This document shows, one piece after another, positions 1 to 64,000 of a stretch of 64,000 bases of DNA (positions are counted from its first letter, which is position 1; each line of letters opens with the position of its first letter). A model generated the notes under the pieces. It had not been told where the DNA came from. It was given only the letters and a program-made list of their open reading frames with translations, and did not search any database. The stretch comes from a virus (lineage: Duplodnaviria > Caudoviricetes), in the IMG/VR virus record IMGVR_UViG_3300042519_002516, positions 33-64,032 of that record. One strand, written 5' to 3'. A program made the translations under genes and the position numbers.

Positions 1-1
1 C

Positions 2-1657
2 GATGTCCTTGTTGGTTGCCGGAAGGTCGGTATACCGTTTGAATTTAGGTGCTGCAAGGCAGGCCTCAATCATCGGTGGCACCGGCACCGGCTCCGGCAC
101 CGGCACCGGCTCCGCTGTAGGGGGCAAGCTGTCTAGTCCCCTAGACAAACCCGCACCGTCCTCGGCTGCCGGAATCCGGATTCCGTTACGGTCAGACAGG
201 TAGTCCGGCGCATTGACCGGCACGGCGGAGTTGGCAATCGTGCTGAGGTTGGCCGCAGACAGCGCCGGAATCCAGTCCGGTCGGTTGTTGTAGAGAGTCC
301 ATTGGGCGTAGGTGCTGCGGAGGCGCTCGATAATATCGGAGTCTGTCCAATCATTAGCACGAGTCAGGACTTCGTCAGAGGTAAGCCGGAACCACGTTCC
401 GGCGTATCGAATCAGGCAGTAGCAATCCCCGAACCGGCGTCCATCTAGGCAAACGTATTGGAGGATCGGTGCCGGCGTGAGCGGTGCTTCGTTGGCATAC
501 GCCCGACACTCGTGCCGGCTGACCTCACGCCACTCAGGGCTTTGGATACCGCGCAGATACTCCGTCATTTCTGCAAGAGTCCAGCAACCGGAACGCTCGC
601 GGGCTCCATACAGAGCCGCCTGTGAGGAGCCCTCAAGGTGGACATACACCATATACTCCTCGCCCTCGGTGTATTCCAGATGGGATACTTGGCGAAAGAG
701 GCCGTTCTCCGGTGTTGTTGCGAAGTAGCGGACGGCAGGCGCGGGTGTTGTAGGTGCTTCGGTGTTTGTGTTGTTGGGCATATCAGTATGGGTTTCGGTT
801 TGTTCTCGTTCGTATTCGGCAAAGGGAAGCTCCTCGTCACGGTAGCCGAGGCATAGCTCCAAATTTGCGGCGGTCGGGTGCCATTGCGTCGGATCGTTGA
901 TTTCGCTGTTGTAGCAAGCAAGGGTGCGACCGTCCGGATAGAAGACAAAGGTTCGGGTTACGTCGCGGAAGCGCCGGACACCGGAGCACCGCAGCTGCGG
1001 ATGCTGCGGCGGAGCTTCCGGAATCTCGACCATAGACCGGTGCAGAAGAGCATCGGCAAGGATGTGCTGAGCGTAGTTAGCATGGCTACGGACGGAACCG
1101 TCCGGATAGACCTGTCGGAACAAGCCGTCTTCCGGAAGGAAGTAATAGGCGGAGCCATCGTTGTCGTATCCCCATTTGAAGTAGCGGATGGCAGGTGTGG
1201 GGGCTTCGGTGTTTGTGTTGTTGGGCATATCGTTGGTATTGGTTTCGGTTGCTGGTTCGGTTGCTGGTTCTTCGGTTTCCTCAGGCTGTCTAGGGGGACT
1301 AGACAAATTTGTTTGGTTGATGTCAAGCGTCGCCGGATGCTGGCGGCCGGTGACTTCGGTGTCACACTCAGCGCAAAGGGCCTCATCCGCCGGAGCGTAG
1401 GAGTCGAAGGCGTAGATGCTGCGGTCGCAGCAGGAGCAGCTGATGATCTCCTCTGCTCCGGACATCGGCGGGCCGTCGAGTTCGACCCAATGAAAACCAG
1501 CCATCAGGGTATCCAATGCGCGAGCGAACCACTGGATGCCGGAGACCGGTTGGTGGTTCGCGTCGAAGGCTTGGATGCGATCCGAGCCGTCCTCTAGGGC
1601 AGCATAGGCAACACCTAGGTGGGCGGGCCAAGCGAGACTACTGAAATAGCGTGTCAT
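2..1657 (-). CDS. Long modular hypothetical early protein, 3' end runs off the window (not in the ORF track)
   Basis: Translated by hand from ATG 1657 (MTRYFSSLAW...) with no stop to position 2. Contains two internal MPNNTNTEAPT...RYF repeats (ATG at 1228 and 781) and a CxCC/CxxC motif. Confidence 0.75.
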   Translation of the reverse strand, partial: MTRYFSSLAWPAHLGVAYAALEDGSDRIQAFDANHQPVSGIQWFARALDTLMAGFHWVELDGPPMSGAEEIISCSCCDRSIYAFDSYAPADEALCAECDTEVTGRQHPATLDINQTNLSSPPRQPEETEEPATEPATETNTNDMPNNTNTEAPTPAIRYFKWGYDNDGSAYYFLPEDGLFRQVYPDGSVRSHANYAQHILADALLHRSMVEIPEAPPQHPQLRCSGVRRFRDVTRTFVFYPDGRTLACYNSEINDPTQWHPTAANLELCLGYRDEELPFAEYEREQTETHTDMPNNTNTEAPTTPAPAVRYFATTPENGLFRQVSHLEYTEGEEYMVYVHLEGSSQAALYGARERSGCWTLAEMTEYLRGIQSPEWREVSRHECRAYANEAPLTPAPILQYVCLDGRRFGDCYCLIRYAGTWFRLTSDEVLTRANDWTDSDIIERLRSTYAQWTLYNNRPDWIPALSAANLSTIANSAVPVNAPDYLSDRNGIRIPAAEDGAGLSRGLDSLPPTAEPVPVPEPVPVPPMIEACLAAPKFKRYTDLPATNKDI

Positions 1658-1669
1658 TATTCGATTGTG

Positions 1670-1867
1670 TTAGTGTTGGATTGTTGATTCGACGCGGACA
1701 AACGGCATAGGCCGGACGGATTGCGGACGAGTGCCGGCCATAAGGCGGCAGCACAGGCTGGCAAAGCGTGCATCGCTGCCGATAGCGGGCAGCGGTGTGG
1801 CTAGCTTAGGTAGGGCATTGCGCTTCGTCAGGTAACGAAGCGCGGCATCAACGGATGTGTTTTTCAT
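1670..1867 (-). CDS. Small hypothetical protein
   Basis: ATG 1867 (MKNTSVDAALRY...) follows the hairpin motif and an A/C-rich leader. The track's longer N-terminus is probably read-through of intergenic DNA. Confidence 0.6.
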   Translation of the reverse strand: MKNTSVDAALRYLTKRNALPKLATPLPAIGSDARFASLCCRLMAGTRPQSVRPMPFVRVESTIQH

Positions 1868-1913
1868 TTTGGTTTCTTGTTTGTTAGGGAGAGAATGGGT
1901 TTGTCTAGGGGGA

Positions 1914-3008
1914 CTAGACAGATTGGGTGTCTGTGCTAATATCAGGATCAACGTCGTTGTCGCAGCCATTCCAGATATAGTAGTCATAGCATTGGCTGGA
2001 GCAGAAGCCGTCGTAGCCCTCGTGCTGGTAGTCGCAGCCACAATACGGACACTTGTCCGGCGGGGCCTCCTCGCTGAGGTGGAGCAAAGAAAACCCACCG
2101 TAGGTTCTAGCTATGCCGTAGATGTGATCCAGCCGCAGGTCACGGCGAGCGGCTGGATCACCGGCAACGAGATACCACTGCCCCGCTGCGTCGCGCACCA
2201 GATAGGGCAAGTCGCAACAGGGAAACTTGGATACGGCGGCGCACTCAGCTGGAACCGGAATGAACTCTGTTCGGCTATTAGTTCCGACGAGCCGGAGCCC
2301 ACCAATCAGGCGGGTCGTCGGCTCGTGTAGGCACTCGCTGACACCGTTCCTCAACAGGAAATAGGTCATGCCTTTCCGCAATGCCTTGCCGGATAGCAGT
2401 GGATCAAAGATGATAGGCTGGGTCATCATGTTCCGGCCATCCGGCAAAGTCCAGACAGCGAAGCGGGCGAGCATAGCCCCACCGTATTTCGGTGGAAGGA
2501 TGGCGACCCGCAGGATGCCTGCTTGCTGGCAAATATCATACATCTCGAACATCTCAGCGGGCAGGCCTTGCATTGAACACGCGCCGCCGCCGAAGGTGTC
2601 CGGCCTAGACATGATGTCAGACACTCGACCTGAATACCATTGCCAGTCTCTAGCGCCCAACGAGAGGGCCAGCCGCGCCGCCATGCCAGCACGCTCGCCC
2701 CACTCGTCTCCGTTGAGCAATGGAACATTGAATTTATCACAGACTGCGTTCACCAGATCCCTAGGTGAAGGGTTGGGGTGGCTGCTAATGGTAGCACCGG
2801 ACAGGATTCCGGATTCCGGATTCAGCCTGCCAAAAACGGTCTGCTGAAACGGACTCTGGAATCCGTCCTCATCCATGACCTTCTCCGCAAACGATTTAAG
2901 CGGGATGCTCCGGTGCTTGGCAAGGACATTGGCTAGGATGTAGCCAGTCCAGTTGGCTGCATCATATGGATGCAGGTAGGACGGTGGGTTCAACGAGATG
3001 TCTTTCAT
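1914..3008 (-). CDS. Hypothetical early protein with C-terminal Cys-rich (CPYCG...FCSxxC) zinc-binding motif
   Basis: Likely start ATG 3008 (MKDISLN...) after a hairpin and A-rich leader. The TAG stop lies inside the hairpin motif. Confidence 0.7.
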   Translation of the reverse strand: MKDISLNPPSYLHPYDAANWTGYILANVLAKHRSIPLKSFAEKVMDEDGFQSPFQQTVFGRLNPESGILSGATISSHPNPSPRDLVNAVCDKFNVPLLNGDEWGERAGMAARLALSLGARDWQWYSGRVSDIMSRPDTFGGGACSMQGLPAEMFEMYDICQQAGILRVAILPPKYGGAMLARFAVWTLPDGRNMMTQPIIFDPLLSGKALRKGMTYFLLRNGVSECLHEPTTRLIGGLRLVGTNSRTEFIPVPAECAAVSKFPCCDLPYLVRDAAGQWYLVAGDPAARRDLRLDHIYGIARTYGGFSLLHLSEEAPPDKCPYCGCDYQHEGYDGFCSSQCYDYYIWNGCDNDVDPDISTDTQSV

Positions 3009-3075
3009 CTTATTTGTTTTGGTTTGGGTTTGTCTAGGGGGACTAGACTGTCTAGACCCCCTAGACGGATTGATG

Positions 3076-3390
3076 TTAGCCGACAAGGAGAATCTCCAAC
3101 AGCTTAGGGCAGAGGAACTCCCACTTGACACCGGCAGCAACGGCGCAAGAGACGACGGCGGCAGCGAGATCCGGCATGTCGGGATCAGGAGCGCAATCCC
3201 CACCGTAGTAGGCGGCGAGGCGAGCGTCGACGGCATCCGCAAAAGACAAGCAGGCTGCCGCTTCGGGACTATCCGGAACGTCGCAAACATAGAGGGCTGC
3301 GGCATCGCTCACGCGGCACACGACATCCGGAGATGCGGTCGCAAGCAGGCTGACGAACAGGACGGTTGACTTCATTTGTTTTGGTCTCAT
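3076..3390 (-). CDS. Hypothetical protein with hydrophobic N-terminus
   Basis: 104-aa ORF with an A-rich leader, collinear with its neighbours. Confidence 0.55.
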   Translation of the reverse strand: MRPKQMKSTVLFVSLLATASPDVVCRVSDAAALYVCDVPDSPEAAACLSFADAVDARLAAYYGGDCAPDPDMPDLAAAVVSCAVAAGVKWEFLCPKLLEILLVG

Positions 3391-3528
3391 TTTGTTTTTG
3401 CGTTTAGCGGAGCCTTCATTGACTCCCTGCTGCCGTTAGGTGCATGACCTAACGGCAGACGGGAATGAAGAAAGCCGGCTTGTCTAGGGGGACTAGACAA
3501 GCCGGATTCCGGATTCTGTCTAGGGGCT

Positions 3529-4071
3529 CTAGACAGCCTTGACAAGGGCAAGCGCCGCCTTGGTAATGCGTGCCGCGTCCGATCTGGTAAGCGTCAACCC
3601 TTTCTTGCTAAGGATTGCAAGGATAGCGGAAACCGGATCACCGTTGCCTTTGCTAAGGATTGCAAGGATAGCGGAAACCGGATCACCGTTGCCTTTGCCG
3701 CCCTTGCCCGACTTTGGGTTGACGCTGCCGTTGGTTCCGCCGTCATAAACGATAGCCAACAATTGGCTGATGCGTTGCTTGCTAACAAGCTCGGTCGCTT
3801 TGAGGATCTCACGGGCCTCCGACTTATCGAAGCTGTTCTCCCAACAAGCCTCCACGATAAGGCGCGCAGGCTGCGCTTCCCCTTGTGCATGGTCGACGCC
3901 GTGCAAACCCCACGCTACACCAATGGCTTTGCCAGCCGCAACCATGTCGCGATCAGCCGCTACAAGAATCGCTTCCAGCTCATCCGCCAGAACCTTATTG
4001 GCATACTGAACGCCGACAACCAGCGACTTAGCGAATTGGGTGGCGGCGGTTTTGATTTGCTTAGTGTTCAT
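3529..4071 (-). CDS. Hypothetical protein, first gene of the leftward early unit, with an internal 15-aa duplication
   Basis: Likely start ATG 4071 (MNTKQIK...). KGNGDPVSAILAILS occurs twice. The stop codon lies inside a hairpin motif. Confidence 0.7.
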   Translation of the reverse strand: MNTKQIKTAATQFAKSLVVGVQYANKVLADELEAILVAADRDMVAAGKAIGVAWGLHGVDHAQGEAQPARLIVEACWENSFDKSEAREILKATELVSKQRISQLLAIVYDGGTNGSVNPKSGKGGKGNGDPVSAILAILSKGNGDPVSAILAILSKKGLTLTRSDAARITKAALALVKAV

Positions 4072-4477
4072 ACTATTCTTTTTTGTCTTTGTGTTTGTTT
4101 GTGAGGCAAGCCGATTGCTTCCCTTCATCTACTTCGCACGGCGGGGGTCGCCGATACCGCCTTTCCCTATACCTAAGCCAATTCTGCCACTGTGACATTT
4201 TATCGCACCACAGCCTTCAATCCAGCATCCGGAAGCCGCTTCTATACAGTGTAAGCCGGATGCCATATTGTGGATTAGGTGTAAGCTGTTGTAAATGAGT
4301 GAGTTACGATTGTTGCATGACTCCGCATTAGTCTTGTTGTGCGAAGGTATGGAAGCCGGAGACACGGCACCGGTGGGGGTGTGCATTTTTGTGCCAACTT
4401 GCGGAAAATACATATAGGGGTCTGTGAAAAAATTATTGGGATAGACAGGGGCCGGCCAAAAGTGTAGGATTTGAGCC

Positions 4478-4735
4478 ATGTCGGACTCCGGATCTAGCAA
4501 AACTGACTACTACGAGCGCAACAAGGAGGCCAGAAGGGCCTATCAGCGAGCGTATTACGCCGAAAAGCGCGCAGAAATGCGACGTCAGCGTGAGGTTGAG
4601 GGCTATTTGGAGCCGGAAAAGCGCAAAAAGTACTTGACATACCAGCGCGAGTACTACTTCGCCAACCGAGAGCGCCTTCTCCGCATCCGTCGGGAACGAT
4701 ATTTAGCGGCGCGTCAAGCAAAATCCGCCGAATAG
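4478..4735 (+). CDS. Small basic Tyr/Arg-rich helical protein
   Basis: 85 aa with YYERNKE/YQREYY repeats, a pattern common in small phage proteins. Confidence 0.6.
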   Translation: MSDSGSSKTDYYERNKEARRAYQRAYYAEKRAEMRRQREVEGYLEPEKRKKYLTYQREYYFANRERLLRIRRERYLAARQAKSAE

Positions 4736-4844
4736 GGCCGATTTATCCGGCATCCGGTATCCGGAACCATACACCGGAACCCCCTACCCAACCCCAAGCT
4801 ACGGCACCCATAGTAGCTCGTGCTACTAGGATCATAGTAGCAGG

Positions 4845-4990
4845 ATTCCGGACTCCGGATAGAAATTATTGGACACCCGCAGCGCCCTCGCGCACGTCGG
4901 ACTCCGGATTCCGGATAGAAATTATTGGACACGCCGCACCCTCTCGCGTACGCCGGACGGCTCCGAAGGCATCGAAAGAATTGGACAAAA
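4845..4990 (+). repeat. Imperfect tandem repeats (about 57-nt period) with core CCGGATAGAAATTATTGGACAC
   Basis: Two near-exact cores at about 4855-4876 and 4911-4932, and a degenerate third at about 4977-4987. Confidence 0.8.
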
Positions 4991-5074
4991 GAGCCCTCTT
5001 CGCAGACCGCCGCTGGCGTGGAACCCTGCCATTTTACCCCTAAAAATGTTCCACGGGTAGCGGTTTTCTCATCC

Positions 5075-5196
5075 CAGAAAAATCTGAAAAGTTTCTGGAA
5101 ACCCCCTAATTCATATTAAAGCAGTAATTCAAATAGAAAAAAGGTAACTGAATTACTGCTTTAATATGAATTACCTATATAGAGAAAACTTTATAC
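5075..5196. repeat. 122-bp AT-rich element, copy 1, with a 25-bp perfect inverted repeat
   Basis: Arms TAATTCATATTAAAGCAGTAATTCA (5107-5131) and its reverse complement (5149-5173), 17-nt spacer. Near-identical to 38474-38595. Confidence 0.95.
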
Positions 5197-5335
5197 CTTT
5201 TTTCTGGGAAGAATCTTCTTGTGGAACACGAAATTATTGAACACACCGAAACAGGCCTCCGGCCGGCGGCCATCTGCGAAAGCGGAGAAAATTATTGACG
5301 CCGGTTGACCTTCCGTTGTAGACCTCCGTCAACCT

Positions 5336-5602
5336 ATGACGACCGCACCCGCCGCTCCGAGCAAACACGCCGTGACCATCCCGACCTTTCCCGACTACGC
5401 GATTGAGCCGGACGGCTCCGTGTGGCGGATCACGCCGACGCAAAGGGGACCGAAGGCCAACACGCTCCGGCCGCTCACGCCGGTCATCCATCCGAAGGGC
5501 CACACATGGGCCGTCTTCCTCTACGACCCATCCGGCATCCGGAAACGGGTACGCATCAACCTGCTCCTTGAGCTTGCTTTCGGCCAGCAAACAATTAGTT
5601 GA
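5336..5602 (+). CDS. NUMOD4-like DNA-binding protein lacking the HNH catalytic domain
   Basis: IPTFPDYAIEPDGSVW...LTPVI..KG..V.L resembles NUMOD4. The protein ends at INLLLELAF, where the HNH motif HRLVAEAF would normally begin. Confidence 0.55.
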   Translation: MTTAPAAPSKHAVTIPTFPDYAIEPDGSVWRITPTQRGPKANTLRPLTPVIHPKGHTWAVFLYDPSGIRKRVRINLLLELAFGQQTIS

Positions 5603-5627
5603 CAAAGCCGATAGAATTGGGCAGTAT
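5599..5627 (+). promoter_or_regulatory. Sigma70-like promoter for the portal gene (near-leaderless)
   Basis: TTGACA-17-CAGTAT, 8 nt before GTG 5636. Confidence 0.55.
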
Positions 5628-5635
5628 TCCGGCCT

Positions 5636-7924
5636 GTGACGTCCATTGCGCAAACCACGAGCGGCCTCAACGAGCTTGACCTGCTCAACCTTGATCCCGA
5701 AAAGGACTATGCCGTGCCGCAGAGCCGGCTGAAGGACGTCAATGCTGCGGTTGCGATCTACAACACCTTGCGCCGAGCCGACGAACGCTCCGCCGTCAAC
5801 CGCAGCCGCATGGACGCCATGTTCGACGGAGCTCCTCCGCACGACCAGAAGGTCTTGAACTCGACCGGCCAAGGCTCGCGGACAAACCTGAACTTCGGCG
5901 AGAGCCAGCGGTACCTTGACGTTGCCATGTCGGCCTTCGTCGACCTGTACAGCTCGCTTGAGACCCTTGTCCGCGTGAAGGTGACGGCCGGCGAGGAATC
6001 CTTGCGGGCGCAGATTGCCGACATCATCGCCGAGGAAGCCACCGCAACGCTGCGCTCTCTGCCGGAGTTCCACAGCAACTACCTGCGCCTCTGCACCGAG
6101 TTCACGAAGCACGGTGTGGGAGTCACCTACTTCGACAACCCGAAGGACTGGCGCTTCCGTGTTTGTGGCCTGAGCGACTTCCTCATTCCGCGCCAAACCC
6201 AAGCGTCCGAGGACAGCATCGAGGTTGCCGTTGCCCGACGCCAGTACCTGCTCCATGAGCTCTACGGCTTCGTGAGCAACGAGGAGGTCGCGACCAATAC
6301 CGGCTGGAACGTCGAGGAGACCAAGCGCGTCATCGTCAAGAACGCCCGCACGACCGGCCGTGCTTCCGGCGCGACCTTCGCCGATTGGGAAGCTACCCAA
6401 CGCGAGCTCAAGAACAACGACATCTACACCGGCCTTGAGAACACGACCGTTGACGTCCTGCACATTTGGGTGCGCGAGTTCAACGGCTCCGTCAGCCACT
6501 TCATGTGCGCGGAGGAGTCGCCTAAGGACTTCCTGTTCCAGAAGGTCGGCATGTTCGACGCTCCGGAGCGGGCCTACCTGTTGTTCTCCTACGGCGTAGG
6601 GACCAACGGCACCTACCATTCGGTTCGCGGCCTAGGCCATCGGATCTTCAACCATGTCCAGACCTCCAACCGGATGCGGTGCCAACGGGTCGACAGCGCC
6701 ATGATGGCCGGTTCGGTGATGATCCAGCCGGAGACCCAGCGTGCGCTTGAGGACTTGTCGTTCACGATGTACGGCCCTTACTCGATCCTCTCGCCCAACG
6801 TGCGGGTCGTCGAGAAGGTGGTGCCTAACCTCACGCAGTCAATGGAGCCGGCCATTGCCGACATCGAGAACCAGCTCTCGATGAACGTCGACCTGATGTC
6901 GACCTACGGCAACCGCAGTAGCCCGTACCGCAACGAGCTCCAGACCGAGCACGACCTTGCCGTTTCCAGCCGCCTCACCGGCAGCACCATCAACCTGTTC
7001 TACGCCAGCTGGACCCGCCTCCTGCGCGAGGTCATCCGGCGTCTGGTATCCGGAGACCGGAAGGACCGCGCCGTGCGCGACTTCTTCGACCGTTGCGCGG
7101 ATCGCGGCGTTCCGGCGGAGCTCGTCAAGTCCGTTGATTTCTCGAAGACCATTGCGGTGCGCGCCATCGGCTCCGGCTCGCAGGCCAACCGCCTGCTTGC
7201 GCTGCGTGAGCTCAACCAGATTTCCGGCTCCTACGACGAGGTCGGCCGCCACAACCTGATCCGCCACATCACCGCGACCCGTGTCGGATACGACCTTGCC
7301 GACCAGTTCGTGCCTGCCAATCCGGAGCCCCGCACGACCGTCGACGCGAAGATCGCCCTGCTGGAAAACCAGCTCATGCAGACCGGTGTGGCGGTGCCGG
7401 TGCTGGACTCCGAGATCCATGCGATGCACCTGCGGGCGCACGCGCCGGTGCTCGACCAGTTGCTTGTCGACATCGACGAAGGCACCGCCGATCCGGTGCA
7501 GGCGCTGCCTTTGGTGCAGGCCCTCACGCAGCACGTCAGCGAGCACGCCAACTACCTTGCCGCAGATCCAATGGCGAAAGCGGAGAGTGCCGCCGCCAGA
7601 CAGCTCTTGCAGAAGGCCAGCGAGGTCATCGTCAACTACACCCGCAAGGTGCAGGCCGAGGCCCGCAAGCAGGCCATCCGCGAACAGCGCGACGGAGCGG
7701 CACAAGCAGCGGGCGATCCAAACGCTGCTCCGGCAGATCCGAACGCCGCTCCGGCAGGCCCGACTCCTGCGGAGCTCAAGATGCAGCTCTTCGAGATGCA
7801 GCGCGAGATGGTGCGCCAAAAGGCCGAGCAGGAGATGGCCATCCGGCAGGCCAAAGCCGACCAAGAGCTCGCCATCAAGGATGCCTTGCGCGCCGCCGAG
7901 TTCGCCGGTAACGGCACGGCCTAA
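5636..7924 (+). CDS. Portal (head-tail connector) protein
   Basis: 762 aa, first large gene of the virion module, upstream of scaffold and capsid, with a Q/A-rich coiled-coil C-terminus typical of podovirus portals. Confidence 0.75.
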   Translation: MTSIAQTTSGLNELDLLNLDPEKDYAVPQSRLKDVNAAVAIYNTLRRADERSAVNRSRMDAMFDGAPPHDQKVLNSTGQGSRTNLNFGESQRYLDVAMSAFVDLYSSLETLVRVKVTAGEESLRAQIADIIAEEATATLRSLPEFHSNYLRLCTEFTKHGVGVTYFDNPKDWRFRVCGLSDFLIPRQTQASEDSIEVAVARRQYLLHELYGFVSNEEVATNTGWNVEETKRVIVKNARTTGRASGATFADWEATQRELKNNDIYTGLENTTVDVLHIWVREFNGSVSHFMCAEESPKDFLFQKVGMFDAPERAYLLFSYGVGTNGTYHSVRGLGHRIFNHVQTSNRMRCQRVDSAMMAGSVMIQPETQRALEDLSFTMYGPYSILSPNVRVVEKVVPNLTQSMEPAIADIENQLSMNVDLMSTYGNRSSPYRNELQTEHDLAVSSRLTGSTINLFYASWTRLLREVIRRLVSGDRKDRAVRDFFDRCADRGVPAELVKSVDFSKTIAVRAIGSGSQANRLLALRELNQISGSYDEVGRHNLIRHITATRVGYDLADQFVPANPEPRTTVDAKIALLENQLMQTGVAVPVLDSEIHAMHLRAHAPVLDQLLVDIDEGTADPVQALPLVQALTQHVSEHANYLAADPMAKAESAAARQLLQKASEVIVNYTRKVQAEARKQAIREQRDGAAQAAGDPNAAPADPNAAPAGPTPAELKMQLFEMQREMVRQKAEQEMAIRQAKADQELAIKDALRAAEFAGNGTA

Positions 7925-7976
7925 ATGATCGTCAAAAGTATTTGACATCATCTGCGTTTTCCTATCAGATCCCCGC

Positions 7977-8285
7977 ATGTTCTTCCGCAAGAAGCCCGTC
8001 CTGCCTAAGCCGTTGGCCCATTGGTATCAGGACATTCAGGCCGTCGAGGGCCTGCGTGAATTGCTTGACGACCCTATCCTGCAAACGGCAATCGCCACCC
8101 TCCAAGCAGCAGCCAGCCCGACGCTCGCCAACTCGCTTGACGCCGCAGCTAACAGCCTGCGCCTGAGCTGGCTTGCCGGATACAACGACGCCTTCCGCGA
8201 CCTGCAACGCCTGACCGTACTGCCCAAGCCGTACACCGAGTTGCCGGAAAGCTGGGACTACATTGACACACCCAACCGACCATGA
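7977..8285 (+). CDS. Small head-module protein
   Basis: 102 aa between portal and scaffold. TTGACA at 7942 lies 29 nt before the ATG, and the stop overlaps the next start (ATGA). Confidence 0.75.
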   Translation: MFFRKKPVLPKPLAHWYQDIQAVEGLRELLDDPILQTAIATLQAAASPTLANSLDAAANSLRLSWLAGYNDAFRDLQRLTVLPKPYTELPESWDYIDTPNRP

Positions 8286-9433
8286 GTGACCCTGCCGCAC
8301 CTACCGCCGAACCTGTTGTCGTAGCCGAACCGGCCGCCGACACCGGAGGCTTCATCGACTCCATTGACTCCGCCTTCGCCGGCTTTGATTTCGGTGATGC
8401 GGATAGCCCTCCGGCTGCCGCCGCTGCTCCGGTCGTTGATCCTGTCACTCCTGCCACCGATGACACCGACGTTGTCGACCCTCCGGCCGCCGATCCGTTG
8501 GCCGACATCGACGATGCCGGCGACGACTCGCCGACTGACTGGACGCCGCAGGCCGCCCGCCGGTTCAAGGAGCTCAAGACCGAACTCAAGACGACCAAGC
8601 AGCTCTTGCTTGAGCGAGAGCAGGCCCTCACCGAGCGCGAGACCCGCCTGAAGGAGCTTGATGCCGTTGCGTCCAATCCGGCTGTCGAGGAGATGAAGAC
8701 CAAGCTCGCCGAGTACGAGCAGAAGCTCCTCATCACCGACCTTGAGAACAGCCCGACGTATCAGGAGCTGGTGCAGAAGCCGATGGCCGAGCTGGTCAAC
8801 GAGGCCTACACCATTGCCGAGAAGTACGAGGTCGACGGCGACTCGCTCATCGACGCCATTGCCCTTGACGACGAGTCCGCTCAGGAGGAGGCGCTATCCG
8901 AGATCCTTGCCTCCGCCTCCGACCGAGACAAGTTCCGGATCTACAAGATCATCGAGGAGGTCAAGCCGATCCTTGCCCACCGCACGCTGCTGCGTGAGAA
9001 CGCGCAGGCGGCGATTCTAGAGGGGCAGGAGCTCCAGCAGCGCCGACAGACGCAGGAGCTCGCAGAACGCGTCCAGCGGCGTCAGGAGGCCGCCAGCGCG
9101 GTCGCTGACCGGATGCGCAGCAAGCTCACCTTCATCGACTCCCTCACCGGCGTCGACCTCAAGGCAATGGCAGCCGAAGCCGCCCAGACCGATCCGGCTG
9201 CGATGGATGATGTGACGGCCACCTATCAGGCCATCGCGTCGAAGGTGTTTCCGAAACTGGCGCGGGACTACGTTGCCCTGCGTGCGGAGGTCGACTCGCT
9301 CACCGAGAAGCTCGCCGAGTACGACAAGGCCACACCGAAGGCCGGAGGCGGCTCCACACGGCCTGCCGGCGCGATGTCCGCCCCCACGGACGGCAAAACC
9401 TTCCTTGACGCGGTGTCGGCCGCCTTCGGATAA
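8282..9433 (+). CDS. Capsid scaffolding protein
   Basis: Acidic P/A/D-rich N-terminus, coiled coil, located immediately before the major capsid gene. Confidence 0.7.
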   Translation: MSDPAAPTAEPVVVAEPAADTGGFIDSIDSAFAGFDFGDADSPPAAAAAPVVDPVTPATDDTDVVDPPAADPLADIDDAGDDSPTDWTPQAARRFKELKTELKTTKQLLLEREQALTERETRLKELDAVASNPAVEEMKTKLAEYEQKLLITDLENSPTYQELVQKPMAELVNEAYTIAEKYEVDGDSLIDAIALDDESAQEEALSEILASASDRDKFRIYKIIEEVKPILAHRTLLRENAQAAILEGQELQQRRQTQELAERVQRRQEAASAVADRMRSKLTFIDSLTGVDLKAMAAEAAQTDPAAMDDVTATYQAIASKVFPKLARDYVALRAEVDSLTEKLAEYDKATPKAGGGSTRPAGAMSAPTDGKTFLDAVSAAFG

Positions 9434-9465
9434 AGCCTCAGCGCCTAAATAGTTTCCTTCCAAAC

Positions 9466-9505
9466 GAAAATCCGGTTGACAAACAACCGGATTTTCTGTT
9501 ATCTT
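9466..9505 (+). promoter_or_regulatory. Major capsid promoter overlapped by a 13-bp perfect inverted repeat
   Basis: TTGACA 9476-81 and TATCTT 9500-05. GAAAATCCGGTTG-ACAAA-CAACCGGATTTTC spans 9466-9496. Confidence 0.65.
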
Positions 9506-9726
9506 GCTTGTGTTCTCGTGAGAGAGCACCGATCCGACCCCCTCTTGTCCGGCCCGCTCCGTGCCTGCTTAGCCCTAAACTAAGCGAATTCGGTTCTAAG
9601 GACACGTTGAACTAAGGAAAGGGATTTTGAAGCCAAGGGCCTATGCGCCCGTCGCCCGCTTCTGCGACGCCCCCGTTGTGTTTCCTATAACCTCCTTACT
9701 TCAACTCTCCTACCCACCCTTAGATT

Positions 9727-11052
9727 ATGGCTGTTAACGCCGGACAACTGTTCGTTCAAACCGATGGCACTACCGCTATCGACACCATCCTGACCCAAGA
9801 AGCTAACCGCATCGGTCAGGATATTCATCGCCGCACCGTCCACACTTCGCCGTGGATGGACCTCATCAAGCAGACCGCGTTTCCGGACGGCATGGGCTAT
9901 ACGCTCGGCACCTTGATCTATGATCGGGCGTTGCCGACGACCTCGGCCAACGGTTCGACGCTCGGACTCAGCTGGACCGCCGTCGGTGGGTCGGAAGCTG
10001 CGTCGCTTGCGACTGCCAGCACGCTTGACCAGATCCTCGTCGGCGCAAAGGACACGAACATCGGGCCGGCCTCTGGCAAGTCGTTCATCCAGTTCAGCCG
10101 CCAGCTCAAGCAGTACTCGCTGGAGCGCGCCGTTGTGGAATCTCCGCGCATCAACGTGGAGGACCTCCGCTTCGCCGCTTACCGGCAGGAGCAGCTCCGC
10201 GCGGTCATGGACTCGCTGACCGAAGCGACCAAGTACTCGTGGGAAGAGCGTTACCGCGACTCCTACGACAAGGTCTGCGCGAACCTCGTGCCTTGCTTGT
10301 CGGCCAGCACTCCGATTGTCACCACCATTGACGTCAGCGCCGGCACGAAGTTTGAAGGAGTCAACACCGTCAGTGTCGACCTCAACAACGACTTCGTTTC
10401 GAGCGGTGTCGACGTCGACTATACGCCTTCGGCCAACATCTCCAACAAGATCCTCGACCGGATCTCGATGCGGATGGTCCGGAGCGGTGCCGGTACGAAC
10501 GCCTACGGTCGTGAGAACGGTCGTCCGGTGCAGGCCCTCGTCCTCAGCTCGGAAGCCTCGTACTTCCTGCAAACCGAAGCCGGCTTCCGCGACGACGTTC
10601 GCTACAACGGCGCGAAGGTCAGCGAGCTCATCGCTCCGCTCGGTGTCGAGAAGTCCTTCCGTGGCTTCTACCACCTGATCGACGACATGGCTCCTCGCTT
10701 CACGGTGTCGAGCGGTACGCTGACCCGAGTCTATCCTTACGTTGCGGCTTCCGGCATCATCGCCGAGAACCCTTCGTACGAAACCGCCACCCTTGAGGCC
10801 GCCTACGTGCTGCACCAAGACGTGATGGAAGCGCAGATCCCTGAGCCTATCTCCGGTGCGTCCGGTCTGGTCTTCGACCCGACCAACTACCGTGGTAAGT
10901 TCACTTGGAAGAACATTCCGGATGCGATCATCAATCCGGACGGCACCATCGGCTTCTTCCGTGGCGTTCTCGCCAGCGCGACGAAGCCGGTCAAGACCGA
11001 GTTCGGCTACGTGCTGCTCTTCGACCGCACCAGCTCGACTCCGGCTGCATAA
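9727..11052 (+). CDS. Major capsid protein
   Basis: 441 aa, strongly biased codon usage, follows the scaffold, has its own promoter and a downstream terminator. Confidence 0.8.
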   Translation: MAVNAGQLFVQTDGTTAIDTILTQEANRIGQDIHRRTVHTSPWMDLIKQTAFPDGMGYTLGTLIYDRALPTTSANGSTLGLSWTAVGGSEAASLATASTLDQILVGAKDTNIGPASGKSFIQFSRQLKQYSLERAVVESPRINVEDLRFAAYRQEQLRAVMDSLTEATKYSWEERYRDSYDKVCANLVPCLSASTPIVTTIDVSAGTKFEGVNTVSVDLNNDFVSSGVDVDYTPSANISNKILDRISMRMVRSGAGTNAYGRENGRPVQALVLSSEASYFLQTEAGFRDDVRYNGAKVSELIAPLGVEKSFRGFYHLIDDMAPRFTVSSGTLTRVYPYVAASGIIAENPSYETATLEAAYVLHQDVMEAQIPEPISGASGLVFDPTNYRGKFTWKNIPDAIINPDGTIGFFRGVLASATKPVKTEFGYVLLFDRTSSTPAA

Positions 11053-11074
11053 GCAGGTTGCCCAAGCCCCCACT

Positions 11075-11115
11075 AAGCCCCTCCGGACCCCCATCCGGCG
11101 GGGCTTTTTGTTTTG
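11075..11115 (+). terminator. Rho-independent terminator after the capsid gene
   Basis: AAGCCCCTCCGGA...TCCGGCGGGGCTT stem followed by TTTGTTTTG. Confidence 0.8.
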
Positions 11116-11192
11116 CCTACATGCGTAATTGTCTTGACTCATCTTCATCATCAAGCGACAATACTGTCGCTACTTCCGACAGGGACTACTCT

Positions 11193-11903
11193 ATGGCTGC
11201 CAACGATACCCTCTCCCGCATGCTTGCCCGCATGAGCGGAAAAGAACTGGACGACGACGGCAACGAAGTCGGGCCGAACCAGTCCAGCATGAAGGATCTG
11301 AAAGACCGGCGTGCTGCCGCCAAGGAGGGAGAGAACCGCACCTATGCCGACGCCTACGCCCGCGTGACCAATCCGGCATCCAGAGAGCGGTCGTCGGATG
11401 CCGACAAGCGGAACGTGGGCGAGCAGGTAGGACGGCTGCGACAAGAGTCGGCCCCCGAAGTTGCCGCCGTGGAGCGGAATCAAATCGACCAAGCCGGCCG
11501 TCAGGAATCTATGGCCGAGAAAAGCCGTTCGGTGGAGTCCGACTTGGATCGGGTCTCCGCAGAGGCTGATGCGCAGTGGGCCAAAGAGGATGCTCAGAAG
11601 GAGCAAGACATCTCCCGCAAGGATTCGGCCCGCTACTTGGCTGCTTCGTCCCCCTCGAAGCTGGAGCGCACCACCGACGCGGAGCAACGCAACGGCTCCC
11701 CCAACACGACCATTGCCGCGCCGGCTGTCGACGACGCCCGCATGGCCGCGCTTTTCAAGACCGCCAACGGCGGGGATTTTGATCCAAAGTCCCGCACGGA
11801 CCGGCAGAAGATGGCTCACCTCAAGTTGCTGTTGGATAAAGATCCCGAGCTCGCCAAGCAGTCGGACACCAAGATTGCCCTTGCTTGGTACCGCACCATG
11901 TAA
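11193..11903 (+). CDS. Hypothetical virion-module protein
   Basis: Likely start MAANDTLSRML, downstream of TTGACT-17-GACAAT (11134-11162). The track's N-terminal extension overlaps the capsid gene and terminator. Confidence 0.65.
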   Translation: MAANDTLSRMLARMSGKELDDDGNEVGPNQSSMKDLKDRRAAAKEGENRTYADAYARVTNPASRERSSDADKRNVGEQVGRLRQESAPEVAAVERNQIDQAGRQESMAEKSRSVESDLDRVSAEADAQWAKEDAQKEQDISRKDSARYLAASSPSKLERTTDAEQRNGSPNTTIAAPAVDDARMAALFKTANGGDFDPKSRTDRQKMAHLKLLLDKDPELAKQSDTKIALAWYRTM

Positions 11904-11924
11904 TCCTGACCCCACCTTACCACC

Positions 11925-12143
11925 ATGCCTACCCTAGACGACGCCCCTATTGTTCCAGTCCTCGGCACCCTCGCTGCCGGAGACCTTGTGCAGATTTTTG
12001 ATGTGTCGGGCCAGAAGGCCCAGACGATCACTGTCGCCCAGCTGCTTGAGCAGGCCGTTGGCCTTCTGCCGACCAGCAACTCCGGTCTTGCCGTCGGCGA
12101 CCTCTGGCTGAATTCCGGCGTGCTCACCCGCAAGATGTCCTAA
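11925..12143 (+). CDS. Small virion or head-fibre-like protein
   Basis: 72 aa with a C-terminal GDLWLNSGVL motif. The N-terminus resembles that of 13490-14725 (M.TLDD.P). Confidence 0.6.
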   Translation: MPTLDDAPIVPVLGTLAAGDLVQIFDVSGQKAQTITVAQLLEQAVGLLPTSNSGLAVGDLWLNSGVLTRKMS

Positions 12144-12147
12144 TCTG

Positions 12148-12372
12148 ATGCCTGCCTACATTCCAATTCCTGAAGGCCTTGACGTTCCGGCCGGCGACAC
12201 GTTTGACCTGCCGGTGACGTTCGAGATCCGTGACAACATGCTCTACGCCCTAGCGGTAGACGGCATGCCGGTTCCGGAGGACGGCGAACCGGAAGCCGAT
12301 GAGGCCCCCGCCGAAGCCGAAGGAGGGGACATGGACTTTATGTCCGCCGTGGAAGCCGGCATGAAACGCTAA
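12148..12372 (+). CDS. Small acidic hypothetical protein
   Basis: 74 aa, tightly packed in the operon. Confidence 0.65.
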   Translation: MPAYIPIPEGLDVPAGDTFDLPVTFEIRDNMLYALAVDGMPVPEDGEPEADEAPAEAEGGDMDFMSAVEAGMKR

Positions 12373-12385
12373 CCTGTTTGACACC

Positions 12386-12538
12386 ATGAAAACTACTGTA
12401 TTGGGAATCCTCACCATCGTCATTGCCGTTGCCAACGCTGCGGTCAACCTGCTCAAAGGTCTGCCAATTGACATTGCGGCCACTGGCTCGGCTGTCGCTG
12501 CTGGCATCGGTCTAGTCAAGGCTGCTGACGCCAAATAA
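12386..12538 (+). CDS. Holin-like two-TM membrane protein (not in the ORF track)
   Basis: MKTTVLGILTIVIAVANAAVNLLKGLPIDIAATGSAVAAGIGLVKAADAK, 50 aa. Confidence 0.6.
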   Translation: MKTTVLGILTIVIAVANAAVNLLKGLPIDIAATGSAVAAGIGLVKAADAK

Positions 12539-12549
12539 CCCAACCCACT

Positions 12550-12693
12550 ATGAAGCTCGCCCTTGTACTCCTCTGCGGTGCCGTCTGCTCGTGCTCCAAC
12601 CTGAGCACGGCGGACGTCGAAATGGTCAACAAGTACTTCAAGGCCGCCCGTTCGGCCGAGACTGCTTGGGTCGAATTCAACTCCGGCAAGTAA
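12550..12693 (+). CDS. Small lipoprotein, possibly spanin-like (not in the ORF track)
   Basis: MKLALVLLCGAVCSCSNL...: signal peptide with a lipobox-like Cys, 47 aa. Confidence 0.55.
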   Translation: MKLALVLLCGAVCSCSNLSTADVEMVNKYFKAARSAETAWVEFNSGK

Positions 12694-12702
12694 GCTCCCG
12701 AG

Positions 12703-12870
12703 ATGCACGGACACCTGCCGGAGAAAGTCATTGGCTCCATCGCGCCTCTGTTAGGCGTGCTGACGAGCTTCCAGCAGGAGGTAGAGTACGGCCTGCGGGT
12801 TGCTTCCTTGTGCGTCGGCCTCATCATCGGCGCAGTGTCCCTCTACCGGATTCTTCGTCCACACAAGTAA
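12703..12870 (+). CDS. Small two-TM membrane protein, holin-like (not in the ORF track)
   Basis: MHGHLPEKVIGSIAPLLGVLTSFQQEVEYGLRVASLCVGLIIGAVSLYRILRPHK, with a basic C-terminus. Confidence 0.55.
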   Translation: MHGHLPEKVIGSIAPLLGVLTSFQQEVEYGLRVASLCVGLIIGAVSLYRILRPHK

Positions 12871-12885
12871 TCGCAGACCCTCCCT

Positions 12886-13419
12886 ATGCCCTACGCGACG
12901 ACCCACCGGATACGCCGCAAGGGCCTGCCTAAGCGGTTTAGCCGCATCGCCGGAGGCATCGACGGGCTCTCCGCTGAGTGGGACATCAAGATCGGACCGG
13001 ATGCTCCGGCCGCGAAGGTGCTGGTGTTCCGGACACGCACCCACATGCGGAAGTTCTACCGCGACGTGCTTCCGGCGTACAGCGGCAAGGCCGACAACCC
13101 TGAGGTTGCCTTAGGTAAGCGCACCTTGGGCTGCGTCTGCACCCTTGTCGTGACCCACATGCGTCCGGACGATCCGGAGGACGTGTTCACCGACGAGATC
13201 GACCAGAACTACTTCTGCTTGGTCTTGCTGGCCGAGGGGTTCCTTACGCCGGAGGTGCTTTGCCATGAGGCGGTACACGTTGGCTTCGCTTGGGATCGGC
13301 GAACCCGAGGCGAGAGCTTCCTCAGCGACCCGCATGATGGCGAGGAGAACGTCTGCTATCCAGCCGGCCGCTTCTACGCCGCAGTACGGGAGCAGATCGC
13401 TCAGGAAGGTCTGAGTTAA
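12886..13419 (+). CDS. Zincin-like (HExxH) hypothetical protein
   Basis: VLCHEAVHVG followed by GEENVCY. Confidence 0.6.
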   Translation: MPYATTHRIRRKGLPKRFSRIAGGIDGLSAEWDIKIGPDAPAAKVLVFRTRTHMRKFYRDVLPAYSGKADNPEVALGKRTLGCVCTLVVTHMRPDDPEDVFTDEIDQNYFCLVLLAEGFLTPEVLCHEAVHVGFAWDRRTRGESFLSDPHDGEENVCYPAGRFYAAVREQIAQEGLS

Positions 13420-13452
13420 TCCGGTTTGCTTTGTCCTTAAGCATTATCCGTC

Positions 13453-13481
13453 TTGACATCATTTCGGGTATTTCATACTCT
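13453..13481 (+). promoter_or_regulatory. Sigma70-like near-leaderless promoter
   Basis: TTGACA-17-TACTCT, 8 nt before ATG 13490. Confidence 0.7.
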
Positions 13482-13489
13482 ATCCCGAC

Positions 13490-14725
13490 ATGGCCACTCT
13501 CGATGACATCCCCTCATTGCCCTCATCCCTCAGCCTGAGTCTGGATGACTTGGTCGCGGTCTACGATATGGCCGACCGGCGTTCGCCGAAGAAGGCAGCA
13601 CTATCAGAGATTGCCGATCTGCTGGGGGAGGAGGCACCTACCCCCCTCGCCAGCGACACGGACAAACTCCTCTACTCGCCCACGATTGGCGAGGCGGTGA
13701 ATATCTACGGTGAAGGCGGACGGGTTGAGCGGTTCACCGGCAACCTTGCCGACCCGACGAAGTTCTTCATCGCGGGAGCGCCAGTGTTCGACTTCGACGT
13801 GGAAGGCGACAATGAGTTTATCAACCTCGACCTCAACGGCTATTGCCACGCCGGATCTGGAGACTTGGTGCAATATGACGCAACGGGGGCGCCAATTAGC
13901 TACATCCTTGGATCGTCCGGCGCTTGGGTTTGGTATCTCGGCAGCGGCACCGACCCCGTGCTCTACACCTCCACCGACGTTTGTGAGCACGTTTCGCAGG
14001 TGGTCAACTGGGTTCCCAACCCGACCTACCCGGAGCTTCCGCCCGCCCCCGCATTCACCGCATGGGACAACAGCGGGTTTGCTGTTGGCAACCTCGATGA
14101 TACCGACGCCACCGCAGCCGCAACTTATGGCGATAACCTGCCAATGCTTCCGCTGGAAATCTACGGTGGTCGCCTATCTTACGGCGCTCCCGGCGTAACA
14201 GTGGGCGGGGAGGCTGGTTCCTATTCCGCTCGGTGGCTTCCCGGCGACGGTTGGCAACTATACCTAGTGGACGGTATTTGGATCAGCGCCGAGGATGTGG
14301 CGTATCCGTGGTTGGTGGACAACTGGACACTGGAAACTCCGATTGAGGGGGTCACGGAGTCCATCACCGTCACCCGCGCCCCCGCCGCCAATCAGGACAA
14401 CTGGACGGTGTTGGATTCCACCATCGCGCTCTCGGTTGTTTATGCCGAGGGATCAGGCGATAGCCTAACAGTAGGGGAGGAAGTTTTTGACGGTGATACT
14501 TCCGACGCTCGTTTTATCGGGTGGTTCCGCCCTGACGCCATCCCGGTGCAATCCAGCATGGTCGATCAGACTTTTGTCCTTGGCGCGGTCATTGTCGACT
14601 ACGACACACCGACCGAGATGGCCGTGGCCGTCGATAAAAACCTTACACTGTCGGGATCGCCTCAATTTATCAGCACCATCATTACGGTGCGCCCACGGTC
14701 CTCTGTAGCCCTATCATTTGCCTAA
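13490..14725 (+). CDS. Putative tail fibre or receptor-binding protein
   Basis: 411 aa, acidic, aromatic and beta-rich, with an internal repeat (V..V.NW / YPWLVDNW). Followed by a chaperone-like gene. Confidence 0.5.
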   Translation: MATLDDIPSLPSSLSLSLDDLVAVYDMADRRSPKKAALSEIADLLGEEAPTPLASDTDKLLYSPTIGEAVNIYGEGGRVERFTGNLADPTKFFIAGAPVFDFDVEGDNEFINLDLNGYCHAGSGDLVQYDATGAPISYILGSSGAWVWYLGSGTDPVLYTSTDVCEHVSQVVNWVPNPTYPELPPAPAFTAWDNSGFAVGNLDDTDATAAATYGDNLPMLPLEIYGGRLSYGAPGVTVGGEAGSYSARWLPGDGWQLYLVDGIWISAEDVAYPWLVDNWTLETPIEGVTESITVTRAPAANQDNWTVLDSTIALSVVYAEGSGDSLTVGEEVFDGDTSDARFIGWFRPDAIPVQSSMVDQTFVLGAVIVDYDTPTEMAVAVDKNLTLSGSPQFISTIITVRPRSSVALSFA

Positions 14726-14726
14726 T

Positions 14727-15173
14727 ATGAAAATCTCCGTCCCAACCACTAATCCCGGGCGCGTCACTAAAATCCCCGGTGCACTCCCGCCTGTTGCAGC
14801 AGGTCGCGCCATCATTGAGCCGACCGAGGATCAACTAGTCGACCTCGCGGAGGGCAAGACCTACTGGACGCCAACCGGCGAAGGCACCGGCACACTCTCA
14901 GTGCCGCCCACCCGCGTCCCCGCCGAGATCCCCGCATGGAAAGGCCGCACCATCCTGCGCCTAACTCCTGCGGGCGAAGGCACACTCTGGGATGCGGTGC
15001 AAGCGGCTATCGCTGCGCTCCCGACCCAACAGAAGGTGGCAGCCGAGGAAGTGCTTGGCGGCACCGTCTGGGCGCGCAACTCCCCCACTCTCTCAGCTCT
15101 CGCCGCAGCACTCAGCCTCACCTCTGAACAAGTGGACGCGCTGTTTGTCGCTGCGGCAGCCATCGTTGGCTAG
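14727..15173 (+). CDS. Tail-fibre-associated (chaperone-like) protein
   Basis: C-terminal W.RNSP.L.ALAAALSLTSEQVDALFVAAA motif, commonly found downstream of phage fibre genes. Confidence 0.55.
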   Translation: MKISVPTTNPGRVTKIPGALPPVAAGRAIIEPTEDQLVDLAEGKTYWTPTGEGTGTLSVPPTRVPAEIPAWKGRTILRLTPAGEGTLWDAVQAAIAALPTQQKVAAEEVLGGTVWARNSPTLSALAAALSLTSEQVDALFVAAAAIVG

Positions 15174-15178
15174 CCAAA

Positions 15179-15679
15179 ATGATTACCATCGCCGAAGCCG
15201 TAGCCCAAGCCGCCGAAAGCAAGATCGGCGTACGTGAATCCGGAGGCCCGAATAAGGGTTCCGCTCTCAAGGATTTCTTTGAGGCGGATAGCTACGACCC
15301 TAACGGATCGGCGGCCGGCGACGACGGGTATCCTTGGTGCGCCGCGTTTGTTTGTTGGTGCGTTAAAGTCGCTGTGGCCGGCCGGCCCATCACATTCCAA
15401 AGGCCTACGACTCCGGCGGCCTACGGTTTGGAGACATGGTCCCTTGCCCAAGACCGGTCTACGTGGACCCTGAAACCGGCAGGAAGAGACATCAAAAGGG
15501 GAGACATCATCGTCTTCAACTTTAGCCATACCGGAATCGCGGTCAGTGCTCCGGACTACAGCGGTAACTTCTCCTGCGTCGAGGGCAATACCAATAAAGC
15601 CGGATCGAGGGAGGGTGACGGCGTATACCGTAAGGTCCGCAATATCTCCCAAGTCCGATCCCGTATCCGGTTTCGTTAA
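15179..15679 (+). CDS. CHAP-domain endolysin or peptidoglycan hydrolase
   Basis: YPWCAAFV (catalytic Cys), FSHTGIA (His), EGNTN. Confidence 0.85.
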   Translation: MITIAEAVAQAAESKIGVRESGGPNKGSALKDFFEADSYDPNGSAAGDDGYPWCAAFVCWCVKVAVAGRPITFQRPTTPAAYGLETWSLAQDRSTWTLKPAGRDIKRGDIIVFNFSHTGIAVSAPDYSGNFSCVEGNTNKAGSREGDGVYRKVRNISQVRSRIRFR

Positions 15680-15682
15680 CCC

Positions 15683-16888
15683 ATGATCTCCCAAGCTCCA
15701 GTCCGTCAGCTAACCAGAAAGTCCGTGACCCCTTTGGTCGCGGACATTCTGTTCTCGCAGACTGTTGACTGCTCCCGCGCCGAGATTCCGGAATACGGCA
15801 CCGCCCATCCGGATACGACACGCTGGCCCAACCACAAGTTCGTCTACTTCGAACCGCTGCAAGGCAAGGAGGCCGGCGGCCGCGAGGAGCTTTTCACGTT
15901 CTACTACGCTGCCGACAGGGAAAGTCAGGACGACTACAACTGGGAGGATGTCGAAGGTGCTTCGATGATCCGGACGTATCTTATCCCTAGGGATGAGTAT
16001 ACTAGGGAGGACGCTCCGACTGTCGGTACCGCCGACGAAGTGTTCGACATGTACGTGTTCGCTATGGAGACGGTGCAGCGCGTGCCGGAACCACTTGACT
16101 CGATGTATGTTGCCGTCAAGAGGGTCTACCTGCCTCCGGAGCGCACCGACCTTGAGTACAACGACACCTTTGAGCGCATCGTTGCAACCACTAGGCGCAT
16201 CGTACCCCACGGCGACGGCGTTGCGGTGTCGTCCGCCGGCTCCGTGACCGAGGTGCAGGACGTCAACACATGGTACGACCTTGAGATTACCCGCGAGATC
16301 CAACTTGTAGAGGAGGAGACGTTTCCGTATTCCTTGCCGGATCTTCCGGTGGATGTGCCTTACCGGTTTCCGCCGAGGCTGAACGCCGTCAACCTTGTGT
16401 GGGCCAACGCCTACGCCTTCGCTACTGGCCAGCCGGATTCCTACAGCGAGGACTACTACTTCGACCTAGACATTGATACTCCGTACGGCGGGCCTTACGA
16501 AGGCACCTTGCTCCGCTTCATTACCGACGATCCGGACGGGCTCCGCGCCACCTATCCGGTAATCAAGATCATGGCGAAGCAGGACAACCTCGCTGTTGTG
16601 GCCGCATGGTATTCCGCGTCGACCGACGGCAACTCCACCTTCGCCATTGCCCGAGAGGTCGACCTACCGGCTACGATCCACGACGAAATTGAAGTTACCA
16701 AGATCGCGGTGACTACGGAGACTGAGGAAGGCGAGCTCCAGTTCAAGGGTACCCTGCCGGCCACTCCGGACTACGATGCCATCGTTGCGGCTACCGAGAT
16801 GGTCGTAGGCTACGACGTTAAGAAGCTGCCGTTGAATCTGTACGAGGTCTCCATCACGCTCATCAACACCACCGGTCTTTACCCTTAA
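15683..16888 (+). CDS. Putative tail or structural protein
   Basis: 401 aa, acidic, located in the virion operon. Confidence 0.55.
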   Translation: MISQAPVRQLTRKSVTPLVADILFSQTVDCSRAEIPEYGTAHPDTTRWPNHKFVYFEPLQGKEAGGREELFTFYYAADRESQDDYNWEDVEGASMIRTYLIPRDEYTREDAPTVGTADEVFDMYVFAMETVQRVPEPLDSMYVAVKRVYLPPERTDLEYNDTFERIVATTRRIVPHGDGVAVSSAGSVTEVQDVNTWYDLEITREIQLVEEETFPYSLPDLPVDVPYRFPPRLNAVNLVWANAYAFATGQPDSYSEDYYFDLDIDTPYGGPYEGTLLRFITDDPDGLRATYPVIKIMAKQDNLAVVAAWYSASTDGNSTFAIAREVDLPATIHDEIEVTKIAVTTETEEGELQFKGTLPATPDYDAIVAATEMVVGYDVKKLPLNLYEVSITLINTTGLYP

Positions 16889-16894
16889 TCCCGT

Positions 16895-17452
16895 ATGGAT
16901 CAACCTGATTACTGGGGTATTTCTCCGAAGCCGCTCGCCCCACCGGAACCCGTATCCGTGTCCTCGGTAGCCTCCGAGGCTGCGATGAACCGCGAGTATG
17001 AGCGACCCACCCGCAGAGGGGAGCCGGTTAGATCCCCCGTGATGAGGGCGGGAGGTGCTTCGGAGCTCCATCCGTGGAAGCTGCGCCTCGTCGACGGCGA
17101 CTGGCAGGTCTACGGCACCGGAGCCACGGTAGAAAAACGATGGACCGGCGACACCCACACTGTCACCGGTCTGGACTCGGACCTTACCCTCGGTGTTGGG
17201 GACAACTACATCTACGCTCGCGCCACAGTGTCGTCAGGAGTGTTATCCGATTTCATCATCGACGTGGAGTCTGCCGCGCTGGATCGCGTGGTAAGCGCAG
17301 GAGGCGAGCAGACCGAACTAAACGTGCTGATTGGTAGTATCAACGGCGACTCCGCCATCCAGCGGCTCCGCGATCCGGTCAACGTAACCCTCGCTTGCGT
17401 TGCTGGCGTCCCCGCGTGGGTGCCACTTCTCAGTGAGGGGGTGATTCCATGA
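16895..17452 (+). CDS. Putative tail or structural protein
   Basis: 185 aa, coupled to the next gene by an ATGA overlap. Confidence 0.55.
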   Translation: MDQPDYWGISPKPLAPPEPVSVSSVASEAAMNREYERPTRRGEPVRSPVMRAGGASELHPWKLRLVDGDWQVYGTGATVEKRWTGDTHTVTGLDSDLTLGVGDNYIYARATVSSGVLSDFIIDVESAALDRVVSAGGEQTELNVLIGSINGDSAIQRLRDPVNVTLACVAGVPAWVPLLSEGVIP

Positions 17453-18156
17453 GCGAGGAACTTGACGTTGCCATTTCACCGCTGCGGGCTTGCGAGCCAA
17501 GCGGCACCGACTGGACACTGGAACAGCTTTGCAAATACGGCTGGGTGCCGAAAATCATCCGCATCAGCTACAAATTCGGGTTCAACGCGGCGGCTGACCA
17601 GTATCTCTACGATCATTACGAGGACTACGAGTTTCAGGGTGACGAGATAAGCCGCGTGTGTGCTCCCGAGTCATGGTTAGAGATTGGCGAGGGCGGATCG
17701 GGAGACAGGTGGGACGGGATGGAGTTCTTCGACGGGTCGGGGGTTCCAAACACGGAGCAGTTCGGACAGGGGATCGGGAGGCACGATGACGGGTTCCCTG
17801 TCTTCTTCCGGTTCCTCGGGTTCTCTGACGAATACATCTACGACTTTGAGGGGTATTTTTTCGATGGGATGCTCAACCGATACGACAGCCCCGGCGCGGA
17901 CGAGTTTCCAGACGCGCTGGAAATCGTCACCAAGGACAACGCGGGCGCGGATGTCTCGTTTTTTTATCCGCTCTACGGCACGCACAACGGGGCCGACTTC
18001 CCGTTCATGGAACCCGAGTTTGCAGGCCCTCCATACGGGTTCATTTTTGAGTCGGGCGACTTCATCAAATACGAGGTGCTCGAATGGTTGAGCTACGGCG
18101 GCGTGTGGGACACCACCACCGGAGAACTCCTCGCCGCAGACCCATGGAACCCATAG
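17449..18156 (+). CDS. Acidic, aromatic-rich hypothetical protein (tail-associated?)
   Basis: 235 aa, rich in F/Y/D/G. Confidence 0.55.
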   Translation: MSEELDVAISPLRACEPSGTDWTLEQLCKYGWVPKIIRISYKFGFNAAADQYLYDHYEDYEFQGDEISRVCAPESWLEIGEGGSGDRWDGMEFFDGSGVPNTEQFGQGIGRHDDGFPVFFRFLGFSDEYIYDFEGYFFDGMLNRYDSPGADEFPDALEIVTKDNAGADVSFFYPLYGTHNGADFPFMEPEFAGPPYGFIFESGDFIKYEVLEWLSYGGVWDTTTGELLAADPWNP

Positions 18157-18211
18157 CCCTTAATCCTTGACCCCCCTCCGGTTATCCGGTAGTATTCAAA
18201 CCATCTAGTCC

Positions 18212-19147
18212 ATGCCCGCCCTCACCCTAGACCAAGTCACCGCGACCTTGGGCTCCTATGTGGAGCCATCCGGCGACTTCACCGCGAGCCTCAACCAAGT
18301 TGTCGCCCGCATCTACTCGATGGGAACCTACAGGGATCTCACCGTGCAGTATAGCCTTCCGGTGGTCGACGGTTGCGTCACGCTGCCGGATGATGCCGAC
18401 GCCATCTTGCATGTGATGGTCGACGGCTATCCGGTACCGGTACGCTCGTTGTGGCATGACTTCCGCTCTGTCGGCAACAACACCACGGCAGCCGATGCCA
18501 GCTGGGGTTTGATTGATGCCGGCTACCATCCGACGACCCGCCTGTTGGAGGGGCCTATCGAGACCCTCTACATCGTACCATCTATCCAAGGTGTGTGGCC
18601 CGACCCGTTCAATCCGGATACCTCCGGCCTGCTCTATGTAACCGCCACCGACGGCGACAGGGTGTATGTGGGATCAATCGTCGACGAGACCGTTGTTTTT
18701 GAGGAGCCGGTAACAAACATCCTCAGCATCAAGTATGCCGACCTCGCCGGCCAGTTCGACCTGCGAACCGAGTTGGTTGACGCAGATACGGCCATTGCTA
18801 CTATCGGGGCGGCGAATGGATCGTCCGGTTCCGGCGCTTGCCGCTACCGCCGATTCCGGATCAACCGTTCGGTGGATGACGAGACGGTGGTGCATGTGCT
18901 CTGCAAGCGTGCCTTCGTTCCAGTGGAGTACGATGAGGATCTGATCTACGTCGGAAACATCAACGCCCTCAAGCACGGTCTGCTGGGCCGGATCGCGGAG
19001 GACAACGCCGACCTAGAGCGATCCGAGTTCCATTGGAACAAGTGCATGCAGCTGCTGGAGGAGGAGGCCTCGTCGACCCGAGGGGCCGCCATTCCGCGCC
19101 TGAACATCGACACCGGTGGCATCACGCCGGTGCGCCAGATGTACTAA
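18212..19147 (+). CDS. Putative tail tubular or adaptor protein
   Basis: 311 aa with helical termini and a beta-rich core. Promoter TTGACC-17-TAGTAT at 18167-18195. Confidence 0.5.
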   Translation: MPALTLDQVTATLGSYVEPSGDFTASLNQVVARIYSMGTYRDLTVQYSLPVVDGCVTLPDDADAILHVMVDGYPVPVRSLWHDFRSVGNNTTAADASWGLIDAGYHPTTRLLEGPIETLYIVPSIQGVWPDPFNPDTSGLLYVTATDGDRVYVGSIVDETVVFEEPVTNILSIKYADLAGQFDLRTELVDADTAIATIGAANGSSGSGACRYRRFRINRSVDDETVVHVLCKRAFVPVEYDEDLIYVGNINALKHGLLGRIAEDNADLERSEFHWNKCMQLLEEEASSTRGAAIPRLNIDTGGITPVRQMY

Positions 19148-19710
19148 CCGTTATCCTATTTGCTTTGATTAAAATAGACGTGTGTGCCAAGACACGGGCG
19201 AAGGCCCGCAAGGAAGCGAAGGAAATGGGGGCTCTGAACGGCTCCTTTACCAAAGGAAAGGGGAATCTGGCTGGCATGCTCGGCGAAATCCTGATCCACA
19301 AGATCGCCGGCGGCAAGCGGGTGGGCCACAAGTGTTTCGCGTATGACCTCATTCTGGATAACGGGCTGACGGTAGACGTGAAGACGGCCGTTGGCAACGT
19401 GGAGCCCAAGCCCCACTACGTTGCCCGCGTGTATGGCTCCGAGGCGAAGAAGGAGCACCTGTCTAGCAAGTGCGATGTCTACTACTTCGTGCGCGCCGAC
19501 GTCGCCATCTGCAACGCATGGGTCGTCGGCTGGATGTGGGCAGACGAGTTCATGGCGAAGGCGACGTTCCTGCCCAAAGGGCATGTGAACGCCGACGACG
19601 GTAAGCTAGCCTACCATGACGAGTACTCGGTGCCGATCTCGGAACTCAACCCGCCGTCAATGCCGGTTGAGCCGAGGGTGAAGAAGGCAAAGCAGGCGCG
19701 CAAGGCTTAG
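19033..19710 (+). CDS. PD-(D/E)XK restriction-endonuclease-fold protein (true start probably near 19160-19180)
   Basis: GMLGEIL...YDLILDNGLTVDVKT...DVYYF. The track's N-terminus overlaps the previous gene. Confidence 0.6.
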   Translation: MEQVHAAAGGGGLVDPRGRHSAPEHRHRWHHAGAPDVLTVILFALIKIDVCAKTRAKARKEAKEMGALNGSFTKGKGNLAGMLGEILIHKIAGGKRVGHKCFAYDLILDNGLTVDVKTAVGNVEPKPHYVARVYGSEAKKEHLSSKCDVYYFVRADVAICNAWVVGWMWADEFMAKATFLPKGHVNADDGKLAYHDEYSVPISELNPPSMPVEPRVKKAKQARKA

Positions 19711-20111
19711 GCGTCTTTGTCATCGACCCACAGGTTTAGGGTTTTAAGGAACGCCTCGGCGCGCTGTGCTGCGGTCGCCGACACGGCAGCGTGTTTGCTC
19801 ACTTTGCGGAGAGTCACAACGTAGGTGTCATACGCCTGCGTGTCGAAGGTGATGCCATGGAACTTGGTCAGACCGACCAGCAGCTTCTCCGCTTCATGCA
19901 TCGCGTTGAGGTCGTTGAGGTAGTTGGGGATTTTTCCCAGATATACGAACGACTCCACGCCAAGCTCCTTGAAGGGCCATTCTTCAGCGTCTTCTTTCGA
20001 GTCGGTTATGTAACAATCCTCGATTCCGTGATTGTTGTATTTCGCTTTCCAGTAGAGGGTTTGCACCCCACATGCTTCCGCGATGGCGATTCGTTGTGCT
20101 TTAGGACTCAC
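19707..20111 (-). CDS. NinX/ABA-sandwich-like phage protein, paralog 1
   Basis: RIAIAEACG...PNYLNDLNAMHEAEK...ATAAQRAEAFLKTLNLW, shared with 60778-61113 and 59971-60750. Confidence 0.75.
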   Translation of the reverse strand: MSPKAQRIAIAEACGVQTLYWKAKYNNHGIEDCYITDSKEDAEEWPFKELGVESFVYLGKIPNYLNDLNAMHEAEKLLVGLTKFHGITFDTQAYDTYVVTLRKVSKHAAVSATAAQRAEAFLKTLNLWVDDKDA

Positions 20112-20515
20112 TTCGCCACCTCCTCTCCCTTTGCGGCTCCGTAGGCGGCGAGGGCATCGGCGGCAATAGATTTTGGCGAAGCAACGCGCATGCTCATTGG
20201 TCGATCCCCATCGTTCTTGATGCGCTCCAACGCATCCGCCAGCCTCTCGGCGTGGGCGCGGGATTCGGTGAGTTGCGATCCAAGATCGAGCGACCTTTCG
20301 TAGAACTGTTTCGAGTGTGTGAATAGCTCGGTGATTTTCTCGTTTGCTGCCCGCATTTCATCCCGCGCCTCGTTGCGCACATCGGCGAGTCGGCGCTCAA
20401 GACTGCGGGCAAGGTGAACAAATCCTTTTGGAGCGGTGTATTCATCCAATACCCCTTCCTGCTCTAAAATTTGCCACAAAAGCGCATCCGTCTCCGGTGT
20501 TGGTCGGTCACTCAT
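20108..20515 (-). CDS. Coiled-coil hypothetical protein
   Basis: 135 aa, begins MSDRPTPETDA, overlaps both neighbours by 4 nt. Confidence 0.7.
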   Translation of the reverse strand: MSDRPTPETDALLWQILEQEGVLDEYTAPKGFVHLARSLERRLADVRNEARDEMRAANEKITELFTHSKQFYERSLDLGSQLTESRAHAERLADALERIKNDGDRPMSMRVASPKSIAADALAAYGAAKGEEVAK

Positions 20516-20775
20516 TGGTCGTTATGGTTTGGTAGTGCAGGCAACGGCATCCAGTGGGTAGGCAAGAACCAGCCCCCTTTTCGTGATGGCATCTCTGGTC
20601 GTTTGTAGGGGGTTAGTATCCCTACGTTAACGCCATGCCGTTTGCTCCATGCGAGGACTTCGACTTTGTTTAGCGGCGCGGTCTCAATAGGTCTCCAAGT
20701 CTCCGGTGTTGGGCGCTCCTCTAGTTGGTTTGTTGTCATTCTGATTTGCTGGTTGAGTGTTGGTTGACTGCTCAT
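20512..20775 (-). CDS. DUF551-like protein
   Basis: WRPIETAP...PTHWMPLP motif. Confidence 0.75.
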   Translation of the reverse strand: MSSQPTLNQQIRMTTNQLEERPTPETWRPIETAPLNKVEVLAWSKRHGVNVGILTPYKRPEMPSRKGGWFLPTHWMPLPALPNHNDQ

Positions 20776-21014
20776 AACTTTCGAGTGAGTTTAGCCCGCT
20801 CCCGCTCAAGCCGGATGGCGTCGTCCTTCTGGTGTTGCTCCCACCAGTCGGCCAGCTCCCGATTGGCGGCTATCACAAGCGGGTCAGTTCCGCCGCACAA
20901 ATAGCAGAGCATCCGCGTGAGGGAGTCCACCCTACGGGCGAGCTCGGCGTTCAGCCGGTTGGTGCGCCCGTCGTCCGGACAACACTCCCGCGATCTTGGT
21001 TCATAGCAAGGCAT
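20772..21014 (-). CDS. Small phage protein (MPC...LC..C...WW.H family)
   Basis: 80 aa, translationally coupled to the next gene. Confidence 0.7.
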   Translation of the reverse strand: MPCYEPRSRECCPDDGRTNRLNAELARRVDSLTRMLCYLCGGTDPLVIAANRELADWWEQHQKDDAIRLERERAKLTRKL

Positions 21015-21019
21015 ACATA

Positions 21020-21325
21020 TTAGTGCTTAGGTTTTTCCGCCAGCAGCTCCACGCTGACCGACACCTTGGGGTAGCCAAAGGCTACTTCTTTAAGGATGAT
21101 TACCGGACAGTCTGAGTCGGCGTAGCCGCAGTCGTAGTCCCCCGTATCCTCGACGGCCTTGCCAACGCCTGCCAATGCGGCGGCCTCCGAGTCAAAAGGC
21201 CCTAAAGGCTCTGTGGTAAGTTCATTACCGGAGTCCACCTGAATGACCCAGAATTTATCCGGAGTCTTCTGTGCGGGTTTGGCGGTCTTCTTAGCCGGAG
21301 TCTTGGATGCTGGTTTAGTACTCAT
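21020..21325 (-). CDS. Hypothetical protein
   Basis: 101 aa with a K/P-rich N-terminus, preceded by a leader repeat. Confidence 0.7.
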   Translation of the reverse strand: MSTKPASKTPAKKTAKPAQKTPDKFWVIQVDSGNELTTEPLGPFDSEAAALAGVGKAVEDTGDYDCGYADSDCPVIILKEVAFGYPKVSVSVELLAEKPKH

Positions 21326-22327
21326 GGTATTGTTTGGTTTACTGGTTCAGGAAAAGGGGTGCCTAGAACAGATCGGCTTTGATCTGCTTCACCTTCAGGT
21401 TGCAGAAGGTAAGGAGAGTCTTGTAGTTGATCGTAGGATTCTTGAAGTCCTTCACGATGTCCCATGCGTGTTCGCGGACGAGATCGTAGAAGACCGTGTG
21501 CAGCAGTCGCGGAATGTGCTTGCTAGACCAGCCGTCGGAGTCGTTGACGATGTTGGCGTGAACTTTGTCGACTAGGGCTTCTGTCACATACCTGTTGACG
21601 ACCTTCTCCTCCACATGATCGGAGCCGTTGGACACCGGCGCGCCCATCGCCTTGTGGTGCTTCTCCTTGAACTCCGAGGTGATGACCTTAGCCCAAGTCT
21701 GTCTGCCGTAGCGGTTGGTGAAGTCGTAGTTTTTCAAGACCACGCCTTCACCGACTCCGGCACCGTCTTCGATCAGGAAGATGTTCTCAACCAAAGCGCG
21801 GTTGATGTTCTCCTCCGTAGGGTTGTTGATGATCCGGATAGGCGGCACGTAGTTCAGGCCGGCTTCCTCGACGAGCGACTGGTACTCCTCGTACCAAAGA
21901 TGGCGCTCCCCCCACAGTACGTCGAAGACGTAGAACTCGCGCCAAGCCGGTTGCCGGTAGGTCTTGAGGCTGTGAGGCACGAGCCACTCGCCGTAGACAT
22001 GAGCGCCATCCGGAAGGAGGTCAAACAGCTTGTTGAACTTGTCTAGGTTGGCGAGAACGTAGGCACAGAATCCTGCGTTGTCGTTGTCTAGAGATAGTTC
22101 GCGGTTACGGGAACCGGCCTTTACCGTTCCGTCCTCCCGCCAGACGTGGGCGTTGGTGCCGTCGATCTTCGGGAAGACGTAGACCTTGCCGAAGAGGATT
22201 CCCTCCACTTCAGTGTTGCCCAGCTTCTCTACGTGCTGGTACTTCTGGTATCCGGTTTCCTCTGCGATCATGTCCAGTTGCGTTTCCACGGTATCGTTTG
22301 GTTTATTGGTTCAGGAAAGGGGTGCCT
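21326..22327. repeat. Direct repeats of about 39 bp flanking the RNA ligase gene
   Basis: ggtattgtttggtttactggttcaggaaaaggggtgcct (21326-21364) versus ggtatcgtttggtttattggttcaggaaaggggtgcct (22290-22327). Confidence 0.9.
21363..22289 (-). CDS. ATP-dependent RNA ligase (Rnl2-like)
   Basis: Nucleotidyltransferase motifs: PKIDGTN (I), YGEW (III), FYVFDV (IIIa), EGVVLK (IV), AKV (V). Confidence 0.8.
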   Translation of the reverse strand: METQLDMIAEETGYQKYQHVEKLGNTEVEGILFGKVYVFPKIDGTNAHVWREDGTVKAGSRNRELSLDNDNAGFCAYVLANLDKFNKLFDLLPDGAHVYGEWLVPHSLKTYRQPAWREFYVFDVLWGERHLWYEEYQSLVEEAGLNYVPPIRIINNPTEENINRALVENIFLIEDGAGVGEGVVLKNYDFTNRYGRQTWAKVITSEFKEKHHKAMGAPVSNGSDHVEEKVVNRYVTEALVDKVHANIVNDSDGWSSKHIPRLLHTVFYDLVREHAWDIVKDFKNPTINYKTLLTFCNLKVKQIKADLF

Positions 22328-22416
22328 GTTTATTCAACCACTGGCTCCGACAGGCGGCGGACTCATGGGTCTTATTCTTTTCGCGGGTTGCTGAAACCAT
22401 CGCGGACACAGCAATG

Positions 22417-24579
22417 TTAGAAATCAGTCCCGTCGTCAATATCAAATTTCACGTCGAGGTCGATTTCCCAGATTTTCCCGCCACCTTGGCCCCTGCTGCG
22501 CACCGGACGCACCACTTTGTTGTGCAGCGCAACCTCCTCCAACACCGTCATTCCTCGGCGGACGAACTCAAGGTTGTTGCTGTTGCCCACGCTGCGGCCG
22601 CCGTTGCACTCATGCAGCGCCACCTGAAACTCGGTCAGGGTTCCACGCCACTTCGGCTGGTTGCTGTGCTCCCGCACCTTCTTGGCGAAGAACTCGACCA
22701 TCTCGGCAATCGCGCTCCTACTGGAGTTGTCGTAGGCGGCCGCTTCGATGAAGGAGTCGACGTAGGTCTTGACCCCGAACCGGTTGCTGTCGGCGACGTA
22801 GTCCGGCGCTTGCCAGTCGTGCAGCCAGCGCAGGAAGTACGGCATCTCCGCACGGATGCGCGCCTCGTTCTCGGTGTTGCTGCCGAACTTGATCTTGTGC
22901 TTGCTGTTGATCTTGAGCGCGATGACTTTGTCGCGGTTGCTGCTGTCGAGCGTCGGCAGGGCGGCGAGCGAGTTGGCGTCAAGGTTCAGCGACATCATCA
23001 CGCGGCCGGCCCAAGGCAGGGATACCGCGTCGGCGTACTTCGCATGGTATTCCAACCGAGGGTTGGCAACACACCGCTTCGTGAGCTCGACGAACTTCCG
23101 CTGGTCGGCGTACGTTGCGGCCGCCGTCTGGTCGTCCACCACCCATGCCGCTGAGCCGCAGAGGTCGCGGTTGAACGCGGTGTCGCCTGACAGGTAGGCT
23201 GAAGCATCGCCAAAGCCGCCGACGGCCTGCGCGACGATCTGGTTGGTGAGCAGCGTCTTGCCGTGTCCGGTAGGGCCTAGCAGGATTAGGAGCTGCCCTT
23301 GGTCGAGCCGATGGTTGAGCACCGCGAGGTAGAGGCGCTGGAACCACGCGAGGAAGTACGGCAGCGTGTTGCGGCCCTCGTCATCATCGGCGAAGAACGG
23401 CATCAGGAACGCGTGAATCCAAGGCCAGTCCTTAGGGTCGCCGGTCGCCGCGGGCTGTATCGCTGTTGCTTTACAGTTGTTCAGGATACGGCAGCTGTTG
23501 AACTCCACGACCCGATTGTTGGAGAAGATGACCGGAGCCACCTCGTCAACACGGCAGTCATTGGAGATGGACAGGATCGCCTGCTCAACCTCGGAGAGCG
23601 GCTGACCTTTTTTGGGCTTCGGCGAGAAGCCAGCCTTGCGCAGTTCGAGAACCAGCTGCTCCTTCGGTATAGTCACCGGCCCGCCGTTGAGCAGCTTGTA
23701 GTAGCTCTTGCCGTTGAACCAGTAGTTGTCGATCAGGTTGGCGAGCTTCTTGTCCTCGTACTGGTCGATGAACTTCTTGCCTAGGATTTCCCGCCAGCTG
23801 ACGAAGCCCTTGCCGGCGCGGTCGCTGTAGCAGATCATGCCGTCCTCGCGCACTTGACAGCCGTCACGCTCGATGCCGTCGTCGATCCAGAACAGCGGTC
23901 CGCGAGATCCAACGATGAAGTCGCCCTTCCAGCGATTCGGGAACCTCTCCGCGATGGCCTCCGCGACATCCTCAATCGGGATGTTGGTGTCTCCGGTCTT
24001 GATGACGACGTCATTGGCCGCCTTCAGCAAGGTGGTGCGGACCATCATCGTCGGCACCGGCTCGCCGGTACGCACCCAGTCGGTTCCTAGCTCAAACATC
24101 TGCGTCGGCTTGAGGCTGGTGCGGTCGAATCCGGCCAGCAGCATCGAGGCTTTCAGCTGGTCGCTCATGCGCTTCAGGAACGACTCGGCGAGCTCCGGCG
24201 TCACCGGCAGCGGCTGCTCGAACTCCCACACAAGGCGGATGTAGCCGGACTGCGTGCGGCTGCGCCATGTGGGAGTCGGGGAGTCCCCACACTTGATCCG
24301 CAGGATGTTGTCGATGTTGTCCCAGTCGACCGGCGCATCGTAGTCAGCGACGAAGCCGTGGATCTTGTTGACCGGATTGTCCTCGCTGATCCGCACGGTG
24401 GGGTTGTCCCCTTCGACCAACGAGTAGAAGCAGTGGTTGGTATCCGGTTCCGCACACCATGCGCGGTACTCCGGCTTCGACTTGAAGGCCGGCTTGACGA
24501 GGACGTTGGCCAGCGATGAGACGTCGGCGACTGCGGTGACAGGAACCGTGCGGAGGTTTTGGACGTAGCGGTATTTCAT
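22417..24579 (-). CDS. Primase-polymerase with C-terminal SF3/D5-like helicase
   Basis: FVADYD motif and Walker A GPTGHGKT. ATG 24579 overlaps the polymerase stop (ATGA). Confidence 0.75.
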   Translation of the reverse strand: MKYRYVQNLRTVPVTAVADVSSLANVLVKPAFKSKPEYRAWCAEPDTNHCFYSLVEGDNPTVRISEDNPVNKIHGFVADYDAPVDWDNIDNILRIKCGDSPTPTWRSRTQSGYIRLVWEFEQPLPVTPELAESFLKRMSDQLKASMLLAGFDRTSLKPTQMFELGTDWVRTGEPVPTMMVRTTLLKAANDVVIKTGDTNIPIEDVAEAIAERFPNRWKGDFIVGSRGPLFWIDDGIERDGCQVREDGMICYSDRAGKGFVSWREILGKKFIDQYEDKKLANLIDNYWFNGKSYYKLLNGGPVTIPKEQLVLELRKAGFSPKPKKGQPLSEVEQAILSISNDCRVDEVAPVIFSNNRVVEFNSCRILNNCKATAIQPAATGDPKDWPWIHAFLMPFFADDDEGRNTLPYFLAWFQRLYLAVLNHRLDQGQLLILLGPTGHGKTLLTNQIVAQAVGGFGDASAYLSGDTAFNRDLCGSAAWVVDDQTAAATYADQRKFVELTKRCVANPRLEYHAKYADAVSLPWAGRVMMSLNLDANSLAALPTLDSSNRDKVIALKINSKHKIKFGSNTENEARIRAEMPYFLRWLHDWQAPDYVADSNRFGVKTYVDSFIEAAAYDNSSRSAIAEMVEFFAKKVREHSNQPKWRGTLTEFQVALHECNGGRSVGNSNNLEFVRRGMTVLEEVALHNKVVRPVRSRGQGGGKIWEIDLDVKFDIDDGTDF

Positions 24580-26750
24580 TTGGTGTAAAAGTCGAGAATC
24601 TTGCCTTCGGCGGAAACCGGAATGTCTGGAATCCACTCCGGAGCGGTGGACATGATGGTTAAAACATCCGATAGGGCGGTCTCAGCGATCTCCTCCGGCA
24701 CCTCGATGACTAGTTCGTCATGGGTGTGCATCACAATGGCGTAGCCGGCATCCTGCGTGCGCACCATCATGTCGCAGAAGATGTCGCGGGCTAGGGCTTG
24801 GGCGCAGTTGTGGGCAATAAGCACTTGCCCGCCGGCTCCCTGCACTACGAACCGGTTCCTAGGACCACAATCCCTGACGTCGTAAACCTGTTCTTCACGG
24901 ACGCCGGCGTCGTTGCGGCCACGTTCGGGGGCCACCCTGCCGACAGGCGGTAGGTTTCCATTCGGTAAGTAAACCTTACCAGAAAGATCCTGACAAGCTA
25001 ATTGTTTGGCAGCAACCCACCTTCCACAGTTCAGGAATAAGTGGTCCGGCGTGCAGATTACCCCGTGGCAGTCAACAACGGGCTGTACGCCGTTGTTGAT
25101 TAGGCCTCTGTGGGACACCCATTCCGCTCCGTCCCACAACCTATCTGCTGTGGTAACGTCTTGGATGGGCTTCCAGCCGGACTCCGTTAACACGAGGGTG
25201 TCTCCGGCCAAGCAGTTCTCCGCCCTTAGGCCCTTCCATATGCGGAAGTCGCGGCGAGCCCCGTTGCGCACCATCTTGCCGATGAACTCGAAGTGTCCGT
25301 ACTTGCCGCGCATGCGCTTGAGCTTTCCGTAGTCCATCACGCGGCCGGAGGGCAGCTCGGCGGTGAGTGGCTGCTCTAGCATGTGGGCCATCTCGCACTC
25401 CTTCTTAAGGAGCTCCCAATACTTGACGATTTTCTTCATCTTCCGGCGATACAGCCCGACGTTGCGCTCAGCCTCCTCCAGCGGGATGCCCTCCTTCGCG
25501 GAGAATCCATCAGGCCCCATTGCGAATCCGCAGCCCAAGGTCAGCATCTTCACCTGTGAGCGCAGGTCGGAACTGTAGTCTTTCAGCGGGCCGTTGGCCG
25601 GATCGTGCAGGCCAAGGAGCACGCCGAACGCATGGTAGATGTCCGGCGACTTGCGGATCTCCTCCAGCGCATCAGTATCGCCGGCGAGCCAGCAGAGCGT
25701 GCGGACTTCGATCTGCGAAAGGTCTACCGCAATCAGCTTGTAGCCCTCCTTCGGCCGGATCATGTGGCGGAAGTTCACGCCGAACATCTCGCCTCGCGGC
25801 AGGTTCTGGAGATTGAGGTTGCCGCCGGAGCCGGAGAACCGTCCGGTCGGGTTGGCCCCGAAGTACATGAAGCCGCCGTAGTAGCGGCCGTCCGGCATCG
25901 TGCCTGCCGAGAAGGACTCCAGCTTGCGCATGAAGGCGTTGATCCGGCGGTAGTCCTGCACGGCGCGAGCCCACGGACACGCCTGCTGGTGGGCGGCGAA
26001 CCAAGCGTCGGCCTCCTCGCTGTCCTGCGCCAGCGACTTCGGAGGGGTGATCCCTTGGATGCGGCATTGCTGGTTAAATGCTTTGCGAGACAGTGGAGTA
26101 GCGTCTTGAATCCACGGGATCGCCTGCTCGGCGTTGAAGAGCTCGACCTTGATGCGCTCCAGATTCTTTTGCAGCAGGTCGGTGTCAATCGGAAGGCCTC
26201 GCTGGCCGATGCGACGGTTGGCGGCGCTGATCCGGCGCTCAAACTCCGGCCAGCCGTCGGAGAGCTCTTGCCAGAGGCGCAAGCAGTACTCGGAATCCTT
26301 TACCGCGTACTCGGAGACCGCTGCGCGGAATTCCTCGGACATGCTGCCCCACTGCTTGCCCTTCATGTTGTCGCGCACCGTCTTGTCGACGGCGAGGCCG
26401 AAGACGTCGGCAATCGCGCCTTTCAGGCTGCGCGGCTTGCCTAGGTAGGCGCACATATCGGCGGTGCAGTGGACCTCGCCGAACTCGACCTTCGGGTACC
26501 AGCCGGCCTCGACGCCGTACAGGTAGAGCGATTCGTCAAAGGAAGCGTTGTGCATCAGCACACGGTGTCCGGCAAGCAGGTTCCAGTCGAAGGCTTGCGG
26601 GTGGCCAACAAAAACGTAGCCGTCGTCGCCGACGACCGTCACCATGTAGGCCTCAAAAGATGGGTGGGAGAAGTAGCCTCGCGGACCCAATGTCGTGATG
26701 GAGCACTCCTCGTCGTAGTAGGATTCAAAGTCAACAGCGTAAGTAATCAT
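24576..26750 (-). CDS. polA: Family A DNA polymerase with 3'-5' exonuclease and a mini-intein
   Basis: VDFES (Exo I), HNASFD (Exo II), TGRFSG, DLSQIE (motif A), RSQVKMLTLGCGF (motif B), HTHDE (motif C). Confidence 0.92.
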   Translation of the reverse strand: MITYAVDFESYYDEECSITTLGPRGYFSHPSFEAYMVTVVGDDGYVFVGHPQAFDWNLLAGHRVLMHNASFDESLYLYGVEAGWYPKVEFGEVHCTADMCAYLGKPRSLKGAIADVFGLAVDKTVRDNMKGKQWGSMSEEFRAAVSEYAVKDSEYCLRLWQELSDGWPEFERRISAANRRIGQRGLPIDTDLLQKNLERIKVELFNAEQAIPWIQDATPLSRKAFNQQCRIQGITPPKSLAQDSEEADAWFAAHQQACPWARAVQDYRRINAFMRKLESFSAGTMPDGRYYGGFMYFGANPTGRFSGSGGNLNLQNLPRGEMFGVNFRHMIRPKEGYKLIAVDLSQIEVRTLCWLAGDTDALEEIRKSPDIYHAFGVLLGLHDPANGPLKDYSSDLRSQVKMLTLGCGFAMGPDGFSAKEGIPLEEAERNVGLYRRKMKKIVKYWELLKKECEMAHMLEQPLTAELPSGRVMDYGKLKRMRGKYGHFEFIGKMVRNGARRDFRIWKGLRAENCLAGDTLVLTESGWKPIQDVTTADRLWDGAEWVSHRGLINNGVQPVVDCHGVICTPDHLFLNCGRWVAAKQLACQDLSGKVYLPNGNLPPVGRVAPERGRNDAGVREEQVYDVRDCGPRNRFVVQGAGGQVLIAHNCAQALARDIFCDMMVRTQDAGYAIVMHTHDELVIEVPEEIAETALSDVLTIMSTAPEWIPDIPVSAEGKILDFYTK
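24807..25214 (-). mobile_element. Mini-intein (136 aa, no endonuclease) in the DNA polymerase
   Basis: AEN|CLAGDTLVLT...CTPDH...VYDV...LIAHN|CAQ. Confidence 0.92.
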
Positions 26751-26825
26751 GTGTCTCGTTTCTGTTTAGGCGTAAAAGTACCCCTGCCCGCTGAAGCGCG
26801 TGCGGGCAGGGGTATTGTTGGGGTC

Positions 26826-27077
26826 TTAGGCGTCAAGCTGGAGCTCCAGCTGCTCCTCCTCTGCCGTAGGCCGGTTGCGGATGCGGTCCATGTCATTCTC
26901 GATGGCGAGAATGATGAGGCCCAATCCGACGCGCTTCTCGGTCAGCTCGCCGACACGGTCTTGCAGCTCGGCGATGTGGGCGTCCAGCTCGGCGGCGATG
27001 CCTTCGAGGCTGGTCTTCTCATTGCTGAGGATTCCGAGGGTGCGGGCCGGACGGTCAGTTACAACCGACAGATTCAC
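26826..27077 (-). CDS. Small coiled-coil protein
   Basis: 83 aa, coupled to the upstream gene and followed by a GC hairpin at about 26780-26815. Confidence 0.7.
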   Translation of the reverse strand: MNLSVVTDRPARTLGILSNEKTSLEGIAAELDAHIAELQDRVGELTEKRVGLGLIILAIENDMDRIRNRPTAEEEQLELQLDA

Positions 27078-27709
27078 TTCGCACCTCCGTTCCCGCTGAT
27101 GCGAGCGACAAAGGCGAGCGCGTCGGCGTCGGCCTCATCCTTGGTGATGCTCAGCGTCGGCACATACCAACTGTACTTGCCCTTGCTCATCAGCTCCGTA
27201 CCGAACAGCCACAGGCGGGCCGAAAGGTCGACGTCCGGATTGAACGTCTGGAACGTGAACAGGCGCTTGTAGGTAAGCCGGTAGGCGTCCTTCTGCACCG
27301 TGATGCGGGCGATCTGGTAGTTGCCGTCGCCGATGGGGTACGGGAACAGCTCGTCGTCGGCACCTTCCGGCTGAGGAATCAGCAGGACGATCTCGGCGAA
27401 CTCCATGATCTCGTAGTCGCTGTCGGCAGCCAACAGGTCGGCCTCCGCTTGGGTGTTGACGATCTTCGGGATCACATCGCTGTCAAACGGGATGTTCTCC
27501 TTGAACCGCTTCTTGGCGGCAATGACGATCACCGGAACCTTGTCTTCAGCTTCCAGCAGGACGGCATCCTTGTCGATCACGACGGAGCCGATAGGCCCTT
27601 CGATCTCCGACATCTTCTGGATGACGTTCAGCTTCGGGATCTCGATGTCGGTCATCGAGAATCCGGAATCCGGTTTCGTGGTCGTCAATGCGGTAGTGGT
27701 CTCACTCAT
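27074..27709 (-). CDS. Putative single-stranded DNA-binding protein
   Basis: DIEIPKLNVIQKMS motif and a position between the exonuclease and polymerase genes. Confidence 0.55.
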   Translation of the reverse strand: MSETTTALTTTKPDSGFSMTDIEIPKLNVIQKMSEIEGPIGSVVIDKDAVLLEAEDKVPVIVIAAKKRFKENIPFDSDVIPKIVNTQAEADLLAADSDYEIMEFAEIVLLIPQPEGADDELFPYPIGDGNYQIARITVQKDAYRLTYKRLFTFQTFNPDVDLSARLWLFGTELMSKGKYSWYVPTLSITKDEADADALAFVARISGNGGAK

Positions 27710-27806
27710 AGCAATTATGGATTTCTTGTTTCAGGTTTTGGACCCTCGGCTTACGCCTTAGAGGACTCAGGTCCGGTCATCCTTCTTGCCCGTAGTGGGC
27801 GGAGAT

Positions 27807-28118
27807 TCATTGGACGCGGCTTGCGCCTTGCTCACGCAGGGCAGTGACTACCCGTTGTATGTCCTTAGCGTTGGGGAGGGGGATTGGGTATCCAACGGCG
27901 GCCGAAGACACGCTCTCCCAAGCGACGGTGTCTCTTTCTATCTGGCGTGCGTGCTTCTGCATCGCCCTAACGATGACGAATAGGCTAATAAGGAATACGC
28001 CCGCGAATACGAAGTACGGCACAATCTGGGTTAGTAGGTACAGTATGGCGATGTCCTTCGCTCCTTCGCCGGCTCCCTGTAGGAGCTCCAGTAGCAGTTT
28101 CAGTTGTTCAGTGTCCAT
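27807..28118 (-). CDS. Membrane protein
   Basis: 103 aa with one long hydrophobic segment. Confidence 0.6.
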   Translation of the reverse strand: MDTEQLKLLLELLQGAGEGAKDIAILYLLTQIVPYFVFAGVFLISLFVIVRAMQKHARQIERDTVAWESVSSAAVGYPIPLPNAKDIQRVVTALREQGASRVQ

Positions 28119-28149
28119 GTTTAGTTTGGCTCAGGTTGGGTTTGGGGAT

Positions 28150-29298
28150 CTAGTTAGAGGCTAAAGTAAACCGCTTGTTTCCGATAGAAACGATGCCGGC
28201 CTCGACTGCCGCTGCCTCGAAGGACTCGACGCTGTGGGTCTTCTGGCCGGCTGGAGCCTTGTCGTGGATCGCGCTGGAGAGTTGCGTGACGGTTAGGTCG
28301 GCGGCCTCGATGATGTCCGTAAGGCTGAGGCCATACGTCATGGCGAGTTGGGCGAGGCTGTTCTTGTCCTCGGTCTTCTTCAGCGACCCCATTGAGCGCA
28401 GGTGCAGCTCCTCGAACTCAACACCAGCAAGCGCCATCTGGACTGCGCGGCTCTTCATTCCGGCTGCCCACTTCTCTACGATCTTGGCGACGATGTAGAG
28501 CCTGCCTGCGGTAGCCGGATCTTCGACATTGTGGAAGTCGATCTCGCCGTCTGGAACCAGCTCCGGCTTCACGCGCTTGGCGATGTCAATAGCCACCGCG
28601 CCCAATGCCGGACAGCGGCCCTCGAACTCGCAGAAGCGGCAGTCGACGGAGGGGCTGAGGTTGTCAACGTCCTGCTCGCCGGTATACCATAAGGCACGCA
28701 CCCGAGTGGCGCGGCAGATGACCTGCGACAGGTCTGCGGTGTACTTAGGCAGGTCGCTGCGGTAGTAGAATCCGGAGAGAAGTTCGCCGCGAACCGGAAC
28801 GCTGAACACCGCTTTGATGGTGTCGACCTCCGGAAACATCTGGAAGACTCCTACTGCGTACGCCGTGGATTGGTCGTTGTCCGGCGGGCAGTCGATCTTG
28901 CTTACACCTGTCTTATGGTCGTGGAGTAGCGCGTAGCTGCCGGCGACGGCTACGATGTCCGCCGTACCGAAGGTCTCGGTGTGGTCGAGAATGATGTGAA
29001 GCCGCACTTCCTGATCGACCGTCGGCTTGATGCCGGTGAGGGCCTCCAGCTCGGCGAGCTCGTTGTTGAGGTCGGCGAGGCACTGGTCGTGGATAGCCAC
29101 CTCCTCCTCGCTCTGCAATCCGGAGATGTCGCCGGTCTCAAGGGCAAAGTGGATGCGGTTGCCTTTCTCGGCTGCCTCCGAAGTGCCGTCGCGGCCTTTG
29201 AATCCGGCGCACTTGCGAACGTACTTCAGACCGGACGGGCCGAACTCGGCGTGGGGCCGGTCGATATGGGACTCAGTGACTTGCGGCGTAGGATTCAT
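28150..29298 (-). CDS. Cas4-like PD-(D/E)XK exonuclease (DUF2800-like)
   Basis: HAEFGPS..C, G..IH, FGTADI, HDHKTG, CRFC....C. Confidence 0.85.
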   Translation of the reverse strand: MNPTPQVTESHIDRPHAEFGPSGLKYVRKCAGFKGRDGTSEAAEKGNRIHFALETGDISGLQSEEEVAIHDQCLADLNNELAELEALTGIKPTVDQEVRLHIILDHTETFGTADIVAVAGSYALLHDHKTGVSKIDCPPDNDQSTAYAVGVFQMFPEVDTIKAVFSVPVRGELLSGFYYRSDLPKYTADLSQVICRATRVRALWYTGEQDVDNLSPSVDCRFCEFEGRCPALGAVAIDIAKRVKPELVPDGEIDFHNVEDPATAGRLYIVAKIVEKWAAGMKSRAVQMALAGVEFEELHLRSMGSLKKTEDKNSLAQLAMTYGLSLTDIIEAADLTVTQLSSAIHDKAPAGQKTHSVESFEAAAVEAGIVSIGNKRFTLASN

Positions 29299-29300
29299 GG

Positions 29301-30614
29301 TTAACTGTTAGCTGAGGTAGGTTGCGCATGAAGCGTGTCCATCGACAAGCGTTTTCTTTCAAGGGCGGTAACTATTTTCTCTTCGATGGTTCCGGCCGCG
29401 ACCAAAACCCTTTGGGTCGCCGGACTCTTGGCTCCGTTGCGGTGGATTCGGCCCAACATTTGCACGTAGACCTTGACATCGTAGGTGGGTGAGATGAGCG
29501 ACATCCTCGGATGGTCTCCGGTTGTGTCGTGCAGGCTCACGCCGACCCCTCCGGCGGCTGAGTTGCAGATGATGACGTTGGTCTCGTTGCGCTGGAACCG
29601 CTGGACGTTCTCCTCGCGGTTGTCGCCGCTCTGGCCGCCGATGATGATCGAGGCCTCCGGAAAATGCTCGTGCATCGCCCGCACCGTATCCGTAAAGTTG
29701 ACAAAGACAACAACGCTGTAGCCCTCGGCGCACGCATCCTGCACCATCGTCACGATGTCCGGAACCTTTGCGGCCTCCGCAAGCTGGCGGGCGCGCAGGA
29801 TCTCAACGAGGATGTGCGGCTCCGGCGAGATGCCCTCTATCGCGTTCTCGATGATCTCCGGCGTGACGCCGTGCTCCTCGTAGAAGGCGGCGATGTCCTT
29901 GAGCGAGCCGAAGGCCAGCGGTTCAGTGATGACATGGTTGGCGGCGAACGCGTCCGGCAGATCGGCGTGGGTCAGCTTGAAGGCGTTGCGGCCGTACAGC
30001 ATGCTGTTGAGGCCTTTGAGCTTGGCGACAGGTCCGGCCTTCCAGTTGTTCCATGGGTCTTGCTTGCAACCTAACTGCTTCATCCAGCCAAACCAGCTGG
30101 TGAGGCCGGCGGCGCTGTCCGGTCGGTTGAGGCTGTGGAGGTCGAGGGCGTAGCCGATGGAGCGCATCTCCGTGGGGTCTTGGCATGCCGTCGCGGAGAG
30201 CATCAGGCACTTGAAGCCGGCCTGCTTCGCAGCTATGAGCATCTGGGAGTTCTGCGTCCACGGGCTCTTGCAGTTGTGGGCTTCGTCGAAAATCAGCAGC
30301 GTGTCCTTCGGCAGGTTCCAGCGGAACATCTTCTTGCCGACCTTCACGAGGAACTCGTTGCCGCGCTTGATCTTCTCGTAGTTGGTGACGAACACCGGAG
30401 TGACTCCAAACTCGGCAAGTTCGCGCTGCCAGTGGGGGATGACGATCTTCGGGCAGATGACCGCAACCGGAACGCCCAACCGCTGCGCCACAGCGCAGGC
30501 CACCACGGTCTTGCCGACGCCGGTCATGCTGGAATCGAGCACGCCGGAGTGCCGGCCCAGCGCACCGCAGATGTTATCAACTTGCTGCTGCTGCTTCGGG
30601 AATAGGGTCTTCAT
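29301..30614 (-). CDS. SF2 (SNF2-like) DNA helicase
   Basis: MTGVGKT, DEAH, SAT, QMLGRIHRNG. Confidence 0.9.
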   Translation of the reverse strand: MKTLFPKQQQQVDNICGALGRHSGVLDSSMTGVGKTVVACAVAQRLGVPVAVICPKIVIPHWQRELAEFGVTPVFVTNYEKIKRGNEFLVKVGKKMFRWNLPKDTLLIFDEAHNCKSPWTQNSQMLIAAKQAGFKCLMLSATACQDPTEMRSIGYALDLHSLNRPDSAAGLTSWFGWMKQLGCKQDPWNNWKAGPVAKLKGLNSMLYGRNAFKLTHADLPDAFAANHVITEPLAFGSLKDIAAFYEEHGVTPEIIENAIEGISPEPHILVEILRARQLAEAAKVPDIVTMVQDACAEGYSVVVFVNFTDTVRAMHEHFPEASIIIGGQSGDNREENVQRFQRNETNVIICNSAAGGVGVSLHDTTGDHPRMSLISPTYDVKVYVQMLGRIHRNGAKSPATQRVLVAAGTIEEKIVTALERKRLSMDTLHAQPTSANS

Positions 30615-32105
30615 TTAGTTCTTCCTGCAAATAGAATATGGCGTCTTGTAACTGGTCTACGGCGTAGGAGAATGCGTCGTCGTTGATGCGGTCTTCCTGT
30701 AGCGCCCGCTTGAAGTACTCGCGCTTCATGGCGGCGAGGACTAGCGGTCGGTTGTCGTCCTCGCCGGTGCTCATTAGCTCCATCCGATCCGCTTGCTTAG
30801 TTCAGGAGTCCACCCACCTAGCTCGTTGAACCGCTTACTAAAAATCTCATAGAGCGGCAGCCGGTCGTCGAAGAGCGGATCGCCGGACGGCGCGAAGCGG
30901 ATGCTGCGAGCCATCTCCTCGTGACTCATGCGGCTGATAGAGTCCTCCGCCAGATACAGTAGGGCGGCTTTCTTCTGGTCGTCGGCCGGCAGGTACGCGC
31001 CGGCAAAGGTGTTGTCTAAGATGAATGACATAGGGTTTCAGGTGTGGTAGATGAGCTTCGCAATCAGGATTCCGCCTAAGGTTCCGGCACTCGCGCCGGA
31101 GCAATAGATGAGTCGGGTGCGCCAGCAGGCGAAGGCCGCCTTGCTGACGTTGAGGGTCCACACTAGCGAGATGAGAAAACCGACGACGATAGCGCCGACC
31201 ATCTTGCCGTGGGAGATTTGCCATGTGTTGATCGCCACTAGGGCAACCTGCATAAAGGCAAGGGTGAATGTCCACAGGCTACTGCGGAGCGGTATCGGCA
31301 ACGTAGGGTCCGGTATCATGTCTGTGCTTTCTGTACTGCGGCCTCCAGCTCGGCGACTTTCGCTTTGAGCATCGTGATCGTGGTTCCGGTATCGTGGTCT
31401 CCGGATGCCCGCTTCTCACACCAGTTGGCTAGCGTTCGCAGCCGGAGGTTCAGCACCTCCTTGCGCGTATGTGCGGGCTTCGCCTCGATGTGCTTATCCC
31501 GTAGGGAAGAAAAGTCGATAGCCCCGAAGTTGTTGCGGAAGGTGTCTCCGTCAACCGGCCTAGGCAAAGGCCCCTTGCCTGCTCCGAATTCGTTCATATG
31601 GCTAAGGATGGGAACATTAGACGGATGAGGCAGATTAGCGTAGCTATGCCGGCTGCACTCAACAAGAAAAAGGATATGAATCTAAACGGATTAGTCCCTT
31701 CGCTGTCGATTCCGCAGCCACATCCGATACTCCATATGAGGAATACGCCTAGGCAGATTAGGATAGTAGTGGTTTCAGTACTCATAGTGTGTCTAGTTCT
31801 TGAAGCGGGATCGGGGTTATTTGCAGGGGCGTAAAGAGCCGCTCCTTAGGCTTTGGGTTCTCCTTGAGCCAGTTGTCGAGGAAGCCCAGCACCGGCGGGG
31901 CCGCCCGCCTGCACTTTAGATGGTGCTGCACTGCGGCGTAGCGGCGTTCGTTCCATAGAACTAATGCGGCTACCGCCTCTTCCGCTTCGTCCTTTTCGCG
32001 TTCCGAGACCCTGCTAACGTACAGCTCAGCTTCCGCCAACTCGGCGAAGGCCACTGCGCTGCCGTCGACAACGCCCTCGTCGGTCACTAAGTAGATGGTT
32101 TTCAT
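30577..32105 (-). CDS. Cluster of six small hypothetical genes (30577-30783, 30774-31031, 31038-31319, 31316-31597, 31594-31785, 31782-32105), two of them membrane proteins
   Basis: Tightly packed co-oriented ORFs, several with 4-nt overlaps. Confidence 0.65.
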
Positions 32106-32866
32106 TTGCCGCAGTTTTCACAGAACAACTCGCCGGTGTGTTTGCGCACCAGCCGGTATCCGCAGCCGCACTGGTTATGCTTAACCGCTTCGATGTAGAA
32201 GTAGTTGGTGCAAGCGAGCGTGTTGTCGTCGTCGTCCGCAAATGAATACCATTCGCCATCCTTACAGGAGGCATACCGCACATTCACGCCTTTCCAGCCG
32301 TAGCCCCTAGAAACCCATCCGGTATAGCCTTCCGGCAACTCCGGAAGCGGGAACATATGATCCGGAATCCGGAGAGGGTCGGCCGGAGTCTCGGTTAGCC
32401 CGAAAGCATCCTCGAACCGGTCTTTCATACCCTCGAAGTCTTGGAAGACGGAAGCGTCCTTCGGCGAAGGCGATCCGTCTACCGGAACACCGTAAGGAAT
32501 GTTGAGGTTGAGGGTGCCGTGCTTCTGCGCGTCGAGTACGATCATCGCGCTGGCGGCAACGTGTGCCAGATGCGAGATACCGGATTCCGGATCGAGGAGC
32601 TCGCCGGACCACCAGCTGTCAAGATGGCGCTTGATCGCGCCGACATAGGTGCTGGCGCAGACGTTGTTGTACAGCCAGTTGAACTCGCCGTACTTGTCAG
32701 CCCCGCCTCGGAGCACCCATGCGATGTCCTGCATAGGCTTAGGCGGCAGCAGGTGCAGCGGGCATTTGGTAGCGCCGATAGCGCCTTTCGGATCGTCGGT
32801 TCGGATAGCGGTGGGCATATTACTTGCGGGTGTAAGATGGGTTGAGTCGGATGCCGTTGCGGGCAA
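32102..32866 (-). CDS. DUF5664 (dATP/dGTP diphosphohydrolase-like) protein with a C-terminal extension
   Basis: DPKG..GATKCPLHLLPP...GADKYGEFNW...DPESGISHLAH. Likely start MPTAIRTDD at about 32818. Confidence 0.8.
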   Translation of the reverse strand: MPATASDSTHLTPASNMPTAIRTDDPKGAIGATKCPLHLLPPKPMQDIAWVLRGGADKYGEFNWLYNNVCASTYVGAIKRHLDSWWSGELLDPESGISHLAHVAASAMIVLDAQKHGTLNLNIPYGVPVDGSPSPKDASVFQDFEGMKDRFEDAFGLTETPADPLRIPDHMFPLPELPEGYTGWVSRGYGWKGVNVRYASCKDGEWYSFADDDDNTLACTNYFYIEAVKHNQCGCGYRLVRKHTGELFCENCGK

Positions 32867-33038
32867 GGGTGAGCAGCAGTTCGTCGTAATTAGAGAGAAG
32901 GCGAAGCCCCACTCCTCCAGAGTCGTCTAGGGCTCCGGCAAGATTCGTAAGGTTGTCGACGTAGAGTTCCATTGCTTCCGGCGTGAAGCCCTCGAAGCGG
33001 TTAGGTGCGGGGGATTCGATGATGTTAAAAGGGTTCAT
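32820..33038 (-). CDS. Small hypothetical protein
   Basis: 72 aa, co-oriented with its neighbours. Confidence 0.55.
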   Translation of the reverse strand: MNPFNIIESPAPNRFEGFTPEAMELYVDNLTNLAGALDDSGGVGLRLLSNYDELLLTLARNGIRLNPSYTRK

Positions 33039-33202
33039 AGAGTTTCAGGTTTATTGTTACCAGATGATGAGAAGGGAGAGGATGAACCAGCCAACACCTG
33101 ACTCTCCTTTGGTGGCGATAGTCGTAGCGATACAGACAATCGCGCTTAGGGCGGTGAGGGAGAGTTTAACGGAGGTATCGGCGGAGTCCATGATTTGAGA
33201 GT

Positions 33203-33278
33203 TGGTGGCAGGAGTCGGACTCGCACCGACGACCTCCAGATTATGAGTCTGGCGCTCTACTATCTGAGCTATCCTGCG
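33203..33278 (-). tRNA. tRNA with CAT anticodon (Met or Ile2), encoded CCA
   Basis: CGCAGGA TA GCTC AGATAGTA GAGC G CCAGA CTCATAA TCTGG AGGTC GTCGG TGCGAGT CCGAC TCCTGCC A CCA folds as a cloverleaf. Confidence 0.92.
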
Positions 33279-33419
33279 GTTAGGGGGTTTACCAAAGCCA
33301 AATGAGAATGGCAGCGGCGGCCAGCAACATGAATCCGGAGGCTGATCCTTGGCTTAGAAGGTAGCAGCCACCGACGATGTCGAGGGCGATAGCGGCGTGC
33401 CGGATAATGTTGAGGGCTT

Positions 33420-33626
33420 TCATCGCGTCAGGCGGTCAGCTCTGTTTAGTACAATCAGCATGAAGACCCCGCAGACGACTAGAATAACCAGCGGAATCCA
33501 CAGCGGGGCGAGTACCCACAACCAAGACCAGTTGATGACTCCGGTCAGCTTGAGGACAATGAACGCCACCGCCAGTAGCGCAGGGAATATCGACGATCCG
33601 GAGGACGAGGAATTACAATTACTCAT
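33420..33626 (-). CDS. Small membrane protein (LKLTGVINWSWLWVLAPLW family)
   Basis: Motif typical of Fragile-X-F/TMEM185-like phage membrane proteins. Confidence 0.75.
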   Translation of the reverse strand: MSNCNSSSSGSSIFPALLAVAFIVLKLTGVINWSWLWVLAPLWIPLVILVVCGVFMLIVLNRADRLTR

Positions 33627-33646
33627 ATCGGTGGCGTTGTTTGGTT

Positions 33647-33955
33647 TTAGACCCCTACGTTGAGGAGCGTAATACGGAGGCGGCTGAGGGTATCGTCATC
33701 CGCACCCATCTCACGAAGCAGGTCGAGGATTTGGTCCGTATCCTTCTCCTTCTCAGCGCAGGCATCGCACACATGCTGTGCTGCCGGAGCAGGCGTGGCG
33801 CGGGCGATCTGCATATAGAGCTCGCCTACAAGGCCTTTCTCATCCACAGCGTCGTCGAGTTCTCGGGCGGCCTCCTCGATAGTGTCGTAGACGCCGCAGA
33901 GATTGGCACCTTCAAATTTGGCGAGGAACTTCGGTTTCAGTTGTTGGTCTGGCAT
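33647..33955 (-). CDS. Hypothetical protein with a CxxC motif
   Basis: 102 aa, co-oriented with its neighbours. Confidence 0.6.
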   Translation of the reverse strand: MPDQQLKPKFLAKFEGANLCGVYDTIEEAARELDDAVDEKGLVGELYMQIARATPAPAAQHVCDACAEKEKDTDQILDLLREMGADDDTLSRLRITLLNVGV

Positions 33956-34001
33956 AACGAGACCGTCTTACTGAAAGGCTAACAGACCCGCAAGATAAAT
34001 T

Positions 34002-34247
34002 TCAGGAATTTTTCAGGAGGCGTTCGATTTCATCCGCGAGCTCTTCAAACGTAAGGCTTTCCACGTCCTGAATGTCGCCGCGCTCCAGCTCGAATTCCTC
34101 ATAAACGAGGTCAAGGAAAATCTCGTAGGCAGCATCCGGAAGCCAGTCCAGCGGTCTCTCCGTGTATGGAGTCGTGGACATTCTGCGGTTGAGGATGTCT
34201 TCCATGATGGCGGCCAAGCGGTCGGTGATGTCGAAGTTCTTTTTCAT
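34002..34247 (-). CDS. Small acidic protein resembling an acyl carrier protein
   Basis: 81 aa from ATG 34247, with LVYEEFELE..DI..V..LTFEELADEIE. Confidence 0.5.
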   Translation of the reverse strand: MKKNFDITDRLAAIMEDILNRRMSTTPYTERPLDWLPDAAYEIFLDLVYEEFELERGDIQDVESLTFEELADEIERLLKNS

Positions 34248-34260
34248 GTCAAGCAAAAGT

Positions 34261-34761
34261 TCAGGCAAATCTACGGCGGACAAACTCGGCGATGAGCGCG
34301 GCGTCAACCATGCCGTCATGGGCTACGCGGTGGCGGGCTGTCGGCAGCCATCGTTCGTTGGGCCATAGGATGTTGGCGGTCCGCAAGGCAGCAACTTTGG
34401 TCTGGCCTTTCGGAACCTTGCCCAACATCGGCGTCTGCCACTCGCCGACCTGCACGCGGATCACCGGAATCATATGGCACTCCGCAACCGCGACCAGCTT
34501 GCCGAAGCTCAGCGCCATTGACCGCACAGCCTGCGAGCTCTTAGCGTGCTTGAGTGGCTCCTCCACCGCGAACACGCAGTCATGATCGGTAAGCTCATCC
34601 AGCATTCCGGCAACGGTAGCGACACACGGCTCCTCCTTACCGGATTCGGTTACAAGCGGCATAGGCTTGCAGGAGAGGATAGCGCCGGTGGCTGCGTCCA
34701 ACGCGCACAGGCCGCCGGAGATTCCGTTGTCCACACCGATGACCACCGTCGGTTTACTCAT
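34261..34761 (-). CDS. RuvC-like Holliday junction resolvase
   Basis: VIGVDNG..GG, AVEEP, W...LG, HDGMVDAALIA. Start ATG 34761. Confidence 0.85.
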   Translation of the reverse strand: MSKPTVVIGVDNGISGGLCALDAATGAILSCKPMPLVTESGKEEPCVATVAGMLDELTDHDCVFAVEEPLKHAKSSQAVRSMALSFGKLVAVAECHMIPVIRVQVGEWQTPMLGKVPKGQTKVAALRTANILWPNERWLPTARHRVAHDGMVDAALIAEFVRRRFA

Positions 34762-35461
34762 CCCCGTAGTCCCCCTCCTCGTCGTCTTCCCCGTATTCGC
34801 CATCGTCCTCAGGATCGAAGACCTCGGCGTCGAGGATGATCTTGCGCTTGTTGACCGTACTGCCGGCCGGCGCGTCCGCACTCAGGTCGGCCTTGGTGTT
34901 GTTCAGGATCGAGATGTCAATGGTGAGACCGCCACCGGCACCGGCACCACCCCTAGGATTCAGGCCCAAGTTGCGGCGGATGAGCTGGTCAAGCTCAGAG
35001 AGCTCCTTCACGGTCCTAGGCCCTCGGACGTTGGCGAGGTTGTCGCGCAGCAACCGGATGGCGCTACCGGCAACGTACGCTTGGTACTGGTCTGCCGGAC
35101 TGCCTTGGTTCTCCGCGACTTGCAGGATGGCTTGCTCTTCTTTGGTGCGGGCCTCGATGAGCGCGTCGGCAATCACCCCGTCGGTTGTCTCAGCCAGCTT
35201 GTCGTTGAAGCTGACCGGCGTGAGGACATCATCCTCCGCGACGTCGCGGCGCATCGGCCTTGCCGGTACGCCGGCCTCCCGTAGCCAGCGGCCGACGGTG
35301 GCGGTGCTCAGTTTTAGCTCATCCGCAATACGGGCTTGGATGACTCCGGCGTTGTGCATCTCGATTGCCCTCTGCCGACGGGCTAATGCCGCCGCCCTAC
35401 CGGCAGCGCGCTGCTCCCGAATGAGAGCAGCTTTGGACTTCTTGGGTTTTTTGGCGGCCAC
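34754..35461 (-). CDS. HTH protein, putative terminase small subunit
   Basis: HTH (QARIADELKLSTATVGRWL), helical core and acidic tail. Divergent from terL. GTG 35461 lies 30 nt after TTGACA. Confidence 0.55.
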   Translation of the reverse strand: MAAKKPKKSKAALIREQRAAGRAAALARRQRAIEMHNAGVIQARIADELKLSTATVGRWLREAGVPARPMRRDVAEDDVLTPVSFNDKLAETTDGVIADALIEARTKEEQAILQVAENQGSPADQYQAYVAGSAIRLLRDNLANVRGPRTVKELSELDQLIRRNLGLNPRGGAGAGGGLTIDISILNNTKADLSADAPAGSTVNKRKIILDAEVFDPEDDGEYGEDDEEGDYGDE

Positions 35462-35529
35462 AACGACAAGAACAACCTTAAAATGAAAGATTGTCAAACA
35501 TATTTTCAATGTGTATCATCTGCGGCACG
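35462..35529. promoter_or_regulatory. Overlapping divergent promoters for the TerS-like gene and terL
   Basis: TTGTCAA at 35491-97 gives TTGACA on the minus strand and TTGTCA-17-TATCAT (35514-19) on the plus strand. Confidence 0.6.
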
Positions 35530-38370
35530 ATGGGCAGACCCAAGAAACAACGGCCGCTGGCCGGAGCAAACGTCGTGTTGGAGCCTAGGATTGATCCTGC
35601 GACAAACATGATGGACGTCGGAGGATACCGGATTCCGGTTACGAACACGCTGACGGCGCTCCTGTGGGGGTTTGCCAATCACGCCCACCCGAAGGCGCGT
35701 GAGTTTTACTTCTGGCGCGTGGCGGATGAGCTTTGGAATCGGGATGACCTTCCGGAGCATATGTTCGAGAAGCATCCGTGGGCGGAGCAGATCATCCACG
35801 AGTGCATCAACAACAAATATTTGGCCATCGGGGGAGCGGCCTCCTGTGTGGCAGGAGACACGAGGTTGTTCGACCCCACCACAGGAGAGTCGCCGACCAT
35901 CCAAAGCCTGTGTGATGGCAACATCCGGCCGACAGTTCAAACGCTCAACGGTCCTGTGTTAGCCGACGTGCCATACCTAAAAGGCACGAAGGAGTTGTTC
36001 GAGTTCAAGTTGTCCAACGGCCAGTCATTCCGCTGCACTGAAGACCATAGGCTGCTTACGCCTTTTGGTTGGCGCTACGCCAAGCAGACCAGCGTTGGAG
36101 CAATGCTCTTCGGATACGCTCCTTACCCTCAGGAGTCCACTTCGGACAACGCCCTTTCAGATCAACCGCGAGGTGGTCGGCATTGCTCTGAAACACTTGT
36201 AGGTTCTCTAGACGGTTGTCGTCGCGCACCCCGTTTATGTGGTGAACTACTTCCGTCGGCAAGAGGTATCGCCCTAGAGACTCTTCCACCACCAGTCGGT
36301 GCTCAAAAACATAGTGGGTGTGCTTTCGAGCGTTCGGATGCCCCTTGCAGTGGATCAGAACATAGCCGTTCTTATCTACTAGTCGACCCTTCCACGCGTA
36401 GTGACGCTCGCCAACTGCGTAGGTCGGGAACTCCTTGGCTACTCCGTTTCGCCGCAAGAACTTCTTCACTTCTTCGTTCTTGGTTCCGACCGTCCGGCCT
36501 ATTTCAGAAAGAGAGCATCCCTCTTCACACATCCGCAGAACTGTCTCGGCGTTCCGCTCACATGCTGAATGGGGGTTGCGCCGACCGGTCCTCGGTGTCG
36601 CAACTCCGTGGCGCTTCAGTAGGTTCCCCACTGTCGCCGTGCGCATCCCGAGCCTATCCGCCACAAGACGGGTGCTTCCCAACTCCGCAAACAGGCGAAG
36701 GATCTCATCTGACTTCGCCTTGTGTCGAAGCGTCCGGCCATCAATCTTCATATGATTTGATGGTGCAACTTGTTCAGGTGGTGTCAATAACCAATGTGGG
36801 CGTACACGACTTCTACGACCTTAACGTGCCAGTAGAGCACCACTACTTCGCCGAGGGCGGTATCCACCACAACAGCGGCAAGAGCCACACCCTAGCCGGC
36901 TACGGGATTATCAGCTGGCTGGCGCGGCCTAGGGATACCCTCGTCCTGATTACCTCGACCTCGTTGCGGGAAGCCCGTAAGCGGATCTGGGGTTCGGTCA
37001 TGTCGCTGCTGTCGGTCATCGACGGGGCTCCGATCAACGTCCGCGACTCCATCGGCTCCGCCAACTACGTCGACGCCAAAGGCAAGACCTTCGACCGCGC
37101 CGGCCTGTCGTTGATCGCTGCGGAGCGCAGCCGCACCCGCGAGGCCATCGGCAAGTTCATCGGTCTTAAACAGAAACACGTCATCCTGATCGGTGATGAG
37201 TTAGGAGAGCTCAGCGAGGCGATCCTCATGGCCGGCCTATCCAACCTGTCGAAGAACCCTAGGTTTGAGCTGAAGGGCCTTCACAACCCTTCGAGCCGGT
37301 TCGACGCCTTCGGCATTTGGGCGACCCCGAAACACGGATGGGAGTCCGTCACGCCGGAAGTCGACGACGAGTGGGAGACGAAGTGGGGTGGCAAGTACAT
37401 CCGGCTCGACGGAGAGCGTTCGCCAAACGTGCTGGCCGGAGCGACCATCTACCCATACCTGCCGACGATTGAGAAGATCGAGGAGGACAAGCGGTTGTTA
37501 GGGGAGAAGAGCCGCGCCTACATGCGAATGGTGCGCGCTGTGTTCTTCGACAGCGACGAGACCGAGGGCATCTACAACGAAGCGGAGCTCGTGTCCTCCG
37601 GCGCGATGCAGAAGGTCGAGTTCTCCGGAGCCACGACCCTCATTGCCGGAGTCGACCCTGCGTTTACCAACGGAGGCGACCGCACCAGCATGTGCGTGGC
37701 GAGGGTAGGCACCGATACCTTGGGCCAATACTCCATCCAGTTCGAAGAATTTCTCACTCTCAACGATGACTCCTCCAACAAGGCTATTCCGCGAACCTAC
37801 CAGATCGTCCACCAGATCCGAGACGCCTGCATAGCAAGAGGCATCAAGCCCGCCGATGTGGCAATCGACGCCACCGGTGCCGGCTCACCGTTGTGCGACG
37901 TCCTAGCCGGCGAGTGGTCCAACGAGTTCCTGCGCGTGCAGTTCGGCGGCAAGGCTTCCGACAGGCGCGTGAGCATGAACAGCAGGCTCACCGGCGAGGA
38001 GCTCTACGTCAACCGCGTCAGTGAACTCTGGTTCGTCGGCAAGGAGTTCATGCGTACCAAGCAGCTCAGAGGTGTCACGCCGGAGCTGGCGAAGGAAATG
38101 ACCAACCGGAACTACGACCTCGTCAAGTCCGTCGGCCTGCGCGTGAAGGTCGAGTCGAAGCAAGAGGTCAAGCAGCGTGCCGGTGCCTCGCCGGACTTGG
38201 GCGACTCCGCGTTCATCGCACTCGACCTTGCGCGGCAGCGCCACGGGCTAGTCGCCGTTGAGCCTCCGAAGAAGCCGGAAATCGGACTCTTCGGGGCGCG
38301 CATGCCGAGGTCGATGCGCGATCTGGACGTCGTAGGGCGGTCAGCCCACGGGCATTTGGCTGATGAGTAA
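35530..38370 (+). CDS. terL: Terminase large subunit with an intein in the Walker A loop
   Basis: After splicing, Walker A reads GGAAS|SGKS. Also ILIGDE (Walker B), LHNP, and RNase H-like AGVDPA..GGD, IDATG and SPDLGDS. Confidence 0.92.
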   Translation: MGRPKKQRPLAGANVVLEPRIDPATNMMDVGGYRIPVTNTLTALLWGFANHAHPKAREFYFWRVADELWNRDDLPEHMFEKHPWAEQIIHECINNKYLAIGGAASCVAGDTRLFDPTTGESPTIQSLCDGNIRPTVQTLNGPVLADVPYLKGTKELFEFKLSNGQSFRCTEDHRLLTPFGWRYAKQTSVGAMLFGYAPYPQESTSDNALSDQPRGGRHCSETLVGSLDGCRRAPRLCGELLPSARGIALETLPPPVGAQKHSGCAFERSDAPCSGSEHSRSYLLVDPSTRSDARQLRRSGTPWLLRFAARTSSLLRSWFRPSGLFQKESIPLHTSAELSRRSAHMLNGGCADRSSVSQLRGASVGSPLSPCASRAYPPQDGCFPTPQTGEGSHLTSPCVEASGHQSSYDLMVQLVQVVSITNVGVHDFYDLNVPVEHHYFAEGGIHHNSGKSHTLAGYGIISWLARPRDTLVLITSTSLREARKRIWGSVMSLLSVIDGAPINVRDSIGSANYVDAKGKTFDRAGLSLIAAERSRTREAIGKFIGLKQKHVILIGDELGELSEAILMAGLSNLSKNPRFELKGLHNPSSRFDAFGIWATPKHGWESVTPEVDDEWETKWGGKYIRLDGERSPNVLAGATIYPYLPTIEKIEEDKRLLGEKSRAYMRMVRAVFFDSDETEGIYNEAELVSSGAMQKVEFSGATTLIAGVDPAFTNGGDRTSMCVARVGTDTLGQYSIQFEEFLTLNDDSSNKAIPRTYQIVHQIRDACIARGIKPADVAIDATGAGSPLCDVLAGEWSNEFLRVQFGGKASDRRVSMNSRLTGEELYVNRVSELWFVGKEFMRTKQLRGVTPELAKEMTNRNYDLVKSVGLRVKVESKQEVKQRAGASPDLGDSAFIALDLARQRHGLVAVEPPKKPEIGLFGARMPRSMRDLDVVGRSAHGHLADE
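35845..36873 (+). mobile_element. Intein (343 aa) in the terminase
   Basis: CVAGDT...CTEDHRLL (blocks A and B) and FYDLNV...HYFAEGGIHHN|S (blocks F and G). Confidence 0.95.
36056..36751 (-). CDS. HNH homing endonuclease (two HTH + NUMOD3-like + HNH) encoded antisense inside the terminase intein
   Basis: YVFEHRLVVEESLGRYLLPTEVVHHINGVRDDNRLENL, GERHYAWKG and two HTH repeats. ATG 36751 lies 30 nt after TTGACA (36787-36782). Confidence 0.88.
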   Translation of the reverse strand: MKIDGRTLRHKAKSDEILRLFAELGSTRLVADRLGMRTATVGNLLKRHGVATPRTGRRNPHSACERNAETVLRMCEEGCSLSEIGRTVGTKNEEVKKFLRRNGVAKEFPTYAVGERHYAWKGRLVDKNGYVLIHCKGHPNARKHTHYVFEHRLVVEESLGRYLLPTEVVHHINGVRDDNRLENLQVFQSNADHLAVDLKGRCPKWTPEGKERIRRALLQRWSAWRSANQKA

Positions 38371-38473
38371 ATGTGGGATTGTGTGGGGTTTGTTGGTTTT
38401 CATGCCTGAATCCCACACGAAATGTGGGACTGGCTTAGGCCCTTAACGCAACTTTATTGCGTTATGTACCGCT

Positions 38474-38595
38474 CAGAAAAATCTGAAAAGTTTCTGGAAA
38501 CCCCCTAATTCATATTAAAGCAGTAATTCAAATAGAAAAAGTGAAATTGAATTACTGCTTTAATATGAATTACCTATATAGAGAAAACTTTATAC
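38474..38595. repeat. 122-bp AT-rich element, copy 2
   Basis: Arms at 38506-38530 and 38548-38572. Differs from copy 1 only within the 17-nt spacer. Confidence 0.95.
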
Positions 38596-38757
38596 TCTTT
38601 TTGCAGGCGTAATTCAGTTTCTCCGGAAACCAACACACAGACCACAGAATCCGGACAGGCGGCTCGCGCCGACCGGCGATCTGCAAAAGCGGAAATTCCA
38701 GCCGGCCTAACTTTTTCCGTTGACCGGATTCCGGATTCCGGATACCTACACCCCACA

Positions 38758-39360
38758 GTGAAAACGCAATACATCGTTAAGACCGCCGACAGCACCATAT
38801 ACTACTCCGACCCCAACTTCCTGATTCGGCATAGGGAGGATGGCCCTGCCGCTGAAGTTACCGGAGGTTCGTCGTATTATTTTCTCAACAACCAGCAGAT
38901 GACTGAGGCCGAGTTCCTTGCAGCCATTACCCCTAAGCCGGAGATGACACCGGTTGAGGCTGCTTTGGAATTCTTCGAGACAGGGGAGGCGTCGGAGCGT
39001 TCAAGGGAAGCCTTTCACAAATTGGATCGGCGTAAGACGTATACGAGGCTGTCTGGTCAAATCCTCACTGCCGAAGTCCGGCGGTTGCAGGCCTTGCTGG
39101 ATACTCCCCAACTGCCCCCGTTGCCGGACGGCCTACCCCCGTTGCCGGAAGGTGCGGTGTACTTGGGCAGAGGCTGTAGCTTTGTTACCTTGGACCGTGG
39201 GTTGTTCTACGGATGGAGTTTTAATCCTAGGTATGAGGTAGAGTGGGAGGATGATACGTGGGAAGGCGACGGCCAGAACCTCCACTACGCCGCACCGGCG
39301 GGCTCCGAGATCGTCAAGCTCAACCAGAGGGCTTACGGTATAGAAAAGCGGTTGGGTTAA
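38758..39360 (+). CDS. Hypothetical protein with an HREDGPA motif
   Basis: 200 aa. The N-terminal RHREDGPA..YYFLN domain is common in phages. TTGACC-17-TACCTA lies upstream. Confidence 0.7.
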   Translation: MKTQYIVKTADSTIYYSDPNFLIRHREDGPAAEVTGGSSYYFLNNQQMTEAEFLAAITPKPEMTPVEAALEFFETGEASERSREAFHKLDRRKTYTRLSGQILTAEVRRLQALLDTPQLPPLPDGLPPLPEGAVYLGRGCSFVTLDRGLFYGWSFNPRYEVEWEDDTWEGDGQNLHYAAPAGSEIVKLNQRAYGIEKRLG

Positions 39361-39422
39361 TCCCTTTGCCCTCACCTAATTTTGTTCTTGCTTTTGGCCC
39401 CCCAAAACCCTAATCTTTGCGG

Positions 39423-39713
39423 GTGGCTGCACAGTTCAAGCGTTTACCCAACGGCAAGATCCGCTATCGCGGGGAGTTGTTCGAGGGGTTCAACAAGCCA
39501 AAGCGAGCAGCCTCCGGCGACGATAAGAAGTACGTCGTCCTAGCCAAAGACGGCGAGAAGATCCGCAAGGTCAAGTTCGGCCAGCGCGGCTACGAGGACT
39601 ACTTGCAGCACAAGGACGAGAAGCGCCGTAAAAACTTCAAGTCGCGCATGAACTGCGACACCGCTAAGGACAAGACAACCGCCCGCTATTGGGCGTGTCA
39701 CCACAACTGGTAA
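39423..39713 (+). CDS. Small basic protein (VKFG..GY.DY..H.D..RRKNF family, DUF5754-like)
   Basis: Conserved motif ending ARYWA...NW. Promoter TTGCTT-17-TAATCT lies 6 nt before the GTG. Confidence 0.7.
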   Translation: MAAQFKRLPNGKIRYRGELFEGFNKPKRAASGDDKKYVVLAKDGEKIRKVKFGQRGYEDYLQHKDEKRRKNFKSRMNCDTAKDKTTARYWACHHNW

Positions 39714-39734
39714 ACCCCCACCGCAGTTTCCTCG

Positions 39735-41057
39735 ATGTCTCGCCGCCAGCAGATCCCATCCGCCGCAGAAGCCCGCCGTGCCGGCAGGGCTGAAGCTTTG
39801 TTTGAGAAAGCGAAGGAGAAGGAGCTCCGCAAGGTATCCGGTATCACGAGACATGAGGACGGACCGAGAATCCAGAATCGGGATGAGCGCGTGCTGATGC
39901 AGCAAGGCGCGAACGCTGCCGGTCAGGCCTTCGCCGCTACGCGTGCCGGCTTCACACCGGCGGCATCCGGAAAGCTGTTGCAGGATCGCCGCGCCTTTGC
40001 CGACGACCTGCGCAAGACCGGTGGCGAGACCAATGCCGATGTGATGAAGCGGGCCGCCGGCTTGGGTTTGCGCGAGGAGGATGTTTCCAGCTTCGTGCAG
40101 CGTGAAGGTATCGCCGCTGCCGCACCTGCCAACAAGACCGTCGGCAGCACGGCGGTCCCGCTTGCCTCCGGCAGCCTGTCCCAACTCACCAGCTCTTCGA
40201 TGCCCAAGGGTTTGAAGTCGGCGGCTACCACTGTCGGAGGGGCTACTCCTATTTCCAGTGGGGTTGGATGGGCTACCTCCGGTGTGGCTGGAGCCCTCCG
40301 CAAGCTCACTGCCCCTAAACCTCCGGAGAGCAAGATCAACGGCATGCCCACCGGTCAAGTGCTGTACGAGGGAAGCCAGCGCGAGAAGAGCGCGTACCTC
40401 AGGGGAGAAGGCCCCCAGCCGTTCGGCCCGCGCACTGATGCAGAGAAGCAGTACGTCGAGACCAACACTGACGCCGGACGCGCCCGCGCACTGGTAGCGC
40501 GCATGACCGCACCGGCAGCGCCGACCACACCTAAGGTACTGCCCCCGATTGCCACTGAGGCCGCCAAGCCTACGATGACGCCGCAGGAGCGATCCGCTTC
40601 TATGGGCGCGTCGTCCGACCCTATCGTCAAGCCCACCGTAGCGACCAACGTCGGTCGGAATATGTCGTCGGCGGATTTTGCCGAACAGAGCACCGCGCTG
40701 CTGTCCGGCCTGAAGGACACGGAGAAGCAGATGCGTGAGGCCGCCCGCAGCGGAAAGCCCGTGGACGATCTGAAGGAGTCTTACAAGGAGCTGCGGGCTC
40801 GCCTCGGCGCGATGCACCCGACGTCGCTCATGGAGTATGACAAGACCGTCAAGCGGTCTGAGACGTCGCAGGCGGCTATTGACATCCGAAAGGCCGACGC
40901 AGACGCGATGAAGAACACCGATGCCGAGCTCCTCAAGCGCGCCCGCAAGCGTGCCGCCGACGGAGAGGTCCGCGCAGAGGAGAAGGCCGTGAGGGATCGC
41001 AACTGGAACATTGCAACCTCTGTCCTGCGGGCGGCGCTGCCGGTCCCGAAATTCTAA
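39735..41057 (+). CDS. Putative internal virion (ejection) protein
   Basis: 440 aa, A/S/T/K-rich, upstream of the giant gene. Confidence 0.5.
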   Translation: MSRRQQIPSAAEARRAGRAEALFEKAKEKELRKVSGITRHEDGPRIQNRDERVLMQQGANAAGQAFAATRAGFTPAASGKLLQDRRAFADDLRKTGGETNADVMKRAAGLGLREEDVSSFVQREGIAAAAPANKTVGSTAVPLASGSLSQLTSSSMPKGLKSAATTVGGATPISSGVGWATSGVAGALRKLTAPKPPESKINGMPTGQVLYEGSQREKSAYLRGEGPQPFGPRTDAEKQYVETNTDAGRARALVARMTAPAAPTTPKVLPPIATEAAKPTMTPQERSASMGASSDPIVKPTVATNVGRNMSSADFAEQSTALLSGLKDTEKQMREAARSGKPVDDLKESYKELRARLGAMHPTSLMEYDKTVKRSETSQAAIDIRKADADAMKNTDAELLKRARKRAADGEVRAEEKAVRDRNWNIATSVLRAALPVPKF

Positions 41058-41063
41058 ACCCCG

Positions 41064-42077
41064 ATGGCCATCTCACCGACACCGTACGCCGACAGCGAAG
41101 ACGAAGACCCCATCGCCTTTGATCGGGACTTCGCGCCGTTGAAGCAGCAGTACTTCCGCAGCGTCTACAACAACCCAAAGCTGAGTGCGCAGGCGCGCCA
41201 GCAGCTATCGGTCAACTTTTCAAACGCGATTGACTCCGGCTACGCTGAGCGCCAGAAGATCCGCGAAGGTGATGAGGTCTCCAAGAGCCGCGCCTTGCAG
41301 TACAAGGCTGCGGAGTTCTCATTGAACAAAGCGCGTGAGGACGCCGTGCGCGAGCGAACCATGCTGGAGGCCCTGCCCGCTGTCACTGCGGAGCTCGACA
41401 GCATCATCAATTCCGGTGCCGAAGCCGAAGACCAGCAGCGTGCCATTGCCCAATGGGGCGTCAAGAACGCCGGCCTCCTGTCGACCAACCGCGCTGCCGG
41501 CATGGCCTACGATGCGGCCCGTACCGGAGTCGTCAAGAAGCCGAAGGAGGATGCCTTCACGGTGTTCAACGTGCTGCGCAACAAGTTGCCTCTCGACGAG
41601 TTGCTTGAGGAGGCTACGGCCGCTGGCAAGCCGTTCAACCCGAATGACCCGAACGCTTCCGTCGATCCGCTGGTCTACGCCAAGTTTGTCAACCGGTACG
41701 AGAAGGATCTCCTGACCCAAGATGCGCAGACCAAAGCCGAGAAGGAGCGCCGCGAGCAGGAGCGCACCCGCCTGACTGGAATCGTCGACGGTATTGCCTC
41801 CGTCAAGTTCGCTGATAGAGGTGCCGACGAGACGAACCCGAGGGCCACTCCGGACTGGTTCAAGTCGAAGGCCGACCGTGCCGCTGTCGAGCGTCTCATC
41901 GACACCTTAGGCACGCCGGAGGAGAAGGCAGCCGCGAAGGCCGCCGGAACCAGCGCAAGCAAGTCGTACGAGATCGCCCGCCAGATCCGCCAACGCTACG
42001 ACTCGGAAGCGACCGCTACTGCGCGGCCCGCAGATCCTGCCGCCCCTACGTCTCCCCGTAATCTTTTTGCAGAGTAA
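41064..42077 (+). CDS. Putative internal virion (ejection) protein
   Basis: 337 aa, helical and Ala-rich, upstream of the giant gene. Confidence 0.5.
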   Translation: MAISPTPYADSEDEDPIAFDRDFAPLKQQYFRSVYNNPKLSAQARQQLSVNFSNAIDSGYAERQKIREGDEVSKSRALQYKAAEFSLNKAREDAVRERTMLEALPAVTAELDSIINSGAEAEDQQRAIAQWGVKNAGLLSTNRAAGMAYDAARTGVVKKPKEDAFTVFNVLRNKLPLDELLEEATAAGKPFNPNDPNASVDPLVYAKFVNRYEKDLLTQDAQTKAEKERREQERTRLTGIVDGIASVKFADRGADETNPRATPDWFKSKADRAAVERLIDTLGTPEEKAAAKAAGTSASKSYEIARQIRQRYDSEATATARPADPAAPTSPRNLFAE

Positions 42078-42127
42078 TAGCATATTAGCTAGACACCTTC
42101 CCCCAACCCACATACCCTAAAGCCGCT

Positions 42128-45100
42128 ATGCCGGACGTAAAAAAGTTTTCTGAGTGGTCGCTTGACGCCAAAATCACGGAGCCCACCGACCAACTTCGAG
42201 AATACTCCAACTACGTCCGCACCGCCTACATGCGGTCCGGCGAGCTTACTGGAGAGGTTGAGACCGAAATCCAGAACGGCGCGTGGGATAAGGCCAACGA
42301 GCTCAACCTCCTGCCGGCCGACGCACCGGATGAGGAGCGCCAGAAGGCCTTCCGGTCGATGCTCGCACCGAAGCAGGACGTCGACAAGGATGCGCGGTTT
42401 GTCCTTGACTACTACGCCAAGTCCTTCACCGACGAGCTTGATGATCCGACGGAGGCCAAGGAGCGCGAGGAAGTCCTGCGCACCTACCTTGCCCGCCGCA
42501 AAGCCTTTCCGGAATCCGCCGCCGAGCTTCAGGAATCCGTCAACGGAATCCTGTCCGACGCGGACACCGTGCGGCGTGCGCGGATCGCTGCGGTCGACCG
42601 AGGGGACATGCCGGTGGTTGCGTTGCGCGAGGCAGATGGCAATACCAGCTTCTACGCCAAGCCCGACGTCGATGACAAGTACGTCGCCGGTAGCTTCGAT
42701 ACGCTCGTCGCCACCGGCGCGGTTGATCCGTCGGACGCGTACTACCTAAAGGATTTTACTGCACCCACATTAGGCGGTGCCACCACCAAAAGCCGGCTCG
42801 CCGGATTCGATGAGTTCCGGCGGGTCTTCGGCGAGATGTCCGAGAATGATCCGGAGCTCCTGAAGCGGCTTGAGGCTGCCTCTACCGAGTACACCCGCTC
42901 CGGTCAGCGCAGCCAGCGATCCGTCGTTGCGGTTGCCGGAGACCTGTTAGGTGAGGGCCTCGCTGCCTTGGCCTCGCCGATCACCGACGGCATCGGAGGC
43001 CCGCAGGAATTTGTCAGTTCCGACATCGCCGCGCAGTTGCTCAAGACTCCGGCCATCGCCCGCAAGTACTCGAAGGAGCAACTGGAGCAGTACGCCCAAG
43101 ACCTCGTGCTGCATACCAGCAAGCCGGTATACAACGCCGAGAAACCGGAATCCGGTATCGCGGTTGACAGCAACGGGATTCCGGTGATCGCGCCGGCGTT
43201 GCTCGTGCGGGATGACGCCTTCGGTGCGGCGATGGAGGCTGCCGGATTGAACGACGCCCAAAAGGAGTATGCCATCGGCAACCGTGAGCGCGACCTTGCT
43301 GCCCAGACGCCGGAGTTCAAGCGCCTGATCTTCGACAACGACTTCGATGCTGTCGACCTGTACGCGCAGGCCAAGGCGTCCGGCAAGTCCGATGAGCAGT
43401 TCGTGCGGGAGTACTTCTCCAACGACGACAACTATAGTAGCTTCGCCACTACGGCCAAGGGCTTCGGCATGTCCCTTGCCAAGGTGGTGTCCGAGATCCC
43501 TCTTGCCGTTGCCGCAATTGCCGGCTCGGAAGGCTCCGCGAAGGTTCTTGTCGATATGAACAAGGACGCTCAGGACCGCGTCGAGTACGCCCGCATGTTT
43601 GGCGACGAGTTCGGCATCGGTCGTGACGCGTTGTTCATGCTGCCGCAGCTGGCGACCGACATCCTGCTCACCGTCGGCACCGCCGGCGTCGGCACCGCCC
43701 TGAAGAAAGGTGGTACGGCGCTTGCCTCCGGCGTCGGTCGTGGACTTGAGCGCGCCTCGGCCCGCAAGATGGCGGCCACCTTGGGCCGCGCTGCCTTGGA
43801 AGCGTCGCCGGAAGGGGCAACCGCAGTCCGGAAACTGGTGTCCGGTGTCACTGACGCCTCAGTCAAAGAGGCGTTCGAAAAGGTCGCCGAGAGCACGGTG
43901 CGCCGTCACCTACGCAACGCCGCTGCGGTGACTCCGGTTGCCATTACCTCGTTCGCCCGCAGCGCGAGCTCGACCTACGGCAGCCTGTATTCGATGTTGC
44001 CGGATGACCTGAGCCATGAGGAGAAGAACCGGCAGGTGGTGCCGTTTGCGATTGCCTCCGGCTTCAGCACGGCGATCATCACCTCTGCCCTGAGCTACAT
44101 CGGCCAAGGTGGTTTTGAAGACCTTGCCACCGGTCGGCTTACTGCGGCCGGCACGTCTTCCCAAGCAGCGGGCTCGCGCTTCATTCCATTGGAAAAGCTC
44201 ACCGGCCGCCAGCTCAAGTACCTGCACGAGCAGGTGCGCAACGCCGGTCGCTCGATGACCGACAAGGAGTTCCAGACGGTCTTGCGCACCGAACTGTCCG
44301 GCGCGTACAAGCAGACGTTCCGCAATATCTTTGACGGCGTGAAGAGTGAAGCGTTTGAAGAAACGCTCGACCAAGCATTCCAGATCGGCATTCAGGATCT
44401 TGCCACCGGCAAGAAGACTTCGCTCGACGAGATCGGCAGCCAGCTGCTTTCGAGTGCCATCCTAGGCGGGGCAATGGGTGGCGGAGGTAATGCCATCACC
44501 GAGGCCAAGCCGATGTCGCGCTCGCAGCGCACGCAAGCCCTTGAGGCTACCGGCGAGCTGCTTACCAACATTGTAGGCAAACTGAAAAGCGCCGGAAGCC
44601 CGCAGACCGCAGCGGCCCTTGCCACACGCATGAACCTCGCCAACGCAGCCGCTGAGCGCAGCCGCCGCGCTGACCTGCGTGAGCAGGCCGCTAGAGAGGA
44701 AGCCGCGAAGGCCATCAAAGCCGGAGACCTTGACCCCACCGACAATGACGTCAACTCTGCTAAGCCGGACAACACCTTGCTCATCGAGCAGATCGGCGAG
44801 CGCGTGCAGATCGGCGGATACACCGGCACCCTTGAACTCAATCCGGAATCCGGAGCCGTGCAGCTGAAGCTGGCGAAACCACTCAAGGACGGGCAGACGC
44901 ACTTCAACGTCGGCAGCAAGTACGACAACTCGGCGAAGGCCGGCGTGGTACCGACCGGCACGTTGCCGAAGTTGGGTCAGGACTCCGGTCCGATCAAGGC
45001 CGGCACCCCTTACCTGATGCCGGATAAAGGGAGCAAGGCGAAGTTCGCGCTACCGGATACCGTTGCCGGAGTGGAGTACATCGAGAACTTCGGCGGTGCT

Positions 45101-48100
45101 CCTGCGATCCGCATTGTCGGCGCTCGCATGATCGGCCAGCCAAACGTGTCCCGCGACATGGTCATCGCCGACGGCTCGACCATCCGGAACATCATCAACC
45201 ACTACGGCGTGCCGAAGGCCGACTTGCCGCAGGCGAAGTCCAGCGCCGTCGCGCCCAAAGGCCGTAAGTCGCGCAAGAAGGCTGCCGCAGCCGAACCTTC
45301 AAATGAGCAGGACCAACAAACGCAGCAGCCTCCGGAAGCGGCACCGGTGCCGGTGCAGCCGGTGCCAGCTAGGAAGACGCGGCGCAAGAACACTGGCGCT
45401 GCTGAAGGAGATACGGAAGTTGTTCCGGTTGCCGAAGCGGAAGCCGAAGATGCGGTAGCTCCTGTTGCCGAAGCAGCACCGGCCGCCCGCAAGAGCGAGA
45501 AGGCCACCGTGCAGTATTGGCTGGACTCCGGATACTCGGAGGAGGATGCCGAGATGTACGCGCTGATCCACGCTGACGAGGTGGACACCACTCCGGAGGT
45601 TCTCAAGGGTCCGGCGGGTCAGAAGATCCTTGACCTGTTGGAAGATGGCGTGACCGCCGATGAGATCAACGAAGCCGCATCCGAGCTTGACAGCGACGAG
45701 CTATCGGATCTTGAGGAGGCGCTGTCTGCTGCGGCCGACGAGCTGTTGCAAGAAGGCGACGAGGACGGAGAGATGCCGGTTGTCGTTGCGGCTGCCGCGC
45801 TGGTCGACAAGGTGCAGGTTGCCAAGTTCATTCCGGCGAAGGGGAGCAAGGGTAAAGGTAAAGGCAAAGGTGCCGGTAAGGCTGCTGCGCCCGCCGCCGA
45901 AGAACAAGTTTCTCCGGAAGGAGAAGTGCCGACAGACTCGCTACCTGCGGACGAAAAGGCCGACGTGCCTCCTGTTGAGGGGGGTGCGTCGGTTACGCCT
46001 GTGGCTGTCGAAGCCGCTGAATCCCCCGAGGATGCTGATCCGGAAGGCCCGCTCATGCGCAACGATGTGGATGCGCAGAAGACCTATGCGCGTCGGGTAA
46101 AGACCCTCAGCGTGATGGACGTTGAGTTGCGAAAAGCGATGATGGTGTCCTACCTCCGCGAGGCATACTCCAACGACTCCGGTAGCCGGCTTGTCGCCCG
46201 CGCCCTGTGGCGTACCCACGACCTTGACGGCAACCGCCGCACCGAGGTCGAGATGTCCGAGCCGCCGAGGCTTGAACAGCCCGCAGTCAGCGGCAACACT
46301 AACTGGGTCGAGGCCATCGAGCAGATGGCAGAGGCTGCCGCGAAGGCCGCAGCGGGAACACAAACCGAAGCCCGCGACCTCAGCAAAGTGGAGCAGCTTA
46401 CTCCGGCTGAGTATGTGCAAGCCTTCCGCGACCAGCAGCCTAAGTCGCGCCTAACCGACAAGCAGATCCTCGACAACCAGAAGGGCATGCTCAAGCTGGC
46501 GCTCGCCCGCATCTCCGGTGGGGAGTTTGGCTTGAAGCTGTCGTCCGACGCGCTTGCCTTCCACGGCCTGAAGCTTCCGGTAAACTACAAGGCGTCAGGC
46601 GGATTAGCTGTCGGCGTGACGCAAGCAGCAGCGCCAAAGCCCGCTGGCCTTGTTGAACGCCGTGAGTCCGCAGAGGAGGCCGTCACCGACCTTACCTTGC
46701 GGCTAGTCGAATTGTCGGTAGCCACTCCGGTCTTTGACGTCGACGGGGAGCTGACCACCGTTGAATCCCTCCGCGTCGCGCTCACGCAGCTACGGCAGCG
46801 CATTGACGCCGCAATGGACTCCGGCAACCCGATTCCGGATTCCGTTATCGCTATCGGCGAGCAGATGGCCGCCAACCTGCAAGATGCTGAGGCTATCATG
46901 GAGGAGGAGCGGGCCGACATTGAAGCGCGCCTGCGTGCTTTGCAGAAGGCCGACGGCGACGCGCTGCGGGAAGATGGGGCGGCGGACTTGCAGGATGCCA
47001 TCGACGTAGTCTCCGGCAAGAAGGATACCTTTACCGCCCCGAGGAGTAAGAAGGCCGGTAAGCCGGTCGTCCTACCTCCGGCTCCGGTAGCCAACTCCGA
47101 GTTCGGCGAGTTCCGCAACGAGTTCGAGCGCGAGCTGTTTGAGTCGTGGGTTTTAGGGGGGTTCCTCATCGGCAACATCAAAGGAGAGGGACGCTTCGCG
47201 CCGCGAGCATTGCAGGTTATCCGCACGGACGGAACCATCGAGAGCCGACCGCTGAGGGAAACCGAAGTCAAGCAGCAGCTATATGCTGCGGTGAATTCGC
47301 TGTACCCGTTCGTGGAACCAAAAGGCCCCATCGGATTCGTTACCTCCCAGCAGCTTGTCAGCCTCATGGTGGCAGCAGGCCGCGCCCGCATCGCACTACC
47401 GGCGAACGTCGACAAGGAAGGCACTCCGGTGAGCTGGGCTTTCACCAACAACCCGCTTGTCACCGCCGCGCAGATCGACACCGGCAAGCTGGAGCTCATC
47501 GTTCCTAAGGCGTTGCTGAAGGACAAGAACTTTAAGCTGAACCCGTCTATCAAGATCGACGCGAAGACCGGCAGGGTGTTAGGAGTCCACTCCAATCCGG
47601 ATGCCGACGTGGACTTCGGGCTTACTGGAACCAACAAGCTTGTTTCGAAGGAGTACAAGAGCATTAAAGGCACGAAGGCTATGCGCGAGAACGCCGTCCT
47701 ACGGGAACCGGCGAGCAAACACCTTAGGCCGAGGCCGGAGCGCACCGTGACCATCGGAAAGAAGGTATTCACCCTTCCGGCGAACGAGCTATCCGCCGGC
47801 CGCAGCCCGATCAACAAGGTTATCACCACCTTCAACGAGGCGATCAACGACGCGTACTCGGCCATCGCCAACTCGTACACGGTTCGGGAGCTGGTCAACT
47901 ACTACAAGCTCGGCGACAAGTTCGCCATGGAGGCCGGAGACCAAGCAATCTACGAGTACGGCGCGCACCTAAAGAAGTACGCCATTGCTCGCGCCATTGA
48001 CGACGCCCTTGCGATTGCCAAGCTCGCCGACCCTAAGGCTACGCTGCTCAGTGTAGACGTAGCGAAGATTGTTTCCGACAGCCTTGTTTCCGTAACCAAG

Positions 48101-51100
48101 GATGGCGGGGCTCCGAACATCAAGGAGACTTTGCAGATCCTATCAAAAGGCACGAAGCTGGAAGGCGCAACTGACACAGCAAAGCTCAACGACTTCGGTC
48201 GCCAGATGCACGCGCTGTTAGTAAGCACCTACCGCGCCGGCGTGCCGTCGTTCACGAAGCTGTTCGAGCGCGCCGCTCGCGCCGCAGCAGCCTCACAGAA
48301 CCGGCGTCCGGAGAACCGCACCTTCAGCTACGATGATCCGAACGCGGAGATGACCATCGGGCAGATCATGGATGTGCAGGCCTACGGCTGGGAGGGAGCC
48401 ATTGCCCGCGCAGACAGTACTGTGTTAGGCCAGCTTGCCGTGACACTTGAGGACTCGCCGGAAGCTTACGACCTGCTGTTTCGCATCGTCCGGCGCGCCG
48501 TCCCTGAGCTCAACGAGGAGACCGATCCGAAGGAGCTCATCATGCTTGCCGGCGGCCTGCTCGCCAATACGGAGACCGCAGACGCCCGCCGGATTCTGGC
48601 AACGCTGAAAGGCGATGAAGGCCTCAAGCTCGCCAACCACCTCATCGACTTGGGCTGGCTCCCTGCGGCCTCCGGTGAGCAAGTCATCACTCCGGTCGAC
48701 CGTCGCCAGATTCCGGAATCCGTAGACCGGCAGATTGATTCCGTCTTGGGCAAAGGTGCGCTCAATCAGCGTGAGCGCAACGTGCGTCTGAAGATGGCGA
48801 AGAAGGTTGCCGACCGCATCACCGGCGTCTACCTCAGCCGTTCCGAGGATGGGGCTCCGGTGGCGGAAGCCGCCCGCAAGTCGAACCGAAAGGCGCTGGC
48901 CGACCTACAAATTGAGTCCAACGATCCAGAGTCTGTTGTAGAGGGACTGCGCGAGATTGCCCGCACCGGCTTGCCGCAGCATCGGGTCATTGCCAACCTG
49001 CTGTTGGAGAATCCGGATCTGATCCGTAGCGTCAACTTCAACATTGGCGACTTCAACGACGTTCGGTTCGCTGGCGCGTACCTTCCGGACTCCAACCTCG
49101 TCGTGTTCAACCTCTCCGGCCACAACGGCAGAGGTGCCGCCGACGTCCTATTGCATGAGTACCTGCACGCAGTAACGCACCAGATCATGCGCAACCCGCA
49201 GACGGCGGCGCAGCGTAGCGCGGTTGCCCGTGTCCGCGCCCTGCGCCTGCTCACCAAAAACTATGCGGACCGTACCGGCGTGAACATGAACCGCTTCGGC
49301 GACCCGCTGAACAGCGACTTGGAGTTCATCACCTATGCGCTGACCTCTCCGGAGTTCCAAGGCATCATCGCCGGCGCTACTCCGGCGGCCCAACGGTCGC
49401 TGCTGCGCCGTGTGATCGACGCCCTTCTCAGTGTCTTGGGCAAGTCGAAACCGGAGTCCTCGTTGCCGGATGCCGTTAACGAGCTGATTGACTTCACCCG
49501 CATGTTCTCCGGAGAGAGCACCTTCAGCATTGACGTCAACCGCACGGCGGCGCATCAAGCTGAGAGCATTGCCTATGCGTTGGAGGAGTTGGAGAGCGAG
49601 CTCGCCGCGACCGAAGGCGAGCTGGTTTCCACTGATGCCGTTTTGTTTGAGCGGTTGTCGGCAATGGACGCCGAGTACCTTGCGGCGGTTGAGGCCGGCG
49701 ACATGGAGACGGCGCAGCGGTTGGTGGATGAGGCTGCTGAGGCTGCTGGGTACAACCGAAAGGGGTACCACGCATCCGAAGATCCTATTGAGGTTTTTGA
49801 TCGCGGCAAGTCAACCTATGGTTTTTGGTTCGCCGACAACAGGGAGGCGGCCGTTAACTATTTTCGGTGGAGGACCAGAAACATGCTTGCTCCGGTTGTG
49901 ACTGAGGCCTATCTTAAGGTTGAGAACCCCAAGGAGTACGGTCGTTTCTGGAATGATTTTGAGCGGGATGTCCGTAAGTTCCCGAGCAGGGAGGCGTGGG
50001 CCAAATCCCTTGAGGCCTCCGGCGCAGACTCTATTGTTATTGGAGAGGATCGGTGGTTGGACATCGACGGACCCAACGCGGCATACGGGGAGCAATTCGT
50101 GGTGTTCTCTCCGGAACAAATCAAGTCCGCCGACCCGATCACCCGTGACGCCGACGGCAACGTGATCCCGCTGAGCCAGCGGTTTGACTCGACTAAGGAT
50201 TCGATCCTTTACTCGAAGTCTGATCCGCAGGCTGGTTCTGTAGCCCTAGATCCGGCACCCTTTATCCGGAATCTGCTACCGTCCGGAATGGTCCTGCGGG
50301 CCAATCCGAATATGAAGGGCGCGGCCGGTGTGCATCCGGATTCGCCGACGGTGCTACAGATCCACCCTGAGCACATCAACAATCTGGTTGCCGGCTTGGA
50401 CAAGCGGGCGGCCGAGGCTGTGCTGACGTCATTGGTCGACCATGAGGTTGCCCATGCTGCGGTGTTCAGCGAGCTTACTGAACAAGACGTTGAGGCGATT
50501 ATCTCCGACATCGGAGAGGACGTCCTGCAAGCCACCGCGCTGCGCTACTACGGCAACACCTACGAGACTCCGGCAGAGGTTGCCGCTGCCGTGAAGGCCG
50601 ACCGTGAATCCGGCTCGCTTACCGACCGCACCATTGCCCATGAGTGGCTCCGGATGCAGGTTGAGCTTAGGACGAAAGGCTCGACCTACGAGTCCGACCT
50701 GCGTTACAACCGCTCCGGCGCTCCGGCGATCATCAAGATCATCGCGCGGGCGCTCGCCAAATTCGCACGGGCGATGCGGGACCGCTTCGGCGCGAAGCCG
50801 ACGGCCGAGACCGCAGCCTCCATCTCGAAAGCCGAGCGTGCCTTCCGGCAAATGACCGCAACGTCCAACAGGGACAGCGGCCTGCTACCGGATTCCGGAG
50901 ACCAGACTCTTGAGTTCTTCTCCGCGTTGGACGGAGCGCCAATGGACGACCGCGCCGTGTTCTCACTTCCGGTGCTGCACTCCAATCCGCAGAAGGTCGA
51001 GCGCATGCTGGAGAAGCTGAAGCTCTACAACCTGCCTTCGGTGCTGCGCGATGTGGTGGCGATGCGCGACGGCGCGACCAACACGGTGTCGGCGGTCATC

Positions 51101-53968
51101 AAATCGTTCACGAAGCGGTTTCCTAAATTGTACAAGGAAGCCATCAAGGCCAACGTGGCTCCGGAGGACATCTCGATGCTGTTAGGCACCACTGCTCCTA
51201 TGGTAACGGACGCCGACCGCGACGTTATTGAAAAGCAAGTCAAGGCGTTTGCCGACGCGCTGCCGGCGGACACTCCGTACGTTGAATCCGAAAGGCTCCT
51301 CGGCGAGAAGCGTTCTGCATTGCTGGCCTCCGTCCGGCTTGCCTACGGCGAGGCGTTCCGGAAGCAGCAGAAGGCTGCCGAGGATCGGGTACGGGCTGCC
51401 GGATTCCCTAGGCTGGTTGCCGAGATGGCAGCGGTCCGTCAGGAAATCAACAAGTACAGCGACCACCTCGGCTTCGAGGACTCCGGCGATGTGTACCTGA
51501 CCCGCTCCTACCGGTTCTTCACGACGACCGGATGGGCGATGGCCGCACGCTCCGGCACCGGCATCCTCGACGTCGACGGGAAGAAGGTCGACTTCGACAA
51601 GCTGCGTGCTGTCGCCGCTGAATCCTACGCCGAGCAGGCCGAGCAGGAGCTCCGCAAGGCAGCCAACGGCATGCCGGTGACGGACGCCGCGATTGCGCTA
51701 CGCACCGCCGAGATGCTGGATGATTACCTTGCGACGCTGCAACGCCTGTCGACTTCGGTTGATCCGGCGATGGTCGAGTCTATCAAGCAAGACATCAACC
51801 GCCTTAAGCCTAAGCGCGACATCAACGAAGCGATGCGCGAGCTGTTGGGCGAGCACGATGATCCGATGTACAACGCGGTGAACACCCTTCATCGGGTCAG
51901 CCAGATGGCGATCAACCAGCGGTTCCAGAAGGACTTCGCCAAGCAGCTCATCGACCTCAAGCTGGCGACGCGCAACCCTGATCCGAACAGTAAGGATCAG
52001 GTGCAGCTCTACGACGCACGCATGCACCCCACCGTCGGGCCTATGGCCGGCCTGTGGGTTGACAAGAACATTGCGAACGTCTGGCGCGAGGCCTTCGGCA
52101 GCAACGGCTCCGGTCAGGAGTCCAACTCCACGGCGCTCATCTCCGGCGTTGGCCGTGGGCTGTCCCGCCTCACCGGCTTGTCGATGCACGTCAAGACACA
52201 GTTAGGTGTGGGCTACTACGTCCGCAACGCCATCGGCGGGTTCATCATGGGCGCAGCCCAAGGCATCCTGTGGACTCCGTTCACGAAGGCTGGACGCGAT
52301 GCCGCCATCCAGTCACGCAACGCTGCGTTCTCCAACCTGACGGACGAGCAGCACCGCGAGCAGGTGCTGCGGCTTATCGAGCTCAACATCCTCAACGACC
52401 AGTCGCAGTCGCGGGTGGTGCAGGACTTGCTGCGGGGCTTCGCTTCCACGCCGCAGAACGACCTTGCCGAACTGATGGCAGACATCGAGGAGGCTCGCGT
52501 CACCGAGGGCAAAGGCGGGGCGATTGCCAACGCGCTCAAGACCGGCAAGTTTACCGGCCACCTGAAGGGCCTCGCGGCCTTAGGAACCGCCAAATACGGG
52601 TCGTTTGTGCAGGTTCTGTCCGCACTGGACGCAACGGTGGACGGGATGTACAAGGCTAACGCTTTCTACTTTGAACTCAACGCGCTTAAGCAACACCACG
52701 GCGACAGCTTGTCGCAGGAGGAGCTTGAGGTAGCGGCCGCCCGCAAGGTCAAGCTGACCTTCGCCGGCCACTCGCAGGTGATTGATCCCGTCAAGTCCTT
52801 CAACCGGAGCCCGCTCGCGCAGGTTGTCCTGCCGTTTGCCCGATGGAAGTCCGAGGTCATCCGCACGATGCTGAACACCGTGCCGCTGGCGCTAGAGGAA
52901 ATCGCAGCGGGAGGTAGCATGCGCATGCGCGGCGTCCGGCGTCTCGCAGGGTTCACTGCAACCCTAACTGCGGCTCCGATGATCTTAGGCACATTTGCAA
53001 CGCTGGTCTTCCGCGCACTCACCGGAGACGATGAGGATGATGAGCGTCGCCTGAACAGAGATGAGCTCGCAGGATTGCGCGAGGCATTGCCGGAATGGCA
53101 GAAGGGCCACCAGCTCTTCGCGCAGGTGTTGTCCGGCGGCAAGGTGCAGCTCATCGACATGAGCTACGTCCTACCGCACAGCCAGATCACCGACATCTCG
53201 TCGATGATGATCGACGGCATTGCCTCCGGCCGAGGCATCGAAGGCGGGCGGATCGCCAGCTACGTCGTCAAGGACATGATCGGCACGCAGATTGCCTTCG
53301 GCACTGCGGACCAGATCCTCAACAACCGCGACGACTTCGACCGCCCGATCTACCTTGAGACGGATTCCACCGCGCACAAGGTCGGTTCCATCCTGAGCTT
53401 CTACGTCCGCAACGCAGCCGAACCTTCGGTTGTCGCCAAGGGCAGGGACATCCTGCGCACCGGACAGCAGAACCGGTTGGAGCTGATCGCCGGCGAGTTG
53501 CTAGGGGTGCGGCCGAAGTCCTACCAGTTCGACGACATCGAGCGCAGGGGCTTCCGGAACCTTAAGACCGTACAAGACAATGCGGTTGGCGTCATCGGCG
53601 AGCTGGCCTCCGGCCGCTACAAGGACGGCGACCAGATCGGTGAGATTGTTGACCGCCATCAGGACGGCCTCAACGAAACGCAGCGTCGCATGAACCAGTT
53701 CATCCGCACGATGAGCAGCCTAGGTTCTTCCCAAGCCTCCATCCGTGCATCAGCTAAGCTGTACCGGTTCAGCGACGACACGATTGACAGCGCGTTCTCG
53801 GGCTACCGCGTCGCATGGTATCCGGATTCCGGAAACAAGTGGGCGGATAAGGTCTACGAGAACACGCAGCGGGCTGGCGAGCAAGATCCAGCAGAGAAGC
53901 TACGGCTTATCTACGAGGCCTTGCAGCGCAAGCCGGACCTCTACTGGGTCAACGAGCGTTCCGATTAG
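42128..53968 (+). CDS. Giant (3946 aa) polyvalent or internal virion protein with two zincin HExxH domains and an ADP-ribosyltransferase-like (ART-PolyVal) domain
   Basis: HEYLH (49154-68) and HEVAH (50441-55). AGDMETAQRLVDEAA..AGY...YHAS...GFWF...YLKVENP...VVFSPEQIKSADPITRD.DGNVIPLSQRF spans about 49664-50215. Confidence 0.75.
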   Translation: MPDVKKFSEWSLDAKITEPTDQLREYSNYVRTAYMRSGELTGEVETEIQNGAWDKANELNLLPADAPDEERQKAFRSMLAPKQDVDKDARFVLDYYAKSFTDELDDPTEAKEREEVLRTYLARRKAFPESAAELQESVNGILSDADTVRRARIAAVDRGDMPVVALREADGNTSFYAKPDVDDKYVAGSFDTLVATGAVDPSDAYYLKDFTAPTLGGATTKSRLAGFDEFRRVFGEMSENDPELLKRLEAASTEYTRSGQRSQRSVVAVAGDLLGEGLAALASPITDGIGGPQEFVSSDIAAQLLKTPAIARKYSKEQLEQYAQDLVLHTSKPVYNAEKPESGIAVDSNGIPVIAPALLVRDDAFGAAMEAAGLNDAQKEYAIGNRERDLAAQTPEFKRLIFDNDFDAVDLYAQAKASGKSDEQFVREYFSNDDNYSSFATTAKGFGMSLAKVVSEIPLAVAAIAGSEGSAKVLVDMNKDAQDRVEYARMFGDEFGIGRDALFMLPQLATDILLTVGTAGVGTALKKGGTALASGVGRGLERASARKMAATLGRAALEASPEGATAVRKLVSGVTDASVKEAFEKVAESTVRRHLRNAAAVTPVAITSFARSASSTYGSLYSMLPDDLSHEEKNRQVVPFAIASGFSTAIITSALSYIGQGGFEDLATGRLTAAGTSSQAAGSRFIPLEKLTGRQLKYLHEQVRNAGRSMTDKEFQTVLRTELSGAYKQTFRNIFDGVKSEAFEETLDQAFQIGIQDLATGKKTSLDEIGSQLLSSAILGGAMGGGGNAITEAKPMSRSQRTQALEATGELLTNIVGKLKSAGSPQTAAALATRMNLANAAAERSRRADLREQAAREEAAKAIKAGDLDPTDNDVNSAKPDNTLLIEQIGERVQIGGYTGTLELNPESGAVQLKLAKPLKDGQTHFNVGSKYDNSAKAGVVPTGTLPKLGQDSGPIKAGTPYLMPDKGSKAKFALPDTVAGVEYIENFGGAPAIRIVGARMIGQPNVSRDMVIADGSTIRNIINHYGVPKADLPQAKSSAVAPKGRKSRKKAAAAEPSNEQDQQTQQPPEAAPVPVQPVPARKTRRKNTGAAEGDTEVVPVAEAEAEDAVAPVAEAAPAARKSEKATVQYWLDSGYSEEDAEMYALIHADEVDTTPEVLKGPAGQKILDLLEDGVTADEINEAASELDSDELSDLEEALSAAADELLQEGDEDGEMPVVVAAAALVDKVQVAKFIPAKGSKGKGKGKGAGKAAAPAAEEQVSPEGEVPTDSLPADEKADVPPVEGGASVTPVAVEAAESPEDADPEGPLMRNDVDAQKTYARRVKTLSVMDVELRKAMMVSYLREAYSNDSGSRLVARALWRTHDLDGNRRTEVEMSEPPRLEQPAVSGNTNWVEAIEQMAEAAAKAAAGTQTEARDLSKVEQLTPAEYVQAFRDQQPKSRLTDKQILDNQKGMLKLALARISGGEFGLKLSSDALAFHGLKLPVNYKASGGLAVGVTQAAAPKPAGLVERRESAEEAVTDLTLRLVELSVATPVFDVDGELTTVESLRVALTQLRQRIDAAMDSGNPIPDSVIAIGEQMAANLQDAEAIMEEERADIEARLRALQKADGDALREDGAADLQDAIDVVSGKKDTFTAPRSKKAGKPVVLPPAPVANSEFGEFRNEFERELFESWVLGGFLIGNIKGEGRFAPRALQVIRTDGTIESRPLRETEVKQQLYAAVNSLYPFVEPKGPIGFVTSQQLVSLMVAAGRARIALPANVDKEGTPVSWAFTNNPLVTAAQIDTGKLELIVPKALLKDKNFKLNPSIKIDAKTGRVLGVHSNPDADVDFGLTGTNKLVSKEYKSIKGTKAMRENAVLREPASKHLRPRPERTVTIGKKVFTLPANELSAGRSPINKVITTFNEAINDAYSAIANSYTVRELVNYYKLGDKFAMEAGDQAIYEYGAHLKKYAIARAIDDALAIAKLADPKATLLSVDVAKIVSDSLVSVTKDGGAPNIKETLQILSKGTKLEGATDTAKLNDFGRQMHALLVSTYRAGVPSFTKLFERAARAAAASQNRRPENRTFSYDDPNAEMTIGQIMDVQAYGWEGAIARADSTVLGQLAVTLEDSPEAYDLLFRIVRRAVPELNEETDPKELIMLAGGLLANTETADARRILATLKGDEGLKLANHLIDLGWLPAASGEQVITPVDRRQIPESVDRQIDSVLGKGALNQRERNVRLKMAKKVADRITGVYLSRSEDGAPVAEAARKSNRKALADLQIESNDPESVVEGLREIARTGLPQHRVIANLLLENPDLIRSVNFNIGDFNDVRFAGAYLPDSNLVVFNLSGHNGRGAADVLLHEYLHAVTHQIMRNPQTAAQRSAVARVRALRLLTKNYADRTGVNMNRFGDPLNSDLEFITYALTSPEFQGIIAGATPAAQRSLLRRVIDALLSVLGKSKPESSLPDAVNELIDFTRMFSGESTFSIDVNRTAAHQAESIAYALEELESELAATEGELVSTDAVLFERLSAMDAEYLAAVEAGDMETAQRLVDEAAEAAGYNRKGYHASEDPIEVFDRGKSTYGFWFADNREAAVNYFRWRTRNMLAPVVTEAYLKVENPKEYGRFWNDFERDVRKFPSREAWAKSLEASGADSIVIGEDRWLDIDGPNAAYGEQFVVFSPEQIKSADPITRDADGNVIPLSQRFDSTKDSILYSKSDPQAGSVALDPAPFIRNLLPSGMVLRANPNMKGAAGVHPDSPTVLQIHPEHINNLVAGLDKRAAEAVLTSLVDHEVAHAAVFSELTEQDVEAIISDIGEDVLQATALRYYGNTYETPAEVAAAVKADRESGSLTDRTIAHEWLRMQVELRTKGSTYESDLRYNRSGAPAIIKIIARALAKFARAMRDRFGAKPTAETAASISKAERAFRQMTATSNRDSGLLPDSGDQTLEFFSALDGAPMDDRAVFSLPVLHSNPQKVERMLEKLKLYNLPSVLRDVVAMRDGATNTVSAVIKSFTKRFPKLYKEAIKANVAPEDISMLLGTTAPMVTDADRDVIEKQVKAFADALPADTPYVESERLLGEKRSALLASVRLAYGEAFRKQQKAAEDRVRAAGFPRLVAEMAAVRQEINKYSDHLGFEDSGDVYLTRSYRFFTTTGWAMAARSGTGILDVDGKKVDFDKLRAVAAESYAEQAEQELRKAANGMPVTDAAIALRTAEMLDDYLATLQRLSTSVDPAMVESIKQDINRLKPKRDINEAMRELLGEHDDPMYNAVNTLHRVSQMAINQRFQKDFAKQLIDLKLATRNPDPNSKDQVQLYDARMHPTVGPMAGLWVDKNIANVWREAFGSNGSGQESNSTALISGVGRGLSRLTGLSMHVKTQLGVGYYVRNAIGGFIMGAAQGILWTPFTKAGRDAAIQSRNAAFSNLTDEQHREQVLRLIELNILNDQSQSRVVQDLLRGFASTPQNDLAELMADIEEARVTEGKGGAIANALKTGKFTGHLKGLAALGTAKYGSFVQVLSALDATVDGMYKANAFYFELNALKQHHGDSLSQEELEVAAARKVKLTFAGHSQVIDPVKSFNRSPLAQVVLPFARWKSEVIRTMLNTVPLALEEIAAGGSMRMRGVRRLAGFTATLTAAPMILGTFATLVFRALTGDDEDDERRLNRDELAGLREALPEWQKGHQLFAQVLSGGKVQLIDMSYVLPHSQITDISSMMIDGIASGRGIEGGRIASYVVKDMIGTQIAFGTADQILNNRDDFDRPIYLETDSTAHKVGSILSFYVRNAAEPSVVAKGRDILRTGQQNRLELIAGELLGVRPKSYQFDDIERRGFRNLKTVQDNAVGVIGELASGRYKDGDQIGEIVDRHQDGLNETQRRMNQFIRTMSSLGSSQASIRASAKLYRFSDDTIDSAFSGYRVAWYPDSGNKWADKVYENTQRAGEQDPAEKLRLIYEALQRKPDLYWVNERSD

Positions 53969-54055
53969 CGAAGTAGCTCTTCAGGCTATAGTAGAGGATC
54001 ATAATCAACGGCAGCGGGCCTATCATAAACAGGACAAGGAGGCTAATGGCAGCTT

Positions 54056-55394
54056 TCATAGTGCCTTTTTATTTGAGGTTCGCTGCCGCTTGCTTGCCGC
54101 ATTGTACGCATGGTACACGGCGCGCATGCCGGATAGGCTCAGGTCGTGGAACCACCGGATGAGGTGGCTCCGCTCCGCGAACTCGGCATGCCGGCTGCCG
54201 GCGGCGGTTGCCTGCACGCCGGCTCCTTCGGACTCATCGAAGTCTCTCAACCAACCCTCCTGTCCACGAACGCCGCTGTCCAACCGGAGTCGTCGGCGCG
54301 CTGCTCATCGTAGGCGTTGTGGGTGTACATGACATTGTCCGCCACTCGCTCAGACTCCGGCTTGCACCTGCACCTGCCGGTCAAGGTATGGGCGCGGCTG
54401 TCTTCCTTCGGTATTACGTGTCCTTCTATTTGCTTTGTCTTCATGTTTGGTTTCTCAGTCTTTCTAGTTCAGCTTGCTTCTCCTCATGCTTCTCCTTCGT
54501 GAGAATACGCAAGACCATTTTTGCGCCGTCGGATTTGCGGGTGATCTCTGTCTCGTAGTTCACACCCAACCACCTTATCACGGCGTCGATAGCTTCATGG
54601 GGGATTGTCGTGGGGTCTATTGGCTCCTCCATTATTCTAGTCGGTAGGCGCATTGTACAGGTCTTCGATGAACCGCTGCACCGGCAGCAGCTCATACATC
54701 TCGTCCTCCTCCTCCTCCAATCCGGCAGCCGTTCCGAGGCTCCGGAGAAAAGTGTCCCTGATCCGTTGCAGGTGTAAGGTACTGGATCGCAGGCTGATGC
54801 CGTCGACGTACGCGGTGAAGCTGAAGCCGTACTTGCGGTTGGGCTCCGCGCGCATGCTGATGATGTTGAGGCCGGTGTCGAACTCGGCTTCCATTAGTAG
54901 TTTGGTATTGGACATAGGTGTGTTGGATTGGGGTTACCTTTATTCAGTTATCTTGTTTCTAGTTAGTCTTGATCCGGCGCTTCGACCATGCGGACGGCGA
55001 CGCGGATTGCTGAGCATCCAACACGCTCCCTTGCTTGTTTTTCTGTTGCGTATGCCCATATCGCGCCGTCAGGGTACACATTCACCCACGACTCAAGCGG
55101 CTTCGCCGGTTCTTCCGGAAGCGAGACGAGCTCAAGCACGAACCACGGGTACTGGAAGTCCGCTACGCCGTCCTCTAACCCGAAGCCGGCTCCTCTATCC
55201 TTCGTGAGAATTTTGAATTCGCCCGCCCCCACCATAGCTGGAGCCCAGCTGTTCCCCCAGCCGGCCTCGTGGGTTTCAGCCGTCCGGACTACGCGGACCG
55301 TGCTGCCAACAGGCCAGTCCGGAATCAGGGTCTTGTATGCCGCGCGCTCTGTGTCGATCTGCTCAGGTGTCTTGGTTGTCTTTGGTGTTTTCAT
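54056..55394 (-). CDS. Cluster of five small hypothetical early genes (54056-54283, 54247-54444, 54441-54695, 54637-54915, 54963-55394)
   Basis: Co-oriented, tightly packed ORFs with A/C-rich leaders. Start codons are uncertain. Confidence 0.6.
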
Positions 55395-55440
55395 AGGTCA
55401 GTGTTTCTTTGTTAGGTTAGGGTCAGTTGCTGGTCAAGGA

Positions 55441-56955
55441 TTAAAAATCATCGACCTCGATTACGTGTCCGATGTTGAACGCCGACGGCGGTGCGCAGGT
55501 GCTCAGCCACAGGACAGGATAGTCGACCGCCGCAAGGCAGCCGACGTCCGGCGAGAGGCCATCCGTCAGGTAGACGAGCACCTCTGGATAGATGCTGCGC
55601 TCCTGTAGGAACGTGAAGGCCGGCTGGAACATCGTCAGGCCGCCGCCCCCCAAGGACTGCGGTGCGAAGTCTCCGGCCTGCAATTCCCTGTAGTCCATCA
55701 CGCGATGCGAGACCGACATAAGGTGCAGCCTATCTGGCTTGAGTTCATCAAGGATAGACTGTGCCTCTTGCAGGAACCGGTCATACGTCGCACGTCCGAT
55801 GGAACCGGAGGAGTCGATTACGAGCACGATGTCTCCGGCCCTCCGGCTCTGGCGTCCGGCGCACACGAGACCGGTGGTGGAGTACACCGGCTGGTTGTGC
55901 GGCCCGTCCCATCCGGCACGCGTAGTCCGCAACAGCCACTCGCGCAGCATGTCCGGCCACCGGAGTGCGGAAGGCCGGACGCGCTGGCCGGCGATGCGCT
56001 GCTGGCCGGTCGTGTCGGTCTCCTCATCCTGTCTCCGGCGTACCTCCTCGGCGAACAGGATGCGGTCATTTGACTGCTCAATCCGGTCGATGATTTCCTG
56101 TGCTTCTTGCTGGTCTCCGGATTCCGGTTCGATGCTATCCGGTGCGCCGGTGCCAACGAAGTCGGAGAGATCGTCGTCACCTCCGGCTGCGGCGTCGGCA
56201 CCATCACCTTCGTCATCGCCGCCGCTGCCACCTTCGTCGGTGTTGTCGGTGTTGTCATCACCTTCGTCGGTGTTGTCGGTGTTGTCGGTGTTGTCATCAC
56301 CTTCGTCGGTGTTGTCATCACCGGCAGCACCTGCGCCTTCGGCATCATCGCCTTCGTCGGTGTCGTCACCTTCGTCGGTGTCGTCACCTTCGTCGGTGTC
56401 GTCAGCCTCCGCCGGCTGCGGTTGTGGCTGCGGTTGTGGCTGCGGTTGTGGCTGCGGTTGCGGCGGCTGTGGGCGCATGAGCTCCTTGTACAGACGCTCT
56501 GCGCTCTTGTCGCCGGAGAGCTGCTCGTCGTACAGCACGCCGTCGATTAACGGAAACACGTCATAGTCGATACGCAGCGTCTGGCGCAGCTCGGCGTTGC
56601 GGTGGGCGATCATCGCGTTGATGATGTAGTCCGCCGCACGGTTGGCGAGGTCGTGATCCGGCAAGCGGGCAAGCCGCCAGCCGTGACCTAAGAGCGCATG
56701 CAGTGCTTCATGCACCAGCAAGAACGCGATCAGTCCGGTGGCGTTCCGCTGGCGGCACAGCTTGTCGATGCCTGCCGGATTGAGTAGCAGCCTCAGGCCG
56801 TCGGTCGCGCCATACGGCACGGCGGTTGACTCGACCCATTGCAGCGACATGAGCTTGCTGTGGGCCAACTGCCAGTGGTTAGCGGTGATCCGCAAGGCCA
56901 CAGCAAGCGGGTGGTCCTTCGGATATTTGCTGGGATCTATTTCGTTTGTATTCAT
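55441..56955 (-). CDS. DUF2201-like metallopeptidase plus VWA domain protein
   Basis: ATDG, LVHEALH, N.AADY.IN, an acidic repeat linker, then the VWA motifs IDSSGS, GGGGLT and YLTDG. Confidence 0.85.
   Translation of the reverse strand: MNTNEIDPSKYPKDHPLAVALRITANHWQLAHSKLMSLQWVESTAVPYGATDGLRLLLNPAGIDKLCRQRNATGLIAFLLVHEALHALLGHGWRLARLPDHDLANRAADYIINAMIAHRNAELRQTLRIDYDVFPLIDGVLYDEQLSGDKSAERLYKELMRPQPPQPQPQPQPQPQPQPQPAEADDTDEGDDTDEGDDTDEGDDAEGAGAAGDDNTDEGDDNTDNTDNTDEGDDNTDNTDEGGSGGDDEGDGADAAAGGDDDLSDFVGTGAPDSIEPESGDQQEAQEIIDRIEQSNDRILFAEEVRRRQDEETDTTGQQRIAGQRVRPSALRWPDMLREWLLRTTRAGWDGPHNQPVYSTTGLVCAGRQSRRAGDIVLVIDSSGSIGRATYDRFLQEAQSILDELKPDRLHLMSVSHRVMDYRELQAGDFAPQSLGGGGLTMFQPAFTFLQERSIYPEVLVYLTDGLSPDVGCLAAVDYPVLWLSTCAPPSAFNIGHVIEVDDF
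56160..56470 (-). repeat. Coding low-complexity repeats: (PQ)n and (DDTDEG)n
   Basis: Tandem GGCTGCGGTTGT and TCACCTTCGTCGGTGTCG units. Confidence 0.9.
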
Positions 56956-56992
56956 ATTTGTTTGTGTAGCTTTGGGTTACTCTTCTGGCTAT

Positions 56993-57367
56993 CTAAGGCG
57001 AGTCGTACCCTCGGTTGTCCTCGAAGTACTCCTCAGGCTCACACTCGACTAACCGCCACCCTATCATGTGGTCTGTTCGCGGGTCGTCTGACCTGCGCAC
57101 CATCAGAACGTCATTGGCGTTGAACCAACTGTCGACGCTCCAACATCCGGCGGCACGATGATACCTCGTACCCGCCCCCTCTAGGCGAAGCGCCGTCTTA
57201 GTAGCGTGCTCGGGATGTTCGAGCCACACGAAGGGCGGCCGATACCCCGCCTTGTCTGGAATGCCCACGACGGCTGCGGCCACATCCCTTCTCTCTGAGT
57301 AGGTTGGCTCATAGATGCCGGACGAACCACACCCCCCACACTGATCATTTCCGCAGCAGTTGCTCAT
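56993..57367 (-). CDS. Hypothetical protein
   Basis: 124 aa with a Cys-rich N-terminus and an ATGA-type overlap with the upstream gene. Confidence 0.6.
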   Translation of the reverse strand: MSNCCGNDQCGGCGSSGIYEPTYSERRDVAAAVVGIPDKAGYRPPFVWLEHPEHATKTALRLEGAGTRYHRAAGCWSVDSWFNANDVLMVRRSDDPRTDHMIGWRLVECEPEEYFEDNRGYDSP

Positions 57368-58278
57368 AGTCCTAAAGCGTCAAGGGTCTTGCCAACCTGA
57401 GCCATTGCCTGCTCCGCTTTGGCGGCGACCACCTCGCGGGTCATCGGATCGCCAGCCTCGCGGTTGGCTGCGGCGGCTTGGGTCAGGCGAACCAGCTCGG
57501 TGATTTCCGGAACGTCGAGGATGTTCAGGTCGGCGACGCGCTTCGCCTCGTCGCGCAGCTTGTCGAACTGCGTGAGGTGCAGCCGCTCAGCGTTGCGCAT
57601 CCGGTCGATGAACTCCTCAAGCGTGTTGCGCAGGTCGTTCACCGGTCCGGCGTGTGCGGCCCGCAGCATCTCGTCGATCTGCCGTTGCGACTCGGCAATG
57701 GTGCGGTTGACCACCTCGTCGGCGAGTCCGGTGAGGACTGATCCGGTGAGGGGAGCCGGCGCGTTGACGATCACGAGGTTCATCGAGAACTTGCTCGCCA
57801 CCTCCGTAGCCGACGGGATCTTCACCTGATCGGCGAAGGCCCCTAACCGCCTGCGCAGCGGGGCAACAATGGAGGCGTAGTCGAGCAGGATCTCAGCTCG
57901 GATCTGATCCAGCTGGTACTGCGCATCGTCGAAGATGTTCTGGATAGCCGGAACATCGGCGACTCGAACATAATACCCTCCGGCCTGACACGGCAGGCAC
58001 AGCCTGCGGATGTTGGTTCCGGTCTGGTTCTGCAACGAGATGGCGCGGCCGACTGCCGTACCTTTCGCGTTGAGGACGGTGTTGTACAGGCGGGCCGCGT
58101 CACGCTGCGCTCCGGCTTCCGCTGCCACCTTCGCGGTGGCGCTGCGGTTGAGCCGGTTGCACGCCGGTGCGGTGGTGCTGTAGTAGGCCATGACAAGGGA
58201 GTTCGCCTTGTCGATCTTCGGCTTCGATGTCTGTGCTTTGGTCTTGGTGCTCATGTTCTTATTTGGTTTGTTGCTCAA
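57364..58278 (-). CDS. DUF3150-like helical protein
   Basis: Located between the AAA ATPase and VWA genes, with GGYYV and LNILD.P motifs. Confidence 0.55.
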   Translation of the reverse strand: MSNKPNKNMSTKTKAQTSKPKIDKANSLVMAYYSTTAPACNRLNRSATAKVAAEAGAQRDAARLYNTVLNAKGTAVGRAISLQNQTGTNIRRLCLPCQAGGYYVRVADVPAIQNIFDDAQYQLDQIRAEILLDYASIVAPLRRRLGAFADQVKIPSATEVASKFSMNLVIVNAPAPLTGSVLTGLADEVVNRTIAESQRQIDEMLRAAHAGPVNDLRNTLEEFIDRMRNAERLHLTQFDKLRDEAKRVADLNILDVPEITELVRLTQAAAANREAGDPMTREVVAAKAEQAMAQVGKTLDALGL

Positions 58279-58430
58279 TGGATTCTGTAATGCAGTTACT
58301 CGATAAGCAGGATAGTGTCAATCGCATTTTCAATCATTCTGCTTAGGTCTTTCGACAGCTTCCGGCTGGCCTTGCGGATAACGCACAAGAGTTGCAGTTT
58401 CATTTGTTGTTCTCTAATTGGTTTGTATTC

Positions 58431-59519
58431 TCAGCCGATTACAAGCACCGCGCCAACCGCAGTCTGGTCGAGCGGGATGCCGCGCCGCACCGCGCTCTGC
58501 GCACCGTACGTTGCGATGTCCCCGTGGCATTGCTGCAACAGGTGCAGCAGCCAGTCGAACCCGCCGGACGCAACCGCCACGCCGGCATCCCGCACGCCTT
58601 TGAGGGCAGTGGCGAGGCAGGCCGACACGAGGGCATACTGCTCAGACCTATCGGCAGGCACCTTGAAGGATGCCGGATTGGCCTTAAGGCTTGCGATGTC
58701 CGGCAGCCGGTCGACGTGTTGGAGGAACGACAGGTACGCCATCGCCGCACGGTCGCCGATGCTGCCTTTGACAAGCTGTCGGTAGGTGCGGTCCTTCGTC
58801 TTGCGGCTGTGTTCCGACAGCGCGACTGCCTCCCATGTTCGAGGACAGGGATGCGGTGCGCCGTCGTACGGCATGACAACCGGAGGGTTGAAGTGGTCGA
58901 CGCCATCGCCGGAGGTCGTGCCGAACTGAAGGAACGCCGGAACGTGTGAGCCGGAAGCAAGGAGCTCCGGCTGCGTATCGTACCAGCTGATCCAGTCGGC
59001 GACGTTGGGCTCAAGCGTGACCTTCACACACCGCTCGGTGAACGGGGCATCCTCCACAGCGGAGCGCGTGCCATCGCTGCGGCGGTTGCCGGTGGCGATG
59101 ATCTGCACGTTGCTGCCCAACTTGTGCGGTCCGACATACCGGCTACCGGAGGCAGGGTACAGGCCGCGAAGCAAAGCTCGCACCGCAGGGTCGTAGTCCG
59201 GCAGCTCATCAAGGACGAGCAGCACCGGCGTATTGCCAACGCGCTTCTCCGTTGGCCAGATGTCCGGCGCTGCGAAGAGCATGTCTCCGTCAGGCTGTGG
59301 GATGCCGTAGCCCAAACATTCCTGCGGGCCTTGGCCGGAGAGGTTCACCAGCCATAGCTGGCGGCCTGTCTTCGCTGCGATGTCGCAGGCAATGCTCGTC
59401 TTGCCCGAACCTCCGGAGCCGGAGATGAACAGGATGCGGTTAGTTGTGAAGGTAGCTTCTGCCAGATCGAGGAGATCGGAAGGGGCTACGGGATTGATGG
59501 AGCTGATGAGTTGGTTCAT
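58431..59519 (-). CDS. MoxR-like AAA+ ATPase
   Basis: GSGGSGKT, LVLDE, IATGN, PCPRTWE. Confidence 0.85.
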   Translation of the reverse strand: MNQLISSINPVAPSDLLDLAEATFTTNRILFISGSGGSGKTSIACDIAAKTGRQLWLVNLSGQGPQECLGYGIPQPDGDMLFAAPDIWPTEKRVGNTPVLLVLDELPDYDPAVRALLRGLYPASGSRYVGPHKLGSNVQIIATGNRRSDGTRSAVEDAPFTERCVKVTLEPNVADWISWYDTQPELLASGSHVPAFLQFGTTSGDGVDHFNPPVVMPYDGAPHPCPRTWEAVALSEHSRKTKDRTYRQLVKGSIGDRAAMAYLSFLQHVDRLPDIASLKANPASFKVPADRSEQYALVSACLATALKGVRDAGVAVASGGFDWLLHLLQQCHGDIATYGAQSAVRRGIPLDQTAVGAVLVIG

Positions 59520-59604
59520 GGTATCCTGTATTTGTTTTTGGTTTGTTTCTGTGTAGCGTTTACGCGTTGGTCTTCGGATGCGCGTACCCCCGTTACATGC
59601 TGTG

Positions 59605-59925
59605 TCAGATAGCGAGAGCGTCCTTCACGGCATCCTCGTTGCGCTCGGACCTGCCGATGTAAATCGGCGTACCGTAAGGTCGGCCTTCAGCGTCGACCGG
59701 ACGGTATCCCTCGGTGCCGATAAACTTGCTCTCGTCAGGCAGGTAGTACAGCCAGACCCCCTCTGTCTTTTCGCCGTAGCCCTTCGCGCCGATGGTCGTG
59801 CGCCTGCCGCTGGAGTTGAGGTCGAGCTTGGCGAGTGCCTCCCAAGGAGTAGCGGCGGTAGCCCAGCCGAGATAGTTGACTGCGAAGTAGGCAGCCCCGA
59901 CGTTGTTGATGTGGTTATTGGTCAT
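59605..59925 (-). CDS. Hypothetical protein
   Basis: 106 aa, preceded by the hairpin motif and an A/C-rich leader. Confidence 0.7.
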   Translation of the reverse strand: MTNNHINNVGAAYFAVNYLGWATAATPWEALAKLDLNSSGRRTTIGAKGYGEKTEGVWLYYLPDESKFIGTEGYRPVDAEGRPYGTPIYIGRSERNEDAVKDALAI

Positions 59926-59970
59926 TTGTTTTGGTTTCTGGTTTCTGGTTTCTGTCTAGGGGACTAGACT

Positions 59971-60750
59971 CTATTGGCACCCTTGGGAGATCCAATGGTT
60001 GCACCGGCGAACGTAGAACTCGATCAGGCCATCCGTTAAGGAACCTCGGGGGTAAATGCACCACACGATAAACTCACTGGTGGGGTACTTAATACTAAAC
60101 ACAACATCCCCATCGCCGTCGAGCGAAGCCAAAAGCCGGTAGCCGTCATACAGCTCGGCGACTAGGACATAGTCAGTAAGCTGCCGCATAACCTCATCCG
60201 CAGTCCTAACCGTCGCAGCATCCTCCGGCAGCCCCATCTTGCGGCGCACCCACCGGCTTGCGGTTTCGGTTGCTTCGTTGAGTTTGGCTTCGGTGAGATC
60301 CGACCACCGGCCATCTAAGAACGAGTACTCTACATCCCCGTCGGCGTTGACGATCTTCAACTCGGCAAAGGCCCCACACGCGGAGGACTTCACTACTAGG
60401 TAGTGCTCATCGGGGAAGACGGCGACTATCACAGTTGGTCGCTCGCATAAGTGGGGTAGCTTGTTGGCATCCGGATAGTCGGTTCTTGCTGGGTGTTTCA
60501 TGGTGTTTGTTTCTACTGTTTGGTTTGGTTGTTCGGTCCAGAGGTTAAGCGTCTTGAGAAACGCCTCTGCTGCCTGTTCCGCAGAGTAGTGCTTGGGCAA
60601 CCTGCTTGTGTAATCAGACCACTGATCCCTACTCAGCAACTTCTCCGCCTCATGCATCGCGTTGAGGTCGTTAAGGTAGTCGGGGTAGTGACCGCTCATG
60701 CTCCACCCGCACGCTTCCGCGATGGCGAGTTGTTGTTGTTCTTTGTCCAT
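59971..60750 (-). CDS. NinX-like paralog 3, fused in frame to a downstream hypothetical gene (internal ATG 60501)
   Basis: ...AEAFLKTLNLWTEQ-PNQTVETNT-MKHP...: the linker is the translated leader repeat. Confidence 0.7.
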   Translation of the reverse strand: MDKEQQQLAIAEACGWSMSGHYPDYLNDLNAMHEAEKLLSRDQWSDYTSRLPKHYSAEQAAEAFLKTLNLWTEQPNQTVETNTMKHPARTDYPDANKLPHLCERPTVIVAVFPDEHYLVVKSSACGAFAELKIVNADGDVEYSFLDGRWSDLTEAKLNEATETASRWVRRKMGLPEDAATVRTADEVMRQLTDYVLVAELYDGYRLLASLDGDGDVVFSIKYPTSEFIVWCIYPRGSLTDGLIEFYVRRCNHWISQGCQ

Positions 60751-60777
60751 AGTGTTCATCTCTACTGTTTGGTTTGG

Positions 60778-61113
60778 TTATTGTTCGGCCCATAGGTTAA
60801 GCGTCTTGAGAAACGCTTCGGCGCGCTGTGCTGCGGTGGCGTAGATCGGATCTCCACCAGTGAGAGTACTCAGGATGGACTCGTAGACGTACGAATACAC
60901 CTGACCATTCCGCTTGTTCGGTTTGTTCCGGATGACCTTCTCCGCTTCATGCATCGCGTTGAGGTCGTTGAGGTAGTCGGGTATCTGCCCGCAGATCTGG
61001 TTGCACCTGACCCCGTCGATGACCACCGACCTTGTTTTGAAGCCTCGTCTGGCGTCTTCCTCAGACCACCCGCACGCTTCCGCGATGGCGATTCGTTGTT
61101 GGTCTTTATCCAT
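60778..61113 (-). CDS. NinX-like paralog 2
   Basis: Same three conserved blocks as 19707-20111. Confidence 0.8.
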   Translation of the reverse strand: MDKDQQRIAIAEACGWSEEDARRGFKTRSVVIDGVRCNQICGQIPDYLNDLNAMHEAEKVIRNKPNKRNGQVYSYVYESILSTLTGGDPIYATAAQRAEAFLKTLNLWAEQ

Positions 61114-61177
61114 AGTGTTTGTCTCTACTGTTTGGTTTGGTTACTACTTATTACGGTTTGGGTCAAGACTAAATAAT

Positions 61178-62413
61178 TCAGTTCTTATTCGGCAAGGCAT
61201 CGGCGATGTCGACAACCTTCGACAGGTCGAACGTCTGCACGGCATCGTCCTCCGCTTCGAAGTCAACGTCGTCACGATCAAGCAGGCCTACTGCATCATC
61301 GCCGTCGCCGTCGCCATCACCGTCGTCAGCATCCTCGCGGTATTCGGTATCGTCCTCCGCAGCTGCGGCGTTGTCGCACTCCCACAACAGCTCACGCAGG
61401 GCGCGGGTGTCGTAGAAGTCCAAGCCGTCGGCGTATCGGTCGAAGCCCTCAAGCTCAAGCTCCTCGATCAGGCCCTCACGGTATCCGGTAGAAGGATACC
61501 CTCCGGCCGGAACCGTGACCACCGTCGGCGGGTTGAGGCCGTCGCTGTCACCGTCGCCATCGAGCAGGTCGTCGAGAGCGGACCAGTCGTCGCCGTAAAC
61601 CTTAGCCTTGCCGGTATACTTCGGATACCATGTGCTGTCCGGTGTGTGGCTCCAGCGGATGTGGCCTAAGGCGTTCGCCGCCTGCAACGCCACCGCACAG
61701 GCAACCGACAACTCCGCCAGCTTGACGATCTCGGTATGCATGTGGGGGTTATGGTAGCCGGAGCTGATGTTGACCATCGAGACATCCAGCCCTCGGTGGG
61801 CGAGCTCGCCGACGTCGGTGATGCTGCCGACCGCCTGCTTGTGGCCGCAGGCTACGCATGCAGGCAGGCTGAGCATCTCGGCAAGGAACTCATCCGACGC
61901 ACAGCACATCCCGTTGGTCTCGCGGATGATGTCAAACGTGCGGTTGTTGCGGTCGGCTTGCAGCACGAAGGCGGCATGGGCAAACCATTCCAGAGGCACG
62001 ACGCCGGAGCCTAGGCACCCGACCTCCTCGTCGCGGACGAAGACGGCGGTGACATGATCCAGCCTGTGCAGCATCTCAAGCGCAAGGTAGATCCCGCACT
62101 TGTCGTCGCCGCCGACTCCTGTCTGCGCATCGTTGCCGTCCCATGCGGACAGCGTGTTGTCCTTGCTGATGGTCAGCGACATGAACGGCACGTAGTCATG
62201 CACCTGATCCATGTGGGCTAGGTAGTAGGGATGCGGGCCGGATGCCGGTCCTTTGCGGATCAGCATGTTGCCACCGTTGCGGACGACGGTCACGTTGTCG
62301 CCGGCAGGGGCTAGCGATTCGATCACATCCATTGCCGCATTGTTGCAAGCCCTGTTGCGTGAGGGGTTCTGGATCGCAAAGGTAGCAAGCAGCATTCTCT
62401 TATTCAGTTTCAT
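61178..62413 (-). CDS. M28/M20-clan zinc peptidase-like protein with an acidic tail
   Basis: LAHMDQV, GGDDKCG, DEEVGC, QADR, TDV, SGYHNPH. Likely start ATG 62413. Confidence 0.8.
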   Translation of the reverse strand: MKLNKRMLLATFAIQNPSRNRACNNAAMDVIESLAPAGDNVTVVRNGGNMLIRKGPASGPHPYYLAHMDQVHDYVPFMSLTISKDNTLSAWDGNDAQTGVGGDDKCGIYLALEMLHRLDHVTAVFVRDEEVGCLGSGVVPLEWFAHAAFVLQADRNNRTFDIIRETNGMCCASDEFLAEMLSLPACVACGHKQAVGSITDVGELAHRGLDVSMVNISSGYHNPHMHTEIVKLAELSVACAVALQAANALGHIRWSHTPDSTWYPKYTGKAKVYGDDWSALDDLLDGDGDSDGLNPPTVVTVPAGGYPSTGYREGLIEELELEGFDRYADGLDFYDTRALRELLWECDNAAAAEDDTEYREDADDGDGDGDGDDAVGLLDRDDVDFEAEDDAVQTFDLSKVVDIADALPNKN

Positions 62414-62462
62414 AATATTCGTATTAGGGTTGTTCGTGTTTGGTTCGGGTTGTCTAGGGGGA

Positions 62463-63998
62463 CTAGACAGCTGCGGTTTCTTCTTCGGTCGTCTCATTTT
62501 CGTTCTCGTCTTCAGCTTCCACTTCACTCTGAAGGTGCCATTCGCCTTCAATCTCAACAGCGTCGTCGGCAAGCGCCCACCGGCCATCATGCAGCTCGAC
62601 GCAATCCTCACGCAGAGCGTAGGTGTCGTCGTGCAGCGGCTCGCAGTCTCCGGATAGGGCGTAGCCGCCGTCGTGCAGCTCTGCTGTTTCGTCGATGTGG
62701 GCATAGTCTCCGTTGTGCAGCTCGACGGCATCTTCCGTCAGGATATACAGACCGTCGTGCGCTTCGATGGCGTCATCACAATAGGCCCACGGGTTGCCGG
62801 AGTAGTGACCGCCGTCCAACCGCACACAGTCCTCGGCGACCTCAGGTTCTCCGTTGCGGGTGTAGACCACCTCGTCGTCCGGATAATACTCGTCTACACG
62901 CTCGACGTAGGATGCGTCGTCGCGGTGGATGCGGTCGCCGGCTGCGGTGGTAACGTAGTTGTCATCGTCATCCTCATCATCCTCAGCGCATCCACCGGAC
63001 CAACCGCCGCCGGTGTTGCGGAGTTCGCCGAACACCGACACGTCCTTCGGATGCTGGTTGCGCAGCTTCTTGTCGGAGCAGAAGATACACATGCTGTCGA
63101 CATACGGGAAGGCACCGAAGTAGGAGGGGCTCACGCCGACCTCAATGCTTATCCGCTTGTGCTCAAGTCCGGTAGCATCTGAGGTCCGACCGAACACCGT
63201 CTTCGTGATGTTGTTGGCGGCACAGAAGTCCTTGTAGGCCTGAACCGCAGCCGGCTTCCATGAACCGTGAGACTCCGGAACGTAAAGCCGATCCAGATAC
63301 AGGTCATCCGGATTGGAACCTTTCCAGCAGAGCGCCCGACCGAGGAACACACCGGCACCGTTCTTCAGCAGGACCATGGTCAGCTTTCCGGCACGTTGCA
63401 GGTAGTCATACAACTCGAAGTAGCGCGTCGGCTTGCCGGACATGCAGGACGAGTAGCGATCCTCGTTGTCGTCGTGATACACGGTGCTGATCGGCGTGCT
63501 GTCAGGCAGCCACTCGCAGACGTAGGTCTCGGCGGCGAGCCGACTCTGGATGCGGGCCAGCATGTCGTTGGACACCTCGGTTGTCAGCGGGGCGTAGCCG
63601 AAGCACGCAAGCCAGTTGTTCAGCGAGCCGACAAGGCGGGCCGGCACCGTCCACCGGCTGTCCTCGGCATTGAAGTTGTGGTAGGAGGAGTCTCTTGTTT
63701 CGACGTATCGGACTCCGGATTCCGGTTTGAGTTCAAACGGGAGCTTGATGCCGGAGCTATCGACGTAGGTCTTGAGGGTCTCAAGGCTAACGATCTTCGG
63801 ATTAAGCGAGCCGGAGTTGTGGTGCAGAACATCTGGCAACTCCGGCACCGTAATGGCAATGCGGGTGCCTCGGTAATCGAGGACGACAGGCCAGTGTTTG
63901 AGGTTTAGAAGCAACTCGTGCTCGTAGTCGAACCTACAGTCCAAAGGAAAGCTGGCAAGTCCGGTTGCCAGCTCATACCGGAGGAACCCGTTAGTCCT
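62463..63998 (-). CDS. Hypothetical protein (SCM / GRAL.W / DRLY / PY.D family) with C-terminal 14-aa acidic repeats, 5' end beyond the window
   Basis: The frame is open to the window end. About seven D.VELH.G.YA repeats. The stop TAG lies inside the hairpin motif. Confidence 0.75.
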   Translation of the reverse strand, partial: RTNGFLRYELATGLASFPLDCRFDYEHELLLNLKHWPVVLDYRGTRIAITVPELPDVLHHNSGSLNPKIVSLETLKTYVDSSGIKLPFELKPESGVRYVETRDSSYHNFNAEDSRWTVPARLVGSLNNWLACFGYAPLTTEVSNDMLARIQSRLAAETYVCEWLPDSTPISTVYHDDNEDRYSSCMSGKPTRYFELYDYLQRAGKLTMVLLKNGAGVFLGRALCWKGSNPDDLYLDRLYVPESHGSWKPAAVQAYKDFCAANNITKTVFGRTSDATGLEHKRISIEVGVSPSYFGAFPYVDSMCIFCSDKKLRNQHPKDVSVFGELRNTGGGWSGGCAEDDEDDDDNYVTTAAGDRIHRDDASYVERVDEYYPDDEVVYTRNGEPEVAEDCVRLDGGHYSGNPWAYCDDAIEAHDGLYILTEDAVELHNGDYAHIDETAELHDGGYALSGDCEPLHDDTYALREDCVELHDGRWALADDAVEIEGEWHLQSEVEAEDENENETTEEETAAV

Positions 63999-64000
63999 GC

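What the first reader, a model, noticed from the sequence alone, without database searches (positions are those of the whole stretch)
35845..36873. Terminase intein carries its homing endonuclease on the opposite strand (dual-coding intein)
Seen: a 343-aa intein (C...HN|S) splits the TerL Walker A motif. Its central ~215 in-frame residues are S/R/P-rich with no LAGLIDADG or HNH motif. The reverse strand (36751->36056, 231 aa) encodes a clean HTH-HTH-NUMOD3-like-HNH protein (EHRLVVE..LGR.L...EVVHHING.RDDNR.ENL). Both frames are stop-free over about 700 nt, and the HNH C-terminus overlaps intein block B. Known: bifunctional inteins normally carry the endonuclease in frame between blocks B and F, and this site tolerates insertions. 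Inference: a free-standing HNH gene inserted backwards into a mini-intein. Its antisense translation is spliced out as filler while the nuclease is expressed independently, which uncouples homing from late terminase expression. I do not know of a described case, but I cannot check the literature.
Basis: partly seen in the sequence, partly recalled or inferred. Interest (0 to 1): 0.93.

Follow-up and report, generated by a model that had tools for sequence, protein, structure and literature searches.

The report
Terminase intein with antisense HNH gene
A lake-water phage's DNA-packaging gene is interrupted by a self-splicing intein whose dispensable middle is, on the opposite strand, an intact HNH homing-endonuclease gene; the layout is real and kept by selection, but it is an HNH version of an arrangement already described for other nucleases.

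Summary
A 343-aa class-1 intein (35845..36873, C1…HHN|S) splits the TerL Walker A loop. A 231-aa HTH-HTH-HNH_3 gene (36751..36056) lies on the other strand inside it. Both frames are stop-free over 732 nt.

This is not chance. Synonymous reshuffling of the HNH gene gives about 6 stops in the TerL frame, with P(0) = 2e-4 to 6.5e-4.

- 27 related IMG/VR loci and 29 of 80 genome-contig loci keep the same frame open, always in the same relative register.
- The HNH frame has dN/dS of 0.07-0.19. The sense frame shows no amino-acid constraint, and its linker is predicted to be disordered.
- The intein is patchy: 51 of 53 close TerL relatives lack it, and the closest one carries a 147-aa mini-intein.
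- The same unit also sits in P-loops of helicase/ATPase genes.

Independent early expression of the nuclease is untested.

The arrangement is not unknown. Antisense LAGLIDADG and VSR-like endonucleases in inteins are published (Gorbalenya 1998, cited; Gosselin et al. 2025 preprint). I found no paper describing the HNH version. This scan has already reported the same thing on other DNA (62 notes, at least 47 genomes).

The parts
35530..38370 (+). Terminase large subunit (TerL) gene including the intein. The likely start is ATG 35530 (MGRPKK, conserved in relatives). The stop-to-stop ORF opens at TTG 35491.
   Evidence: phrog_2 terminase large subunit, E 1.1e-7; relatives start at MGRPKK.
35530..35844 (+). 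N-extein, ending ...LAIGGAAS (first half of Walker A).
35845..36873 (+). Class-1 intein, 343 aa: Cys1, block B T65xxH68, D325, H342-N343, then Ser+1.
   Evidence: (C1, H68, D325, H341, H342 and N343 invariant in 14 of 14 sequences).
35845..36135 (+). N-terminal splicing lobe (intein residues 1-97). Predicted beta-rich with pLDDT above 90.
   Evidence: Foldseek top hit is the Mtu RecA mini-intein, E 6.4e-8.
36136..36750 (+). Sense-frame linker (intein residues 98-302). It is the stop-free antisense read-through of the HNH gene, with pLDDT about 30 and no domain hit.
36751..36873 (+). C-terminal splicing lobe (intein residues 303-343, blocks F and G).
36874..38370 (+). C-extein, starting SGKSHT (second half of Walker A).
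36056..36751 (-). HNH homing-endonuclease gene, 231 aa from ATG 36751, with stop at 36056..36058. An alternative start is TTG 36787.
   Evidence: a 231-aa protein identical to this one was called on 11 contigs; some relatives carry an in-frame stop between the TTG and the Met or GTG.
36431..36751 (-). Two helix-turn-helix DNA-binding modules (HNH protein residues about 1-55 and 57-107).
   Evidence: HTH_38 and HTH_50, both below cut-off. (VIA Z 5-6.4 to Fis/NtrC, resolvase and Tc3 HTH domains).
36149..36406 (-). HNH (His-Me finger) nuclease domain, residues 116-201. The motif EHRLV...EVVHHING..DN..NL...N..HL is invariant in the family.
   Evidence: HNH_3 above cut-off. (invariant columns). (I-HmuI 1u3e: Z 7.0, rmsd 3.2, 79 residues aligned).
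36059..36135 (.). Doubly constrained overlap. The last 26-27 HNH codons (WTPEGKERIRRALLQRWSAWRSANQKA) lie on intein residues 72-97 (TPFGWRYAKQTSVGAMLFGYAPYPQE), which are in the structured splicing lobe.
36769..36795 (.). Stretch just upstream of the HNH ATG where sense third codon positions are unusually conserved (0.8-1.0, against a mean of about 0.55). It holds the TTG that is conserved in 12 of 12 relatives. It may be a start or expression signal for the HNH gene.

Best explanation
This is a mobile, bifunctional intein built from two genes on two strands.

The TerL mRNA is translated straight through the element. The two lobes of the splicing domain (residues 1-97 and 303-343) fold into a HINT domain. 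The 205-residue stretch between them is only the antisense reading of the HNH gene. It acts as a disordered tether and is removed with the intein, which restores the Walker A loop GAASSGKS.

The HTH-HTH-HNH protein is made from its own message on the other strand. It is inferred to nick or cut intein-less P-loop alleles, so that repair copies the whole unit in (homing).

Selection acts on three things:
- the splicing lobes, in the sense frame;
- the HNH protein, in the antisense frame;
- the absence of stop codons in the sense frame across the HNH gene. This is achieved by codon choice in the HNH gene and by avoiding Phe before codons that start with A.

Shown here: the anatomy, selection on both frames, the patchy distribution, and spread across divergent TerLs and other P-loop ATPases.

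Inferred: actual splicing, nuclease activity and target, and separate (possibly earlier) expression of the nuclease.
For: 1. Both frames are open over 732 nt, with HNH_3 above the Pfam cut-off on the antisense strand and only Intein_splicing on the sense strand.

2. Stop avoidance is not chance. Resampling synonymous codons gives a mean of 6.1 stops and P(0) = 0.0002 in 20,000 trials with the window's codon usage. Permuting the gene's own codons gives a mean of 5.6 and P(0) = 0.00065. In 13 distinct relatives, P(0) is at most 0.0002 each in 5,000 permutations, with 5.4-13.8 stops expected.

3. The arrangement is conserved. Among 61 HNH-relative loci in viral contigs, 18 have the HNH ORF inside a 530-1063 aa open frame on the other strand, always in the same relative register. 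None of the other 43 is open in that register; they carry 3-69 stops. Later calls added 9 nested viral loci: L123, L125-L128 and L130-L133, making 27 confirmed; in a further locus, L068, the contig ends inside the intein, so the arrangement could not be checked. In genome contigs, 29 of 80 loci are open in that register, including all of the 20 best hits.

4. Codon-level signature in 19 nested genes: 0 of 456 risky codons (NTT, NTC, NCT) occur before a codon that starts with A, against 777 of 1404 elsewhere. Ile before such a codon never uses ATT or ATC (0 of 29), so it is always ATA. Phe never precedes such a codon, against 73 cases in 34 free-standing homologues.

5. Selection on each frame: the HNH frame has dN/dS of 0.07-0.19 in the 18 of 28 pairs where dS was not saturated. 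The sense frame over the same DNA gives 1.6-2.3, and 7.5 for the closest pair. HNH third positions change 2-5 times as often as first or second positions.

6. Structure: in the intein model, residues 1-97 and 303-343 have pLDDT above 90 and residues 98-302 about 30. Its best PDB matches are inteins (Mtu RecA mini-intein, E 6.4e-8; 19 matches at E<=0.001, all inteins among those listed). The HNH model has mean pLDDT 78, and its best wide-search match is the homing endonuclease I-HmuI (Z 7.0).

7. Mobility: 51 of 53 TerL relatives (63-80% C-extein identity) have the two exteins abutting with no intein. The other two are L068, which has intein and HNH sequence but is cut by a contig end, and one truncated locus. 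On the extein tree the intein needs at least 3 gains or losses, and L068 (intein) is sister to L081 (none) with support 100/98. Splicing lobes are 73-79% and HNH 66-67% identical between the window and L007, L009 and L010, whose C-exteins are only 32-34% identical.

8. The middle is dispensable. The closest TerL (L119, exteins 82-83% identical) carries a 147-aa mini-intein at the same site with no HNH.

9. The same unit sits in the P-loops of a Strawberry-notch-like helicase (Polaromonas sp. CG9_12), an SNF2 helicase and an AAA_2 ATPase.
Against: - There is no direct evidence of splicing, of an antisense transcript or protein, or of cleavage.
- The Pfam Intein_splicing score is just below the curated cut-off (34.0 against 35.8).
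- No sigma-70-like promoter was found on the minus strand upstream of the HNH gene, and I saw no obvious Shine-Dalgarno sequence there. The host is unknown.
- The start codon is ambiguous (ATG 36751 or TTG 36787).
- DNA identity between the window and L002/L003 is only slightly higher in the intein (about 0.72-0.93) than in the exteins (about 0.56-0.86). This shows no recent transfer between these two lineages. The patchiness within this TerL clade could therefore owe as much to losses as to gains.
- The structural match of the nuclease domain is middling (Z 7.0), and Foldseek found nothing at E<=0.001 for the whole HNH model.
- The correlation between splicing-lobe and HNH identities (Pearson 0.95 over 91 pairs) uses non-independent pairs.
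Confidence: 0.85

Rival explanations
1. Fractured gene with a split intein. TerL would be made as two polypeptides that trans-splice, with the HNH gene lying between the halves as in Dassa et al. 2009. The open sense frame would be incidental.
For: Split inteins with a free-standing endonuclease gene between the halves are described (PMC2677866; abstract seen in search listings).
Against: The sense frame is uninterrupted here and in 27 viral and 29 genome-contig relatives, in the face of 5-14 expected stops per gene. That is the opposite of what a split arrangement predicts. The mini-intein L119 is contiguous too.
Confidence: 0.03
2. The HNH protein is not this intein's homing enzyme. It would serve the phage, for example as a terminase-associated HNH that helps cos cleavage, or as a DNA-binding regulator, and would merely be lodged in the intein.
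For: Many phages encode an HNH endonuclease next to their terminase genes (PMC3592412; abstract seen in the listing). The protein carries two HTH modules.
Against: 51 of 53 close TerL relatives lack both the intein and the HNH, so it is not a needed packaging factor. The HNH and the splicing lobes diverge together and travel together into unrelated TerLs and into helicase and ATPase genes. The domain is HNH_3 with an I-HmuI-like fold, which is typical of homing enzymes.
Confidence: 0.07
3. The sense-frame middle encodes a real, so far unknown domain, and the antisense HNH ORF is a relic or a shadow.
For: The sense frame is open, and one predicted helix (residues 198-213) appears in the model.
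Against: Over the overlap the sense frame is 27-54% identical where the HNH is 60-83% identical, and its apparent dN/dS is above 1. Its pLDDT is about 30 and it has no family hit. The HNH frame has dN/dS of about 0.1 and invariant catalytic residues.
Confidence: 0.02
4. Artefact: either chance double openness of a shadow ORF, an assembly chimera, or a self-splicing RNA intron rather than an intein.
For: Codon-aligned shadow frames are often open by chance. In 9 of the 43 free-standing loci the other antisense register (frame 0) is open.
Against: The register used here is never open in the 43 free-standing loci. P(0) is 2e-4 to 6.5e-4. Contigs from four other runs bridge both junctions. No Rfam intron family matched 35300..38600 at E<=1. 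Intein blocks and a HINT fold are present.
Confidence: 0.01

Closest known systems
Non-canonical inteins with an antisense homing endonuclease. These are the antisense LAGLIDADG cases (Synechocystis DnaX, Chloroflexus SpoVR-like, actinophage minor capsid) and the antisense VSR-like/EDxHD cases in actinophage genes including TerL. Source: Gosselin, Arsenault and Gogarten, bioRxiv 10.1101/2025.01.02.630785, sections 8 and 15 read; they cite Gorbalenya 1998 and Gogarten 2002, which I did not read.
   Same: The endonuclease ORF lies on the antisense strand between the splicing blocks. The sense frame has no stops and no recognisable fold. TerL is a host gene. The distribution is patchy and suggests ongoing transfer. 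The authors propose an origin by invasion of an intein by a free-standing endonuclease.
   Different: The nuclease here is HNH_3 with two HTH modules. That paper lists HNH only as an in-frame type, and its four non-canonical types do not include an antisense HNH. The hosts here are uncultured freshwater and other environmental phages, not actinophages. The family is large and deep, with one fixed relative register. It also occupies helicase and ATPase P-loops.
Canonical bifunctional inteins with an in-frame endonuclease (LAGLIDADG, or in-frame HNH as reported in phages).
   Same: A HINT splicing domain split by an endonuclease-coding insert, with homing into conserved sites such as P-loops.
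   Different: Here the endonuclease is a separate polypeptide from the other strand. The in-frame insert is only filler.
Fractured genes: split inteins with a free-standing endonuclease gene between the halves (Dassa et al. 2009, PMC2677866; abstract only, in search listings).
   Same: A free-standing-type endonuclease gene is lodged in the middle of an intein.
   Different: In those genes the host gene is broken into two ORFs. Here the host frame is kept continuous by selection.
ShiLan-type hidden HNH insertions in phage methylase genes (Arsenault et al. 2025, PMC11855218; abstract and outline read).
   Same: An HNH gene is hidden in an alternative frame of an insertion that is stop-free in the host frame.
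   Different: In ShiLan the HNH is on the same strand and out of frame, and no splicing domain is detectable. Here it is on the opposite strand, inside a clear intein.
I-HmuI, the HNH nicking homing endonuclease of a Bacillus phage group I intron (PDB 1u3e).
   Same: It is the best structural match of the nuclease domain (Z 7.0, 79 residues). Both belong to the His-Me finger class.
   Different: I-HmuI is intron-encoded and sense-oriented. Identity is only 23% and the DNA-binding modules differ.

Membership tests
Intein (HINT superfamily, class 1) | N-terminal Cys/Ser/Thr nucleophile (block A) | tested here: met
   Cys1 at 35845..35847, invariant in 14 of 14 aligned inteins.
Intein (HINT superfamily, class 1) | Block B TxxH | tested here: met
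   T65-E-D-H68 (36037..36048). His68 is invariant in 14 of 14; Thr is not invariant in distant members. The motif definition is recalled.
Intein (HINT superfamily, class 1) | C-terminal His-Asn followed by a Ser/Thr/Cys +1 extein residue (block G) | tested here: met
   H342-N343|S, with HHN invariant in 14 of 14 and Ser or Thr at +1 in all.
Intein (HINT superfamily, class 1) | HINT fold | tested here: met
   Predicted model only. Residues 1-97 and 303-343 have pLDDT above 90. Foldseek top hits are inteins (2imz E 6.4e-8; 4o1r TM 0.82 normalised to the target).
Intein (HINT superfamily, class 1) | Curated profile match (Pfam PF14890 Intein_splicing at the gathering score) | tested here: inconclusive
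   34.0 bits against a cut-off of 35.8 (E 3.1e-8) for the intein alone. The relatives L134 (56.2 bits) and L177 (44.9 bits) pass.
Intein (HINT superfamily, class 1) | Protein splicing activity | not testable with these tools
   Inferred from intact motifs in an essential gene of a genome that CheckV rates 100% complete.
HNH / His-Me finger endonuclease (Pfam HNH_3) | Profile match above the curated cut-off | tested here: met
   PF13392: E 1.5e-9, 37.8 bits, cut-off 24.8. phrog_10730: E 1.3e-27.
HNH / His-Me finger endonuclease (Pfam HNH_3) | Conserved His/Asn catalytic and metal-binding residues | tested here: met
   E150, H151, R152, H170, H171, N179, N183, N190 and H193 are invariant in 14 of 14. 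Which of them is the general base is recalled, not tested.
HNH / His-Me finger endonuclease (Pfam HNH_3) | Beta-beta-alpha-metal fold | tested here: inconclusive
   VIA wide search: the top hit is I-HmuI (Z 7.0, rmsd 3.2, 79 residues), which is in the tool's middling range. Foldseek found no match at E<=0.001 and placed I-HmuI at rank 10.
Homing endonuclease gene | Sporadic presence at one site among otherwise close alleles | tested here: met
   51 of 53 TerL relatives lack the element at the same codon boundary. At least 3 gains or losses are needed on the extein tree.
Homing endonuclease gene | Cleavage of the empty allele near the insertion site | not testable with these tools
   Needs a bench assay.
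Non-canonical intein with antisense endonuclease (as in bioRxiv 10.1101/2025.01.02.630785) | Endonuclease ORF on the antisense strand between the splicing blocks, with the sense frame stop-free | tested here: met
Non-canonical intein with antisense endonuclease (as in bioRxiv 10.1101/2025.01.02.630785) | Nuclease of the described types (LAGLIDADG or VSR-like/EDxHD) | tested here: not met
   The nuclease is HNH_3. It therefore works like the described cases but is a different nuclease family.
Fractured gene / split intein (Dassa et al. 2009) | Host gene broken into two ORFs by the endonuclease gene | tested here: not met
   A single 959-aa ORF here, and continuous ORFs in all nested relatives.
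Terminase large subunit | Profile match and Walker A restored after splicing | tested here: met
   phrog_2 E 1.1e-7. GAASSGKS is restored, and intein-less relatives read KYLAIGGAAS|SGKSHTLAGY.

The most novel reading that the evidence does not exclude
All antisense-HNH inteins descend from one ancient capture of a free-standing HTH-HNH gene by a P-loop intein. Since then the two genes have evolved as an obligate two-strand unit locked in one register (HNH codon position 1 opposite sense position 1). This unit hops between unrelated P-loop NTPases (TerL, Strawberry-notch-like and SNF2 helicases, AAA ATPases) by using the DNA that encodes the Walker A loop as its homing site. The antisense placement would let the nuclease be made from a different, earlier transcription programme than the late TerL message. 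Here the HNH gene points the same way as the adjacent leftward DNA-metabolism genes.
Probability: 0.3. Interest if true: 0.7.

Novelty: new variant of a known kind. Interest (0 to 1): 0.5.

Why it matters
This is a clean natural case of about 700 nt read on both strands, with measurable selection of three kinds: protein sequence on one strand, mere absence of stops on the other, and a short stretch constrained on both.

It extends the recently described class of inteins with antisense endonucleases to the HNH family. It also shows that this form is a deep, widespread lineage in environmental phages and MAG contigs, not a rarity.

It supports the "splicing domain first, endonuclease captured later" view of how inteins evolved. 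It gives concrete material for testing how homing timing can be uncoupled from host-gene expression. One carrier is a cultured strain (Polaromonas sp. CG9_12).

There is a practical side. Gene callers tend to call the HNH ORF: an identical 231-aa protein was called on 11 contigs, and most relatives are named "hypothetical protein". Annotation is therefore likely to split or mis-annotate the terminase.

Tried and rejected
- **Phage GenBank collection.** blastn (distant mode) with the TerL gene found no match.
- **Promoter and terminator scan.** No promoter-like site was found on the minus strand near the HNH gene. The host is unknown, so this says little.
- **RNA evidence.** No RNA holder was listed for the stretch. 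The four runs laid were DNA contigs only, so they say nothing on expression. They showed no intein-less joint at 90% or more likeness, which does not prove that none exists.
- **Foldseek of the whole HNH model.** Nothing at E<=0.001. The VIA wide search then put I-HmuI on top with a middling Z.
- **Recent co-conversion.** Sliding identity between the window and L002/L003 shows no sharp tract around the intein. The shared AGY GGY AAG AGC codons just downstream of the junction in intein-bearing alleles are suggestive only. I did not use them as evidence.
- **L022/L023.** A 615-aa frame is open antisense to an HNH gene in the codon-aligned register. I read it as a chance shadow ORF running into a capsid-like gene. 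I saw no intein motifs by eye; Pfam was not run on it.
- **Rfam.** No intron family matched.
- **NUMOD3.** No Pfam hit at E<=1.
- **dnaX out-of-frame endonuclease preprint (10.64898/2026.09.14.751524).** I saw it only as a search listing and could not open it.
- **Supplementary files.** Supplements of the Gosselin et al. preprint were not available. They may list individual inteins that bear on whether an antisense HNH was seen.
- **Claim of "not in print".** This rests on five full-text searches and on reading sections 8 and 15 plus keyword passages of that preprint.

Full report
**What is there**

The window is a virus record of about 64 kb that CheckV rates as complete. The stretch is held by lake-water metagenome runs.

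A 959-aa ORF on the + strand (35491..38370) matches terminase large subunit profiles. Its likely start is ATG 35530, because relatives begin at MGRPKK. Between ...LAIGGAAS and SGKSHT... it carries a 343-residue insert (35845..36873). The insert starts with Cys, has T65xxH68, and ends His-Asn before Ser. Removing it restores the Walker A loop exactly as it reads in intein-less relatives.

On the - strand an ORF runs 36787..36056, giving 231 aa from ATG 36751. It matches Pfam HNH_3 above the curated cut-off and PHROG HNH endonuclease families at E 1.3e-27. Two weaker helix-turn-helix hits lie N-terminal to the nuclease domain. The sense frame of the insert matches nothing except Intein_splicing, at 34.0 bits against a cut-off of 35.8. 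I found no NUMOD3 hit. The HNH gene touches block B only with its stop codon, although its last 26-27 codons do overlap the structured residues 72-97 of the splicing domain.

**Is the double openness more than chance?**

Yes. I kept the HNH protein fixed and redrew synonymous codons. The TerL frame then acquires about 6 stops on average. It is stop-free in 0.02% of 20,000 trials with the window's codon usage, and in 0.065% when the gene's own codons are permuted. The other two + strand frames over the overlap carry 8 stops each.

In 13 distinct relatives the same test gave P(0) of at most 0.0002 each.

The way stops are avoided is visible in the codons. In this register a sense stop arises when an HNH codon ending in TT, TC or CT is followed by a codon starting with A. 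In 19 nested HNH genes such codons occur 0 times in 456 at-risk contexts, but 777 times in 1404 other contexts. Ile in the at-risk context never uses ATT or ATC (0 of 29), so it is always ATA. Phe, which has no safe codon, never precedes an A-starting codon. In 34 free-standing homologues it does so 73 times. A count of zero follows by definition from the open frame. The contrast with the other contexts and with free-standing genes shows what the open frame costs and how it is achieved.

**Relatives**

A scan of viral contigs with the HNH protein returned 61 loci.

- In 18 of them (L002-L018 and L058; HNH identity 84% down to 41%) the HNH ORF lies wholly inside a 530-1063 aa open frame on the other strand. 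The relative register is always the same.
- In the other 43 that register holds 3-69 stops.
- All 18 host ORFs are TerLs with a Cys...HHN|Ser/Thr intein in the Walker A loop. The insertion point varies slightly: GGAAS|SGKS, GGNR|SAKS, GGFG|SGKS, RVGK|T, QSGK|T, GKGE|T.
- A scan with the N-terminal splicing lobe added nine more nested loci (L123, L125-L128, L130-L133). That gives 27 confirmed nested viral loci. A scan with the C-extein also returned L068, which has intein and HNH sequence but whose contig ends inside the intein, so it could not be checked.
- In one-genome-per-species contigs, 29 of 80 HNH-relative loci are open in the same register, including all 20 best hits. Nearly all are MAG contigs from many phyla.

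**Selection on each frame**

Over the overlap, eight sequences give 28 pairs.

- The HNH frame has dN/dS of 0.07-0.19 in the 18 pairs where dS was not saturated.
- The sense frame read from the same alignment gives 1.6-2.3, and 7.5 for the closest pair.
- HNH third positions, which are sense second positions, change 2-5 times as often as the others.
- HNH amino-acid identity is 60-99%, where the sense read-through is 28-92%.

The sense ratio above 1 is an expected by-product of the overlap and is not positive selection. It shows that the sense amino-acid sequence is not conserved. Catalytic-type residues of the HNH domain are invariant in 14 of 14 sequences.

**Structures (predicted)**

In the intein model, residues 1-97 and 303-343 have pLDDT above 90 and are beta-rich. 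Residues 98-302 have pLDDT of about 30. Its best PDB matches are inteins, led by the Mtu RecA mini-intein at E 6.4e-8.

The HNH model (mean pLDDT 78) shows two small helical DNA-binding modules and a nuclease domain. The best match of that domain among 48,161 chains is the homing endonuclease I-HmuI (Z 7.0, rmsd 3.2, 79 residues). That Z is middling by the tool's own standards. Foldseek found nothing at E<=0.001. The family assignment therefore rests mainly on the profile hits.

**Mobility**

Among 53 viral loci whose TerL C-extein is 63-80% identical to the window's:

- 51 have the two exteins abutting at the very codon boundary, with no intein;
- one (L068) has intein and HNH sequence but is cut by a contig end;
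- one is truncated.

On a maximum-likelihood tree of 55 C-exteins the intein needs at least three gains or losses. An intein-bearing allele (L068) is sister to an empty one (L081) with support 100/98.

Between the window and L007, L009 and L010 the splicing lobes are 73-79% identical and the HNH 66-67% identical. The C-exteins are only 32-34% identical. The unit has therefore moved between very different terminases. Splicing-lobe and HNH identities rise and fall together (Pearson 0.95 over 91 pairs, which are not independent).

There is evidence against recent movement in this lineage. DNA identity to L002/L003 is only slightly higher in the intein than in the exteins. Within this clade, losses may explain as much of the patchiness as gains.

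The closest TerL in my set (L119, exteins 82-83% identical) has a 147-aa mini-intein at the same site. It consists of the two lobes joined by about 10 residues, with no HNH. This shows that the middle is dispensable. It does not tell whether the mini form is ancestral or a deletion.

**Beyond terminases**

In genome contigs the same intein-plus-antisense-HNH unit sits in other P-loop proteins:

- a Strawberry-notch-like helicase (AAA_34 and Helicase_C_4; Polaromonas sp. CG9_12, L177; Intein_splicing 44.9 bits);
- an SNF2-type helicase (L166);
- an AAA_2 ATPase (L164).

This fits the idea in the Gosselin et al. preprint that nucleotide-binding sites let inteins switch exteins.

**Expression**

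Expression is untested. TerL opens the rightward block of the genome. The genes to its left (28150..34881) are on the minus strand and encode an exonuclease, a helicase, a dNTP pyrophosphohydrolase-like protein and a Holliday-junction resolvase. The HNH gene therefore points the same way as the DNA-metabolism block.

No sigma-70-like promoter was found, and no RNA run was listed (reported only as tried).

Just upstream of the HNH ATG, sense third codon positions are unusually conserved (0.8-1.0 at 36769..36795, against means of 0.54-0.58). A TTG at 36787 is kept in 12 of 12 relatives. Three lineages nevertheless have an in-frame stop between that TTG and the downstream start. I cannot explain this stretch. 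It may be a start or expression signal.

**Comparison with what is known**

The arrangement as such is published. Gosselin, Arsenault and Gogarten (bioRxiv 10.1101/2025.01.02.630785; sections 8 and 15 and keyword passages read) describe actinophage inteins with antisense LAGLIDADG and antisense VSR-like endonucleases, including in TerL. They cite Gorbalenya 1998 and Gogarten 2002 for antisense LAGLIDADG in Synechocystis DnaX. They list HNH only as an in-frame type.

The ShiLan element (PMC11855218; abstract and outline read) hides an HNH in another frame of the same strand and has no splicing domain. Fractured genes (PMC2677866; abstract in listings) have the endonuclease between split halves.

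Five full-text searches found no description of an antisense HNH in an intein. The preprint's supplements were not available to me.

This scan has already reported the same arrangement on other DNA, in 62 notes from at least 47 genomes. The eight follow-up reports shown there reached the same reading as mine.

**Verdict**

This is a real, selected, two-strand selfish element. It is a new variant (HNH) of a known kind, and this window is one more member of a family that the scan has met many times.

- the codon-level mechanism of stop avoidance;
- the fixed register across all members examined;
- the matching mini-intein in the closest TerL;
- the occurrences in helicase and ATPase P-loops, one of them in a cultured strain.

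Noticed in passing
window 42128..53968 (+): A single 3,946-aa ORF lies downstream in the structural block. Its first 1,291 residues have no Pfam hit at E<=0.01.
   Followed up: partly
window 38501..38588: A long hairpin-like element sits in the AT-rich gap (GC 0.38) just after the TerL stop. It gives weak matches on both strands to plant miRNA precursor models, far below their gathering scores, so it is probably a palindromic terminator or another structured element.
   Followed up: no
window 36769..36795: Sense third codon positions are 0.8-1.0 conserved across 12 relatives, and a minus-strand TTG at 36787 is kept in 12 of 12. Some lineages nevertheless place a stop between it and the HNH start (TAA followed directly by GTG in L007 and L009). 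This may be an expression or re-initiation signal for the HNH gene.
   Followed up: partly
L119:2501-2941: A 147-aa mini-intein with no HNH sits at the same P-loop site in the TerL closest to the window's (exteins 82-83% identical). In the antisense frame only the tail ...SNQKE* of the HNH remains.
   Followed up: yes
L177:1-7533 (Polaromonas sp. CG9_12); also L197, L166/L165/L171 and L164: The same intein with an antisense HNH lies in the P-loop of a Strawberry-notch-like helicase (AAA_34 and Helicase_C_4), of SNF2-type helicases and of an AAA_2 ATPase.
   Followed up: partly
L134:2501-3475: A 325-aa TerL P-loop intein (Intein_splicing 56 bits) has no antisense ORF of 90 aa or more. Its in-frame insert contains a ...QPDF...EIKG... 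stretch that looks to me like a PD-(D/E)xK nuclease motif. The motif is recalled and there is no Pfam hit.
   Followed up: partly
L022:2834-4678 and L023:2918-4762: An HNH gene lies upstream of, and opposite to, a capsid-like gene. Its codon-aligned shadow frame happens to stay open and fuses to that gene as a 615-aa ORF. I saw no intein motifs by eye, and Pfam was not run on it.
   Followed up: partly
L154 (MAG labelled uncultured Opitutae bacterium): The closest genome-contig relative of the HNH (73-75% identity, nested in a 943-aa TerL-like frame) is binned with an Opitutae MAG. This is a weak hint at the host group of this phage clade, or a binning accident.
   Followed up: no
window 34261..34881 (-) and 28150..32866 (-): The block to the left of TerL is on the minus strand and encodes a Holliday-junction resolvase, a dNTP pyrophosphohydrolase-like protein, a helicase and an exonuclease. 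TerL therefore sits at a divergent junction between the replication and structural modules.
   Followed up: partly
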